Source: Pristiophorus japonicus
Taxonomy: Eukaryota
DNA length: 64,000 nt
Assembly (NCBI RefSeq): GCF_044704955.1
Contig: NC_091985.1
Location: 215,326,001-215,390,000, forward strand
Reading direction: 5' to 3'
Part shown: positions 1 through 64,000 of the stretch, piece by piece
Layout of the letters: each line of letters starts with the position of its first letter
Numbering within the stretch: position 1 is the stretch's first letter
Notes under the pieces: model-generated
Told to the model about the DNA's origin: nothing
The model's database searches: none
What the model saw: only the letters and a program-made list of their open reading frames with translations
Translations under genes and position numbers: made by a program

Positions 1-606
1 GGTGAACGGCCTCTCTCCAGTGTGAGTGCCTTGATGATTCAGCAGATCCCTTGTGCTTTTAAAGCTCTTCTCACAGCCAGAACATTTAAAAGGTCTCTTA
101 TTGGTGTGAATAAGTTGGTGAGACGTGAGGTGGGATAACTGAGTGAATCCCTTCCCACACACGGAGCAGGTGAATGGCCGCTCCCCAATGTGGATTCGCT
201 TGTGCACTGTGAGGTGGGATGACACAGTGAATCCCTTCCCACACACTGAGCAGGTGAACGGCCTCTCCCCAGTGTGAACTCGCTGGAGTCTCACCAGGCG
301 GGATGAGACAGTGAATCCCTTCCCACACACGGAGCAGGTGAACGGCCTCTCCCCAGTGTGAATTCGCTGGTGTTCCGTGAGCGTGGATGACTGCCTGAAT
401 CTCATTCCACAGTGAGAGCAACTGAATGGTCTCTCATCAGTGTGAATCTGCTGGTGTCTCACCAGGTGGTATGACTGAGTGAATCCCTTCCCACACATGG
501 AGCACGTGAATGGCCTCTCCCCAGTGTGAACTCGCTGGTGATTCAGCAAAGTGGATGACTGAGTGAATCCCTTCCCACAGTCCCCACATTCCCACGGTTT
601 CTCCAT
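1..606 (-). CDS. C2H2 zinc-finger array protein, runs off the left window edge
   Basis: Open frame from ATG at 604-606: MEKPWECGDCGKGFTQSSTLLNHQRVHTGERPFTC... Seven fingers with HTGERPF-type linkers and no stop in 202 codons; finger 4 has a His-to-Leu change. Absent from the ORF track because no stop lies in the window. Confidence 0.85.
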   Translation of the reverse strand, partial: MEKPWECGDCGKGFTQSSTLLNHQRVHTGERPFTCSMCGKGFTQSYHLVRHQQIHTDERPFSCSHCGMRFRQSSTLTEHQRIHTGERPFTCSVCGKGFTVSSRLVRLQRVHTGERPFTCSVCGKGFTVSSHLTVHKRIHIGERPFTCSVCGKGFTQLSHLTSHQLIHTNKRPFKCSGCEKSFKSTRDLLNHQGTHTGERPFT

Positions 607-970
<364 letters not shown>

Positions 971-1374
971 CTGTAAAAGGAGTTTACAAAAGTCATCACT
1001 GTAAGTACAGGATAGAAAGTTAGAACAGACAATTCTAATATTTATGGAACATTCTTTCCTCTCTTGTTCCCCAAAACATGTGGTCCAATCAAACAAATAG
1101 CAGAAAAAATAAGCAACAAAGTCACAACAATAGCAAAGGGAACCTTCCCAACTAAATCAGGATGTTGTTACCAGTGTCTATGACACACTCTGTATGCTGA
1201 GGCGGAACATATGAAGTGTACCAATGGACACCGCATTCTCCAGGGTCACTCAGACTAGACCGCGGAAGATAGGCAGACAGCCAGAGCAACCACCCACCAT
1301 TGGTCCCCTGGCCATCCTGGACCTACAAATTGCTGTTTTAGCCAGGCCCAAGGGCAGGTCCAGGAGAAGAACCA

Positions 1375-1899
1375 GCAGCTTGTTCACACTGTTCAGAAAC
1401 CATTTAAATGTTCTGACTGTGGGAAGAGCTTTAAAACACCCAGGTAGCTGAAGGGACACCAGCGAGTTCACACTGATGAGGCCATTCAAATGTTCCGACT
1501 GTGGGAAGAGCTTTAAAAGACCCAGGAAGCTGAAGGGACACGAGCGAGTTCACTGAAGGGACACTGGGGAGAGGCCGTTCACCTGCTCCGAATATGGGAA
1601 AGGATTCACTGAGTCATACATGCTGAAGACACCAACTTGTTCACACTGATGAGAGACCCTTTAAATGTTCTGACTGCGGGAAAGCTTTAAAAGCTCCGTG
1701 GAGCTGAAGAGACGCCAGCTCATTCACTGGTGAGAGGCTGTTCACCTGCTCCTTGTGTGGGAAGGGATTCACTTAGTCATCCACCCTCCTGTCACACCAG
1801 CTTGTTCACATGGACGAGAGACCCTTTAAATGTTCTGACTGTGGGCAGTGCTTTAAAAGCTCTAAGAGCCTTAAGAGACACCGGCGTGTTCACACTGAT
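1375..1899 (+). pseudogene. C2H2 zinc-finger pseudogene fragment
   Basis: Repeated FKCSDCGKSFK...HT(G/D)ERPF motifs interrupted by a stop (TAG about 1445) and frameshifts. Confidence 0.8.
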
Positions 1900-2440
1900 C
1901 ATAGAATCCTACAGCACAGAAGGAGGAGCTTCGGCCCTTCATGTCTCTGCTGCCATTTTGAAAGAGCTGTCCAATTTAGTCCCCTACCCCAGCTTTATCC
2001 CCATAACCCTACAATCTTGTCCTCTTCAAGTACATGCTCAATTGCTGTTTGAAAGTTCTTATAGAACCTGATTCCACCATCCTTTCAGATGGTGCATTCC
2101 AGACCTTAACATCCCTCTGTGTGAAAATATTTCCCCGCTAGTTCTTGCGGCAATTATTTTAAATCTGTGACCTTTGGTTACTGACCCTTTTGCCAGAGGA
2201 AACAGTTTCTCCCTACTTGCTCTATCATAACCCCTCCTAACTTTGAATACCTCTATTAGGTCTCACCTTAATCTTATCTGCTCGAAGGGGAACAATCCCA
2301 GCTTCTCCTACTCTCCACATAACTGAAGTCCGTCATCCCTGGTAACATCGTGGTAAAGCTCCTCTGTACCCTCTCCAAGGCCTTGTCATCCTTCCGAAAG
2401 TGTGGTGCCCAGAACTGTACACAAGTCTCCAGCTGAGGCT
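1900..2440 (-). mobile_element. Old CR1 LINE 3' part; the same element appears to resume at about 7520
   Basis: CR1 3' tail and degenerate C-terminal ORF2 coding sequence. Confidence 0.7.
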
Positions 2441-2469
2441 AAAACCGTGCAGCCATACAGAGCCCTGGT

Positions 2470-5400
2470 TAGAAACATAGAAAATAGGTGCAGGAGTAGG
2501 CCATTCGGCCCTTCGAACCTGCACCACCATTCAATAAGATCATAGCTGATCATTCACCTCAGTACCCCTTTCCTGCTTTCTCTCCATACCCCTTGATCTC
2601 TTTAGCCACATCTAAGTCCCTCTTGAATATATCTAACGAACTGGCCTCAACAACTCTGTGGTAGAGAATTCCACAGGTTCACAATTCTGAGTGAAGAAGT
2701 TTCTCCTATCTCGGTCCTAAATGGTTTACCCCTTATCCTTAGACTATGATCCTTGGTTCTGGACTTCCCCAACATCGGGAACATTCTTCCTGCATCTAAC
2801 CTGTCCAGTCCCGTCAGAATTTTATATGTTTCTATGAGATCCCCTCTCATTCTTCTAAACTCCAGTGAATACAGGCCCAATCGATCCAGTCTCTCCTCAT
2901 ATGTCAGTCCTGCCATCCGGGGAATCAGTCTGCAGAACCTTCGCTGCACTCCCTCAATAGCAAGAACATCCTTCCTCAGATTAGGAGACCAAAACTGAAC
3001 ACAATATTCCAGGTGAGACCTCACTCACCAAGGCTCTGTACAACTGCAGCAAGACCTCCCTGCTCCTATACTCAAATCACCTATGAAGGCCAACATGCCA
3101 TTTGCCTTCACCGTCTGCTGTACCTGCATGCCAACTTTCAATGACTAATGCACCTCCCCCTTTCCTAATCTGCCGCCATTCAGATCGTATTCTGCCTTCA
3201 TGTTTTTGCCACCAAAGTGGATAACCTCAAATTTATCCACATTATACTGCATCTGCTATGCATTTGCTCACTCACCTAACCTGTCCAAGTCACCCTGCAG
3301 CATCTTAGCATCCTCCTCACATCTCACACAGCCACCCAGCTTAGTGTCATCTGCAAACTTGGAGATACTCCACTCAATTACTTCATCTAAATCATTGATG
3401 CATTGAATAGCTGTAAATAGCTGGGGTCCCAGCACTGAGCCCTGCGACACCCCACTAATCACTGCCTGCCATTCTGAAAAGGACTTGTTTATCCCGACTC
3501 TCTACTTCCTGTCTGCCAACCAGTTCTCTATCCATGTCAATACATTATCCCCAATACCATGTGCTTTAATTTTGCACACCAATCTCTTGTGTGGGACCTT
3601 GTCAAAAGCCTTTTGAACGTCCAAATACACCACATCCACTGGTTCTCCCTTGTCCACTCTACTAGTTACATCCTCAAAAAATTCCAAAAGATTTGTCAAG
3701 CATGATTTCCCTTTCATAAATCCAACCTGTCACTGCTTTCCAAATGCTCTGCTATTTCATCCTTAATAATTGATTCCAACATTTTCCCCATCACTGAAGT
3801 CAGGCTAACTGGTCTATAATTAGTCCCTTTCTCTCACACTCCCTTTTTAAAAAGTGGTGTTACATTAGCTACCCTCCAGTACATAGGAACCGATCCAGAG
3901 TCGATAGAATGTTGAAAAATGATCACCAATGCATTCATTATTTCTAGGGCCACTTCCTTAAGTACTCTGAGATGCAGGCACTGGAGATTTATCAGCCTTC
4001 AATCCCATCAATTTCCCTAACACAATTTCCAGACTAATAAGGATTTCCTTCAGTTCCTACTTCTCACCAGACCCCCGGTCCTCTAGTATCTCCAGAAGAT
4101 TATTTGTGTCTTCCTTCGTGAAGACAGAACCAAAATATTTGTTCAATTGGTCTGCCATTTCTTTGTTCCCCATTATAAATTCACCTGATTCTGACTGCAA
4201 GGAACCTTCGTTTGTCTTCACTAATCGTTTTCTCTTCACATATCTATAGAAGCTTTTGCAGTCAGATTTTATGTTCCCAGCAAGCTTCCTCTCAAACTAT
4301 TTTACCCCTCCTAATTAGACCCTTTGTCCTCCTCTGCTGAATTATAAAATTCTCCCAGTCCTCAGGTTTGCTGCTTTTTCTGGCCAATTTATATGCCTCT
4401 TCCTTGGATTTAACACTATCCTTAATTTTCCTTGTTTGCCACGGTTGAGCCACCTTCCCCATTTTATTTTTACTCCAGACAGGGATGTACAATTGTTGAA
4501 GTTCATCCATGTGATCTTTAAATGTTTGCCATTGCCTATCCGCCATCAATCCCTTAAGTATCATTCGCCAGTCTATTCTAGCCAATTCACGTCTCATACC
4601 ATCAAAGTTAGAGAGTCGGAATAAACGGGTCCTTTTCAGAATGGCAGGCAGTGACTAGTGGAGTGCCGCAGGGCTCAGTGCTGGGACCCCAGCTCTTTAC
4701 AATATACATTAACGATTTAGATGAAGGAATTGAGTGTAATAGCTCAGAGTTTGCGGGTGACACTAAGCTGGGTGGCGGTGTGAGCTGTGAGGAGGACGGC
4801 AAGAGGCCGCAGGGTGACTTGGACAGGTTAGGTGAGTGGGCAAATGCATGGCAGATGCAGTATAATGTGGATAAATGTGACGTTATCCATTTTGGGGGCA
4901 AAAACACGAAGGCAGAATATTATCTGGATGGTGGCAGATTAGGAAAAGGGGAGTTGCAACGAGACCTGGGTGTCATGGTTCATCAGTCACTGAAAGTGGG
5001 CATGCAGGTACAGCAGGCGGTGAAGAAGGCAAATGGCATGTTGGCCTTCATAGCTAGGGGATTTGAGTATAGGAGCAGGGAGGTCTTACTGCAATTGTAC
5101 AGGGCCTTAGTGAGGCCTCACCTGGAATATTGTGTACAGTTTTGGTCTCCTAATCTGAGGAAGGATGTTCTTGCTGTTGAGGGAGTGCAGCGAAGGTTCA
5201 CCAGACTTATTCCAGGGATGGCTGGACTGTCATATGAGGAGAGACTGGATCAACTGGGCCTTTATTCACTGGAGTTTAGAAGGATGAGAGGGGATCTCAT
5301 AGAAACATATAAGATCCTGACGGGACTGGACAGGTTAGATGCGGGAAGAATGTTCCCGATGTTGGGGGCGTCCAGAACCAGGGGACATAGCCTTAGGATA

Positions 5401-7350
5401 AGGGGTAGGCCATTTAGGACTGAGATGAGTAGAAACTTCTTCATTCAGAGAGTTGTTAACCTATGTAATTCCCTGCCGCAGTGAGTTGTTGATGCCAGTT
5501 CATTGGATATATTCAAGAGGGAGTTAGATATGGCCCTTACGGCTAAGGGGATCAAGGGGTATGGAGAGAAAGCAGGAAAGGGGTACTGAAGGAATAATCA
5601 GCCATGATCTTATTGAATGGCGGTGGAGGCTCGAAGGGCCGAATGGCCTACTCCTACATCTATTTTCTATGTTTCTATGTTACCTTTCCTTAAGTTCAGG
5701 ACCTTCATCTCTGAATTAACTGTGTCACTCTCTATCTTAATAAAGAATTCTACCATATTATGATCACACTTTCCCAAGCGGCCTCGCACATCAAGATTGC
5801 TAATTAGTCCTTTCTCATTACACATCACCCAGTATAGGATGGCCAGCCCTCTAGTTGGTTCCTCGACATATTGGTCTAGAGAACCATCCCTAATACACTC
5901 CAGGAAATCCTCCTCCACCGTATTGCTACCAGTTTAGTTTGCCCAAGCTATATGTAGATTAAAGTCGCCCATGATAACTGCTGTACCTTTTTTTGCACGC
6001 ATCCCTAATTTCTTGTTTAATGCTGGCCCCAACCTTACTTCTACTGTTTGCTGGTCTGTACACAACTCCCACTAGCGTTTTCTGTCCTTTGCTATTCCGC
6101 AGCTCCACCCATACAGATTCTACATCATCCAAGCTAATGTCTTTCCTTACTATTGCGTTAACTTCCTCTTTACCAGCAAAGCTATCCCACCACCTTTTCC
6201 TTTCTGTCTATCCTTCCTAAATGTTGAATACCCCTGGATGTTGAGTTCCCAGCCATGGTCACCCTGGAGCCATGTCTCCGTGATGCCAAATATATCATAT
6301 TCATTAATTTCTGCCTGTGCAGTTAATTCATCCTCCTTATTATGAATACTCCTCGCATTGAGGCACAGATCCTTCAAGCTTGTCTTTTTAAACACACTTT
6401 GCCCCTTTAGAATTTTGCTGTAATGTGGCCCTTTTTGATTTTTGCCTTGGGTTTCTCTGCCCTCCACTTTTACTTTTCTTCTTTCTATCTTTTGCTTCTG
6501 CCCCCATTCTACTTCCCTCTATCTCCCTGCATAGGTTCCCATCCCCCTGCCATATTAGTTTAACCCCTCCCCAACAGCACTAGCAAACACTCCCCCAAGG
6601 ACATTGGTTCTGATCTTGCCCAGGTGCAGACCATCCTGTTTGTAATGGTCCCACCTCCCCCAGAACCGGTTCCAATGTCCCAGGAATTTGAATCCCTCCC
6701 TTCTGCACCACTCCTCAAGCCACATACTCATCTTCGCTATCCTGCGATTCCTCCTCTGACTAGCATGTGGCACTGGTAGCAATCCTGAGATTACTACCTT
6801 TGAGGTCCTACTTTTTAAATTTAACTCCTAGCTCCTTCACCTTGTAGGACCTCATCCCGCTTTTTACCTGTATCGTTGGTACCTATATGCACCACGACAA
6901 CTGGCTGTTCACCCTCCCCCTCCAAAATGTCCTGCAACCGCTCCGAGACATCCTTGACCCTTGCACCAGGGAGGCAACATTCCATCCTGGAGTCTCGATT
7001 GCGGCCGCAGAAACGTCTATCTATTCCCCTTACAATAGAATCACCTCCCACTATAGCTCTCCCACTCTTTTTCCTGCCCTCCTGTGCAGCAGAGCCACCC
7101 ACGGTGCCTTGGACTTGGCTGCTGCTGCCCTCCCTGGATGAGTCGCCCCCCCAACAGTACCCAAAACGGTGTATCTGTTTTGGAGGGGGATGACCGCAGG
7201 GGACCCCAGCACTACCTTCCTTCCGCTGCTCTTCCTGTTGGTCTACCATTCCCTATCTGTCTGTGTCACCTTTACCTGCAGTAAGACCAACTCACTAAAC
7301 GTGCTATTCACGGCATCCTCAGCATCATGGATGCTCCAGAGTGAATCCAG
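2470..7350 (-). mobile_element. Near full-length degenerate CR1 LINE, interrupted by a nested CR1
   Basis: ORF1 SGNH-esterase motifs (GDS, HIGTND, DGLHL) at 6555-7250. ORF2 fragments: APE endonuclease (LNARSI, GITETWL) and RT (QGSVLGP, FADD). TTTCTATGTTTCTA tail at 2470. Confidence 0.92.
4611..5678 (+). mobile_element. 5'-truncated CR1 nested in the opposite orientation inside the previous CR1
   Basis: 277-aa RT/C-terminal ORF 4651-5484 and a CR1 tail. GTTA flanks both sides (4607-4610, 5679-5682) and the host sequence rejoins cleanly. Confidence 0.92.
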
Positions 7351-8200
7351 GTGATGCTAGATCAATTGTTAAATCTGAGATTGATAATTTATTTTTTTAA
7401 AACCATCATGGGATATGAACCAAAGATGGGTGTGCAGTTAGGTCGCAGATCAGCCCTGATCTCATTGAATGATAGAACAGGCTTGAGGGGCTGAATAGCC
7501 TACTCCTGTCCTATGATCCTAACTAGTGATTTGTAAATGTTTAGTGTAACTTCCATTGTATTCAATGGCCCTATTTGTAAAGCCAAGTACCTCATATGCT
7601 TTCTGAACTGCCTTACCAACTTGTCGTTGCACTTTCAACGATTTGTGAATATGCACCCTCAGGTCCCTCTGTCTTGAACCCCCTCAAAATATTGCCAGTT
7701 AGATTATACTGTTATCCATGTTGTTTCTCCAAAAGTGCATCACTTCACACTTATCCGCATTTTATTGCATCTGCCATGTGTCTGACCATTTCACCATTCT
7801 GTCTATGTCCTCCTGACGTCTGCTACTATCATGCTCACGATTTACAATGTTGCCAAGTTTTGTTTCATCCGTAAACTTCAAAATTGTACACCCAAACCCA
7901 AGTCCAGGTCATTTATATATCACAGATAGATAGATTTTTAACCAATAAGGGAATTAAGGGTTACGGGGACCGGCCGCATAAGTGGAGCTGAGTCCACGGC
8001 CAGATCAGCCATGATCTTATTGAATGGCGGAGCAGGCTCGAGGGGCTAGATGGCCTACTCCTCTTCCTAATTCTTATGTTCTTATAACAAGAAAAGCGAT
8101 GGTGCTAATACGAACCCCTGGGAACCCCACCACATACTTCCCTCCAGTCAGAAACATATCCATTCAGCCTCCTATGCATTAGCCAATTATATACTCAAAT
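7351..8200. mobile_element. Mosaic of short CR1 3' ends (+) and older CR1 RT fragments (-)
   Basis: Two GGCTCGAGGGGCTGAATGGCCTACTCC-type tails at about 7480 and 8035, within degenerate RT sequence. Confidence 0.7.
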
Positions 8201-8451
8201 TACCAGCATCCAGGCCCAGCGGGAGATCGAGAGCCAGCGGCAGTTGGTGAGAGGCGGGAGCGGCCTATAAAAGGCGTGCTTGTGCAGCTACAGCGGGAGA
8301 GAAAGCAAAATAGAAGTAGAAAGGAATCAAAAGGTGACGTCACAGCCAATGGGGTAAGTGATTGGTGAGTAGCTTTTCTTTTTATTTTTTATATCAGTAA
8401 GTGAACAGTAACATTGTTATTACCAATTTAAGGGTATCTAAGGGTTAAGTC

Positions 8452-9418
8452 ATGGCAGGAGAGATCGGTCACGTGATATGCTCCTCCTGTACCATGTGGG
8501 AACTCAGGGACACTTCCGGTGTCCCTGACGACCACGTGTGAGAGAAGTGTGGCCGCCTCGAGCTCCTGACGGTCCGCGTTGTGGAATTGGAGCTGAGGGT
8601 GGATTCACTCTGGAGCATCCACGATGCTGAGAATGACGTGAGTATCACGTGTAGTGAGTTGGTCTTATCGCAGGAGAAGGGTCCACAGCCAGATAGAGAA
8701 TGGAAGACCAGCAGGAAGAGCACTGCAAGGAAGGTAGTGCAGGGGTCCCCTGTGGTCATCCCCCTGCAAAACAGATACACCGCTTTGAGTACTGTTGGGG
8801 GGGGGGGGGGGGGGGGGGAGATGACTCATCAGGGGAGGGCAGCAGCAGCCAAGTTCATGGCACCGTGGCTGCCTCTGCTGCACAGGAGGGCAGGAAAAAG
8901 AGTGGGAGCGCGATAGTGATAGGGGATTCAATGGTGAGGGGAATAGATAGGCGTTTCTGCGGCCGCAACCGAGACTCCAGGATGGTATGTTGCCTCCCTG
9001 GTGCAAGGGTCAAGGATGTCACGGAGCGGGTGCAGGACATTCTGAAATGGGAGGGAGAACAGCCAGTTGTCGTGGTGCACATTGGTACCAACGACATAGG
9101 TAAAAAAAAGGGATGAGGTCCTACGAAATGAATTTAAGGAGCTAGGAGCTAAATTAAAAAGTAGGACCTCAAAAGTAGTAATCTCGGGATTGCTACCAGT
9201 GCCACGTGCTAGTCAGAGTAGGAATCGCAGGATAGCACAGATGAATACATGGCTTGAGCAGTGGTGCAGCAGGGAGGGATTCAAATTCCTGGGGCATTGG
9301 AACCGGTTCTGGGGGAGGTGGGACAAGTACAAACCGGACAGTCTGCACCTGGGCAGGACCGGAACCAATGTCCTAGGGGGAAGTGTTTGCTAGTGCTGTT
9401 GGGGAGGAGTTAAACTAA
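8452..9418 (+). pseudogene. CR1 ORF1 (Cys-rich zinc-binding motif, coiled coil, SGNH esterase), frameshifted
   Basis: MAGEIGHVICSSCTMWE...CEKC, then GDS, HIGTND, DSLHL and a GEELN* end. Frame breaks fall at or near G/A homopolymers. Confidence 0.85.
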
Positions 9419-9655
9419 TATGGCAGGGGGATGGGAACCAATGCAGGGAGACAAAAGCAAAAGACAGAAAGGAGATGAGGAAAAGTGGAGGGCAGAGAAA
9501 CCCAAGGCAAAGAACAAAAAGGGCCACTGTACAGCAAAATTCTAAAAGGACAAAGGGTGTTAAAAAAACAAGCCTGAAGGCTTTGTGTCTTAATGCAAGG
9601 AGTATCCGCAATAAGGTGGATGAATTAACTGCAAATAGATGTTAACAAATATGAT

Positions 9656-12380
9656 GTGATTGGAATTGCGGAGACGTGGCTCCGGGATGGTCAGGGCTGG
9701 GAACTCAACATCCAGGGGTATTCAACATTCAGGAAGGATAGAATAAAAGGAAAAGGAGGTGGGGTAGCATTGCTGGTTAAAGAGGAGATTAATGCAATAG
9801 TTAGGAAAGATATTAGCTTGGATGATGTGGAATCTATATGGGTAGAGCTGCAGAACACCAAAGGGCAAAAAACGTTAGTGGGAGTTGTGTACAGACCTCC
9901 AAACAGTAGTAGTGATGTTGGGGAGGGCATCAAACAGGAAATTAGGGGTGCATGCAATAAAGGTGCAGCAGTTATAATGGGTGACTTTAATATGCACATA
10001 GATTGGGCTAGCCAAACTGGAAGCAATACGGTGGAGGAGGATTTCCTGGAGTGCATAAGGGATGGTTTTCTAGACCAATATGTCGAGGAACCAACTAGGG
10101 GGGAGGCCATCTTAGACTGGGTGTTGTGTAATGAGAAAGGACTAATTAGCAATCTCATTGTGCGAGGCCCCTTGGGGAAGAGTGACCATAATATGGTGGA
10201 ATTCTGCATTGGGATGAAGAATGATACAGTTAATTCAGAAACCATGGTCCAGAACTTAAAGAAGGGTAACTTTGAAGGTATGAGGCGTGAATTGGCTAGG
10301 ATAGATTGGCGAATGATACTTAAGGGGTTGACTGTGGATGGGCAATGGCAGACATTTAGAGACCGCATGGATGAATTACAACAATTGTACATTCCTGTCT
10401 GGCGTAAAAATAAAAAAGGGAAAGTGGCTCAACTGTGGCTATCTAGGGAAATCAGGGATAGTATTAAAGCCAAGGAAGTGGCATACAAATTGGCCAGAAA
10501 TAGCAGCGAACCTGGGGACTGGGAGAAATTTAGAACTCAGCAGAGGAGGACAAAGGGTTTGATTAGGGCAGGGAAAATGGAGTACGAGAAGAAGCTTGCA
10601 GGGAACATTAAGGCGGATTGCAAAAGTTTCTATAGGTATGTAAAGAGAAAAAGGTTAGTAAAGACAAACGTAGGTCCCCTGCAGTCAGAATCAGGGGAAG
10701 TCATAACAGGGAACAAAGAAATGGCAGACCAATTGAACAAGTACTTTAGTTCAGTATTCACTAAGGAGGACACAAACAACCTTCCGGATATAAAAGGGGT
10801 CGGAGGGTCTAATAAGGAGGAGGAACTGAGGGAAATCTTTATTAGTCGGGAAATTGTGTTGGGGAAATTGATGGGATTGAAGGCCGATAAATCCCCAGGG
10901 CCTGATGGACTGCATCCCAGAGTACTTAAGGAGGTGACCTTGGAAATAGCGGATGCATTGAGAGTCATTTTCCAACATTCCATTGACTCTAGATCAGTTC
11001 CTATCGAGTGGAGGATAGCCAATGTAACCCCACTTTTTAAAAAAGGAGGGAGAGAGAAAACAGGGAATTATCGACCGGTCAGCCTGACCTCAGTAGTGGG
11101 TAAAATGATGGAATCAATTATTCAGGATGTCATAGCAGCGCATTTGGAAAATGGTGACATGATAGGTCCAAGTCAGCATGGATTTGTGAAAGGGAAATTA
11201 TGCTTGACAAATCTTCTGGAATTTTTTTGAGGATGTTTCCAGTAAAGTGGACAAAGGAGAACCAGTTGATGTGGTATATTTGGACTTTCAGAAGGCTTTC
11301 GACAAGGTCCCACACAAGAGATTAATGTGCAAAGTTAAAGCACATGGGATTGGGGGTAGTGTGCTGACATGGATTGAGAACTGGTTGTCAGACAGGAAGC
11401 AAAGAGTAGGAGTAAATGGGTACTTTTCAGAATGGCAGGCAGTGACTAGTGGGGTACCGCAAGGTTCTGTGCTGGGGCCCCAGCTGTTTACGTTGTACAT
11501 TAATGATTTAGACGAGGAGATTAAATGTAGTATCTCCAAATTTGCGGATGACACTAAGTTGGGTGGCAGTGTGAGCTGCGAGGAGGATGCTATGAGGCTA
11601 CAGAGTGACTTGGATAGGTTAGGTGAGTGGGCAAATGCATGGCAGATGAAGTATAATGTGGATAAATGTGAGGTTATCCACTTTGGTGGTAAAAACAGAG
11701 AGACAGACTATTATCTGAATGGTGACAGATTAGGAAAAGGGAAGGTGCAACGAGACCTGGGTGTCATGGTACATCAGTCATTGAAGGTTGGCATGCAGGT
11801 ACAGCAAGCGGTTAAGAAAGCAAATGGCATGTTGGCCTTCATAGCGAGGGGATTTGAGTACAGGGGCAGGGAGGTGTTGCTACAGTTGTACAGGGCATTG
11901 GTGAGGCCACACCTGGAGTATTGTGTACAGTTTTGGTCTCCTAACTTGAGGAAGGACATTCTTGCTATTGAGGGAGTGCAGCGAAGATTCACCAGACTGA
12001 TTCCCGGGATGGTGGGACTGACCTATCAAGAAAGACTGGATCAACTGGGCTTGTATTCACTGGAGTTCAGAAGAATGAGAGGGGACCTCATAGAAACGTT
12101 TAAAATTCTGACGGGTTTAGACAGGTTCGATGCAGGAAGGATGTTCCCAATGTTGGGGAAGTCCAGAACCAGGGGTCACAGTCTAAGGATAAGGGGTAAG
12201 CCATTTAGGACCGAGATGAGGAGAAACTTCTTCACCCAGAGAGTGGTGAACCTGTGGAATTCTCTACCACAGAAAGTAGTTGAGGCCAATTCACTAAATA
12301 TATTCAAAAAGGAGTTAGATGAAGTCCTTACTACTCGGGGGATCAAGGGGTATGGCGAGAAAGCAGGAAGGGGGTACTGA
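9656..12380 (+). pseudogene. CR1 ORF2 endonuclease/reverse transcriptase, split by a frameshift at a T-run (about 11222)
   Basis: ORFs of 524 aa (ETWL, GDFN, SDH) and 377 aa (LDFQKAFD, QGSVLGP, FADD). Confidence 0.9.
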
Positions 12381-12470
12381 AATTTCATGTTCAGCCATGA
12401 ACTCATTGAATGGCGGTGCAGGCTAGAAGGGCTGAATGGCCTGCTGCTGCACCTATTTTCTATGTTTCTA

Positions 12471-14220
12471 TCCCTTCAATTCCCTGTGCTTCTATTTTCC
12501 AATTAACTCACTTATGTGGTACTTTATCAAATGCCTTTAGAAAGTCCATATACACAACATCTACTGCACTACCTTCATCAACCTGAGACTCATAGAATCA
12601 TGGAAAATTACAGCATGGAAGGAGGCCATTTCAGCCCATCGTGTCCACGTCGGCTGACCAAGAGCTATCCATCTATCCAGCTCTTGGTCCGTTGCCTTGT
12701 AGGTTGCAGCACTTCAAGTGCACATCCAAGCAATTTTTAAAATTTGGTGAGGGTTCCTGCCTCTTCCACCCTTTCAGGCAGTGAGTTCCAGACCACCACC
12801 ACCCTCTGGGTGAAGACATTTCCCCTCATATCTCCTTTAAACCTTCCCCCAATTACTTTAAATCTATGCCTCCTGGTTGTTGCCCCATCTGCTGATGGAA
12901 ACAAGTCCTTCAAATCAATTTTATCTCGGTCCCTCATAATTTTATACATCTCAATTAGGTCTCCCCTCATCCTTCTGTGTTCCAAATAAAACAACCGCAG
13001 CTTATCCAATCTTCCTTTATAGCTAAAATTCTCCAGTCCATACAACATCCTCATAATTCTCCTCTATACCTTTTATAGTGTAATCACATCTTTCCTGTAA
13101 TGTGGTGACCAGAACTGCACGCAGTACTCCAGCCGTGGCCTAACCAGTGTTTTACACAGTGCTGGAAGGTGGGATTAGACTGGGTAGCTCTTTTTCGACC
13201 AACACGGACACAAGGGGCCAAATGACCTCCTTCTGTGTCGTAATTTTTTATGATTGTATGAGTAAGATTATGAAAGGGTTTGATAGGGTAGGTGTAGAGA
13301 AAATGCTTCTACTTGTGGGGGAGACCAGAGCTCGAGGCCATGAATTTCTGTAGTCCCTTTAACATAGTGAAACGTTGTAAGGCACTTCACAGGAGCATTG
13401 TGAGATAATAGAGCCGCATAAGTAGAAATTCGTGTAAATGACCAAAAGCTTGGTCAAAGAGGTAGGTTTTAAGGAGCATCTTGAAGGAGGAAAGAGAGGT
13501 AGAGAGAGGTGAAGAGGTTTAGGCAGGGAGTTCCAGAGCTTGGGGCCTAGGCAACAGAAGGCACGGCCACCAATAGTTGAGCGATTATAATCAGGGATGC
13601 TCAAGAGGGCAGAATTAGAGGAACAGATATCTCAGGGGGTTGTGAGGTTGATTGCAGAGATAGGGAGGGTCGAGGCCATGGAAGGATTTGAAAATAAGGA
13701 TGAGAATCTTGAAATCGAGGCATTGTTTAACCAAAAACCAATGTAGGTCAGCGAGCACAGGGGTGATGAGTGAACGGGACTTGGAGTTAGGAAAGGGGCA
13801 GCTGAATTTTGGATCATAGAAATTTACAGCATGGAAGGCCATTTTGACCCATTGCGTCCACGCCAGTCGACAACAGGAAACAGGTCCTTCATATCAACTT
13901 TATCTAGGCCCCTTATAATTTTATACACCTCAATCAGGTCTCCTATTAACCCTCTGTTACTTCATCAAAGAACTCAATAAGGTTAGTCAGACACAATTTG
14001 CCTTTAACAAATCCATATTGGCTGCCCCTTATTAATCCATGCTTCTCCAAGTGAGAATTAATTTTGTCCTTGACAAAGGTCTCGAGTCATTCACGCACCA
14101 CTTACGTTAGAGTGATTGGCCTGTAGTTACCAGATTTAGCCCTCTCCCTTTTTATAAACAGGGATGTAATATTTGTAATCCTCCAGTTCTCTGCCATCAC
14201 TCCCATACATCCACTTCCAT
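12471..14220. mobile_element. Nested mosaic of older CR1 fragments
   Basis: C-terminal ORF2 remnant 12737-13054 (-), several CR1 tails, and RT N-terminal remnants at 13960-14215. Confidence 0.7.
13358..13815 (-). mobile_element. L2-clade LINE 3' fragment
   Basis: ITPVLADLHWFLVKQCLDFKILIL and GGRAFCCLGPKLWNSLP, typical of the L2 ORF2 C-terminus. Confidence 0.8.
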
Positions 14221-14760
14221 CTTTCCTCCTTATGAGAATATGCTTGGTTTGTACCCGGTGTCAAATTTTGTTTAATAATGCTCCCGTGAAGCACGTTGGG
14301 ACGTTTAAGATACTGTATAAATACAAGTTGTTGTTGTCTGAACTGACAATACATTGCGCAGAAGTAAAATATAGTATTTTTAGTCCTAAATATTAAATAT
14401 TTTGTTCCACAGAAGCATGGGACGTGTATGTTTTTATTCATGAATTTAAAAAGTCTATATTAAAATCTGAGCCGGTGGGTTGTGAGCCCAAGAGCCTTGT
14501 GTCCAATAAGGACAATAAATGCCCCCAGCCTCCCCTGGCCCAGATGGTCGCCGGGGTGGCAGCTCCCGGGGGAGCTCCTCTGCTGAATAACTTTATCCCT
14601 TGCCGTCTGTTGCCATCCGACACCCTTTCTCCCCCAATCTCCCCGCTTTAAGCTCTCCCTGGCCCCAATAGGGGGCACATTTCTTACCGCTTAAGCACAA
14701 ATCCATGCTGCAAGGGCAGTTACCTGAGCACACTGCCCATCCCCCAAACATGCCTGTTCT

Positions 14761-15925
14761 TCACCTCCATCAGTGAGTGCGGGATCTCCACCTCCATCAG
14801 TGAGTGCGGGATCTCCACCTCCATCAGTGAGTGCGGGATCTCCACCTCCATCAGTGAGTGCAGGATCTCCACCTCCATCAGTGAGTGCAGGATCTCCACC
14901 TCCATCAGTGAGTGCGGGATCTCCACCTCCATCAGTGAGTGCGGGATCTCCACCTCCATCAGTGAGTGCGGGATCTCCACCTCCATCAGTGAGTGCGGGA
15001 TCTCCACCTCCATCAGTGAGTGCAGGATCTCCACCTCCATCAGTGAGTGCGGGATCTCCACCTCCATCAGTGAGTGCGGGATCTCCACCTCCATCAGTGA
15101 GTGCGGGATCTCCACCTCCATCAGTGAGTGCGGGATCTCCACCTCCATCAGTGAGTGCGGGATCTCCACCTCCATCAGTGAGTGCGGGATCTCCACCTCC
15201 ATCAGTGAGTGCGGGATCTCCACCTCCATCAGTGAGTGCAGGATCTCCACCTCCATCAGTGAGTGCAGGATCTCCACCTCCATCAGTGAGTGCGGGATCT
15301 CCACCTCCATCAGTGAGTGCGGGATCCCCACCTCCATCAGTGAGTGCGGGATCCCCACCTCCATCAGTGAGTGCAGGATCTCCACCTCCATCAGTGAGTG
15401 CAGGATCTCCACCTCCATCAGTGAGTGCGGGATCTCCACCTCCATCAGTGAGTGCGGGATCTCCACCTCCATCAGTGAGTGCGGGATCCCCACCTCCATC
15501 AGTGAGTGCGGGATCCCCACCTCCATCAGTGAGTGCGGGATCTCCACCTCCATCAGTGAGTGCGGGATCTCCACCTCCATCAGTGAGTGCAGGATCTCCA
15601 CCTCCATCAGTGAGTGCAGGATCTCCACCTCCATCAGTGAGTGCGGGATCTCCACCTCCATCAGTGAGTGCGGGATCTCCACCTCCATCAGTGAGTGCAG
15701 GATCTCCACCTCCATCAGTGAGTGCAGGATCCCCACCTCCATCAGTGAGTGCAGGATCCCCACCTCCATCAGTGAGTGCAGGATCCCCACCTCCATCAGT
15801 GAGTGCGGGATCACCACCTCCATCAGTGAGTGCAGGATCTCCACCTCCATCAGTGAGTGCGGGATCCCCACCTCCATCAGTGAGTGCGGGATCCCCACCT
15901 CCATCAGTGAGTGCAGGATCTCCAC
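14761..15925. repeat. 27-bp minisatellite CACCTCCATCAGTGAGTGCRGGATCYC, about 43 copies
   Basis: Directly visible near-perfect tandem array with two variable positions. Confidence 0.97.
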
Positions 15926-16760
15926 TCAAACCCATCTTTAACCCGCCGCACTTTCCCGCTGCCCAGCCCGTGCTCCCCCGCCAGTTGTGGCCGGCCCAGC
16001 GACTCCTCGCGGACACCATCAGCGTCCGGGGTGCTCCCGCCCAACTCACAGCGGACCACTGCACTGCTCCAGGCGGCCCCCGGGATCTCAGCGGCCGGCG
16101 GTGAGCCTTTGACCAACTGCCAAAGCTGCTTTGGGCCGAGCTCCCGCGCAAGGCCTTCCTCCGGCCGCATCCTGACCAACGGACGGCCCAACTCGCGCCC
16201 TGCGGCTCAGCCAATCAGCGGCGCAAGTCCCGCCCCTCGGGCTCCCCGATTGGCTGGAGGTCCCGCCGCCGGCTCGTCCTCCAGCCCCGACCTGCTCGCT
16301 CCCAATTGGACGAAAGCTCCTCCAGCCCCGCCCTACTCGCTTCCCCCATTGGTCGGAAGCTCCCGTCAATCAGGCTGTGGGAGCGGGTCACATTTCCCTT
16401 GAGCGCGCTCCGCCAAACTGACCAAGCACAGCGCGGGGCCCGGATGGACGGACTCAGGTTTGGATTTCCCTTTATTCGCTCCCTATCCCCCCTCCCTCCC
16501 CCCGCTCGATTCTCTACCCAATCCGAGCGGAGAAAACTCACTGCGCGTCACCGATCGCTGCTCTGTCACGGACACAAACGCCTTTCCCCGGAAGGCTCAG
16601 CGTCGAGTCCGTACCACAGCATCCAAGCAGCACCGAGTGGGGATGGGGCGGGTGGTGTTTTCTGGGCATGCGCGGTTATTACCGAGGGTGACCGAGAGGG
16701 GACGTTGTGGCGAACACGGTGCCGCGTGCGCATGCGCGGCTGCTGGTGAGACCTGTGACA
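15926..16760. promoter_or_regulatory. CpG-island promoter, possibly bidirectional
   Basis: Very GC/CpG-rich. Multiple CCAAT/ATTGG boxes (about 16211, 16249, 16303, 16348, 16519), CCGCCC GC boxes, and an NRF1-like GCGCATGCGC at about 16728. Confidence 0.7.
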
Positions 16761-16909
16761 TCATAGAGTCAGAGCCAGTGACATCTCAGAAGGAGGCCAT
16801 TCGACCCATCGTGTCATCGCAACAACGCTCTTCTCAATCTTCCTCGCTGCAACGCTTCAGCTCGCCTTTAACAAGCTCCATCAGTGAGTGCAGGATCTCC
16901 ACCTCCATC

Positions 16910-19900
16910 AAGCAATGTGTCCTTACACATTGCTTTCCCTCCCATCTTTATATCGTCAGCAAACTTGGCTATGTTACACTCGGTCCTTCCTCCAAGTCGT
17001 TAATATATTTTGTAAATAGTTGGGTTCCCAGCACTGATCCCTGCAGCATCCCACTGGTTACTGAATGCCAACCCGTGAATGAACCATTTATCCCTACTCT
17101 TTGTTTTATGTTCATTAGCCAATCCTCTATCCATGCTAATATATTACCCCTAACCCCGTGAACTTGTATCTTGTGCAGTAACCTTTTATGTGGCACCTTG
17201 TCAAATGCCTTCTGAAAGTCCAAATACACCACATCAACTGGTTCCCCTTTATGCACCCTGTTCATTACATCCTCAAAGAATTCTAGCAAATTTGTCAAAC
17301 ATGACTTCCCCTTCATATATCTATGCTAACTCTGCCTGACCGAATTTTGCTTTTCCAAAACTCCTGCTACTGCTTCTTTAATAATGGACTCCAACATCTT
17401 CCCAAGCATAGATGTGAGGCTAACTGGTCTATAGTTTCCCACTTTTTGTCTGCCTCCTTTTTTAAATAGGGGCGCTGCATTTTCAGTTTTCCAATCTGCT
17501 GGAACCTCCCCAGAATCCAGGGATGCAACCACTATCCCTGCCGCTGCTTCTTTTCAGACTCTAGGATGCAAGCCATCAGGTCCAGGGGATTTATCTGCCT
17601 TTAGTCCCATTATCTTACTGAGTACCACCTCCTTAGTGATTGAGATTGTGTTAAGTTTCTCCCCCCCCCCCCCCCCACATTAGTCCCTTGACTATCCACT
17701 GTTGGAATATTGTTAGTGTCCTCTACTGTACAAAATATTTGTTCAGAGTTTCTGCCATCTCCATGTTCCCCATTACTAATTCCCTGGTCTCATCCTCTAA
17801 GGGACAAACATTTACTCTAGCCATTCTTTTTTTTTTATATACCTATAGAAACTCTTGCTATCAGTTTTTATATTTTGTGCTAGTTTACTTTCATAGTCTA
17901 ACTTCCCTTTCTTAATCATTTTTTTAGTCATTCTTTGTTGGCATTAAACACTTCCCAATCTTCTGTCCTCCCACTAGTTTTGGCCATTTTGTATGCCCTT
18001 GTTTTTAATTGGATACTTTATTTCTTTAGTTAGCCACGGATGGCTATCTTTTCTCTTGCACCCGTTTCTCCTCACTGGAATATATTTTTCTTGAAAGTTG
18101 TGAAAATTCTCCTTAAATGTACGTCATCAACTGTCCTATGCGTTAATCTATTTTCCCAGTCCACTTTAGCCAACTCTGCCCTCATACCTTCATAGTCTCC
18201 TGTATTTAAGCTTAGTACGCTGGTTAGAGATCCAACTTTCTCACCCTCCATCTGAATTTGAAATTCAACCATGCTATGATCACTCATTCCAAGGGGATCC
18301 TTTACTAGGAGATTGTTTATTAATCCTGTCTCATTACAGGACCAGATCTAAAATAGCCTGCCCCCTGGTTGGTTCCGTTACATACTGCTCAAGGAACCTG
18401 TCCCTTATGCACTCCATGAACTCTTCCTCAAGGCTGCCCTCTCTATTTCCTGGTTTATGCTCCGACCAACAGAGTTGCTACTGTTAGGGGGCTTATAGAT
18501 TACGCCCACCAGTGATTTTTCCCTTTATTATTCCTTATCTCCACCCAAACTGTTTCAACATCCTGATCATTTGAGCTAATATCCTTTCTCACTGTTGTAG
18601 TGATTCCTTCCTTTATCAATAGAGCTACCCCACCTCCTCTTCCTTATGTCTGTCCTGCTTGATTGTCAAGTACCCCTGAATATTTAATTCCCAGTCCTGA
18701 TCACCTTGCAACCATGTCTCTGTAATGGCTTTCAGATCATATCCATTTATTTCAATTTGTGCCGTCAACTCATCTATTTTGTTACAAATGCTGCGTGGAT
18801 TTAGACAACGTGCCTTTAAATTTGTTTTTTTACCCTTTTTTCCTGCTTGTTTCCTCTCTCCTTCAAACTCACTTTCCAATTTTTGCTTTCTAATTCCAGC
18901 TTTACTCCCCTCCCTACTGAATCTATTTTCAGGTTCCCATCCCCCTGCCAAGCTAGTTTAAAACCTCCCCAATAACACTAGCAAACCTCCCCGCGAGGAT
19001 ATTGGTCCCGGCTCTGTTGAGGTGCAATCCATCCGGCTTGTACAGATCCTACCTCCCCCAGAAACGGTCCCAATGCCTCAGGAATCTAAAGCCCTCCCAC
19101 CTGCACCATCTCTCCAGCCACCTATTTATCTGCTCTATCTTCCTATTTCTGTTCTCACTAGCTCATGGTACTGGGATTAATCTGCAGATTACTACCTTTG
19201 AGGTCCTGCTTTTTAATCTCTCTCCTAGCTCCCTAAACTCTGCCTGCAGGACCTCATTCCTCTTTCTACCTATGTCATTGGTACTGGTATGACCACAACC
19301 TCTGGCTCTTCGCCCTCTCCCCCCAGAATGCCCTGCAGCCGCTCAAAGACATCCTTGACCCTGGCACCAGGGAGGCAACATACCATCCTGGAGTCACATT
19401 TGCAGCCACAGAAACGCCTGTCTGCTCCCTTGACTACCGAATCCCCTACCACTATAGCTCTTTCATTCTTCTTCCTCCCCCCACCCCCCCTGTGCAGTTG
19501 AACCACCTGTGGTGCCGTGGATTTAGCTCTGGCTGCACTCCCCAGAGCCACCATCGCCCTCACCGGTACTCAGAACAGAATACCGGTTGGAGAGCGAGAT
19601 GGACTCCTCAGGGGATTCCTGCCCTGCCTGCCTAGTCTTCCTCTTCTGTCCAGGGGTCACCCACTCCCTGTCTGCCTGCACACTCTTAAGCTGCGGGGTG
19701 ACCACCTCCTGAAATGTGCTATCCACGTTGCTCTCAATCACGCGGATGCACCAAGGTGATTCCAGCTGCCGCTCAAGCTCCAAAACAGAGCTCGAGTTGG
19801 TGCAGCTGGAGAAACCACCTGCACATGTGATCGTCCCGGCTGTGTGAAGCATCCAGGATTTCCCACATGCCACAAGATGTGCAATCCACGGGACTGAGCT

Positions 19901-20460
19901 GCCCTGCCATCCCTCTAGTTACACTCGCAACTATCAAGTAGAACTAAACTCTAAACCACACACCCAGCCACTACTCAGCAAACAGCCAATTTAATTAACT
20001 GGTTGTCCTTAGATAATAAAGATCACATATATTTAATCGCAGTTCCTAACCTACAACAATGCGAAAGGTTCCTTAAAGAAAAGAAAAAATACTCGCCAAT
20101 CCACCAGCCAATCACTTACTTGCTTGGCTGTGATGTCACACTTCGATTTTGATTTTTTTTACTTTCTGTCCCTGCTGCAGCTCCCCCGCCCGCTCAGGTC
20201 TCGCGATACTGGCCTCCTCCCGATCGGCCGCTGCTCCAAGCTGCTGCCGCCCTTTGTACTCCCCCGCCCGCTCAGGTCTCGCGATACTGGCCTCCTCCCG
20301 ATCGGCCGCTGCTCCAAGCTGCCGCTGCCCTTTGTACTCCCCCGCCCGCTCAAGTCTCGCGATGCTGGCCTCCTCCCGATTGGCCGCTGCTCCAAGCTGC
20401 CGCCGCCCTTTGTACTCCTGCGCCCGCTCAGGTCTCGCGTTGTTGGCCTCCTCCCGACAC
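16910..20460 (-). mobile_element. Degenerate CR1 of a second subfamily; 5' UTR and ORF1 present, 3' end missing
   Basis: ORF1 start MAGQLSPVDCTSCGMWE at about 19910, GDS motif, and APE and RT remnants ending just past the FADD region. Confidence 0.85.
20181..20456. repeat. 78-bp GC-rich tandem repeat, about 3.5 copies, at the CR1 5' end
   Basis: Units start at 20181, 20259, 20337 and 20415. Confidence 0.9.
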
Positions 20461-20632
20461 GCTCAATGACCCAGCCTCCACAGCTCTCTGGGGCAGAGAA
20501 TTCCACAGATTTACGACTCACTGAGAGAAGAAATTTCCTCTCATCTCAGTTCTAAATGGGCGACCCCTTATTCTGAAACTAAAGCCCCTCGTTCTGGATT
20601 CCCCCACGAGTGGAAACATCCTCTCTGCATCT

Positions 20633-21536
20633 ATGAGAGTCTGGGCCTTACATTAAACATCCATAAGACAAAGGTCTTCTACCAACCTGCCCCCGCCACA
20701 AACCACTGCTCCCCCGAAATTATCACGATCCACGACAAGACCTTGGACAATTTGGACCACTTTCGATACCTCGGGAGTCTACTGTCAGCAAGGCCAGACA
20801 TCAATGGTGAAGTCCTACACCACCTTCATTGTGCCAGTGCAGCCTTCGGTCGCCTGACGTAAAGAGTGTTCGAACAACAGGATCTCAAACTTGGCACCAA
20901 GCTCATGGTCTACAGAGCAGTAGTGATACCCGCCCTCCTATATGCTTCAGAGTCATGGACTATGTACAGTAGACACCTCAAGGCACTGGAGAAGTACCAC
21001 CAACGCTGCCTCTGCAAAATACTGCAAATCCATTGGCAGGATAGGCGCACCATCATCAGTGTTCTCAGGCCAATGTCCCGAACATCGAGGCATTGACCAT
21101 TGCTTGATCAGCTCCGATGGATGGGCCACATTGTCCGCATAACCGATACGAAACTCCCGAATCAAGCACTCTACGGCAAGTGAGTCCCAGGAAGAAAAAG
21201 AAAGTGATTCAAGGACACCCTCAAAGCCTCCTTGAAAAAATGTAACATCCCCACCGACTCTTGGGAATCTCAGGCCCAAGGACACGCAAAGTGGAGGAGA
21301 AGCATTCGAGAAGGCCTAAGCCTAACCCTTTGTCATGAGCACATGGAAGCCAAATACAAACAGTGGAAGGAGCGTGCGACAAACTAAGCACCCCACCCAC
21401 CCGTCCCTTCAACCAACACCTGCCCCACCTGCGGCAGAGACTGGAGATCCCACATAGGACTCATTAGTCACCTTAGAACTCGTATTGGTGTGGGGCAAGT
21501 CTTCCTCGACTCCGGGAGGCTGCCTAAGAAGAAGAA
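20633..21536 (+). mobile_element. RTE-clade LINE 3' part
   Basis: FRYLGS, ASAAFGRL, TKLMVYRAVVIPALLYASESWT, LRWMGH, a C-terminal CPTC...HL zinc-finger remnant, and an (AAG)n tail. Confidence 0.85.
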
Positions 21537-21579
21537 TTTCCAGCTCTTGGTCACTAGCCTTGTAGGTTACAGCACTTCA

Positions 21580-22028
21580 AAAGAAACAAAGACTTACATT
21601 TATATAGCACCTTTCACCAGATGTCTCAAAGCCCTTTACAGAGAATTAAGTACTTTTGGAGTTTAGTCACTGTTGTAATGTGGGAAACGCGGCAGCCAGT
21701 TTGCACACAGCAAGCTCCCACAAACAGCAATGTGATAATGACCAGATAATCTGTTTTTGTTATGTTGATTGAGGGATAAATATTTGCCAGGACATTGGGG
21801 ATAACTATTCAAGTAGTGCAATGGGATCTTTTACGTCCACTTGAAAGAGCAGACAGGACCTCAGTTTAACGTCTCATCTGAAAGACGGCACCTCCGACAG
21901 TGCAGCACTCCCTCAGCACTGCACTGGAGTGTCAGTCTAGATTTATGTGCTCAAGTCCCTGGAGTGGGACTTGAACCCACAACCTCTGACTCAGATGCAA
22001 GTGTGCTACCCAATAAGCCAAAGCTGAC
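21580..22028 (-). mobile_element. tRNA-derived Deu-domain SINE (SacSINE1/AmnSINE-like) with L2-type tail
   Basis: On the - strand: tRNA head with B box GGTTCAAGTCC and an L2-like 3' end (TGCTATATAAATGTAAGTCTTTG). On the + strand, a central AACGTCTCATCTGAAAGACGGCACCTCC block that I recall from Deu-SINEs. Confidence 0.75.
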
Positions 22029-22292
22029 CGCTCTTCGAAGGGAAATAGGTCCTCCCGATCCACTCTATCTAGGCCCTTCATAATTTTATACACCTTTAAA
22101 CCTTCTACCAATTACTTTAAAGCTATGCTCCCCAGTTATTGACCCCTGTGCTAAGGGAAATGAGTCCTTCCTATCCACTCTATCTAGGCCCCTCAAGTGC
22201 ATATCCAGGTACATTTAAATGCTATGAGGGTTTCTGCCTCTATCACCCTTTCAGACTCACTCCTCAAATCCCCTCTAAACCTTTGACTAATT

Positions 22293-24605
22293 ACATAGAA
22301 AATAGATGCAGGAGTAGGCCATTCGGCCCTTTGAGCCTGCACCACCATTCAATATAATCATGGCTGATCATGCAACTTCAGTACCCCATTCCTGCTTTCT
22401 CTCCATACCCCTTGATCCCTTTAGACGTAAGGGCCACATCTAACTCCCTTTAGAATATATCGAACGAACTGGCCTCAACAATTTTCTGTGGTAGAGAATT
22501 CCACAGGTTCGCAATTCTCTGAGTGAAGAAGTTTCTTCTCATCTCGGTCTAAATGGCTTACCCCTTATCCTTAGACTGTGACCCCTGGTTCTGTGCATCT
22601 CCAACATCGGGAACATTCTTCCTGCATCTAACCTGTCCAATCCCGTCAGAATTGTATATGTTTCTGTGAGATCCCATCTCATTCTTCTAAATTCCAGTGA
22701 ATATAAACCTAGTCGACCCAGCCTTTCTTCATATGTCAGCCCTGTCATCCCAGGAATCAGTGTGGTGAACCTTCGCTGCACTCCCTCAATAGCAAGAATG
22801 TCCTTCCTCAGATTAGGAGACCAAAACTGGACACAATATTCAAGGTGTGGCCTCACCAACATCCTGTACAACTGCAGTAAGACCTCCTGCTCCTATACTC
22901 AAATCCTCTCGCTATAAAGGCCAACATGCCATTTGCTTTCTTAACCGCCTGCTGTACCTGCATGCCAACATTCAATGACTGATGTACTATGACACCTAGG
23001 TCTCATTGCACCTCCCCTTTTCCTAATCTGTCACCATTCAGATAATATTCTGCCTTCCTGTTTTTGCCACCAAAGTGGATAACCTCACATTTATCTACAT
23101 TATACTGCATCTGCCATGCATTTGTCCACTCACCTAACCTGTCCAGGTTACCCTGCAGCCTCTTAGCATCCTCCTCACAGCTCACACTGCCACCTAGTTT
23201 AGTGTCATCTGCAAACTTGGAGATATTACACTCCATTCCTTCGTCTAAATCATTGATGTATATTGTAAGTAGCTGGGGTCCCAGCACTGAACCTTGCGGT
23301 ACCCCACTAGTCAGTGCCTGCCATTCTGAAAAGGACCCATTTACTCATACTCTTTGCTTCCTGTCTGCCAACCAGTTCTCAATCCACATCAGCACATTAC
23401 TCCCAATCCCATATGCTTTAACTTTGCACATTAATCTCTTGTGTGGGACCTTGTCGAAAGCCGTCTGAAAGTCCAAATACACATCAACTGGTTCTCCCTT
23501 GACCACTCTACTGGAAACATCCTCAAAAAATTCCAGCAGATTTGTCAAGCATGATTTCCCTTTCACAATTCCATGCTGACTTGGACCTATCATGTCACCT
23601 CTTTCCAAATGCGCTGCTATGACATCCTTAATAATTGATTCCATCATTTTACCCACTACCGATGTCAGGCTGACCGGTCTATAATTCCCTGTTCTCTCTC
23701 TCCCTCCTTTTTAAAAAAGTGGGGTTATATTGGCTACCCTCCACTCCATAGGAACTGATCCAGAGTCAATGAAATGTTGGAAAATGACTGTCAATGCATC
23801 CGCTATTTCCAAGGCCACCTTCTTAAGTACTCTGGGATGCAGTCCATCAGGCCCTGGGGATTTATCGGCCTTCAATCCCATCAATTTCCCCAACACAATT
23901 TCCCGACTAATAAAGATTTCCCTCAGTTCCTCCTTACTAGACCCTCTGACCCCTTTTATATCCGGAAAGTTGTTTGTGTCCTCTTTAGTGAATACCAAAC
24001 CAAAGTACTTGTTCAATTGGTCTGCCATTTCTTTGTTCCCCATTATAACTTCCCCTGATTCTGACTGCAGGGGACCTATGTTTGTCTTTACTAACCTTTT
24101 TCTCTTTACATATCTGTAGAAGCTTTTGCAGTCCGTCTTAATGTTCCTTGCAAGCTTCCTCTCGTACTCTATTTTCCCTGCCCTAATCAAACCCTTTGTC
24201 CTCCTCTGCTGAGTTCTAAATTTCTCCCAGTCCCCGGGTTCGCTGCTATTTCTGGCCAATTTGTATGCCACTTCCTTGGCTTTAATACTATCCCTGATTT
24301 CCCTTGATAGCCACGGTTGAGCCATCTTCCCTTTTTTATTTTTACTCCAGACAGGGATGTACAATTGTTGTAGTTCATCTATGCGGTCTCTAAATTTCTG
24401 CCATTGTCCATCCACTGTCAACCCCTTAAGTATCATTCGCCAATCTATCCTAGCCAATTCACGCCTCATACCTTCAAAGTTACCCTTCTTTCAGTTCTGG
24501 ACCATGGTTTCTGAATTAACTGTTTCATTCTCCATCCTAATGTAGAATTCCACCATATTATGGTCACTCTTCCCCAAGGGGCCTTGCACAACGAGATTAC
24601 TAATT
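22293..24605 (-). mobile_element. 5'-truncated CR1 LINE, frameshifted
   Basis: Consecutive ORF2 fragments 22539-24469 and a CR1 tail at 22293. Confidence 0.92.
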
Positions 24606-25571
24606 CATCTAGCAGCGTAATGTCGGCGAGTGGTGATTGATTGCCCTGGGAACCAACAGGAAGAGAGGTCAGAGGTCAGAGGCCGGAGGGCCCAGGGAGC
24701 AGCGTGTTCTGCAACCAATCGCGGTGCTTGAGGGGTGGATCCTGAGTCGGCCTGTCAGGTGAGTCAGTGAGAACCCCTGTTAAACAATTCATTTTTAAAA
24801 AGTTAAATCAAGATTTATTTTGTCAACCAAACAGTTTAACATTTGTCAGTATTTTGTTTTCCTGGAGTTCCTATTATAAGTTTCAGACACTTCATTGCCA
24901 TGTGGACCAAGTGTTTGAAGATCATTCAATTCCCTCTCTACATGTCACTGTTAGTTAAAGGGACAGAGATTGATTTCCTCTCATTGTACATCTGTCATCG
25001 TTAAAGTAACATCCTTCCTGTTAGTGAGTCACAGTCTGCACTGGGGGAGACGGCTGGTGGCTTCAGCTTTTAAAATTCTCATCCTCTTGTTCAAATCCCT
25101 CCAAGGCCTCGCCCCTCCCTATCTCTGTAACCTCCTCCAGCCCACCAACCCTCTTAATAAGGAGGAACCATTTTCAGTGTCAGAAGGGTCGGTAACCAGA
25201 GGGACAGATTTAAGGTGTTTGGCCAATGAACCAAATGCTACATGAGGGGACAAATTAAGCAGTGAGACGTTATGACCTGGAACGCACTGCCTGAAAGGGT
25301 GGTGGAAGCAGATTCACCAGTAACTTCTTTAGGTGACTCTTTGTGCTCATTGAGGTGATGGAGGTTAGTGCCGGGCAACAGGACATTTTATAAGAACAGA
25401 AGAATTAGGAGCAGGAGGAGGCCATACCACCCCTCGAGCCTGCTACGCCATTCAATAGGATCATAGCTTATCTTAAACTTTTTATCAGTCAGAGCATCTC
25501 ATGTCACCCTCTGGGATTCCTGGGGCAGGGACAGTCTAATTTACATACAGAATATAGCTCCATCGACACTT

Positions 25572-25706
25572 CCCTGAGAGTGTTTGATGGGACAGTGTAG
25601 CGTGAGCTTTACTCTGTATCTAACCCGTGCTGTACCTGCCCTGGGAGTGTTTGATGGGACACTATAGAGGGAGCTTTACTCTGTATCTAATCCGTGCTGT
25701 ACCTGA
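25572..25706. repeat. Two-copy tandem repeat of about 67 bp (GAGTGTTTGATGGGACAGTGTAG...GCTTTACTCTGTATCTAACCCGTGCTGTACCTG)
   Basis: Units at 25578 and 25645. Confidence 0.75.
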
Positions 25707-26301
25707 TTGAAGAGTGCTTCAGACAGACACTTGGTGCTCAGAATACCCCGTTCCCCAGCACTGACATCCATCACCTCCATGAGAATATAATTTAACTGTA
25801 ACTAAAAGATAAGAGAAACCCATCAGTTCCTCCTCCGGACACAGATCCAGAGGGACAGTGAGTGTCCCGAACATTGTTGTACAGTGTGCTCGATAGTTCC
25901 TCCCTGGGTCTAAGCCTTTTGGTGATGATTTGAATTTGATGCCCTCGAGTTACTGACTCGCCGACTGGTGGAAATAGTTTATCCTCATTTACCTGATCAA
26001 ATTCTGACCACTTCCTTCAGATCTCCAATTACCCTTTGTTCTAATGAAAAGAGACCCAGTTTCTCCAATCTCCCCTGATAACTAAAGGCTCTTGTCCCTG
26101 GTATCATCTCAGTGAATCTCTCTGCACCCTCTCCATGGCCTCGACATCCTTCCTGGTGTAAGATCCCCAAGACCTGACACAATATTCGAACTGCATCCTA
26201 ACCAATGATTTGTACAGGTTTACATCGAAACATAGAAATTAGGTGCAGGAGTAGGCCATTTGGCCCCTCGAGCCTGCACCACCATTCAATAAGATCATGG
26301 C

Positions 26302-27300
26302 NNNNNNNNNNNNNNNNNNNNNNNNNNNNNNNNNNNNNNNNNNNNNNNNNNNNNNNNNNNNNNNNNNNNNNNNNNNNNNNNNNNNNNNNNNNNNNNNNNN
26401 NNNNNNNNNNNNNNNNNNNNNNNNNNNNNNNNNNNNNNNNNNNNNNNNNNNNNNNNNNNNNNNNNNNNNNNNNNNNNNNNNNNNNNNNNNNNNNNNNNNN
26501 NTCCCCCTCTCTCTCTCCTTCTCCCCCTCTCTCTCTCTTCTCCCCCTCTCTCTCTCTTCTCCCCCCTCTCTCTCTCTTTCTCCCCCTCTCTCTCTCTTCT
26601 CCCCCTCTCTCTCTCTTCTCCCCCTCTCTCTCTCTCTTCTCCCCCTCTCTCTCTCTTCTCCCTCTCTCTCTCTCTCATCTCCCCTCTCTCTCTCTTCTCC
26701 CCCCCCCTCCCTCCTTCTCCCCCCCTCCCTCCTTCTCCCCCCCCCTCCTCCTTCTCCCCTCTCCCCTTTCTCTCTCTCCCCCCCCTTTCTCTCCCCCCCC
26801 CCTTTCTCTCTCCCCCCCCTTTCTCTCTCCTCCCCCTTTCTCTCTCCCCCCCTTTCTCTCTCCCCCCCCTTTCNNNNNNNNNNNNNNNNNNNNNNNNNNN
26901 NNNNNNNNNNNNNNNNNNNNNNNNNNNNNNNNNNNNNNNNNNNNNNNNNNNNNNNNNNNNNNNNNNNNNNNNNNNNNNNNNNNNNNNNNNNNNNNNNNNN
27001 NNNNNNNNNNNNNNNNNNNNNNNNNNNNNNNNNNNNNNNNNNNNNNNNNNNNNNNNNNNNNNNNNNNNNNNNNNNNNNNNNNNNNNNNNNNNNNNNNNNN
27101 NNNNNNNNNNNNNNNNNNCTCTCCCCCCCCCTTTCTCTCTCCCCCCCCCTTTCTCTCCCCCCCCCCTTTCTCTCTCCCCCCCCCTTTCTCTCTCCCCCCC
27201 CCTTTCTCTCTCCCCCCCCTTTCTCTCTCCCCCCCCCTTTCTCTCCTTCCCCACCCCCCCCTTTCTCTCCCCCCCATCCTTCTCTTCCCCCCCCCCCTTC
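26302..27300. repeat. Polypyrimidine CT-rich low-complexity tract with two assembly gaps (N 26302-26501 and 26874-27118)
   Basis: Directly visible. Confidence 0.95.
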
Positions 27301-27304
27301 CTCG

Positions 27305-27884
27305 CTGTCAGAAACACAGAAACAGACAGAGAGATAGAGACACACTGGGGGAGCCCCGTCGCAGCACGCTGTTGGAGGGCTCCCAGTGCTGCAGTCGGTA
27401 AGTAGAAAATGTTTTTTTTTATTGATTTTTAAATTTTGTTTATTTTTTATTTTTTTTTGATTGATTTATTGGTTGATTTATTGATGTATTTATCATTTAT
27501 TATTGATGATGGCTCTTTATTTGTAAAACTGAAGTGTTTAATGTTTGTAAATTTCCCTTTAAACCCCCCCTCCCATTCCCTACGCCTGATTTGTAACCTA
27601 CGCCTGATTTTCTAAGTGTAGACAAGGTTTTTCTGAGCGTACCAAAATCTACACTTACTCCAAACTACCTTAGAATGGAGTAAGTTTTCACTGCCTAAAC
27701 TTTCAAAACGGGCGTAAGTGGCCGGACACGCCCCCTTTTGAAAAAAAAATCTGTTCCAAACTGAAACTGTTCTAACTGACTAGAACTGGAGCAAACTAAA
27801 TGCCGAGAATTGCAATTTCTAAGATACCCCATTCTAAACCAGTTCTGCAAAAAAACAGGAGCAACTCAGGCCAAAACTTGGCCT
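27305..27884. mobile_element. End of an interspersed repeat, probably a non-autonomous DNA transposon
   Basis: About 290 bp (27597-27882) is highly similar to 62627-62904; both end GGAGCAACTCAGGCCAAAACTTG. The class is inferred. Confidence 0.55.
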
Positions 27885-28584
27885 CAAGTGTCTACATTGA
27901 AATCGATTTGACGCAGTTTTGCCCATTAACTTAATCTATCGCTATCCCTTTGTAATTTGATGCTTTCAACTACACTGCCTGCAATGCCGGCTATCTTTTG
28001 TGTCAGCGGCAAATTTCGATATATGTCTTTCTATGCCATCAACTAAGTCATTAATAAATACTGAGGATAGTTGAAGCCCCAAAATAGATCCCTGTGGGAC
28101 ACCACATCCTGCCAACTTGAGAACCAACCTTTGTCCCTACCCTCTGTCTCCTACAGCTCAGTCAATTTCCTAACCAGGTCAATAATTTGCAATGAATTCC
28201 TACTATCACCAAATTCTCCCACCCTGCTTGCGATCCACTTATCTGTGATGTTCCAAGAAAAAGCTAAATTCCAATCTGGTGATTATTTACCTTATTCACC
28301 GAATACCTACCAGTGAATTCGTACTATCACCAAATGAATCCACTCGGCTTATGTGAACGATCCAGTGATGGATTCCCACCAGCCCGAGCTCTCTCTCTAA
28401 ATCTACTGGGCCTTGTTTTTCATTATTTTTGACAGCCTGTGTCTGTTTTTGAAGCAGTTTGGTTATTTTGTGCATTTATCTGAAACTTTTGAATAACTGG
28501 CAAGAGATTCGTACTGATCTGCTGAGTGTATTTCCAGAGGACGCCTATGCCGTGAGGGAGCAGGGTTCATAGCCAGGTTAAAAT

Positions 28585-28890
28585 AGAATAAACCCAAACT
28601 CACATTCCAGTGATTGACAGGTACAGAAAAAAATCTACACACTCATATTAGAAACTGACAGGTACAGAGTAAAATGCACACTTTCACAACATAGACTGAC
28701 AGGTACAGAATAAAACCCACATTCCCATAGCAGAGACTGACAGGTACAGAATAAAACCCACACCCAGTTATCAGAACAATAATATGCAGCAAATAAAACC
28801 CATAGTCCCCTATCAGAAATGACAGGGGCACACTCACACACACCAGAGACTGACGGAAAGAGTAAAACTCTCGAGGAAATCCCACTCCAG
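28585..28890. repeat. Diverged 41-bp tandem array (CACACTCACATACCAGAAACTGACAGGTACAGAATAAAACC)
   Basis: Recurrent ACTGACAGGTACAGA cores at about 41-bp spacing. Confidence 0.8.
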
Positions 28891-29029
28891 TGTCCGGCGC
28901 ACCGAATCATTTTGTTGGTAATTCGGATTATAATTAAAATCCTCTCAATGTGACCTATTTAATTAGAGATAAAATCAACTTATGAAACAATCCATTTTTG
29001 TGAATTTAATTTGTGACAAAAAGATGGTC

Positions 29030-31015
29030 TGAGCATGCGCTAAATACATGCTGCTCCTCCCCTCCCCACACAGTGTTTAAACCGACAAGCAGGGCCCAGG
29101 CAAGCTCCGCTCCTCCAGCTCTGTCAGCGGCTGCCGTTTACTCTGTGCTGGGCTGATGATCGTTGAACACATCAGAGAGCGGAGATATCCCGGGCCCAAG
29201 TAAGGGAGCAAACAGCAGCCTCCTTACAGCAGCTCATCACATTGGGACTGTGTCCACAGATGGCCTTTGAGTCGGGGTAAGTGCAGCGGCAGTCGGGGGC
29301 TGTCTGTAATAGGTGGAGTGGAGCAGGAACTAGTTCCGGAACATGGAGTGAGTGGGGGAAGGGAGAGGCCATTCTCGGGCTGTGTGTGTACGGTGTAAGG
29401 TAACAGAGAAAGTAAACCACCTCGCACTTTCAAATCAGTGCTGCTTTCTTTCCCCAAATCAGTAATGAATGTTCCTGATTCAGTTCCAATCTCACAGTGT
29501 CTGTTGTTCTGGGACATTGAACAGTGGAAACACAGCCTGAGAGTGAGGATGTGAGGAGTGTCACAAAGTGCATCTATTGCAGGCACCAGGAGAGGAGTGT
29601 GACAGGAGACATTTCAATAATCGGTTATTTTGTTTCGGTGCGTTGAATTCTCTAGAACCGTGTTGCTGGTGATCGAGAGATACATTGTCGCTCCCTCAGA
29701 TACATCTGTGACATTCTGTTAACTGTACAGGCTCTCAGCTCTGTTTCATTAGACTGAAAACAATTGTTGTACAGCCCAGATACCTGTGGTTATATTCCAG
29801 GAAGCGATTCAGAACTTTACAGATTGTCCCATGGAAGTGGGAGATATAAACCTGGACTCTGCCAATCGGGTGTTCCCATTCATGGACCAGTGCTGGGTTT
29901 GGGTTGTGTCTGGATGCTGATAACTTACTATAGAACCGTCTGACACAGCTGGTGTGGGGAATCTGATCACTCGCCACACCTCCGCCACAACCGTCCCGCT
30001 CCTCTGCTCATGGTCGTGGCGGAGGTGTGGTGAGTGATCGAGGCGGAGGGGCATTGAGGGATCGTGGCTGAGATTCGGTGGGTGATCGTGGCGGAGGTTC
30101 GGCGAATGTTTGGTGTGGATGTGCGGTGGGCGATCATGACGGAGGTGCGGCAAGTGTTTTATGGCGGAGGAGCGGCGAGAGATCGTGGCGGAGGTTCGGC
30201 AAATGTTTGTAATGGATGTGCGGTGGGAGATCATGGCGGAGGTGCGGCGAATGTTTGTGGCGGAGGAGCGGCGAGAGATTGTGACGGAGGTGCGGTGAAT
30301 GAGGGTACAGGGCCCAGAAGAGCCGAGGGCCCAGGAGCAGCACAGGCCAGCCCACACTGGGTCTGTGCGCACTAGGTCTGTGCAGCCGAGCAGGTCTCCA
30401 GTCCTGGTCAACCCTTGCCACTGGATAAAGGCCGAGCTCTGTCAAGCCCGTGTGGTGGCTGATGTGTAATGGTCACCACACGTTTAAAAAATCCACGCAC
30501 AGGCATCTTCCACCCTTTCAATTGGAGTTCAGGACTGGAATATCAGGTCCTTCATTGAAACATCTGAACTCACGTGGAAGCAAGTCATCCTGGTTCGAGG
30601 GACCGCCTATGATGATGATGATGATGAGAGAATCTGAGTGCCGCTGTACTGCAGTGAGGTCAGACAATGTCACTGTTTGTATCGCGCATTCCTCTCTCCA
30701 GATACTTTACTTTGTGATAAAAATACACAGTAATTATAACTATTGTTATAGTCTATGGGCACCTGTCCATGACTTGTACCTAATATTTTTCTCATTATTA
30801 TTCTCAGAGCAAAATACTTCACCCCCAGAATAAATGTGATCCTTCCGCCACCTGGAACACAAGGAACAGTGCAGGCAGCTCCTTCTCACACACAGTAAGT
30901 ACATTATCACTCACAGAGGCACAGAACTGATCTCAATCATATTGTCACAGGTAGCAGAAGCTGTCAGTCCCACAGTGATCCGAATCCCAGAGTTACATTA
31001 TGACTCCCACTGTCA
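29030..31015 (+). other. Triplicated unannotated module, copy A
   Basis: Colinear similarity to 39900-41220 and 58050-59090. Confidence 0.75.
29967..30629 (+). mobile_element. Non-autonomous RTE-related retroposon with a (GAT)n tail
   Basis: Absent from module copy B. Target-site duplication (TSD) GAATCTGA at 29959-29966 and 30630-30637. The 3' end GCAAGTCATCCT...GCCTATGATGATG resembles the RTE end at 21494-21536. Confidence 0.75.
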
Positions 31016-31307
31016 CTTGGAACAGTACAATAAGATGATGTTTCAAAGTCCAAACATATCGCTCTGAGAGGCAGATCCATTTTCACTCCCTTACTCACAC
31101 ACAAGGACTGACTGACACGGTGTCAATCCACACTGATGTCTGTACACTGACTCTCAAACGCAGCAACTAACATACAAGAGCAGAGAAACGGAGGTAATGG
31201 ACTGAACCAAACCTCCTCCTGAGACAATCGCGGATAATCTCAAACTAACATAGGCCTAAAGAAGGAACAGAATCCAACAGTCACACAGAGCAAGAATAGC
31301 ACAGTAC

Positions 31308-34143
31308 AGTGCAAATAGATGTTAACAAATATGATGTGATTGGGATTACGGAGATGTGGCTCCAGGATTATCAGGGCTGGGAACTCAACATCCAGGGGTA
31401 GTCAACATTCAGGAAAGATAGAATAAAAGGAAAAGGAGGTGGGGTAGCATTGCTGGCTAAGGAGGAAATTAAGGCAATAGTTCAGAAGGACATTAGCTTG
31501 GATGATGTGGAATCTATATGGGTAGAGCTGCAGAATACCAAAGGGCAAAAAACGTTAGTGGGAGTTGTGTACAGACCTCCAAACAGTAGTAGTGATGTTT
31601 GGGAGGGCATCAAACATGAAATTAGGGGTGCGTGCAATAAAGGTGCAGCAGTTATAATGGGTGACTTTAATATGCACATAGATTGGGTTAACCAAACTGG
31701 AAGCAATACGGTGGAGGAGGATTTCCTGGAGTGCATAAGGGATGGATTTTTAGACCAATATGTCGAGGAACCAACTAGGGGGGAGGCCATCTTAGACTGG
31801 GTGTTGTGTAATGAGAGAGGATTAATTAGCAATCTCGTGTGAGACCCCTTGGGGAAGAGTGACCATAATATGGTGGAATTCTGCATTAGGATGGAGAATG
31901 AAACAGTTAATTCAGAGACCATGGTCCAGAACTTAAAGAAGGGTAACTTTGAAGGTATGAGGCGTGAATTGGCTAGGATAGATTGGCGAATGATACTGAA
32001 GGGGTTGACTGTGGATGGGCAATGGCAGACATTTAGAGACCGCATGGATGAACTACAACAATTGTACATTCCTGTCTGGCGTAAAAATAAAAAAGGGAAG
32101 GTGGCTCAACCGTGGCTATCAAGGGAAATCAGGGATAGTATTAAAGCCAAGGAAGTGGCATACAAATTGGCCAGAAATAGCAGCGAACCCGGGGACTGGG
32201 AGAAATTTAGAACTCAGCAGAGGAGGACAAAGGGTTTGATTAGGGCAGGGAAAATGGAGTACGAGAAGAAGCTTGCAGGGAACATTAAGACGGATTACAA
32301 AAGTTTCTATAGATATGTAAAGAGAAAAAGGTTAGTAAAGACAAACGTAGGTCCCCTGCAGTCAGAATCAGGGGAAGTCATAACGGGGAACAAAGAAATG
32401 GCGGACCAATTGAACAAGTACTTTGGTTCGGTATTCACTGAGGAGGACACAAACAACCTTCCGGATATAAAAGGGGTCGGAGGGTCTAGAAAGGAGGAGG
32501 AACTGAGGGAAATCCTTATTAGTCAGGAAATTGTTTGGGGAAATTGATGGGATTGAAGACCGATAAATCCCCAGGGTCTGATGGCCTGCATCCCAGAGTA
32601 CTTAAGGAGGTGGCCTTGGAAATAGTGGATGCATTGACAGTCATTTTCCAACATTCCATTGACTCTGGATCAGTTCCTATGGAGTGGAGGGTAGCCAATG
32701 TAACCCCACTTTTTAAAAAAAGGAGGGAGAGAGATAACACGGAATTATAGACCAGTCAGCCTGACATCGGTAGTGGGTAAAATGATGGAATCAATTATTA
32801 AGGATGTCTTAGCAGTGCATTTGGAAAGAGGTGACATGATAGGTCCAAGTCAGCATGGATTTGTGAAAGAGAAATCATGCTTGACAAATCTTCTGGAATT
32901 TTTTGAGGATGTTTCCAGTAGAGTGGACAAGGGAGAACCAGTTGATGTGGTATATTTGGACTTTCAGAAGGTTTTCGACAAGGTCCCACACAAGAGATTA
33001 ATGTGCAAAGTTAAAGCATGGGATTGGGGGTAGTGTGCTGACATGGATTGAGAACTGGTTGTCAGACAGGAAGCAAAGAGTACGAGTAAATGGGGACTTT
33101 TCAGAATGGCAGGCAGTGACTAGTGGGGTACCGCAAGGTTCTGTGCTGGGGCCCCAGCTGTTACACTGTACATTAATGATTTAGACGATGGGATTAAATG
33201 TAGTATCTCCAAATTTGCGGATGACACTAAGTTGGGTGGCAGTGTGAGCTGCGAGGAGGATGCTATGAGGCTGCAGAGCGACTTGGATAGGTTAGGTGAG
33301 TGGGCAAATGCATGGCAGATGAAGTATAATGTGGATAACTGTGAGGTTATCCACTTTGGTGGTAAAAACAGAGAGACAGACTATTATCTGAATGGTGACA
33401 GATTAGGAAAAGGGGAGGTGCAACGAGACCTGGGTGTCATGGTACATCAGTCATTGAAGGTTGGCATGCAGGTACAGCAGGCGGTTAAGAAAGCAAATAG
33501 CATGTTGGCCTTCATAGCGAGGGGATTTGAGTACAGGGGCAGGGAGGTGTTGCTACAGTTGTACAGGGCCTTGGTGAGGCCACACCTGGAGTATTGTGTA
33601 CAGTTGTGGTCTCCTAACTTGAGGAAGGACATTCTTGCTATTGAGGGAGTGCAGCGAAGGTTCACCAGACTGATTCCCGGGATGGCGGGACTGACCCATC
33701 AAGAAAGACTGGATCAACTGGGCTTGTATTCACTGGAGTTCAGAAGAATGAGAGGGGACTTCATAGAAACGTTTAAAATTCTGACGGGGTTAGACAGGTT
33801 AGATGCAGGAAGAATGTTCCCAATGTTGGGGAAGTCCAGAACCAGGGGACACAGTCTAAGGATAAGGGGTAAGCCATTTAGGACCGAGATGAGGAGGAAT
33901 TTCTTCACCCAGAGAGTGGTGAACCTGTGGAATTCTCTACCACAGAAAGTTGTTGAGGCCAATTCACTAAATATATTCAAAAAGGAGTTAGATGAAGTCC
34001 TTACTACTAGGGGAATCAAGAGGTATGGTGAGAAAGAAGGAATGGGGTACTGAAGTTGCATGTTCAGCCATGAACTCATTGAATGGCGGTGCAGGCTAGA
34101 AGGGCCGAATGGCCTACTCCTGCACCTATTTTCTATGTTTCTA
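31308..34143 (+). mobile_element. 5'-truncated young CR1 with frameshifts
   Basis: ORF2 fragments 31450-34053, nearly identical to the 9.6-12.4 kb copy, and a CR1 tail. Confidence 0.95.
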
Positions 34144-34144
34144 A

Positions 34145-35124
34145 GAGACTGTCAATTACATAATGAATCTCACACTCACACACATCACTAGTCTAACAGA
34201 TACATAATCAATCTCACACTCTCAAACAGTAACAGAAACTGACAGTTACAGAATGAACCCCATACCCACAAACAGTGCCAGGGACTGAGAGACACAGAAT
34301 GGACCCCACACCCACAAACAGTGCTAGAGACTGAGACACACATAATGATACATACACTCGGGTACAGTGAATGACAGATTGCGATTGAATCACAATCACA
34401 TATGGTAACAGACTGACTGACTGGCAGATCTAGGTTAAAATCCACACACACCTATTGGAAAGTGACTGGTGCAGAGTAAAATGGATATTCACATAACTTT
34501 TATTCTGAATCCTTCAGCTTTTGTTAACACATCCTGTAAACCAATAGATACAGAATAAAATGTACACTTGCATCCCAGAGTCAGACAGCTATAAAGTAAA
34601 ACACACACTCACATACCAGAGACTGGAAGATATGACTAATATCCACACTCCGGTACAAGAAACTGGCAGGTACTGATTAAAATACACAATCACATCCTGG
34701 AAACTAACGGTTGGAGTGTAACAACAAGACAAATACCAGAAATTGACAGGTAAAGATTAAAACCAAACTCACATTCCAAAAACTGACAGATACAGAGTAA
34801 AGCCCACACTCTCACCATAGAGTGACACATACAGTCTATGACACACTCACACATAAGAAAATGACAGCTACAGAGTCAAACCCACATTCACATCCCAGAG
34901 AGTGACAGCTACAGAGCAAAATCAACAGCCACATAAAAGATACTGATCGATGCAGAGTCAAACAAACACACGCTCACGTACCACAACCTAACAGGTACAG
35001 ATTAAAACAGACTCACATATCAGAAACTGACAGATACAGCACAAAAGCAGCACTATCACAGCAGATACTGACAGGTACAGATTAAAACCCCTATTCATAT
35101 ACTAGAAACTAACAGGTACAAAAT
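34145..35124. repeat. Diverged 41-bp tandem array
   Basis: Same consensus as the 28.6 kb array. Confidence 0.8.
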
Positions 35125-37556
35125 AGGATTTCCTGGAATGCATAAGGGATGGTTTTCTAGACCAATATGTCGAGGAACCAACTAGGGGGGAGGCCATCTT
35201 AGACTGGGTGTTGTGTAATGAGAGAGGATTAATTAGCAATCTCATTGTGCGAGGCCCCTTGGGGAAGAGTGACCATAATATGGTGGAATTCTGCATTAGG
35301 ATGGAGAATGAAACAGTTAATTCAGAGACCATGGTCCAGAACTTAAAGAAGGGTAACTTTGAAGGTATGAGGCATGAATTGGCTAAGATAGATTGGCTAA
35401 TGATACTTAAGGGGTTGACTGTGGATGGGCAATGGCAGACATTTAGAGAACGCATGGATGAATTACAACAATTGTACATTCCTGTCTGGCGTAAAAATAA
35501 AAAAGGGAAGGTGGCTCAACCGTGGCTATCTAGGGAAATCAGGGATAGTATTAAAGCCAAGGAAGTGGCATACAAATTGGCCAGAAATAGCAGTGAACCT
35601 GGGGACTGGGAGAAATTTAGAACTCAGCAGAGGAGGACAAAGGGTTTGATTAGGGTAGGGAAAATGGAGTACGAGAAGAAGCTTGCAGGGAACATTAAGG
35701 CGGATTGCAAAAGTTTCTATAGGTATGTAAAGAGAAAGAGGTTAGTAAAGACAAACGTAGGTCCCCTGCAGTCAGAATCAGGGGAAGTCATAACGGGGAA
35801 CAAAGAAATGGCAGACCAATTGAACAAGTACTTTGGTTCAGTATTCACTAAGGAGGACACAAACAACCTTCCGGATATAAAAGTGGTCAGAGGGTCTATT
35901 AAGGAGGAGGAACTGAGGGAAATCTTTATTAGTCGGGAAATTGTGTTGGGGAAATTGATGGGATTGAGGGCCGATAAATCCCCAGGGCCTGATGGACTGC
36001 ATCCCAGAGTACTTAAGGAGGTGGCCTTGGAAATAGCGGACGCATTGACAGTCATTTTCCAACATTCCATTGACTCTGGATCAGTTCCTATCGAGTGGAG
36101 GGTAGCCAATGTAACCCCACTTTTTAAAAAAGGAGGGAGAGAGAAAGCAGGGAATTATAGACCGGTCAGCCTGACCTCAGTAGTGGGTAAAATGATGGAA
36201 TCAATTATTAAGGATGTCATAGCAGCGCATTTGGAAAATGGTGACATGATAGGTCCAAGTCAGCATGGATTTGTAAAAGGGAGATCATGCTTGACAAATC
36301 TTCTGGAATTTTTTGAGGATGTTTCCAATAAAGTGGACAAAGGAGTACCAGTTGATGTGGTATATTTGGACTTTCAGAAGGCTTTCGACAAGGTCCCACA
36401 CAGGAGATTAATGTGCAAAGTTAAAGCACATGGGATTGGGGGTAGTGTGCTGACGTGGATTGAGAACTGGTTGTCAGACAGGAAGCAAAGAGTAGGAGTA
36501 AATGGGTACTTTTCGGAATGGCAGGCAGTGACTAGTGGGGTACCGCAGGGTTCTGTGCTGGGGCCCCAGCTGTTTACATTGTACATTAATGATTTAGACG
36601 AGGGGATTAAATGTAGTATCTCCAAATTTGCGGATGACACTAAGTTGGGTGGCAGTGTGAGCTGCGAGGAGGATGCTATGAGGCTACAGAGTGACTTGGA
36701 TAGGTTAGGTGAGTGGGCAAATGCGTGGCAGATGAAGTATAATGTGGATAAATGTGAGGTTATCCACTTTGGTGGTAAAAACAGAGAGACAGACTATTAT
36801 CTGAATGGTGACAGATTAGGAAAAGGGAAGGTGCAACGAGACCTGGGTGTCATGGTACATCAGTCATTGAAGGTTGGCATGCAGGTACAGCAGGCGGTTA
36901 AGAAAGCAAATGGCATGTTGGCCTTCATAGCGAGGGGATTTGAGTACAGGGGCAGGGAGGTGTTGCTACAGTTGTACAGGGCCTTGGTGAGGCCACACCT
37001 GGAGTATTGTGTACAGTTTTGGTCTCCTAACTTGAGGAAGGACATACTTGCTGTTGAGGGAGTGCAGCGAAGATTCACCAGACTGATTCCCGGGATGGTG
37101 GGACTGACCTATCAAGAAAGACTGAATCAACTGGGCTTGTATTCACTGGAGTTCAGAAGAGTGAGAGGGGACCTCATAGAAACGTTTAAAATTCTGACGG
37201 GTTTGGACAGGTTGGATGCAGGAAGAATGTTCCCAATGTTGGGGAAGTCCAGAACCAGGGGTCACAGTCTAAGAATAAGGGGTAAGCCATTTAGGACCGA
37301 GATAAGGAGAAACTTCTTCACCCAGAGAGTGGTGAACCTGTGGAATTCTCTACCACAGGAAGTAGTTGAGGCCAATTCACTAAATATATTCAAAAGGGAG
37401 TTAGATGAAGTCCTTACTACTCGGGGGATCAAGGGGTATGGCGTGAAAGCAGGAAGTGGGTACTGAAGTTTCATGTTCAGCCATGAACTCGTTGAATGGC
37501 GATGCAGGCTAGAAGGGCTGAATGGCCTGCTCCTGCACCTATTTTCTATGTTTCTA
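35125..37556 (+). mobile_element. 5'-truncated young CR1 inserted in the 41-bp array
   Basis: Uninterrupted 752-aa ORF2 portion (35208-37466) with a complete RT domain; starts within the endonuclease domain. Confidence 0.95.
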
Positions 37557-38494
37557 AAACCCAACTCAGATTTGAGAAAATGAAAGTTACAGAGGACAAC
37601 CCAGACTCACGTCGCAGATATTAACATAGAGTAAAACTCTCACTTTCATCCCAGAGCCTGAATGATAGAAGAAAATCACACTTGCATACCAGAAACTGAC
37701 AGAGTAAAACTCTCACTCTCACATCAGAGACTAACAGATACAGAGTAAAATCTACACTTGCATCACACAGACAGACAACCATAGAGCAAATTCTGTACTC
37801 CCATATCCAAGACTAAGCAATACAGAGTAAAACTTACACTTACATAAAAGACAATGAGAGATACCCACTCTCACATATCATAAACTGACAGATACAGGCT
37901 AAAATCCACACTCGCATATCAGAAACTGGCAGGTTCTGATTAAAGCCCACGTTAACATATCAGAAAATGACAGGTACAGAATAAAACCCCACTCACATAC
38001 CAGAGTCTGAATGATAAAGTGTAAAATCACACTCGCACAGCAGAGAAGGACAGCTATAGAATAAAACCCACACTCACATACCGAAGACTGACTGATAGAG
38101 TAAAACGCACACTCACATCCCAGAGACTGAGAACTACAGAGTTTTACCTACATTCCTATACCGGAAACAGACAGAATCAGAAAGAATTAACACTCACATC
38201 CCAGAAACTGGCAGGTACAGAGGAAAACCCATGTTACAAATTCAGAAAATGACAAGTACAGAATAAATCCCCAATCACATACGAGAAACTGACAGGTGCA
38301 GGGTAATACCTGCATTGACATACCAGAGACCGACAGGTACATAGGAAAATCCACACTCGCATCCTGGAGACAGGCAAAAACAGAGTGGAACTCGCAGTCA
38401 TATTCCAGAAGCTGACATGGTGTATAATAAAACCCACTTTTGCCCACCAAAAACTGAAGAAAGAACAACACTCACGTACCAGATACTGACAGCT
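37557..38494. repeat. Diverged 41-bp tandem array, continuation
   Basis: Same consensus. Confidence 0.8.
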
Positions 38495-39500
38495 ATAAGA
38501 AAATAAGAAATAGCAGGCAGTAAGGCCGCTCGAGCCTGCTCCGCAATTCATAACATTCATGGCTGAACTTCACCCTGAACTCCTGCCTGATACCCATTTC
38601 CCTTGATTCCCTTTGTTCTCTGTCTTGAATATACTCAATGACTGAGCGTCTCAGATCTATGTGTATAGAATTCCAAGGATTCACATCCCTCTGAGTGAAT
38701 ATATTTCTCCTCATCTCAGTCCTAAGTGCCTGATCCCTTATCCTGAGACTATGACACAGTCTAAGGATAAGGGGTAAGCCATTTAGGACCGAGATGAGGA
38801 GGAACTTCTTCACCCAGAGAGTGGTGAACCTGTGGAATTCTCTACCACAGAAAGTTGTTGAGGCTAATTCACTAAATATATTCAAAAACGAGTTAGATGA
38901 AGTCCTTATTACTAGGGGGATCAAGGGGTATGGCGAGAAAGCAGGAATGGGGTACTGAAGTTGCATGTTCAGCCATGAACTCATTGAATGGCGGTGCAGG
39001 CTAGAAGGGCCGAATGGCCTACTCCTGCACCTATTTTCTATGTTTCTATGACCCCCTAGATCGAGACTATCCAGCAAAGGGAAACATCCTCACAGCACCT
39101 ACCCTGTCAAGCCTTCTAAGATTTTTTTTTTAGGTTTCAATGAGCTCAGCTCTCATTCTTCTAAACTCCAGAGTGTATAGGTGCATTTCACTCAATCTCT
39201 CTATCCCAGGATTCAATGTTGCACCCCCTCTAATATCCTTCCTTAGGCACTGAGACCAAAACTGTGCCCAGTAATCCAGGTGTGGTCTCACCAAAGCCCG
39301 ACATAATTGCAGCCACACTTCTTTACTCTTATACTCCAAACCCCTTGTAATAAAGGCCAACATATCCTTTACCTTCCTAATTGCTTGCAGTAGCTGCAAG
39401 TTAACTGTATGTGATTCGTGTACAATGATACTCAAATCCCCCTGAATAACTACATTTACTAGTCTCTCTTCTTTTAAACATTCGGCTTTTCCATTCATAT
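38495..39500 (-). mobile_element. Older CR1 3' part with a nested young CR1 3' end (+, about 38755-39049)
   Basis: ORF 39130-39558 remnant and opposing CR1 tails; TATGAC at both junctions of the nested copy. Confidence 0.8.
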
Positions 39501-39511
39501 AAAATTTAACA

Positions 39512-39832
39512 ACACACTCACATCCCATAGTCTGATCAATACAGTGTAAAACCCACACTCACATCCCATAGTCTGAACAATACAGTGTGAAACACACACT
39601 CACATCCCATAGTCTGAAATATACAGTGTAAAACACACACTCACATCCCATAGTCTGAACTATACAGTGTAAAACACACACTCTCATCCCATAGTCTGAA
39701 CAATACAGTGTGAAACACACACTCACATCCCATAGTCTGAACTATACAGTGTAAAACACACACTCACATCCCATAGTCTGAACTATACAATGTAAAACAA
39801 AGACTCATATCCCATAGTCTGAACAATACAGG
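39512..39832. repeat. Homogenised 41-bp subarray (CACACTCACATCCCATAGTCTGAACAATACAGTGTAAAACA), about 8 copies
   Basis: 41-bp period, e.g. ACATCCCATA at 39561 and 39602. Confidence 0.92.
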
Positions 39833-39899
39833 GTGACAGATTGAACAGAGACAGCGGCCTCTGAGCTTCCAGATCCACCTCCAAACTTCACACTCGAGC

Positions 39900-41220
39900 A
39901 TTGAAATACTTGCCTGCTGCCCCCCCGCCCCCGGCCACTCGTCTCCCCGCCCAGTGTTTAAACCGACGGGAAGGGCCTATGCGACCTCCCCTCCCCCAAC
40001 TCTGCCTGTGGCTGCCATTTCCTCTGTGCTGGGCTGATAATCATTGAACACATCAGGGAGCGGAGATATCCCGGGCCAGTGTAAGGGAGCAAACAGCAGC
40101 CACCTTACAGCAGCTCATCGCGTTGGGACTGTGTCCGCAAATGGGCTTTGTGTCAGGGAATCGGGGGCTGTTTGTAAGAGGCAGAATGGAGCAGGAAGTA
40201 GTTCGGGAACGTGGAGTGAGTGGGGGAAGGGAGCGGAGATATCCCGGGCTGTGTGTGTACAGTGTAAGGTAACAGAGAAAGTTAATCACCACACTCTTTC
40301 AAATCATTGCTGGTTTCTGTCACCAAACCAGTAGTGAATGTTCCTGATTCAGTCCCAATCTCACCGTGTCTGCCCTTCTTGGACATTGAACAGTGGAAAC
40401 ACAGCCTGACAGTGAGGATGTGAGGAGTGTCACAAAGTGTATCTATTGCAGGCACCAGGACAGAAAGTAGACATTTCAAATTTGGTCATTTTGTTTTGGT
40501 GCGTTGAGTTCTCCAGAACCGTGTTGAAGGTGATCGAGAGATACATTGTTGCTCCCTCCGATACATCATGATCCGGGCTCTGTGACATTCTGTTGACTGC
40601 ACAGGCACTTAACTCGGTTCCAATAGACTGAGAACAATTGTTGTACAGCCCATGTACCTGTGGTTATAATCCAGAAAGCGATTCAGAATTTTACAGGTAG
40701 TCCTATGGGAGTGGAGGATATAAACCTCGATTGTATTAATCGGGTGATCCCATTCATGGACCAGTGCTGGGTTTGGGTTGTGTCTGGTTGCTGATAACTT
40801 TCTATAGAACCGTCCTACACACCTGGTGTGGAAAATCTGAGTGCCGCTGTACTGCAGTGAGGTCAGACAAGGACACTGTTTGTATCACGGTTTCCTCTCT
40901 CCAGATATTTTACTTTATTATAAACATATACATTCATTGCAACTTTATTTTATATTTTCCCCATCAGTTGTCCATATCATAACTAATATTTTTCTGGTAT
41001 TATTCTCAAAGCAAAATACTTCATTGAGCCAGTATAAAATGATATTTCTTCCATCCAGAACACAAGAAAAAGTGCAGGCAGCTCCTTCTCGCATACAGTA
41101 AGTACATTATCACTCAGAGCGCAGAGACACAGAACTGACCTCAATCCTGTTATCACAGGCAGCAGAAGCTGTCAGTCCAACAGTGATCCGAAGTGGCTGA
41201 GTTACATTGTGAATCTTACA
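39900..41220 (+). other. Triplicated unannotated module, copy B
   Basis: Colinear with copies A and C. Confidence 0.75.
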
Positions 41221-41264
41221 GCCACACAGAGCGGTAGGATCAAATGCTGTTTCACTATTGAAAC

Positions 41265-42173
<909 letters not shown>

Positions 42174-43107
42174 AACTCCATGCTGTCCTGAGAGAACAAA
42201 CCAAAAACACAATGGCTCTTTTAAGAGCCACCCACAACCTCTCTGAAAGACCTAAAGCGCATCACCCTTTAGACTCAATATTCTGTAATTATTTCCTGAA
42301 CAAGTGTGTTTGGGAACCTTTGCAGTTCCAGCTGTGGAGTTAGTTTTGAATTCTCATAAGCAGCTTCACTGTCTGGTTCGACGTTAGGACTGCTGTTGAA
42401 TTTCCCGCCATTCAAGCTACAAACACGATTCCTTGTCGCTCGTTCCCATTTACAGCGCCTGCCGAGGAATTAAGAGCTTGTTTAGGAAATGAGGCTCAGA
42501 TTTCAGTCACCTCATTCTCTCGTAAGCCCTTTACAAATTTATTTTTCAATTCCTGTTACGGTCAATCTGTTTATTAACTCGGGACTCCCTGCAATGTAAA
42601 AACCCAGAATGGGAGTTCGTACAGAGACCAGAACGGGAGCAGTGTGAACACTCTATCCCTCTTCCCTTTTCACATAAGGGCTCCCAGTTCTGGACTCACT
42701 CCCGCCTGTGCGGAAGATCAATCCATGATTTGTGATTCCCAACTTTTACACAGTTTGAGCTGGAATGTGTCCTGTTACAGAATCAGTGGGGATTGATTGC
42801 CGTCCGTTACAGACAGATTGACAGTGAACGCGAATTTAATTTTGATTGTAACAGCCTGGAATTAGTAAGGGAAATATGGAATAAAATAAAAGGAAGTAAA
42901 ACCTGTTTGTAAACCTTTGGCTAATGGTGCATTTATTAACATAATCCGCACTTTAAAAAATTATTGGCGGTGTTTTTGAAATTAAAAATAGTTCGAGGTG
43001 TGACTGTTGAGGACAGGAATTTCCGCCGTCGTTTCATTGGTGGTCTCAGCAGACAATGGGTAAGGCGAGAGATTAACATTCAGCGGCAATTTCAGTAAAG
43101 AATCATC

Positions 43108-43412
<305 letters not shown>

Positions 43413-43686
43413 ATAACGTGACCCTTTCTCCCAAACACAACACAAAGGCTCTTCTCAGAGCCACCCACCTCTTCACAGAGAGAGCAGTGACCTGGGGAAC
43501 GGGGGCGAGATCGTTGATTTACATTTTGTTCTGTATAGATATGTTTTTTGCCAAGATCTGTATTGTGGTGTTCGGTGTTTTAAATCAGCATATAAACGAT
43601 GGACAGAATGTCCTTTTAGTCTTCAAATCATAGACATTTACGGGACATTCCAGATGAAGGTAATACTGAAAAATCTAATGTAGTTA

Positions 43687-44948
43687 GAACATAAGAACAT
43701 AAAAACATAAGAAATAGGAGCAAATGTAGGCCATACGGCCCCTCGAGCCTGCTCCGCCATTTAATACGATCATGGACTCTGGTCTACTTTCCTGCCCCAT
43801 ATTCCCTTATTAAGAAACTGTCTGTTTCTGTCTTAATTTTATTCAATGTCCCAGCTCTCTGAGGCAGCGAATTCCACAGATTCACAATCCTCAGAGAAGA
43901 AATTTCTCCTCATCTCAGTTTTAAATGGGCGACCTCTTATTCTAAGATTAAGCCCTCTAGTTCTAGTTTCCCCTAGCAGTGGAAACATCCTCTCTGCATC
44001 CACCTTGTTAAGCCCCCTCATAATCTTATATGTTTCGATAAGATCACCTCTCATTCTTCTGAATTCCAATGAGTAGAAGCCCAACCTACTCTACCTTTCC
44101 TCAAGTCAACCCCCTCATTCTGGAATCAACCTTGTGAAACTTCTCTGAACTGCCTCCAAAGCAAGTATATCCTTTTTGTAAATATAGAAACCAAAACTGC
44201 ATGAAGTATTCCAGGTGTGGCCTCACCAATACCCTGTACAACTGTAGCAAGACTTCCCTGCTTTTATACTCCATCCCCTTTGCAATAAAAGCCAGATTCC
44301 ATTGGCCTTCCTGATCACTTGCTGTACCTGCATACTAACCTTTTGTGTTTCATGCACAAGTACCCCCAGGTCCCGCTGCACTGCAGCACTTTGCAATCTT
44401 TCACCATTGAAATAATAACTTGCACTTGCACAAATCAAAGAGCATGACCTCACACTTTCCAATATTATACTCCATCTGCCAAATCCTTGCTCACTCACTT
44501 AGCCTGTCTATGTCCTTTTGCAGAATTTGTGTCCTCCTCACCCATTGCTTTTCCTCCTATCTTTGTATCGTCAGCAAACTTGGCTGCGTTACTCTCGGTC
44601 CCTTCTTCCAAGTCATTAATATAGATCGTAAATAGTTGGGGTCCTAGCACTGATTCCTGTGGCATCCCCTTGGTTACTGATTGCCAACCCGGGAATGAAC
44701 CATTTATCCCCACTCTCTGGTTTCTGTTTGTTAGCCAATCCTCTATCCATGCTAATATATTACCCCCAACCCCGTGAACTTTTATCTTGTGCAGTCAGTA
44801 ACCTTTTATGTGGCACCTTGTCAAATGCGTTCTGGAAGTCCAAATACACCACATCCACTACTTCCCCATTATCCACCCTGTGCGTGACATCCTCAAAGAA
44901 TTCCAGCAAATTTGTCAAACATGACTTCCCCTTCATAAATCCATACTG
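43687..44948 (-). mobile_element. 5'-truncated CR1 inserted in the H4-H2B spacer
   Basis: RT fragments 43839-44713 and a TTATGTTC-type tail. The flanks match the uninterrupted spacer at about 49017-49035. Confidence 0.9.
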
Positions 44949-45329
44949 TTACATCCATGTTACAGCAGTGACAGATAAGAAAGGTGTTGAATTAAACGAT
45001 GGGAGGAAGGCAGCATCAGGGCAGAAGGACAGTGAGGGTCCCTTGCCCTCATAGAAGGACTCCCAAGTCCTGATCAGAAGTGACCCTCAGGAAATCTCGG
45101 TTACAAACCGGTCAATGTCTCGAACATGTAGAAATGTAGATCGACAAACACAGCTGTTCAGATTATTGAATGTATATATAGAAAAAAACGTGAATGAACC
45201 TTCCTCATAAGTCCGGCCGTCATTAACCATTTTTGCCTGAGAGCAGAATAGAAACAAAAACGGAATATAAATCGGGAGGGGATGTCATTGATGACTTAAT
45301 TTAAGAATTTGAGATTGTGGCAAACAATA

Positions 45330-45480
45330 AATCTGATTGGATGTTTAAAGATACCAATCAGAGAGATACAGAACAATGGAAATTGACAACGCAGCCAATG
45401 AACCAATCACAGTCATTGCCTTCACCCATCCCTCATTAGCATAAGGTTGTGGGCGGAGTGTGGGGCTACCTACATAATGC
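45330..45480 (+). promoter_or_regulatory. H2B-type promoter upstream of the interrupted H2B
   Basis: CCAAT boxes, octamer-like CTCATTAGCATA, GGGCGG and a weakened TATA (TACATAA). Paralogous to 49285-49435. Confidence 0.75.
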
Positions 45481-45547
45481 GAGCCCGGAGCAAAATTTCT
45501 TTCATATCTACCCGACTGAACAAGACGATGCCTGAGGAAAAGAAACC

Positions 45548-45900
45548 CGCTTCTCGGCCTTTTGGCTAAGATCATGCGTAACTGACCTGACAGGGGAGTA
45601 ACCACCATAACCCCAAGGTGGTTCTCCCTGGATCAGGAAGGTATATGCTTGCTTTTTTGGAAATAGGAGGTGGGTGGGGTGGTTTGACCCATCCACCTCC
45701 ACGGAGGTGTGTGGGGGACCTGACCTATACACCTCCATGGCACGAACCTGGTATTGCAGTACTTCCAGGAACGGTGCAGTGGCTCTAGGCCTTTTGGCTA
45801 AGAGCATTGGCGCAGAGTGATCCTTGAATGGGCCCAAGGTGACCTCTGGCGTTTGTGATTTGACAAAGAATTGGAACGATTGGCTACGAATTTTAAAAAA
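45548..45900 (+). mobile_element. U2/U1 snRNA-derived chimeric retroposon, unit 1
   Basis: U2 5' end CGCTTCTCGGCCTTTTGGCTAAGATCA (45548-45574). U1-like ACTGACCTGACAGGGGAG...AAGGTGGTTCTCCC (45581-45628). U2 3' stem-loop IV ACCTGGTATTGCAGTACTTCCAGGAACGGTGCA (45746-45778). A-tail. Confidence 0.85.
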
Positions 45901-45909
45901 AAGAAACCA

Positions 45910-46221
45910 GCTTCTCGGTTTTTTGGCCAAGATCATGCGTAACTGACCTGACAGGGGAATAACCATGACCAGAAAGTGGTTCTCCCTGGATCAGGAAGGT
46001 GGTTCTCCTATGCTTTTTGGAAATAGGAGGTGGGTGTGGGGCTTGACCCATCCACCTCCATGGCACGAACCTGATATTGCAGTACTTCCAGGAACGGTGC
46101 TTGGGCTCGAGGCCTTTTGGCTAAGAGCATTGGCGCAGAGTGATCCTTGATGGGTGCAAGGTGACCTCTGGCGTTTATGATCTCACAAAGAATTGGAAAG
46201 ATTGGCAACGAATAATAAAAA
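45910..46221 (+). mobile_element. U2/U1 snRNA-derived chimeric retroposon, unit 2
   Basis: Same order of modules as unit 1 but diverged: U1-like 45942-45986, U2 SL-IV 46069-46100, A-rich tail. Confidence 0.85.
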
Positions 46222-47551
46222 AAGAAACCAGCTTCGAAAAAGGGTGCCAAAAAAGTCATCAAAAAAACATCACCAAAGGGCGGCAAGAAGCGCCGAAATT
46301 CGAGGAAGGAGAGTTATGCTATCTACATCTACAAAGTGATGAAGCAGGTTCACCCCGACACCGGCATCTCCTCCAAGGCCATGGGCATCATGAACTCGTT
46401 TGTGAATAATATTTTCGAGCGCATTGCGGGTGAGGCTTCCCGCCTGGCCCATTACAACAAGCGTCGCGCCATCAGTTCCCGGGAGATCCAGACCGCCGTG
46501 CGCCTGCTGCTGCCCGGGGAGCTGACCAAGCACGCCGTGTCGGAAGGGTCAAAGGCGGTGACCAAGTACACCAGCTCCAAGTAAAACTCCACGCTGTCCT
46601 GACAGAACAAACCCCAAACACAACGGCTCTTTTAAGAGCCACCCACAACATAATTGAAAGAGCTGCACAAACATCACCCTTTAGACTGAATTTACTGTAA
46701 TTATTTCCTGAACAAGTGTGTGTGAGAACCTTTGTAGTTCCAGCTGTAGATTTAGTTTTGAATTCTCATAAGTAGCTTCACTGACCGGCTTGACCTTGGC
46801 GTCACTGGAATTTCCTGTAGTGAGTAAACTACAAACACGGTCCCTGGTCGCTTTCCCTTTGTTCTCAGACCCGTTCATTCACAGCGCCTGCCGACGAATT
46901 TATTTTGGGGGGCGGGGAAACTCCGATTTCAGTCACATTCTCAATCAAGTCCTTTTCACGAGTTTTTTTTATTCCGTTGCGCTCAGTCCGTTTATTAACC
47001 CGAGACTCCCCGCAGTGTAACAACCCAGAATGGGAGTTCTTAGAGATTGGAACAGGGGCAGTTTGAACACCCTGTCCCTCTTCTCTTTTTACAGAAGGAC
47101 TCTCAGTTCTGGTCTCACTCCCACAGCAGCTCCTGTGAAAACAAGTTCACTTTTACGAAGATGGAGCTGGAATGTGTCCCGTTACAGAATCAGTGGGGAC
47201 TGAGTCCCGCCCGTTACAGACAGTTTGAAGCTGAAGCCGAATTTAATCCTAATTGTTACAGGCTGGAATTTGCAAGGGAAATATGGAATAAGACAAAAGG
47301 AAACAAAAAGTGTTTTGAAGTATTTGGCTAATGGTGAAGTTACTAACTCAATCCGCAATTTTCACAATTATTGGCGGGATTTTTGAATTTAAAAAATCGT
47401 TAGGTTCTGGCTGTTGGGAAACCAGTAATTTCCGCCCTCCTTTCATTGGTGGACTAGACAGGCTGTGATTGGTCATCGGAAACGGCCAATGAAATCCACG
47501 ACAGAGTGACCAATCACAAGTTCGCTCCCTGCATCCCTCCAGAAGGGATAA

Positions 47552-47970
<419 letters not shown>

Positions 47971-48402
47971 AGCGGACAAGATTTAAACTAATAACCCAAA
48001 GGCTCTTTTCAGAGCCACTCACAGTATCTGTGAAACGGCTGCTTACTGTATTAATGGAGACCTTGAGTTCAGGTACCGATAAATTGGTCTATTTCAGACC
48101 TGTATGCGGGAGTTTTCAGTTCCTGGTATTTCCATTATGGTTTTCTGCTCACACAAACTGTTCTAGTTAGCAGCTAATAATTAAACTACAGTTGTCAGAG
48201 ACTCAAAACTTGTATAAATACCGCAACCGGTTCCCTAAATATTTAATCTTATCAATGAAAGCTGTATGAAGAAAGTCGGCGGTTATTAAAAGGGCCTAGT
48301 TTAATTCTGGTCTGGTTTGAGAGTTTGAATGCTGGTTCTGTTCCCGGGAGCTCCAGTCGTTCCGGGCTGTGTATTTTTCTCCTAAGCCGGTCAGTTTAGG
48401 CC

Positions 48403-48492
48403 TACACTGAGCAGCCAAGCGCAAGACGGTCACTGCCATGGATGTGGTGTGCACTCTGAAACGGCAGGGCCGCACTTTCTATGGATTCAACG
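48403..48492 (+). pseudogene. Histone H4 3' fragment
   Basis: [25 protein letters not shown]; degraded stem-loop at about 48522-48537. Confidence 0.88.
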
Positions 48493-48664
48493 GGACTCTC
48501 TTCCCCCAAGCACAAAGCAAAGGCTCTTCTAAGTCCCACCCACCGCCTCACGGGGGGAGGGAGGGAGATATAGTTCATTTACATTTTGTTCGGTATCGAT
48601 AGATATTTTAAATCAGCATATGCACGATGGACGGAATATCCTTTTAGTTTCAGAATTATAGATA

Positions 48665-48960
48665 TTTATCATCGAAGCTTACAACACGGAATGAGGCCAC
48701 TTCGGCCCATCGTGTCCGTGCCGGCCAACAAAAGGCTATCCAGCCGAATCCCACTTTCCAGCTCTAGGTCCGTAACCCTGCAGGTTACGGCACTTCAAGT
48801 GCACATCCAAGTAGTTTTAAATGTGGTGAGGGTTTCTGCCTCTACCACCCTTTCAGGCAGTGAGTTCCAGAGCGCAGCCACCCTCTGCGTGAAGATATTT
48901 CCCCTCTAAATCTTCTACCAATTACTTTAAATTTATGCCTCCTGTGCTAAGGGAAATAGG
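48665..48960 (-). mobile_element. Short CR1 3' fragment
   Basis: Similar to the CR1 3' end at 12590-12900. Confidence 0.7.
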
Positions 48961-49284
48961 CCCTTTACGGCACAGAAGGTACGGCATATTCCAGGTGAAG
49001 GTAACACTGAAACAACTAATGTAGTTACAGCAGTGAAAGATAAGAAAGGTGTTGAATTAAACGGTGGGAGGAAGGCAGCATCAGGGAGGAAGGACATTGA
49101 GGGTCTTTTGACCTCATAGACTTCCAAGTCCTGACCAGAAGTGGCCCTCAGGCAATCTCGGTTACAAACCGGTCAATGTCTGTCAAACATGTAGAAATCT
49201 AGATCGATAAAGAACAGAGTATAAGTCGGGAGGGGATGTAACTGATGACCTAATTGAAGAATTTGAGATTGTGGCGAGCAGTAA

Positions 49285-49435
49285 ATCTGATTGGTCTCTT
49301 TAAACATCCAATCAGAGAATTACAGAACAATAGAAATTGACAACGCAGTGAGTGAACCAATCACAATTGTTGCCTTCACCCATCCCTCATTAGCATAGGG
49401 CTGTGGGCGGAGTGTGGGGCTGCCTATATAATGCG
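49285..49435 (+). promoter_or_regulatory. H2B promoter
   Basis: CCAAT boxes, octamer-like CTCATTAGCATA, GGGCGG and TATATAA. Confidence 0.8.
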
Positions 49436-49483
49436 AGCTCCGAGCTAAGTTTACGTCATGTCTGGGTTGGATTGAACAAGACG

Positions 49484-49861
49484 ATGCCTGAAGAGAAGAA
49501 ATCAGTTACTGCCAAGAAAGGCGCCAAGAAAGTGATCAAGAAAACACCACCAAAGGGCGGTAAGAAGCGCAGGAAGTCGAGGAAGGAGAGTTACTCCATC
49601 TACATCTACAAAGTGATGAAGCAGGTTCACCCCGACACCGGCATCTCCTCCAAGGCCATGGGCATCATGAACTCTTTTGTGAACGATATTTTCGAGCGCA
49701 TCGCAGGTGAGGCTTCCCGCCTGGCCCATTACAACAAGCGCCGCACCATCAGCTCCCGGGAGATCCAGACCGCCGTGCGTCTGCTGCTACCCGGGGAGCT
49801 GGCCAAGCACGCCGTATCGGAAGGGACAAAGGCGGTGACCAAGTACACTAGCTCCAAGTAA
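49484..49861 (+). CDS. H2B: Histone H2B (125 aa), replication-dependent
   Basis: [16 protein letters not shown]...[26 protein letters not shown]...TKYTSSK; intronless. Confidence 0.97.
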
Positions 49862-49901
49862 AACTCCACGTTGTCCTCACACAACAATCCCTAAACACAA
49901 C

Positions 49902-49917
49902 GGCTCTTTTAAGAGCC
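49902..49917 (+). terminator. Histone 3' stem-loop (H2B)
   Basis: GGCTCTTTTAAGAGCC-ACCCA followed by a purine-rich GAAAGAG downstream element. Confidence 0.95.
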
Positions 49918-50810
49918 ACCCACAACGTCTCTGAAAGAGCTGCACAAACACATCACCCTTTAAACTCAATTTACTGTATTTATTTCCTGAGCAAGTGTGT
50001 TTGACAGCATTTAAAATTCCAGCTGTAGATTTAGATTTGAATTATCAGATAAGCGGTTTTACTGTCCGGTTCAACCTTAGCTTCTCTGATGAATTTTCCT
50101 CCCAGTAAACTGCACACACTGTCCCTGGTCGCTTGCCAATGAATTATGATCTTGTTTTAGGAGGTGAAACTCAGACTTTAGTCACCTCATTCTCTCTCAA
50201 ACCCTTTACAATATAAAAAAAATTCTAGTTCGGGTCAACCCGCTTATTAATCCGAGATTCCGAGTGCAACAGCCCAGACTGGGAGTTCTTACAGAGACCA
50301 GAACAGGGAGTTTGAACCCTCTGTCCCTCTTTTCACAGAAGAACTCCCAGTTCTGGTCTCACTGCCGCCTGTGCGGATGATCGATCCATGATCTGTGATT
50401 CCCAAATTGTACAAAGATTGTGCTGGAATGTGTCCCGTTACAGAACGTTTGAAACTGAACGCGAATTTAATCCTGATTGTAACATCCTGGAATTTGGAAG
50501 GCAATAAAGAATACGGCAAAAGGAAATAAAAAGTGTTTGGAAATCTTTGGCTAATGTTGAATTTATTAACATAATCCGCATTGTAAAAATTATTGGCGGG
50601 GTTTTTGAAATTGAAGATTCGTTGGCAGTCGAACAGTAATTTTCGCCCTGTTTACATTGGCGGGCTAAACAGACGGTGATTGGTCAGCGGAAAAGACCAA
50701 TGAAATCCACTTCAGAGCGACCAATCACAAGTTCGCTCCCTGCATCCCTCCAGAATGTATAAGAAGGGCAGATGTGGGAGGAGTTTCTCATTCTTTGTCT
50801 GAACTTGTGA

Positions 50811-51206
<396 letters not shown>

Positions 51207-51236
51207 AGCGGACAAGATTTAATCTAATAACCCAAA

Positions 51237-51252
51237 GGCTCTTTTCAGAGCC
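51237..51252 (+). terminator. Histone 3' stem-loop (H2A)
   Basis: GGCTCTTTTCAGAGCC-ACCCA. Confidence 0.95.
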
Positions 51253-51344
51253 ACCCACAGTATCTGTGAAGGGGATGCTTACTGTCTTAATGGAGTCAGA
51301 GCCCTTTAATTCATGTACCGATCGATGGGCCTGTTTTAGACCTG

Positions 51345-51612
51345 GAAACATAGAAAATAGGTGCAGGAGTAGGCCATTCGGCCCTTCGAGCCTGCACCAC
51401 CATTCAATAAGATCATGGCTGATTATTCCCTCAGTACCCCTTTCCTGCTTTCTCTCCATATCCCTTTAGCCATAAGGGCCACATCTAACTCCCTCTTGAA
51501 TATATGTAACGAACTGGCATCAACAACTCTGCGGTAGGGAATTCCACAGGTTAACAACTCTGAGTGAATAAGTTTCTCCTCATCTCAGTCCTAAATGGCT
51601 TTCCCCTTATCC
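51345..51612 (-). mobile_element. Short CR1 3' end
   Basis: CR1 tail; absent at the paralogous site at about 48100. Confidence 0.88.
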
Positions 51613-52256
51613 GTACGCGGGAGTTTTCAGTTCCCGGTCTCTGCATTACGGTTCTCTGCTCACACATACACTTCCCGTTAACAGCGAATAATTGAACTAC
51701 AGTTGTCACTCAACAATTGTATAAATACTGCCACCGGTTCTTTAAATATTCTTTAATCTGTCTGAAAACGAGAGAGTCGGCAATGATGAATTAATGTAGT
51801 AATAAAAGGGCCTAGTTTAATTCTGGTCTGGTTTGAGATAGTTTGAATGCTGATTTTGTTCTCGGGAGCTCTGGCCGTTCCCGGGCTCTGTATTTCTCTG
51901 CTAAGCCGGTCAGTTTAGACCGCACTGGAGCAGCGAGCGATGCACACATACAGGACCCGAGTCCATTGCAGTGCTTCCCAGATCTACCTGCCCCCATTCT
52001 CCGGCAACACCGAATGGGGAAATCTGTGCTCTGCCCCGGGGAACTCGAGGTCAGAGCGACGCAAAGCCGATGTCAGTTTCTGAAAATATTAAGACTCACC
52101 AGTTAATCGTCAATAATTCCCATGTGAACCGAGTTGGTATATGAAGACACGATCAGTAATCAGTCTCACACCCTCTGCCCGTCCCTACAATGGGTTAATG
52201 AACAACACGAAGCTCTGGTTACAGTAGATCGCAGCTCTTTCCTTTGCTGATTTGGT

Positions 52257-52272
52257 GGCTCTGAAAAGAGCC
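52257..52272 (-). terminator. Histone 3' stem-loop (H3)
   Basis: GGCTCTTTTCAGAGCC on the - strand. Confidence 0.93.
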
Positions 52273-52317
52273 GTTGTTGCACTTGGTGCTGAAGCTTGGA
52301 GCCGGGGCAGGGGGAGT

Positions 52318-52737
<420 letters not shown>

Positions 52738-53691
52738 TCAACACAATCTGGGACACACGGATTGTTAATGCGGGGACTCCTCTTTGCTTCCATTTAAAGT
52801 GTGTGAGGGTCCGCATGGAGCTGTGATTGGCTGCAACCCGACCGCCAATCAAGTTTGAACCAAGCACCGAGTGAAAATGAAGGGCGAGGAATACTGGGCC
52901 CTAATTGGCTGAACTGAAACTGACATTTGGTCAATTTCAAAAAGCCCGCCAATTTCAGAATATCAACCAACAGAGATTAAATAAAATCTAATTTCCCGCC
53001 AGCAATTTAAGAATCCCGCTCTTTATAACGGCGATTGTGCCCCATTATAAGTCACCAATCCCATTCTGTCACATTCCGGTTTGAATTATGTTCCATTCCC
53101 TGATCCGTCTGTACCGGGCGGGAATAAATCCGCGGTCACTGCTTCCTGTAAACATAAAGTCCCGCATCGATCCCGCCAGTGCCGTCCCACTTAACCGATT
53201 CTCACACAGAAACCTCACATGACAGGAATTATCTGTGAGGGGAGACTGTAATGTGTAAAGAGGACTGTGTATCCTGCCCGGTAATTGTGACTGTCAGCCG
53301 GAGTTTCTGATCTCTCATATTTACAATAGTTGTAAAATATTTAATAATTCCCATATTCCTAGAGACTACACTCCAAAAGTACTTCATTGGTCTTGTTCAT
53401 TGGATGTGGTCCTTGCGGCTGAGGGGGGGGCGGGGGTTGGGAGTGTGGAGGGGGCGTGGGGAGGTGATCAGCTGTGATCTTGTTGAATGGCGGTGCAGGC
53501 TCGAAGGGCCGAATGGCCTACTCCTGCACCTATTTTCTATTTTTCTGTGTCTTGAGACGTTCGGTGGTCGTGAAAGGCGCAATATAAATCCAAACCTTTC
53601 TTTCCATTAATTAAACAGCCGAAACCATTTCCCAACCAAACTGTCCGCGCTCCGATCCCCAGGTCGCTGCTCTCTCTGTGTGCCGGTGGGT

Positions 53692-53707
53692 GGCTCTTAG
53701 AAGAGCC
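53692..53707 (-). terminator. Histone 3' stem-loop (H4)
   Basis: GGCTCTTCTAAGAGCC-ACCCA on the - strand. Confidence 0.93.
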
Positions 53708-53742
53708 TTTGTGTTGTGTTTGGGGGAAAAGGGTCGAGTTAT

Positions 53743-54066
<324 letters not shown>

Positions 54067-54804
54067 TCACTTAAACTGCCGCTGAATGAGAAGTGAACTG
54101 CTGCCGGCTCCTTTTTATAGAGCCGGAGCCGACCTGACTGAGAAAGCGCAGAGTGAGAGAGGCGGGAAGGGGAGGAGACATAGTCAAGATTGACAGACAG
54201 AGCAGAGAGCGGCCTCTGATCTTCCAGCTTTCTGCAGCCGCTAATTTCAAACCGTTTTCCGACAATAGAACCGAAACAGACTCGGAATTTATATTCAAAG
54301 CTTCCAGGAACCTGAAGCTTTTAAATAAAGTCCCGCTACAATTAACAATCGCGAATATTCCCGCCTATATACAGCCCCTTCCCTGTCAATCTCAGACCTT
54401 GTTCCATCTCCCCACACTTCCTCTCACAGACGGGTTCAACAGTTTACAAACACCTTATTCCAGCTGATTTGGAGAATGTGGTGTTTGGGGTTTGAGTTGT
54501 GAGGCGGGGTATCTCCGCCAGTGTCACCGTCTCACAGACTCTCCCCCTGAATCTGTGAAATGACAATGACCAGGAACTGAGACTGGAGCTGAACACATCC
54601 CCAGTTACAGTGAGGCCCGGGCCGGACATCCCATTCTCTGTGTGTTTTATTGCAGACACTGGGGGAGGGGTGGGTGCAGCCAATGTCAGCGAGTCACCAG
54701 GGATCCTGGCTTCATGTTCAATGATTTCTGTCTGAAATCTGAGCCCGGCCCCGGGACAGGGATCATTTGATTCGGGGATCAACTCTTTTCTGAGAGGCGT
54801 GGGT

Positions 54805-54820
54805 GGCTCTGAGAAGAGCC
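54805..54820 (-). terminator. Histone 3' stem-loop (H1)
   Basis: GGCTCTTCTCAGAGCC-ACCCA on the - strand. Confidence 0.93.
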
Positions 54821-54855
54821 TTTGGGTTCAGATGTTTACAAGTTGCACTTTTTAT

Positions 54856-55554
54856 TTACTTTTTGAGCGCTGGTTTCTTGGGTTTTGTTGATTTGGCCTT
54901 GGCCCTCGGTTTTCCCACCTTTTTGGCCGCCTTCACCTTTGCGCCCGAGGCCTTCTTGGGGCTCTTGGGCTTCGCCGCTGCCGCCTTCTTCCCAGCCGCC
55001 GCTTTCGCTGACTTTTTTACTGTTAGCGCCTTCTTGGTGCTCGTTTTCTTGGCCGGAGATTTCTTGGCTGCTGGTTTCTTGGCCGGAGATTTCTTGGCTG
55101 CTGGTTTCTTGGCCGGAGATTTCTTGGCTGCTGGTTTCTTGGCTGGAGATTTCTTGGCTGCTGGTTTCTTGGCTGGAGAGTTCTTGGCTGCTGGTTTCTT
55201 CACCTTCCTTCCCACTTTCCCCTGGTTTTCCTTCTTAGCGACTTTGAAGGAGCCCGAGGCGCCCGTGCCCTTGGTCTGCAGCAGGAAGCCATTTGTCACA
55301 TTCCTCTTGATACTGAACCTGATCTGGGACCCGCGCTTCTCCACATCCACGCCTTTGGCCGCCAGAGCCTTCTTTATCGCGGCCAGAGACATCCCCTTGC
55401 GATCGCTGCCATCGGTCACAACCTTGAGGATCTGTTCGCCCAACGTGGGGCCGGCTGGCTTGGAGCGGGGAGCTGCCTTCTTCTTCTTGCGGGGGGCCTT
55501 GGCTTGAGCGGCGGCGGCAGAAGGAGCTGTTTCGGCGGCTGAAGTGTCAGTCAT
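54856..55554 (-). CDS. H1: Linker histone H1 (232 aa)
   Basis: [11 protein letters not shown]..., a globular domain ([13 protein letters not shown]...[13 protein letters not shown]) and a K/A/P-rich tail; AC box AAACACA and GC box upstream. Confidence 0.95.
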
Positions 55555-56717
55555 GTCGGCGACTCTGTGGAAAATCTCTCTGACAGTCAGAGCTCGGTCA
55601 GAAATGAAACGACGGGAGGCGGCGGCACAGAGCAACTTAAAGGCAGCGAGCGGACGGGGCGAGACATCCTGCTGTCAGCTCCCCGCCCCTCCAGCCTCTC
55701 TGTGTTTCTCTCTCCTCATTAACTGTCCGATTCCAATTCAACCCGGGCCCTCCAGATTTCCAGACTGGCCTCTTTCTGTCCCGAAGACCGGGATGTTTGT
55801 TATCGAGAAAGCTTCCTCCGAATTAATGGCAGCATTGCTGCACTGATCGCGCTCACTCACCCGATCGCGGACATTTTCTCTGTTTTTCGATTGAAATTTG
55901 AAATCACATCAAACTTGACGTTTAATTCCCACTTTAGACCTGAGCAGGGCAGCAGGGCGATCCTGTGACAGGAAAATCTTTGAATTTTACACAAGCGGGA
56001 CTCTGGAATCCGGCGATGACACAAACAAAGTGACATTCGTCTCACCGGCCCGCCCCTTTAACACACTCTCGCTCACACAATGTTCACATCTGCACATTCA
56101 CAGCACAAACTGTCCCAGATTTACAGCTCCCAGCACAGGGTTACCTCTCCGCTCGGCCTGTGCTGCCGATTCTCGGGGTTAGTTGTAGTTTCCTAGCTCA
56201 GTAAGTGTTAAACACTCTGAGGCCGGCGTTCCTCAGAGTGTCTGTTCCCCAGATTCAGGGGCAGGAGCCAATCACAGCAGAGGCTGGCTTAACCCATATA
56301 TGCTGTTAAGTTATTACATTGTTCGCACGCAGAAATATGTTTGATTAACGTGAAAATAGAAATTATGAGTTCACCGCCCCTCCACCCTCTCTTTGTCTCT
56401 CTCTCTCTCTCTCCTCCGAAAATGAGGGACATATAACAGTAACTGGTATCCTATCCATCCCATACTCACCACCCAGAGATGGCTATCAGAGGGAGCGACA
56501 GAGAGACAGACACAGAATCAGTCTTAAACTCCCTAACTGTGTCTCAATATTACTCTCAATAATAGTATCACACATTCATGTATAGCACCACCGAAAGAGA
56601 GAGAAAGAGACAGACACATTATCAGTCTTACACTTGGTATCAGTGTTTCCATATTACGCTCAGTAACAGTGCCACACCGTCATGTATAGCACCAGAGAGA
56701 GAAACAGAAACAGTATC

Positions 56718-57330
56718 ATAGAAACATAGAAAATAGGTGCAGGAGTAGGCCATTCGGCCCTTCAAGTTTGCACCACCATTCAATATGATCATGGCTGATC
56801 ATGCAACTTCAGTACCCCATTCCTGCTTTCTCTCCATACCCCTTGATCCCTTTCGCCGTAAGGGCCATATCTAACTCCCTTTTGAATATATCTAACGAAC
56901 TGGCCTCAACAAATTTCTGTGGTAGAAAATTCCACAGGCTCACAATTCTCTGAGTGAAGAAGTTTCTTCTCATCTCGGTCCTAAATGGCTTACCCCTTAT
57001 TCTTAAACCGTGACCCCCGGTTCTGGACATCCCCACCATCGGGAACATTCTTCCTGCATCTAACCTGTGCAATCCCGTCAGAATGTTATATGTTTCTATG
57101 AGATCCCCTCTCATTCTTCTAAATTCCAGTGAATATAAACCTAGTCTATCCAGTCTTTCTTCATATGACAGTCCTGCCATCCTGGAATCAATCTGGTGAA
57201 CCTTCGCTGCACTCCCTCAATAGCAAGAATGTCCTTCCTCAGATTAGGAGACCAAAACTGTACACAATATTCAAGGTGTGACCTCACCAAGGCCCTGTAC
57301 AACTGCAGTAAGACCTCCCTGCTCCTATAG
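56718..57330 (-). mobile_element. 5'-truncated CR1
   Basis: ORF2 C-terminus 56809-57180 and a tail. Confidence 0.9.
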
Positions 57331-58049
57331 TGTTGTACTCACAAGTGTTTCCACATCACGCGAAATAACAGTATCCCCCCTTCACAGACAGTACAAGAGA
57401 AAAGGATTGTAACAGAGTCAGAGATGGGGGAGAGTGCTAAGTGAGAGATCGGAGAGATCGAGGCAGGACGGTGAGACACAGAAAGACTTACACAGTATCT
57501 GTCCCAATTGATCTGTGAGGTCCGGTTTTATCCTGAAAGTTCCCATTGGGGAGACAGAAGATACAGTCCCCTCTCTCACTGATATTGTACCACATACAGA
57601 CACATTATTAATCCCACACTGCGGGACAGTGTCAGAGAGTGAGAGAAACAAGGTCCCACATTTAACCCTCGCTTGCCTGTTGTACTCCCTGTAATCTTGC
57701 AGCTCAGGGCCGTTCGGTATTACTCTCAGTAACCGAGTGTTTCACTCTGATTCAACTAAACTGGGACAGTTTCTGTCAGATATTAACTCCTGCACAGTCC
57801 CAGCAAACACTCCTACTCCGCCGTCCCTCCGATGTTTCGACAGGATTGTTTTGTGAAGACGGGCTCACGAAGAGAAAAACACCCTGCATAGAATGATCCC
57901 AAATTGAGCATCTCAAAGGGGCAAGGTTCCCAGCTTTAAACATTCTCTGTCCTTGCCCCCCCCAGGCCCAGTTCCTTTGCTCAGATTCTGATAAAAGTAA
58001 ATTTGGAAAAGTTCACTTTGATTTTTAAAGGCCGAATTATTGCAGCGAG

Positions 58050-59090
58050 CTGCGCGTGCGCGGATAAGCCCCGCCCCTTGGGTCGATTGCCAGTGAGCAG
58101 AAGAGCGCATACGCCCTCCCCTCCCCCAGCCCTGCCTGTGAGCGCCATTCACTCAGTGAGCGGAAGAAGGTGGTTTAAACAACCGGGAATTGAGTCACCG
58201 CGGCCCCGGGGTAAGGCAGCGAGCTGCAGCCTCCTTACAGCAGCACATCGCTTTAGGAGCGTGTCCGCAGATGGGCTCAGAGATCGGCACTGAGTCCGGG
58301 GGAAGTTCAGGGGGAGTCGGAGTCTGTGTGTAACAGGCGGAGTGGAGCAAGAACTGGTCTCAGTGCGTGGAGTGAGTGGGGGAAGGGAGAGGCCATTCTC
58401 GGGCTGTGTGTGGACAGCGTGTGTCCCGGGTAAGGGAGACAGAATGGGAAGGATCTGCTGTTGACAATCATTGCTGCTTTCTCCCTGCAAATCAGTAGTG
58501 AACGTTCCTGCTTTAGTTCCAGTCTCATCGTGTTTGTTGTCATTGGACAGCGAGCAGTGGAAGCAGAGCCGGACACTGAGGATTTATACAAGGAGCATCT
58601 ATTGCAGGCACCGGGTGAGAAATGTGAAGGACATGTTTTAAACAGTGGCTCTTTGTTTTTGGTTGAACGGTTAGTGCCCTGGGAGAGGGGAGTAGCAATC
58701 TGAGCTGTGTAAAAGTCCGTGCCCCATCGGGTAGTCCCATTCCTGAAGCAGGGCAGGGGTTGGGTTGTATCTGGATGTCAGTAAATTGCTGTAAATCTGC
58801 CCAACACACTTGGTGTGCAGAAGCTCAGTGCTGCAGAGGAGTCAGACACTGACACTGTTTGTATCGCTGGCTTCCCTTTGTGAATGTTCATAATGAATAT
58901 TAATTGAACGATTACATTAATCACTTTAGTCTTTTCTACCTCTCCTGTTCTTGAATGATCAGAGATACCTTATCCTCCTGCAGGCAAGGAATTGAAGGAA
59001 CTGGAACAAATGTGAAGTTTCCTCCACCTGAGACATAAGGAACAGTGCAACCAGCTCCTTCTCACACACAGTAGGTTCAGTACCGATCAC
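58050..59090 (+). other. Triplicated unannotated module, copy C (most diverged)
   Basis: Shares GTTTAAAC, CCTTACAGCAGC, GAGTGAGTGGGGGAAGGGAGAGGCCATTCTCGGGCTGTGTGTG, GCATCTATTGCAGGCACC and CAGCTCCTTCTCACACACAGTA blocks with copies A and B. Confidence 0.72.
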
Positions 59091-59124
59091 AGTGTGCGGG
59101 TACATCGACAGGTTATCCAAATTA

Positions 59125-60855
59125 AACATGTTTGTGGTGCTGAATGGCCTCCTCCTATTCCTGTGTAACAGGCCCGAGGGGGCTGATGGCCACCTCCTGT
59201 TCCTAAATTAACAGACTGGAGATACTGAGTGGCCTTCTCCTGTTCCTAATGTAATAAACACGAGGGGCTTAATGGCTTCCTCCTGTTAATATGTAACAAG
59301 CTCTCGGGGCAGAATGACCTTCCCCTGTACCTGTGTATCAGGTTAGAATAGGTTGAATAGCCTCCTTTAGTTCTTATGAATAGCCACTTCTATTCCTGTG
59401 TAACAGGTTCCAGGGGCTGAATAGCCTCCTCCAGTCCCGATGGAACAAGCTCGAGGGGCTGAATGCCTTCCTCCTGTTCCCATGAAACAATCCCATGGGG
59501 ATGATTGCCCTTGTCCTATTCCTAATGTAACAGACCCGAGGGGCAGAATTGTGTTGTCCTATTGCTTTTTAACTCCAGTTGCTGAATGGCCTTCTCCAGT
59601 TCCTAATGTAATCGGCTCAAGGAACTGAATGGCCTTCTCCAGTTCCTAATGTAATAGGCTTGAGGAGCTGAATGGCCTCCTCCAGTTCCTAATGTAATAG
59701 GCTCGAGGAGCTGAAAAGCCCTCTCCAGTTCCTAATGTAATAGGCTCGAGGAGCTGAATGGCCTCCTCCGGTTCCTAATGTAATAGGCTCGAGGAACTGA
59801 AAAGCCCTCTCCAGTTCCTAATGTAATAGGCTCGAGGAGCTGAATGGCCTCCTCCTCTTCCTATATAACATTCTTGACGGGTTCTATGGCCTTCTCCTGC
59901 TCCCATGTCACAGGGTCAAAGGGCTGAATGGCCTGCTCATGATCCTAATTAAACATGCTTGGGGGCTGAATGTCTTCCCCCTGTTTCTATACCACATGCT
60001 CGAGTGGCTGAATGTCCTCCCCCAGTTCCCATATAACATGCAGGAGGGGCTGAATGGCCTCCTCCAATTCCTCTAACAGGCTCGAGGGGATGAATGGTCA
60101 CCTCCTGTTCCTGGTTAACAGTTCCGAGGGGTGGAATTGGCCTACTCCTGTTCCTATGTAACAGACCCGAGGGACTGAGTGGTCTTCTCCTGTTCCTAAT
60201 GTAAGAAGCTCGAGGGGATGAAAAACATCCTGCTGTTCCCATGTCACAGAATCAAAGGCTGAGTGGTCTGCTCATGTTTCTAATGTTAGAGAGGCTGAAT
60301 GGTCTCCACTTCTTCCCACATAACAGAATGGAAGGGCTGAATGGCATTCTCCTGATCCAATGAAACAGGCTCGAGGGGAAGAATAGCCTCATCCTGTTCC
60401 TGTCTAACAACATTCGGTGCTGAACAGCCACTTTCTGTTCCTGTGTAATAAGTTAGATGGGATGAGTGGCCTCCTCCAATTGCATTATAACATGTGCAAC
60501 TGGCTTATTGGCCTCTTCCAGTTCCTATAACATTCTCGGTGGGCTGAATGGCCTCCTCCTGTTCCTATGTAACAGGTTCGAGGGACTGAATGGTCTCCCC
60601 CTGTTCCTTATGTAACACGTCGAGGGACTGAATGGCCTCCTCCAATTCTAATTTAACAGACTCTAGGAACTACATGGCCTCCTCCTGTTCCACTGTAACA
60701 GGCTCGAGGGACTGAATAGCCTCCCCCTGTTCCTTATGTAACAGACTTGTGGGACTGAATGGCCTCCTCCTGTTCCTTATGTATCAGGCTCGAGGGCCTG
60801 AATGGCCTCCCCCTGTTCCTTATGTAACAGGCTCGAGGGACTGAATGGCCTCCTG
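59125..60855 (+). repeat. Tandem array of 41-43 bp units derived from the CR1 3' terminus, about 40 copies
   Basis: Unit TGTAACAGGCTCGAGGGGCTGAATGGCCTCCTCCTGTTCCTA; 43-bp period at 59648, 59691 and 59734. Confidence 0.9.
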
Positions 60856-61224
60856 GATCCATGTGCTGTAAGGCCTCCGCAAGTTCCCAGATCCAGGGAC
60901 CGTTCTTCCCTGCTGTTTTGGAAATAGCATCGGGCAGTAAACAGGAGCTCAATGCTTCTTGCCCGCCAGCTCTCTGATCGGCTCCTCGCGCTGATTATGT
61001 TTTCTCATCTCGCTCAAACGTCACAAAATGTTGCTTTCTTTTCCATCACCTCTAGAGTTATTAGCCAAGTTTGCATCGAGCACATCGTGATCTCACCAGT
61101 AACAGCACTTTCCCGACGGTTATCCACGAGGCTGCTTCTGACATTTTCTTCTGCGTAAATGTTAACCACCGTAAGTAACTGAAAAATTTCATTTCTACAA
61201 CAACAACAAACATTTGCATTTATG

Positions 61225-62355
61225 ACAGATACAGCATGAATCTCACACTCACTCACTGTACCCCTGACTGTCAGATACAGAGTGAATCCCACACTCACTC
61301 ACTGTACCACTGACGCATAATAGCTCGTCTCTACTCGAAATATTTCTGAATCGCATTCATCCAATATAATGAGGAAAAAAAATTCACAGATATAGGATAA
61401 AACACACTAACATACCAGAAGCTGACAGATACAGAATAAATCCCACTCAGATACTAGAAAATGACAGGTTCAGAATAAAACCCACACTCACATACCGGAA
61501 ACTGACAGGTACAGAGGAAACACACGCTCACTTACCCCAGAATGAGAGATACAGAATAAAACCCACACTCTCATACCAGAAACTAACAGGTACAGAGGAA
61601 ACACACACTCACTTACCCCAGAATGAGAGATACAAAATGAATCCCACATTCACATTGCACAAACTGACATATAAAGATAAAAATCCACATTTGAATACCA
61701 GAAACTGACACCCTACACATCTACCACAAACTGACAGGTGCAGAAAAAAAACACAATCACATACCAGAAACTGGAGGTACATATTAATTCCTACACTCAC
61801 ACAGCAGTAACTGACCAGAACAGAATAAAATCCACATTCACAAAGCAAAAACTGACAGGTACAGAATATAATCAACACCCAGATTCCAGAAACTGTCAGG
61901 TACAGAATGCAATCCACACTTGGATACCAGAAAGTGACCGGTACAGATTAAAACCACAGTCACATATCAGAAACTGACAGGTACCGATTCAACCCCATAC
62001 TCCCATACCGGAATCTGATAGGTACAGAATAAAATCCATATTCCAATCCGAAAAACTGACAGATACTGGTCAATATCCACACTTACCTTCCAGAAGCTGA
62101 TGATATAGGTTAAAGTACACACTCAGATACCAGAAACTGACAGGTACAGAATAAAACCCACACTCACATACCAGAAACTGACAGGTACAGAATAAAACCC
62201 ATACTCGCATATCAAAACTTGACGGGTACACAATAAATCCCAACTCACACATAGCAGAGATTGACAGGTACAGAATAAATCTCTCACTCACTTCACAAAA
62301 ACTGACAGGTACAGAATAAAACACACACTCTGATACCAGAAACAGAGAGGTACCG
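61225..62355. repeat. 41-bp tandem array
   Basis: Same consensus as the other 41-bp arrays, with a unique interruption at about 61310-61385. Confidence 0.85.
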
Positions 62356-62429
62356 ATCACTCATTTCAAGGGGATCCTTCACTAGGAGATTGTTTATTAA
62401 TCCTATCTCATTACACAGGACCAGATCTA

Positions 62430-62625
62430 AGATAGCCAGCACTTCAGAGAGGGAGAGGAAACCAGTGATTGTAGAATTAAACCCAGCCAGAGTCAGCACC
62501 ATCAGGGGAGGGAAAGGGAAGGGAACAAGTGAGTTTAGAACTCAATTCGGCCAGAGTCAGCACCTTCAGGCGAGGAGAACCAGTGAGTGTAGAATTGAAC
62601 CCAGCCAGAGTCAGTACCTTCAGTA
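62430..62625. repeat. Short imperfect tandem repeat (AGAATTRAACCCAGCCAGAGTCAGCACCTTCAGG...AACCAGTGAGTGT), 3-4 copies
   Basis: Recurrent GCCAGAGTCAG cores. Confidence 0.7.
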
Positions 62626-62626
62626 C

Positions 62627-62904
62627 CTTACGCCTGATTTCCAAGTGTTTTTCTGAGCGTGCAAAAATCTACACTTACTCCATTCTAAGTTAGTTTGGAG
62701 TAAGTTTTCGCTGCCTAAACTTGCAAAACGGGCGTAAGTGGCCAGACACGCTCTCTTTTGAAAAAAAATCTGTTCTAAAATGAAACTGTTCTAACTCACT
62801 AGAACTGGAGCAAACTAAATGACGAGAATTGCAATTTCTAAGATACTCCATTCTAAACTAGTTGCTCCAAGAAAATAGGAGCAACTCAGGCCAAAACTTG
62901 ATCC
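62627..62904. mobile_element. Second copy of the interspersed-repeat end seen at 27.6-27.9 kb
   Basis: Direct similarity. Confidence 0.6.
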
Positions 62905-63001
62905 CACTAAGTGACACTCATGAGGAAAATTCAACAAGAACTTTCACTCATCTATTTTTAGGGATATCTTCCTTATTTTAAAAATAAATTAGAAAATAGT
63001 A

Positions 63002-63072
63002 GTGTTGTTGCAATAGTAATCCTGCTCAGTACAAGAGGAACCGCAGGTTCAAACATTTGGTGTATGTGCTTG
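63002..63072 (+). pseudogene. 28S rRNA fragment (sarcin-ricin loop region)
   Basis: GTAATCCTGCTCAGTACAAGAGGAACCGCAGGTTCAAACATTTGGTGTATGTGCTTG matches vertebrate 28S as recalled (AGTACGAGAGGAACC...CAGACATTTGG), with two substitutions in that stretch. Confidence 0.88.
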
Positions 63073-63079
63073 CACGGAC

Positions 63080-64000
63080 GTGTCAAGGAACGGAGGGCCT
63101 TGGAAGGCATGTTCACAGATCCCTGAAGGTAGCAGGACAGGTAGATAAGGTGGTTAAGAAGGCATACAGAATACTTGCCTTTATTATCCGAGGCGCAGAA
63201 TACAAGAGCAGCGAGGTTATGCTTGAACTGTATAAAACACTAGTTAGGCCACAGCTAGAGTACTGTGTGCAGTTCTGGTTACCACATTTCAGGAAAGATG
63301 TCATTGCACTAGAGAGGGTACAGAGGAGATTTAGGAGGATGTTATCAGGACTGGAGAATTTTAGTTATGAGGAAAGATTGGATAGGCTGGGGTTTTTTTT
63401 CTTTGTAACAGAGGAGGCTGAGGGGAGACCTAATTGAGGTGTATAAAATTATGAGGGGCCGAGATAGAGTGGATAGGAAGGACCTATTTCCCTTAGCAGA
63501 GGGTCAACAACCAGGGGGCGTAGATTTAAAGTGGTAGGATGTTTAGAGGGGAAATCTCTTCACCCAGAGGGTGGTGGGGGTCTGGAAACCACTGCCTGAA
63601 AGGATAGTAGAGACAGAAACCCTTGCAGCATTTAAAATGAACTTGGATTATGTATTTGAATTGTTGAGACCTACAAGGCCATGGACCAAGAGCTGAAAAG
63701 TGAGATTAGGCTGGATAGCTCTTTGTTGGCTGGCATGGACACGATGGGCTGAATGGCCTCCTTCAATGCTGTAAACTTCTGTGATTCTATGATCCTGTAC
63801 TGACAGTGATGAAGTTTGTAAATTATGAGAAATATAGAAGATTAAGGGGTGATGTAATTGAGGTGTTTAAGATGATTAAAGGAGTTGATTGGGTGGATGG
63901 AGAGAAACTATTTCCTCTGGTGAGGGAGTCCATAACAACGGGACACAACCTTAAAATCAGAGCTCGGCCATTCAGGGCTAATGTCAGGAAGCACTTCCTC
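63080..64000 (+). mobile_element. 5'-truncated CR1 (to about 63790) followed by another CR1 fragment
   Basis: ORF 63057-63437 includes [17 protein letters not shown]; tail at about 63745-63790. Confidence 0.85.

Follow-up and report, generated by a model that had tools for sequence, protein, structure and literature searches.

R2 non-LTR retrotransposons are autonomous, have a conserved target site and free themselves by means of a ribozyme. Their transcription is shared with 28S rDNA (PMC4494074, in the sections used here). They insert in the sense orientation into a multicopy transcribed gene and have no promoter of their own, and in both respects they are resembled by the element found in a histone H2B gene of the shark Pristiophorus japonicus. 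A second likeness is with the snRNA-derived SINEU, which the consulted part of a 2017 review names from crocodilians only (PMC5381603). As described in the same sections of the defining paper (PMC4494074), SINEU-1, -2 and -3 have serial U1/U2 heads, partial internal duplications, a unique 3′ tail and poly(A), are shorter than 500 bp, contain internal oligo-T and lack an internal promoter. All of these traits are found in the shark element, as are U2 pieces of about 32–35 nt from the 5′ end and about 83–88 nt from the 3′ end, and its tandem copies sandwich a 16-bp duplication, as do those of SINEU-3. The differences lie in the host, since those sections report no SINEU outside crocodilians, in the site, which is a histone gene here and a Mariner-N4 transposon there, and in the order of modules, which is absent from the description given in those sections (the comparison is with the description only). 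On its anatomy, with family size, partner and homology left aside, the element would be termed SINEU-like rather than a member of SINEU, and the match in anatomy suggests an insertion of the Tx1/L1 type.

Two LINEs that target U2 genes, Keno (of the Tx1 clade) and Utopia, insert after U2 nt 38 (PMC4640811, in the part used here), and Kojima groups Tx1-Mar, the partner of SINEU, with Keno. These are autonomous elements residing in U2 genes, whereas the shark element contains pieces of U2 and lies in H2B. Use of a Pol II promoter of the host by a non-autonomous retroposon is known from the SVA subfamily under the MAST2 promoter (PMC4494074). MAST2 sequence is present at the 5′ end of this subfamily, whereas no H2B leader lies between the shark copies.

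A SINEU-like element in a shark is new. The literature surveyed, mostly without subscription papers, yielded no histone-targeting Tx1 and no shark SINE derived from snRNA; Repbase may list Tx1 families with histone-gene targets. Transcription of SINEU from flanking sequence, together with the comparison to R2, was proposed by Kojima in 2015 (PMC4494074), so that the flank-driven mechanism is not new as an idea, and the mode of SINEU transcription is treated as an open question in the sections of that paper used here. Whether through descent or convergence, the shark element takes the class outside crocodilians, and, with its copies lying behind a well-defined promoter, it offers a place where the flank-driven model can be tested.

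The interrupted H2B gene and its histone cluster

The window (the whole 64-kb stretch of P. japonicus DNA analysed) contains a histone cluster at about 42–55.6 kb, lying among RT-bearing repeats. The features of the H2B locus and its neighbours, all on the plus strand, are:

45326..45478, plus strand: H2B promoter, with its boxes located and compared with the intact paralogue
45528..45553, plus strand: H2B start, codons M-P-E-E-K-K-P-A, ATG at 45528–45530
45538..45553, plus strand: target-site duplication 1, one base off the other two at a synonymous Pro position
45554..45898, plus strand: element copy 1 (345 nt), delimited by Rfam matches and alignment of the copies
45899..45914, plus strand: target-site duplication 2, between the element copies
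45915..46219, plus strand: element copy 2 (305 nt), delimited in the same way
46220..46235, plus strand: target-site duplication 3, with an AG at 46230–46231 usable as splice acceptor
46222..46584, plus strand: remainder of H2B, open from K-K-P-A-S to the stop, five residue changes relative to P0006
46620..46665, plus strand: histone 3′ stem-loop region, Rfam Histone3 at 38.4 bits, above threshold
47547..47970, plus strand: H2A of the same repeat unit, with a changed TATA box and a 25-bp frameshifting deletion
49280..49942, plus strand: intact H2B paralogue (control), TATATAA at 49425, CDS 49484–49861

Read on into the element, the H2B frame meets a stop at 45567; it resumes at the third target duplication, and the stem-loop follows after its own stop codon. 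The original prediction had a sense-oriented element only about 20 bp past the H2B ATG, and this is where it lies: it starts on the plus strand 18–23 bp past the ATG, at 45549 with the 5 nt that it shares with the target duplication and at 45554 without them. The CCAAT/octamer/GC promoter predicted upstream was likewise located in full, with an inverted CCAAT at 45336, CCAAT at 45354, 45395 and 45403, ATTAGCAT at 45435, GGGCGG at 45451 and TACATAA at 45471. The octamer is the variant ATTAGCAT in both H2B paralogues; the canonical octamer, ATTTGCAT, is absent from both promoters. The TATA box is weakened, as had been noted (TACATAA at 45471 vs TATATAA at 49425), and the two promoters differ by 17 substitutions in 152 aligned bases. 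An inverted repeat of about 31 bp (45332–45362 here), made up of the inverted CCAAT and a direct one, is present in both of them. Between TATA box and ATG (45479–45527 vs 49433–49483) the paralogues differ at 13 of 49 bases, compared with 62 of 578 in pooled flanking segments (p = 0.004), and their first codons are likewise more divergent, which may reflect either a class difference or a conversion tract. The intact paralogue is of another N-terminal class and lacks the 16-bp target.

The repeat unit that holds the interrupted H2B is decaying: its neighbouring H2A is broken both in the promoter, where GATAAGAA stands in place of the TATA box TATAAGAA, and in the reading frame. Other broken histone genes are found at 43108–43409, 48414–48494 and 52318–52730 (a frameshifted H4, an H4 3′ fragment and an H3 without a start codon at the usual place). 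A third H2B is present as a 3′ fragment only, its last 38 codons at 42057–42170 with the 5′ part missing, directly 3′ of a short degenerate repeat array (region 41300–42170). The H2A and H1 proteins of the window have no exact match in the protein collection searched, so the window may not be the annotated haplotype.

Anatomy of the snRNA-derived element

The two copies are in tandem and both on the plus strand, like H2B; the window contains no further copy. Their general plan runs from the U2 5′ end to about nt 35, through about 50 nt of the U1 5′ end and a short linker, to the U2 3′ half. Another short U2 5′ piece comes next, and a unique tail of about 90 nt leads to the closing A-run. In copy 1 the U2 head extends to about 45580 and is followed by the U1 piece (about 45581–45631), the U2 3′ half (about 45650–45777, containing an internal duplication of about 37 bp), the second U2 5′ piece (45784–45807), the unique tail and the A-run (45895–45902). 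In copy 2 the head ends at 45941, and the U1 piece (45942–45989), a linker repeating the U1 piece, the U2 3′ half (about 46013–46100), the second U2 5′ piece (46111–46127) and the unique tail follow, closing with AATAAA (46214–46219) and an A-run of seven A (46217–46223). The A-run of copy 1, of eight A, continues into the target duplication, and this copy has no AATAAA; each of the two runs includes four A of a target duplication. With their A-run ends, and the AATAAA of copy 2, the copies look as if their template had been polyadenylated at its own end.

Rfam matches to U2 cover 45546–45784 (53.7 bits) and 45907–46107 (56.4 bits), both on the plus strand, against a gathering score of 46. The U1 pieces are aligned over the first stem and fall below the gathering score (21 bits vs 69.5, E 0.004–0.006). 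Five departures at conserved Rfam positions are common to both copies (U2 positions 30 and 32, U1 positions 6 and 12, and the opening A of the Sm site) and alter branch-point pairing, 5′ splice-site pairing and the Sm site in each, suggesting that the element left the snRNA genes before its arrival in H2B. Neither copy has the features of a functional U1 or U2 snRNA gene, the motifs being altered in both and no PSE-like match being present at the expected distance upstream, with up to five mismatches allowed. A PSE-like match at 45960 was rejected: it lies inside the U1 piece and is attributable to chance (18 matches at ≤4 mismatches in the window).

Both copies are non-coding, with stops in the H2B frame and one long reverse-strand frame lacking a Pfam match. 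A tblastn comparison of 244 proteins with the insertion gave three short matches (10–32 residues), none from a shark. Compared with the consensus Pol III A and B boxes, neither copy has an exact B box or an A box followed by a B box, in agreement with the original prediction, which saw no internal A/B boxes. A-like boxes with one mismatch (45795 and 45808; 46118 and 46131) lie downstream of the B-like boxes of the same copy (45682; 46105), and runs of four to six T interrupt both copies. Unlike R2, the element is non-coding, its site is in a variable tail, and it matched no ribozyme family: none was among the nine Rfam matches to E 10 over 45500–46260, a search that a diverged ribozyme could escape.

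The unique tail (45808–45894 and 46128–46216) is predicted to form a long hairpin in both copies, with 25 predicted pairs, none of them compensatory in this comparison of two sequences. The folding z of copy 2 (−2.33) would be due to inherited snRNA stems. A likeness of the tail to pieces of U4, U6 and U1 was rejected, as Rfam gave only weak miRNA/lncRNA matches (E 4–6), and exact scans of metagenome contigs with tail patterns gave no matches in a collection that is not expected to contain shark DNA. CpGs, examined as a sign of silencing, are changed at 3 of 22 and 2 of 23 sites, which is uninformative.

Target site and the origin of the two copies

The 16-bp target encodes (E)K-K-P-A-S. Allowing up to two mismatches, and with both strands of the 64 kb searched, it occurs at three sites, all at element borders, so the arrangement is not due to chance. 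Three such targets around two elements form the pattern that was counted for sequential insertion; Kojima reads it in this way for SINEU-3, with an expected duplication of 16 bp (PMC4494074, in the sections used here). The first four bases of duplication 1 are inseparable from an A-tail and its last five are common with the U2 5′ end. Its one-base difference could be the signature of a donor paralogue or donor leader, but chance explains it, at least one change in 48 sites being expected 60% of the time at 1.9%.

Five nucleotides common to the U2 5′ end and the Ala-Ser codons of the target are used at both 5′ junctions. Runs of at least four A number four in the sense strand and one in the antisense strand of the interrupted H2B class, the sense runs all lying within 45 nt of the site, and one and two, respectively, in the intact class. 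Because the target starts with a sense-strand A-run, poly(A)-primed insertion there can give only a sense copy, and the A-runs of the lysine-rich tail account for both the proximity to the ATG and the orientation with no benefit from the promoter. The sense orientation, which the original prediction had offered in support of promoter borrowing, therefore fails to discriminate. An A-run combined with a duplication of up to 16 bp suggests an enzyme of the L1/Tx1 clade. The insertion geometry of L1 and its nick consensus TTTT/AA are described in PMC4859970 (in the part used here); the nick context here differs from that consensus, with C's 3′ of the T-run.

The distribution of the target was followed at the protein level in 20 H2B entries of P. 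japonicus and 27 of other sharks, a selected, non-exhaustive set picked by hand from match lists. K-K-P-A-S occurs in 2 of the 20 and in none of the 27, and K-P-A-S in 6 and 4, respectively; judged by these entries, the target sits in the variable tail of a minority H2B class. One annotated P. japonicus H2B (P0147), of the class that the interrupted gene matches, begins M-P-E-E-K-K-P-A-S-K-K, which is the empty-site form. The parallel with R2 that had been drawn for this locus, an analogy already present in PMC4494074 (in the sections used here), thus stands as regards sense insertion below a host promoter and breaks down over the conserved target, given the 2/20 and 0/27, with specificity for the site read from two adjacent copies.

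We favour, at about an even chance, the reading that a SINEU-like retroposon inserted twice into this H2B gene, which served as a landing site and is now a pseudogene, from source RNA made elsewhere. Such a non-autonomous retroposon would be mobilised in trans by a putative Tx1/L1-clade reverse transcriptase. In an H2B of the K-K-P-A-S class, the nuclease would nick the bottom-strand T-run that faces the lysine codons, the A-tail of the RNA would prime at the nick and so fix the sense orientation, and the end of the cDNA would join where the U2 5′ end and the Ala-Ser codons match over 5 nt. The template would be a polyadenylated Pol II RNA from a source locus elsewhere, most simply a copy in an snRNA gene under PSE/DSE control, as each of the copies stops at the 5′ end of U2; a master copy lodged in a U2 gene would give, from the PSE of that gene, transcripts with this head. 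The U2 head breaks off near U2 nt 35, a short way from the site past nt 38 that Keno and Utopia use (PMC4640811, in the part used here). The interrupted H2B itself would perhaps be read through passively and make a poor source. No source locus was seen in the window, and the missing PSE-like match at the expected distance is as expected here. Anatomy, duplications, A-runs, broken snRNA motifs and decay are read directly from the DNA; we infer the enzyme, the separateness of the two events and the source promoter.

Over 298 aligned bases the copies show 25 differences, apart from 7 gaps, which is 8.4% of sites or 4.2% per lineage, while the host H2B has changed at most at 1.9% (5 of 265 non-synonymous sites, with P0006 as reference). 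This divergence favours two insertions, non-significantly (Fisher p = 0.11 for the excess of the element copies over the host). Counting all five H2B residue changes as decay after insertion was rejected, as four of them are common to entries P0151 and P0165 and three to P0245. Against two insertions from a source elsewhere stand the number of copies, only two and adjacent to each other, and the fact that identical junctions would result from a leader-carrying RNA annealed across the 16-bp target.

The alternative that survives best, although we hold it to be rather unlikely, is a single insertion at an A-rich site without real specificity, followed by local tandem duplication and later by copying of the cluster unit. 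Unequal exchange between two target duplications would yield the same triple-duplication pattern, and the divergence test is compatible with a single insertion (p = 0.11). P0151, P0165 and P0245 carry three to four of the five odd residues of the host together with abnormal N-termini at the site, suggesting that the unit or its lineage was copied; they also have an R-R-N-S-R-K variant in common. If units were copied, several genomic H2B copies could represent one event, and a tally of orientations would be inflated. Entry P0151 cannot be built from the window with canonical splice sites; perhaps it represents a locus that has a 9-bp duplication and no insertion, and four of the H2B changes would then predate the insertion. 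The copies themselves argue against a single insertion, being 8.4% apart, with several adjacent multi-base changes and two structural differences. That distance is about twice the point estimate for two lineages at the host decay rate, and the gap widens if four of the host's five changes predate the insertion.

Possible transcription from the H2B promoter

The original prediction had the element borrow the H2B promoter. In this model, which we consider unlikely, a family targets the 5′ end of H2B and is co-transcribed from its promoter in S phase, and R2-like annealing of the flank gives the exact junctions. It accommodates the identical 5′ junctions of two copies lying at precisely one site, the lack of ordered A/B boxes and the T runs inside the element, a promoter that has kept its boxes except TATA, and a stem-loop above the Rfam threshold. 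Flank-driven transcription is also what Kojima proposes for SINEU, and SINEU-2B has 5′ extensions from its target (PMC4494074, in the sections used here). Orientation is uninformative here, as an A-rich target or any site-specific nuclease would fix it. The target is not conserved among shark H2Bs (no K-K-P-A-S in the 27 entries of the selected set), the TATA box is changed and the histone unit is decaying, and a founder copy in H2B would itself have needed transcription from another promoter. No H2B leader or coding sequence lies between the copies, although annealing over the 16-bp match could mask a leader.

The 3′ ends are at odds with the model too. The histone stem-loop had been proposed as the 3′ end of the transcript, but both copies end in an A-run of their own (7–8 nt), copy 2 with AATAAA at 46214, and the stem-loop is 422 nt beyond the end of copy 2. 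Non-polyadenylated histone mRNAs are poorly enriched with L1 ORF1p in cross-linked material, not so in uncross-linked material (PMC7874467, in the part used here).

One protein start could derive from transcripts crossing the element. Canonical splice sites allow the start of the annotated P. japonicus model P0165 (M-P-S-K-K) to be assembled by joining a start codon in one or other of the element heads to the AG of the last duplication, the sole route to it within 45480–46262. Such a fit is expected by chance about 7% of the time per 305 nt (that is, per copy), and P0246 apparently uses the same acceptor with an unrelated upstream exon. Pfam annotations show no H2B–RT fusion among the 120 entries listed of 1283 in a search for longer H2B fusions.

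In its fullest form, a shark SINEU-like family with a Tx1 partner, specialised on the 5′ site of one H2B class and replicating by read-through from the H2B promoter, the model is quite doubtful. Borrowing at other, intact H2B loci may nonetheless occur and is compatible with the data of this one window. Very improbable is a chimeric snRNA retrocopy that arose just once through template switching and was then duplicated, with no family behind it: chimeric snRNA retrocopies are known (discussed in PMC4494074, in the sections used here, where Kojima favours template switching for the addition of SINEU heads) and no further copy lies in the window, but four snRNA pieces and a unique tail with shared motif losses exceed the decay of the host gene.

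Were H2B targeting and promoter borrowing to hold genome-wide, site-specific retroelements would have a niche in histone clusters as they do in rDNA and snRNA arrays. Otherwise the locus is a dead insertion in a histone pseudogene and still a useful record of the element.

Outside the histone cluster, the window opens on the minus strand with a C2H2 zinc-finger array (1–642) that is cut by the window edge. A long tandem array with a 27-bp unit (14650–16200) opens reading frames on both strands. Many putatively CR1-like LINE fragments, with reverse transcriptase or endonuclease matches in Pfam, lie at 4600–12400, 22500–24500, 31400–37500 and 56800–57200, one of them with a frame of 728 aa at 35280–37466.

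Follow-up and report, generated by a model that had tools for sequence, protein, structure and literature searches.

The two repeat units that interrupt a histone H2B gene in the window (the whole 64,000-nucleotide stretch analysed, positions 215326001-215390000 of contig C9 in the 5.9-Gb Pristiophorus japonicus genome) are best read as copies of an active SINE with a U2/U1 snRNA-derived head, inserted at the same H2B codon (codon 4). The two insertions were likely successive, and the enzyme that made them likely belongs to a Tx1 LINE of the Keno type that no longer aims strictly at U2 genes, so that the start region of H2B ranks among its strongest secondary targets. We put the probability of this reading at about three in four.

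The sequence AAGAAACC(A/C)GCTTC is present three times, at 45540, 45901 and 46222 (spacings of 361 and 321 bp). Re-reading of the window letters thus confirmed the triple repeat and the two units described in the initial annotation, along with the A-rich tails at both unit ends. Its further statements also held: the units are diverged from each other (79.6% identity), a repeat-family scan of the window found different internal duplications in each, and the flanking H2B is only lightly diverged (95.8% identity to an uninterrupted paralogue). The description of three site repeats needs one amendment: two copies are full, but at the first (45540) only 10 bp (45538-45547) are duplicated, short of the full 14. 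The SINE 5' end, which starts at U2 nt 3, comes directly after them, and this is why the first repeat reads C instead of A. The duplication of unit 2 is 16 bp long (45899-45914 and 46220-46235), with its final five bases overlapping the U2 head. The features of the interrupted gene and its neighbourhood are as follows:

45435..45442, + strand: octamer-like element of the H2B promoter, one mismatch to what we take to be the Oct-1 octamer consensus
45528..45537, + strand: beginning of the H2B reading frame (ATG and codons for M-P-E), 5' of the inferred nick, by comparison with uninterrupted paralogues
45538..45547, + strand: left target-site duplication (TSD) of unit 1, 10 bp, at the main H2B hot-spot position
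45548..45898, + strand: SINE unit 1, young subfamily, from Rfam, alignment to the genome's own U1/U2 genes and the tree
45899..45914, + strand: middle duplication, 16 bp, both the right TSD of unit 1 and the left TSD of unit 2
45910..46219, + strand: SINE unit 2, older subfamily, from the same three sources as unit 1
46220..46235, + strand: right TSD, 16 bp, H2B codons K-K-P-A-S
46220..46584, + strand: remaining H2B coding sequence, open to the stop codon and separated from its ATG
46620..46665, + strand: histone 3' UTR stem-loop of the interrupted H2B, Rfam-type match
49484..49861, + strand: second H2B type (K-K-S-V-T-A), uninterrupted, which served as the control class

These genes belong to a histone unit at 43000-55700 of the window (in the order H4, H2B type 1, H2A, H4, H2B type 2, H2A, H3, H4, H1), which recurs across C9:201-228 Mb and whose H1 has a repeated C-terminal motif. 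Elsewhere the window holds a 21-bp tandem repeat (14650-15940), a C2H2 zinc-finger exon (1-642) and several CR1-type LINE remnants.

Both units carry an snRNA-derived 5' head, as seen in alignments to the U1 and U2 genes of the same genome. They score 53.7 bits (unit 1) and 56.4 bits (unit 2) against Rfam U2, where the gathering threshold is 46, so the structure is far beyond chance. Unit 1 consists of U2 nt 3-35 (45548-45580), U1 nt 3-57 (45581-45637) and the U2 3' half with a duplicated hairpin (to 45779), followed by a second copy of U2 stem-loop I (45784-45806), a tail of about 90 nt and an A-tail. Unit 2 is built from U2 nt 4-35, U1 nt 3-57, U2 nt 97-184, a second stem-loop I copy, a tail and an A-rich tail. 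Internal runs of 4-7 T occur in both. The family to which they belong has the makeup of a SINE (310-350 bp, non-coding, with poly(A) and TSDs of 7-23 bp at 94 sites), though not of a classical Pol III SINE with a tRNA, 7SL or 5S head and an internal promoter, because its head is U2/U1. The exact tail motif has 4,924 matches genome-wide (reversed control 0), which sets the copy number at 4,924 or more. A tree of 126 near-full-length copies, from which truncated copies were left out, resolves distinct subfamilies and places 16 identical dispersed relatives with unit 1, as expected of a family with source copies and not of independent retrocopies. An older, simpler subfamily (L028:2534-2800; L053, L060, L061-L080), in which a near-full-length U2 that lacks 11 nt is followed by a second stem-loop I and a short tail, looks like an ancestor of the window SINE and is itself targeted at its U2 +37 site. 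Truncation of the 5' end at nt 105-125, near an Sm-like T run, affects about half of the SINE copies (L165-L260).

The initial annotation had proposed an element specific for H2B, with unrelated flanks of other copies counting against it. For the family this specificity does not hold, as 25 of the best 30 loci fetched for each unit are non-H2B sites (the other 5 are duplicates of the window H2B locus), and about 37 filled H2B loci (23 found by the exact pattern, 12 further ones and L100/L103) compare with the 4,924 tail matches, less than 1%. Exclusive targeting of H2B is thereby ruled out. The repeated use of one H2B position that the annotation had also suggested is, in turn, well supported, and the site is a real hot spot. 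By the exact pattern, 23 type-1 H2B sites are filled and 62 empty. The H2B 5'-end pattern gave 108 matches, 100 of them listed, and among 40 further H2B loci fetched, 12 have a SINE at the site (4 of these are partial duplicates), 1 has SINEs in the 5' UTR and 27 are empty. Junctions and subfamilies distinguish at least 15 independent insertions, 14 by SINEs and one by a LINE: unit 2, unit 1, a third unit in L133, a 10-copy group, L116, L121, L127, L128, L130, L132, L100/103, L308, L309/312/327, L323/325/342/344 and a 5'-truncated LINE in L119/131. The SINEs of L127 and L130 are identical and were separated by their junctions and H2B variants. On the SINE tree the H2B label changes nine times, each change forced by supported branches. 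By chance about 0.0003 events would be expected at the site with the copy number doubled, an enrichment of about 4x10^4 when 12 events are counted. All H2B events are in sense orientation and inside about 25 bp, across four H2B sequence variants, even when the single type-2 insertion (L351) and a 5' UTR pair (L347) are added. The microhomology of GCTTC with the U2 5' end, put forward earlier as part of the targeting, is neither a requirement nor the driver, since it is used at a minority of H2B junctions and the insertions at L308 and L351 are in H2B variants without GCTTC.

Two of these insertion groups have features of their own. At L100/L103 the SINE is extended at its 5' end by 53 nt that were copied from sequence flanking a SINE/LINE locus on C3 (L306), through 5' transduction or a template jump; given this match, an snRNA promoter was ruled out as the nature of the extension. 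Members of the 10-copy group (L112, L114, L115, L117, L118, L120, L123-L126) now range from about 300 to 350 bp via gain or loss of an internal repeated hairpin.

Control regions point the same way. A scan of 35 histone cluster stretches of 10 kb (350 kb), which covered 55 H2A, 45 H4, 32 H3, 26 H1 and 56 H2B matches, found three elements, all three at the H2B site, and none in the H2A, H4, H3 or H1 matches. Full-pattern matches to type-2 H2B were empty in 74 of 74 cases; among 11 extra 5'-end matches, one was filled about 5 nt further on, nine were empty and one was non-histone. Use therefore differs between type 1 and type 2 (15/110 vs 1/84, Fisher p = 0.0012), although these per-copy rates are rough because duplication links the paralogues. 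Of about 839 matches to the U2 site, 99 are filled (reversed control 0), and per copy the type-1 H2B site is used about as much as this. Its use exceeds that of the sites in a transposase gene of Harbinger-like type (4 of the first 100 matches filled, out of 2,040) and in a pol gene of Gypsy type (none of the first 100 filled, out of 6,599). The loci with these other recurrent sites are in Harbinger-like (L227, L241, L250, L256), Gypsy-type pol (L011, L046, L222, L234, L258, L260) and CR1 (L019, L020, L159, L168, L255) sequences, names that we presume from their translations and from known families.

What makes this H2B position so attractive is captured only in part by its sequence. The target motif pooled from 94 sites is approximately purine-G-pyrimidine followed, across the nick, by A-(A/T), with an information content of 3-4 bits that is partly an artefact of anchoring on A. 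By motif score the type-1 H2B site is in the top 1.3% of positions and the type-2 site is lower, which fits the direction of the difference in their use. Nine positions in the same H2B coding sequence score better, and none of them was seen used. The likeness of the H2B site to the U2 site is at chance level (in windows of 20-40 bp, 48-58% of random positions score as well), and the idea that the H2B site is a U2-site look-alike was ruled out. Pairing of the SINE or LINE RNA with the H2B site was likewise rejected, as no word in common with the site exceeds 6-7 nt in the SINE or 9-10 nt in the 5.6-kb LINE, and DNA hairpins have no peak at the nick across the 94 target sites. Beyond a moderate motif match, the heat of the H2B site is accounted for neither by the motif nor by U2 likeness.

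An alternative that we consider unlikely, but worth keeping in view, is that the U2-targeting retrotransposon and its SINE find their targets partly by position, about 35-37 nt 3' of the start of certain Pol II genes with non-polyadenylated RNAs (U2 and H2B), perhaps via paused polymerase or Oct-1-type factors and then the nearest tolerable motif. It is motivated by the distances: the H2B hot spot lies about 69 nt 3' of the TATA box (measured in a paralogue), or about +35 from the inferred start, close to the +37 of the U2 site. The confinement of the H2B events to about 25 bp, in one orientation and in four variants (L351 and L347 included), the disuse of better motifs deeper in the gene and the octamer-like word in the H2B promoter would all fit. 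This start, however, is itself placed from the TATA position, and none of the H2A, H4, H3 and H1 matches scanned holds an element, not even in H2A and H4, where tolerable motifs do occur 59-80 nt 3' of TATA. The type-2 H2B promoter is near-identical, yet it accounts for one event versus 15. Moreover, old dispersed SINE copies, which have no U2 promoter, are hit at their U2 site as well, and 600 bp of U2 spacer hold no octamer within one mismatch. If position did guide these elements, H2B would be a second home target for a SINE living on the U2 promoter, and a protein-coding gene family colonised at one site.

Under the reading that we prefer, a single loosened enzyme serves these sites, and a candidate for it was found outside the window. 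A LINE 3' end, present inside a SINE array (L028) and at the H2B site, has 461 exact matches genome-wide. Its ORF1 has ZCCHC3-type RNA-binding domains and a zinc knuckle, and its ORF2 has AP endonuclease (APE), RT and zf-RVT domains (Pfam), a set that we take to be the Tx1-type architecture. Full-length copies with an open ORF2 of 1,135 aa occupy nt 37/38 of real U2 genes in tandem arrays and are 92-95% identical over their length to a dispersed full-length copy. None of 30 sampled LINE 3' ends is directly followed by a U2 gene; genome-wide, at least 10 copies with short tails are at the U2 site. SINE and LINE share targets at U2, at H2B, at a CR1 position (LINE in L159, SINEs in L020/L168) and inside SINE arrays, where the same LINE family occurs with an identical TSD. 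A SINE lies directly upstream of the LINE in 3 of 6 long regions fetched and in L111. The poly(A)-tailed, Tx1-like LINE that the initial annotation had placed outside the window is thus matched by an element that uses the same H2B site (L119/L131). The suggested link through the 3' UTR was not recovered, because the terminal ~90 nt of the SINE have no match in that of the LINE (82 of 300 shuffles score as well), and the partnership rests instead on shared sites. On these grounds the partner of the SINE is likely this Tx1-type, Keno-type LINE.

Several smaller observations concern this LINE. Its 5' UTR (about 100-130 nt after U2 +1; L262, minus strand) and the 3' part of the SINE (45780-45815 of the window) have a U2 stem-loop-I-like hairpin in common, a likeness that 6 of 300 shuffles equal; from sequence, this hairpin is a candidate for the element that is recognised. 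A perfect octamer word stands just 3' of the LINE head, and SINEs with TSDs are inserted in that head at the U2-like site (L363, L364). Among the protein hits compared, the closest is P0059, a named Heterodontus protein, with short stretches 65-81% identical to ORF2, and the Takifugu protein BAD04856.1 is 39% identical to the LINE protein.

The division of labour could be different, with a dedicated H2B-specific Tx1 family carrying the SINE to H2B and other Tx1 families serving U2, Gypsy, Harbinger and CR1, a milder version of the H2B specificity proposed in the initial annotation. We regard this as improbable. The weak pooled motif with sharp hot spots, as observed, is what several specific enzymes acting side by side would produce, and in the accessible part of PMC4494074 the crocodilian SINEUs are proposed to use several Tx1-Mar families. 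Against it, the sole LINE found at H2B (L119/L131, 5'-truncated, one event in two copies) is 95% identical to the U2-resident dispersed family, no other long element occurs among the filled H2B loci examined, and the same LINE uses several other hot spots.

It is less probable still that the pile-up at H2B mostly reflects tolerance and duplication, that is, that type-1 H2B genes are dispensable, so that insertions in them survive and are then multiplied by segmental duplication. Both ingredients exist: several type-1 paralogues are frameshifted or early-stopped (L102, L104-L106), and in the tree the window pair is present in 5 duplicated loci and another H2B event in 10 copies. They do not account for at least 15 distinct junctions or subfamilies at a single position, where chance predicts about 0.0003 events, when no insertion was seen in the rest of the gene. 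The tree and the junctions thus largely refute this explanation. A local tandem duplication of the two units, suggested by their adjacency and common flanking repeats, is ruled out for practical purposes, because the units are only about 80% identical to each other, as compared to 99% and 93-96% to dispersed copies, and fall in different supported clades.

The units are therefore independent insertions of different subfamilies, as the initial annotation had concluded. With 40 candidates scored for each, the 99% relatives belong to unit 1 and are dispersed on many chromosomes, and those at 93-96% are the best dispersed relatives of unit 2. Tandem copies separated by TSDs, noted earlier for the window, are the rule in the family. 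Along C1, two to four units are present in 13 of 87 consecutive SINE clusters. Some TSDs extend into the head of the unit downstream (L028, L045, L046, L052), and a third upstream unit is found in just one of the five duplicated window-type loci (L003/L133); both show that arrays grow to the 5' side, which fits recognition mainly 5' of the nick. Sites had been re-used more often where the 3'-most copy is full-length (10/41 vs 3/45, p=0.03, by hand count with age uncontrolled).

The likely origin of the RNA lies in the U2 genes themselves. In 17 of 287 U2 array units the order is spacer, shared U2 head, SINE body, poly(A) and then U2 from nt 38, so that the SINE sits directly behind the U2 upstream spacer; only one subfamily is found there. 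The window's own subfamilies have 3 matches, none of them in U2 arrays. In the columns aligned for the tree, two of the SINEs inserted in H2B do not differ from a U2-array copy, the commonest 5' start of the heads is U2 +1 (29/103), and dispersed LINE copies have the U2 1-37 head without the array spacer (L364). Judged from this arrangement, a SINE behind the spacer would be transcribed from the U2 promoter, and the U2-array subfamily likely is, from inside real U2 genes. The H2B promoter was rejected as a source of SINE RNA: no SINE with an H2B leader was found outside the histone clusters among the 100 listed of 108 matches, and the match on C11 is an empty H2B. The tandem U2 arrays have a unit of about 770 bp (C19:69.62-69.73 Mb; C1003, C1832, C1868, C4309), and at the end of the C19 array nearly every U2 unit holds a LINE or a SINE.

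Taken together, the mechanism we propose is as follows. The external U2 promoter would drive transcription of source copies in U2 arrays, since the U2 5' end itself forms the head of both SINE and LINE. The target would be nicked by the LINE ORF2 protein, with priming on the poly(A) tail, leaving the duplications of 7-23 bp. After an insertion, the left duplication would still carry the upstream recognition sequence of the site, so that later copies would come to lie 5' of earlier ones and arrays would grow leftwards, as in the window. Site strength likely varies enormously through features beyond the short motif, with the type-1 H2B site in the top class.

Among known systems, the LINE works like Keno with relaxed specificity, a likeness of architecture and insertion site. 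Keno, as described in the available parts of PMC6136364 and PMC4640811, is a U2-specific member of the Tx1 clade that inserts 37 nt into U2, with an APE-type endonuclease, an RT and full-length copies in U2 arrays. The present LINE has the same Tx1-type architecture with an AP endonuclease and inserts at the same 37 nt, with the 3' flank reported for Keno in what is available of PMC6136364. Unlike Keno, it is not strictly U2-specific, as none of the 30 sampled 3' ends is followed by a U2 gene and most copies are off-target (461 3'-end matches vs at least 10 at the U2 site), with insertions also in H2B, CR1 and SINE arrays. It resembles Tx1-Mar, a Keno-related crocodilian family, in its relaxed or shifted targets and in likely serving snRNA-headed SINEs, and some Tx1-Mar members have U1/U2 heads themselves, but Tx1-Mar targets Mariner-N4 or LTR elements, and the accessible part of PMC4494074 reports neither U2 occupancy nor a histone target for it. 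According to the portion of PMC4640811 consulted, Utopia has the same U2 insertion site and frequently weak specificity, but it carries a restriction-like endonuclease, whereas the present LINE has an AP-type one. Dependence on a host promoter by co-transcription, which we infer for the SINE, recalls R2 in 28S rDNA (as cited in the accessible part of PMC4494074), although R2 belongs to a different clade, has a different target and is strictly site-specific.

The strong secondary target in H2B stands apart from these systems. The H2B variants, with few-base differences and a more than tenfold difference in use, offer natural substrates for studying how an endonuclease loses or shifts its aim. 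To our knowledge, site-specific Tx1 elements have been described from RNA genes, microsatellites and other transposons. Within the literature covered, with Repbase and most subscription papers outside it, we found neither a histone coding sequence as a recurrent non-LTR target nor an snRNA-headed SINE in cartilaginous fish. The available text of PMC11727581 treats histone retrocopies and not histone targets, and that of PMC5381603 mentions SINEU for crocodilians only.

The closest parallel for the SINE itself is SINEU-1/-2/-3, the U1/U2-headed SINEs that Kojima 2015 (PMC4494074, in the part accessible to us) describes from crocodilians only, with their transcription left open. By that account the present family is SINEU-like in its U1/U2 heads with recurrent 5' additions and partial duplications, its poly(A) tail, TSDs, frequent 5' truncation and tandem insertions sandwiching a TSD, the lack of 3' similarity to the partner LINE (reported for SINEU-1), and a Tx1-type partner inferred from shared targets. 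It differs in its host, Pristiophorus japonicus, whose CR1 load and closest protein fragments likewise point to a cartilaginous fish as the likely source, whereas the same text found no SINEU outside crocodilians; the likeness is one of design, in described features only. Its partner still occupies U2 genes, whereas Tx1-Mar, in that text, prefers a Mariner transposon, and its preferred sites are U2 nt 37, H2B codon 4 and earlier copies. What we see here is a SINEU-like family whose partner is of the Keno type but relaxed, whose source copies likely lie in U2 genes, and for which H2B is a strong secondary target. SINEs with snRNA heads, so far crocodilian only in the accessible text of PMC4494074, now include a large, recently active family in another vertebrate lineage, whose likely partner LINE is still intact, and its copies behind the U2 upstream spacer are a concrete candidate answer to the question of transcription that this text leaves open for SINEU.

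Follow-up and report, generated by a model that had tools for sequence, protein, structure and literature searches.

A mosaic U2-U1 snRNA-derived SINE family of Pristiophorus japonicus, stacked in a histone H2B gene and likely mobilised by a Keno-like Tx1 LINE

The genome of Pristiophorus japonicus contains a dispersed family of short elements assembled from pieces of U2 and U1 snRNA, which is almost certainly a retroposon family, and which is likely copied in trans by a Keno-like LINE of the Tx1 group. Two members of the family, 87% identical to each other, lie head to tail at positions 45548-46219 of the window (the whole 64,000-nt stretch analysed, contig NC_091985.1, positions 215,326,001 to 215,390,000), where they split a histone H2B gene at codons 4-9. 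All features of the two units and of the interrupted gene given with their positions below are on the + strand, and both N runs of the window are distant from the two units.

When aligned to the U1 and U2 genes of the Pristiophorus japonicus genome itself, each unit has the same succession of modules: U2 nt 1/3-35, U1 nt 3-57, a short linker, U2 nt ~97-186 (comprising an Sm-like site, stem-loop III and stem-loop IV), U2 nt 7-29, a tail of ~90 nt unrelated to U1 or U2, and an A-rich end. The preliminary description had proposed a U2-U1-U2 layout common to both units; its modules and junctions hold, but the true order is U2-U1-U2-U2-tail. The two units do share their junctions, as had been claimed, but they are not alike throughout: stem-loop III is present twice in unit 1, as a 36-nt tandem, and once in unit 2. 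Unit 1 (45548..45898) belongs to a double-stem-loop-III subfamily. It begins with the U2 nt 3-35 head (45548..45580), which carries stem-loop I and a truncated branch-point-pairing region, and continues with U1 nt 3-57 (45581..45637), in which an altered 5' splice-site-pairing stretch precedes stem-loop I with a changed loop. A U2-derived, Sm-site-like U run (45651..45660) is followed by the two remodelled U2 stem-loops III in tandem (45666..45736, with 13-bp helices), U2 stem-loop IV (45740..45777), the second U2 stem-loop I piece (U2 nt 7-29, 45782..45805) and the non-snRNA tail with its A-rich end (45809..45898), of which 45809-45850 form a hairpin homologous to the tail of a sister family, B. 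In unit 2 (45910..46219) the corresponding features are the U2 head (45910-45941), the U1 part (45942-45995), the Sm-like site (46012-46020), a single stem-loop III (46026-46059), stem-loop IV (46063-46100), the U2 piece (46105-46128) and the tail hairpin (46132-46172).

The module assignments are borne out by several kinds of comparison. The head of unit 1 is identical to host U2 over 27 nt (nt 3-29) and matches at 31 of 33 positions through nt 35, and the stem-loop IV that had been attributed to U2 matches the host gene at 31 of 33 positions over a 33-nt stretch. The U1 5' part with stem-loop I was likewise correctly recognised: U1 nt 3-57 matches at 45/55 positions in unit 1 and 46/54 in unit 2, and when either unit was shuffled locally 2000 times, the U1 match score was reached in 0 cases. 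Against Rfam, the two units score 53.7 and 56.4 bits with the U2 model (gathering threshold 46), while the U1 model stays far under its gathering threshold of 69.5, with 21.1 bits (E 0.37) in a whole-window scan and 18.4 bits (E 0.003) when an 86-nt stretch was scored by itself; the weak U1 score arises because just the first third of U1 is present. The Sm-like site, stem-loops III and IV, the second U2 stem-loop I hairpin, the tail hairpin and the A tail all stand where they had been placed, and the hairpins are predicted to fold as separate modules, with folding z values of -6.3 for unit 1 and -2.6 for a dispersed copy (L017). In the parent snRNAs, the U2 stretch pairs with the branch point and the U1 stretch with the 5' splice site. 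The U1 stretch carries a change here and is predicted to be base-paired inside the element RNA.

The history of the locus can be read from the histone gene. The 5' end of H2B, with its ATG at 45528, spans 45528..45553, and the frame opened there ends after 13 codons; the remaining coding region, severed from the ATG, resumes at 46220..46584, differs from an intact paralogue (L093) by 7 amino acids and is followed by a histone stem-loop at 46620-46665. H2B groups with proteins of teleosts and sawshark. Sixteen nucleotides of H2B are found in triplicate, ahead of, between and behind the units (45538-45553, overlapping the SINE head through a short shared match; 45899..45914; 46220..46235), and at 53 other places in the genome the site is present, exact and unoccupied, of which the 6 fetched are H2B genes, 4 with open frames. 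Empty sites in H2B paralogues together with the tripled stretch therefore identify the units as insertions with target-site duplications (TSDs). A satellite or local tandem duplication is ruled out because the units are members of different subfamilies, each with a TSD. They also differ in age: unit 1 is the younger, 0.9% from its nearest sampled relative, and unit 2 the older, at 4.6%.

The same H2B site is filled at 21 places, against the 53 exact empty sites and a chance expectation of ~0.0002 hits. Five lineages can be told apart among the filled sites (the 20 fetched and L001), each with a different 5' join and each nearest a different dispersed subfamily (99.0, 100, 100, 99.7 and 96.2% identity); to judge from the sequences, five subfamilies reached this site independently. 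At one paralogous H2B locus (L236) a third unit lies upstream, and what it duplicated is the 5' junction of unit 1 in its already altered form; the units of this locus were therefore stacked one after another, on the 5' side. The H2B site itself is a poor fit to the loose target consensus of the family, and re-use of sites may be favoured by short stretches that target and U2 head have in common where the 5' join is made, as at H2B.

The surrounding part of the window, 42209-55554, is a histone cluster with an open H2B (49484), H2A (50820), H4 (54054, minus strand) and H1 (55554, minus strand), and its 9 histone stem-loop matches exceed what the open genes explain. Elsewhere in the window there are 84-nt-period repeats typical of C2H2 zinc-finger genes (127-1862), a 27-nt minisatellite of 43 copies with 97% matches (14758-15925), and several copies on both strands of a LINE-like repeat (4612-5682, 10038-12473, 22549-24609, 31715-37559 and 56710-57280), within which an ORF at 56809-57180 presumably represents a CR1-type 3' end.

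The two units were earlier taken to represent a family rather than a one-off pseudogene, and this reading is confirmed: the copies are dispersed, poly(A)-tailed and TSD-flanked, with common junctions. The 25-nt U2-U1 junction has 2,265 exact matches genome-wide and a 21-nt tail motif 5,749; both counts are lower bounds, and reversed-pattern controls gave 0 for each. A DNA search of the 5.9-Gb genome returned 2,079 candidates, and the 40 that were scored are spread over many contigs. Closer study took in 89 loci out of the first 100 junction places listed, all of which lie on contig 1; 90 were fetched, and one was set aside as part of the same array. Units are 310-350 nt long plus the A tail; nearest-neighbour divergence among 106 full units (104 and the window's two) is mostly 0-2%, and several full copies are identical although they lie at unlinked places. 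TSDs, with a median of 14 nt, were recognised at 46 of 67 single-copy loci, compared with 8 of 326 controls in which the flanks had been swapped. Among 40 further tail-motif loci, chosen as being without a listed junction, 20 start at or beyond stem-loop III, a 5' truncation that suggests stalling of reverse transcription at the helix. Subfamilies differ chiefly in the loops and the U1 part, and have common diagnostic loop changes that are absent from the host U1 and U2 genes. One subfamily (L206, L235, L279, L283, L296 and L297) has a U2 head that extends to ~nt 38 and less of the U1 part, as if a fresh U2 head had been added.

Re-use of sites is common beyond H2B. Between 2 and 6 copies are carried by 21 of the 89 loci, mostly with a copy of the TSD between them, and when nothing but the tail motif is counted, 11 of 87 loci hold more than one copy, where 0.08 would be expected. 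Recurrent single sites in the sample include a Gypsy-type pol gene (5/89) and a Harbinger-type transposase (3/89 and 2/89). Different subfamilies have repeatedly hit single positions in the Gypsy-type pol gene (L087, L100, L106, L126, L145, L293 and L309), in the Harbinger-type transposase (L089, L116, L137, L245 and L255) and in a third common repeat (L074, L122, L131 and L289). The target consensus of the SINE holds only ~3 bits, far too weak to account for 21 multi-copy loci among 89, and another factor must therefore drive the re-use.

A candidate for the enzyme behind these insertions is a LINE of 5,778 nt that lies in a gap of a U2 gene array (L055, 6906-1129, minus strand), inside a U2 gene between nt 37 and 38, with U2 38-53 duplicated. 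Its ORF1 (581 aa) has ZCCHC3-type RNA-binding and CCHC domains, and its ORF2 is an open frame of 1,147 aa with apurinic-type endonuclease, reverse transcriptase and zinc-binding domains. The LINE is 39% identical over 98% to a pufferfish reverse transcriptase, Q76B34, which we take to be that of a Keno element, and the closest pieces to the LINE protein (81% and 71% identity over 6-9% of the length) are in predicted shark proteins. The LINE in L055 has Keno's U2 site, which the relevant parts of the Keno literature place 37 nt into U2 (PMC6136364, PMC4640811), as well as the published 3' flank and the combination of apurinic-type endonuclease with reverse transcriptase. The LINE differs from Keno in being leaky: there are 446 exact 3'-end motifs, and 0 of 30 sampled lead into an intact U2 gene at nt 38. 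Its copies are up to 97-98% like the intact one, with ages that overlap those of the SINE, and 12 of 23 copies with both ends visible have TSDs, with a median of 14 nt and a base profile similar to the SINE's. The 5' region of the L055 copy includes its own copy of U2 1-44 with the target site altered. An octamer motif lies 92 nt into the LINE and also ~205 nt upstream of host U1 genes; in the 400 nt that precede the U2 genes of the two types examined there is none. The U2 array that holds this LINE (L044-L056) has a period of ~765 nt, with long trinucleotide runs in the spacer. In units of a U2 array on contig 9 (L057-L059), the U2 gene has downstream of it a short LINE 3' end and then U2 38-191; this is an old insertion that was amplified along with the array.

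The sister family B has at least 345 exact copies (L018, L238-L260 and others), and consists of a near-full U2 with a small deletion, U2 7-35, a shorter hairpin tail homologous to that of the mosaic family (A), poly(A) and TSDs. It comprises older and younger forms, the older ending like one host U2 variant, and it adjoins some family A copies; at one base pair of the tail, A and B differ in both bases. Family B keeps the Keno target, and both the LINE and family A have inserted into it. Two pieces of family B that begin at nt 38 come after the LINE end in L057. Family A probably derives from B, with U1 3-57 replacing U2 36-96, an exchange that would also have taken the LINE's preferred target out of the SINE; a U1-headed precursor without the U2 head, as an intermediate between A and B, has 0 exact matches genome-wide.

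The LINE is the likely mobiliser because SINE and LINE use the same U2 base, have a loose target and TSD length in common, and stack together. U2 sequence from nt 38 onward follows 34 SINE tails, in 30 of which the A tail is joined directly at nt 37/38; the search looked to one side, so that joins beyond nt 38 would have escaped it, and some of the 34 are duplicates or belong to one array. All 30 targets that were fetched are B-type or U2-like retrocopies, with 0 promoter-bearing U2 genes, and 6 of these loci retain the upstream U2 head and a clear duplication (L162, L171, L180-L183). The six bases 5' of SINE sites agree with U2 nt 32-37 at 2.42 of 6 positions, against a background of 1.57 +/- 0.17 (0 of 5000 draws; n=40), and those 5' of LINE sites at 2.88 (4 of 5000 draws; n=8). 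Among 30 LINE 3' ends, 2 are followed directly by family A and 1 by family B, where ~0.002 would be expected, and mixed LINE/SINE arrays with shared duplications were found (L159/L204 and L206).

One could imagine the same SINE being moved by a different LINE of the L1/Tx1 type, with the U2-site insertions due to a related enzyme or representing minority events. Most SINE insertions do lie outside U2-like sequence, and A-tail priming and TSDs of 8-20 nt are general traits of L1/Tx1 elements, which speaks for such an enzyme. The SINE tail is also without homology to the Keno-like element: aligned with the LINE 3' end, it shows no match (22 being the best local score), and recognition by this LINE would therefore depend on the A tail alone. 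The partner suggested for the snRNA-derived SINEs of crocodilians, in the sections of PMC4494074 that treat it, is Tx1-Mar, a sister group of Keno. A different LINE is nevertheless unlikely in the face of the exact joins at nt 37/38 in 30 of 34 cases, the agreement in TSD length and base profile between the SINE and the LINE's own off-target copies, and the mixed arrays and overlapping ages of the two elements.

If the Keno-like LINE does copy the SINE, insertion can be pictured as follows. A Pol II transcript from a putative flanking promoter would end in the A tail; the ORF2 endonuclease would nick a site resembling that in U2 (approximately T-G-N-R-G-Y / A); and reverse transcription would start from the A tail, frequently stalling at the stem-loop III helix. 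The 5' join would often be made through a few bases common to target and U2 head. The site would persist at the 5' junction, so that later copies could stack head-to-tail, as would have happened twice here in H2B.

Several sources of the transcript were considered. No B box is present in the units, and the Pol III search gave one loose A-box-like match, in the tail; each unit has 3-4 runs of at least 4 T. A source copy behind a U2 promoter was sought among 9 full-length copies, selected as having four upstream bases that fit either host U2 flank (just two flank types being known), and was not found there, all 9 being without likeness to U1 or U2 upstream regions. The search for a histone-promoter-driven source was likewise negative, the H2B leader being absent in 248 dispersed loci. 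Three reverse CCAAT motifs are present in the tail (45815-45890 and 46127-46212), and those of an upstream copy could in principle help in transcribing the next copy of an array.

The 9 candidate copies also bear on the very unlikely reading that the family consists of a functional variant snRNA gene, encoding a chimeric U2/U1 RNA, and its many processed pseudogenes. Such a gene would fit the retention of the stems and the Sm-like site, the stem-loop IV loop that is unchanged in 88 of 96 parsed units, and the tail base pair changed on both sides between A and B, but not the altered or truncated state of both pre-mRNA-pairing motifs, nor the existence of several subfamilies that diverge from one another, in one of which the Sm site is altered. 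Stem variants in family A number 23/46 for shared variants against 50/52 for singletons, the shared ones being rarer in stems (P 0.06), and pairing is retained in 11/20 against 20/53, respectively (P 0.20). Independent chimeric retrocopies, made by template switching among U2, U1 and other RNAs without any self-propagating family, are largely refuted and scarcely credible, for although snRNA template switching is known and fresh U2 heads were gained more than once, one and the same 25-nt junction recurs 2,265 times, host-absent loop changes unite subfamilies, and full copies are identical at unlinked places.

A more speculative, and rather doubtful, proposal is that the SINE RNA is an snRNP mimic, in which the Sm site and stem-loop IV are kept for Sm and U2B''-type proteins and the pairing motifs are shed, and that the resulting particle takes the SINE and the Keno enzyme to Cajal and histone-locus bodies. 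In the parent snRNAs these features bind proteins. If true, the mimic would parallel, on the snRNP side, the way in which Alu uses SRP9/14, and would explain both the arrival of five subfamilies at one H2B site and the re-use of sites beyond what a 3-bit motif allows.

The snRNA-headed SINEs known from elsewhere are SINEU-1, -2 and -3 of crocodilians, none having been found beyond that group according to the sections of Kojima 2015 (PMC4494074) that describe them, on which the following comparison rests. SINEU-2 consists of a 5' U1 and a 3' U2 part, and SINEU-3 of an internally deleted U2 with a short tail; Tx1-Mar is the likely partner, and transcription was left open (PMC4494074). The class as such, U1/U2 mosaics, mobilisation by a Tx1 element and tandem insertion had thus already been described. 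The family reported here resembles SINEU in being a non-coding U1/U2 mosaic of <500 nt, dispersed in many copies with a poly(A) tail and TSDs; in its internal T runs and lack of a Pol III promoter; in repeated 5' snRNA additions and tandem copies with a TSD between; in its preference for other repeats as sites; in a Tx1 partner with its own U2-like head; and in a target common to SINE and Tx1-clade LINE, which in the present case is deduced from sequence alone. It differs in that the order U2-U1-U2-U2-tail fits none of SINEU-1, -2 and -3, as set apart by their text descriptions. The partner here is apparently Keno itself, in an intact copy, rather than Tx1-Mar. The recurrent sites are H2B codons 4-9, U2-derived copies, and Harbinger- and Gypsy-type elements, among which no Mariner target appears dominant; the crocodilian preference is for Mariner-N4. 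The young SINEU-2 of crocodile has 1,058 copies against at least 5,749 here, mostly within a few percent of each other. Ordinary snRNA retrocopies and snRNA-LINE chimeras (PMC4494074, same sections) likewise combine snRNA sequence, an A tail or LINE piece, and TSDs, but they are independent events rather than a lineage with common junctions and subfamilies.

The suggestion in the preliminary description that this is an independent mosaic snRNA SINE family is supported, and the family probably originated independently of crocodilian SINEU; with text descriptions standing for the crocodilian consensus sequences, we infer independence because the U1 stem matches host U1 and the older form of family B ends like a host U2 variant. 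A literature search, with Repbase, Dfam and subscription journals outside its scope, found no snRNA-derived SINE in cartilaginous fishes. In the parts of them drawn on here, four papers citing Kojima 2015 (PMC5381603, PMC5786205, PMC7245038 and PMC4758252) add no further lineage, and PMC6136364, PMC4640811 and PMC4494074 describe no SINE partner of Keno itself.

For annotation, the passing of the Rfam U2 cut-off by copies of the family means that U2 gene counts will be inflated. For the host, with 21 filled against 53 exact empty H2B sites, the family is a recurrent mutagen of histone genes. A second independent origin, if true, would indicate a repeatable route, in which the presence of a U2-targeting LINE leads to the capture of U2 RNA and its derivatives. 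The crocodilian SINEU copies, as characterised in the corresponding sections of PMC4494074, are mostly old, without an intact partner or known promoter. In Pristiophorus japonicus a young and abundant family and an open-frame LINE occur in one genome, and therefore the enzyme and the promoterless transcription of SINEU-type elements become testable.
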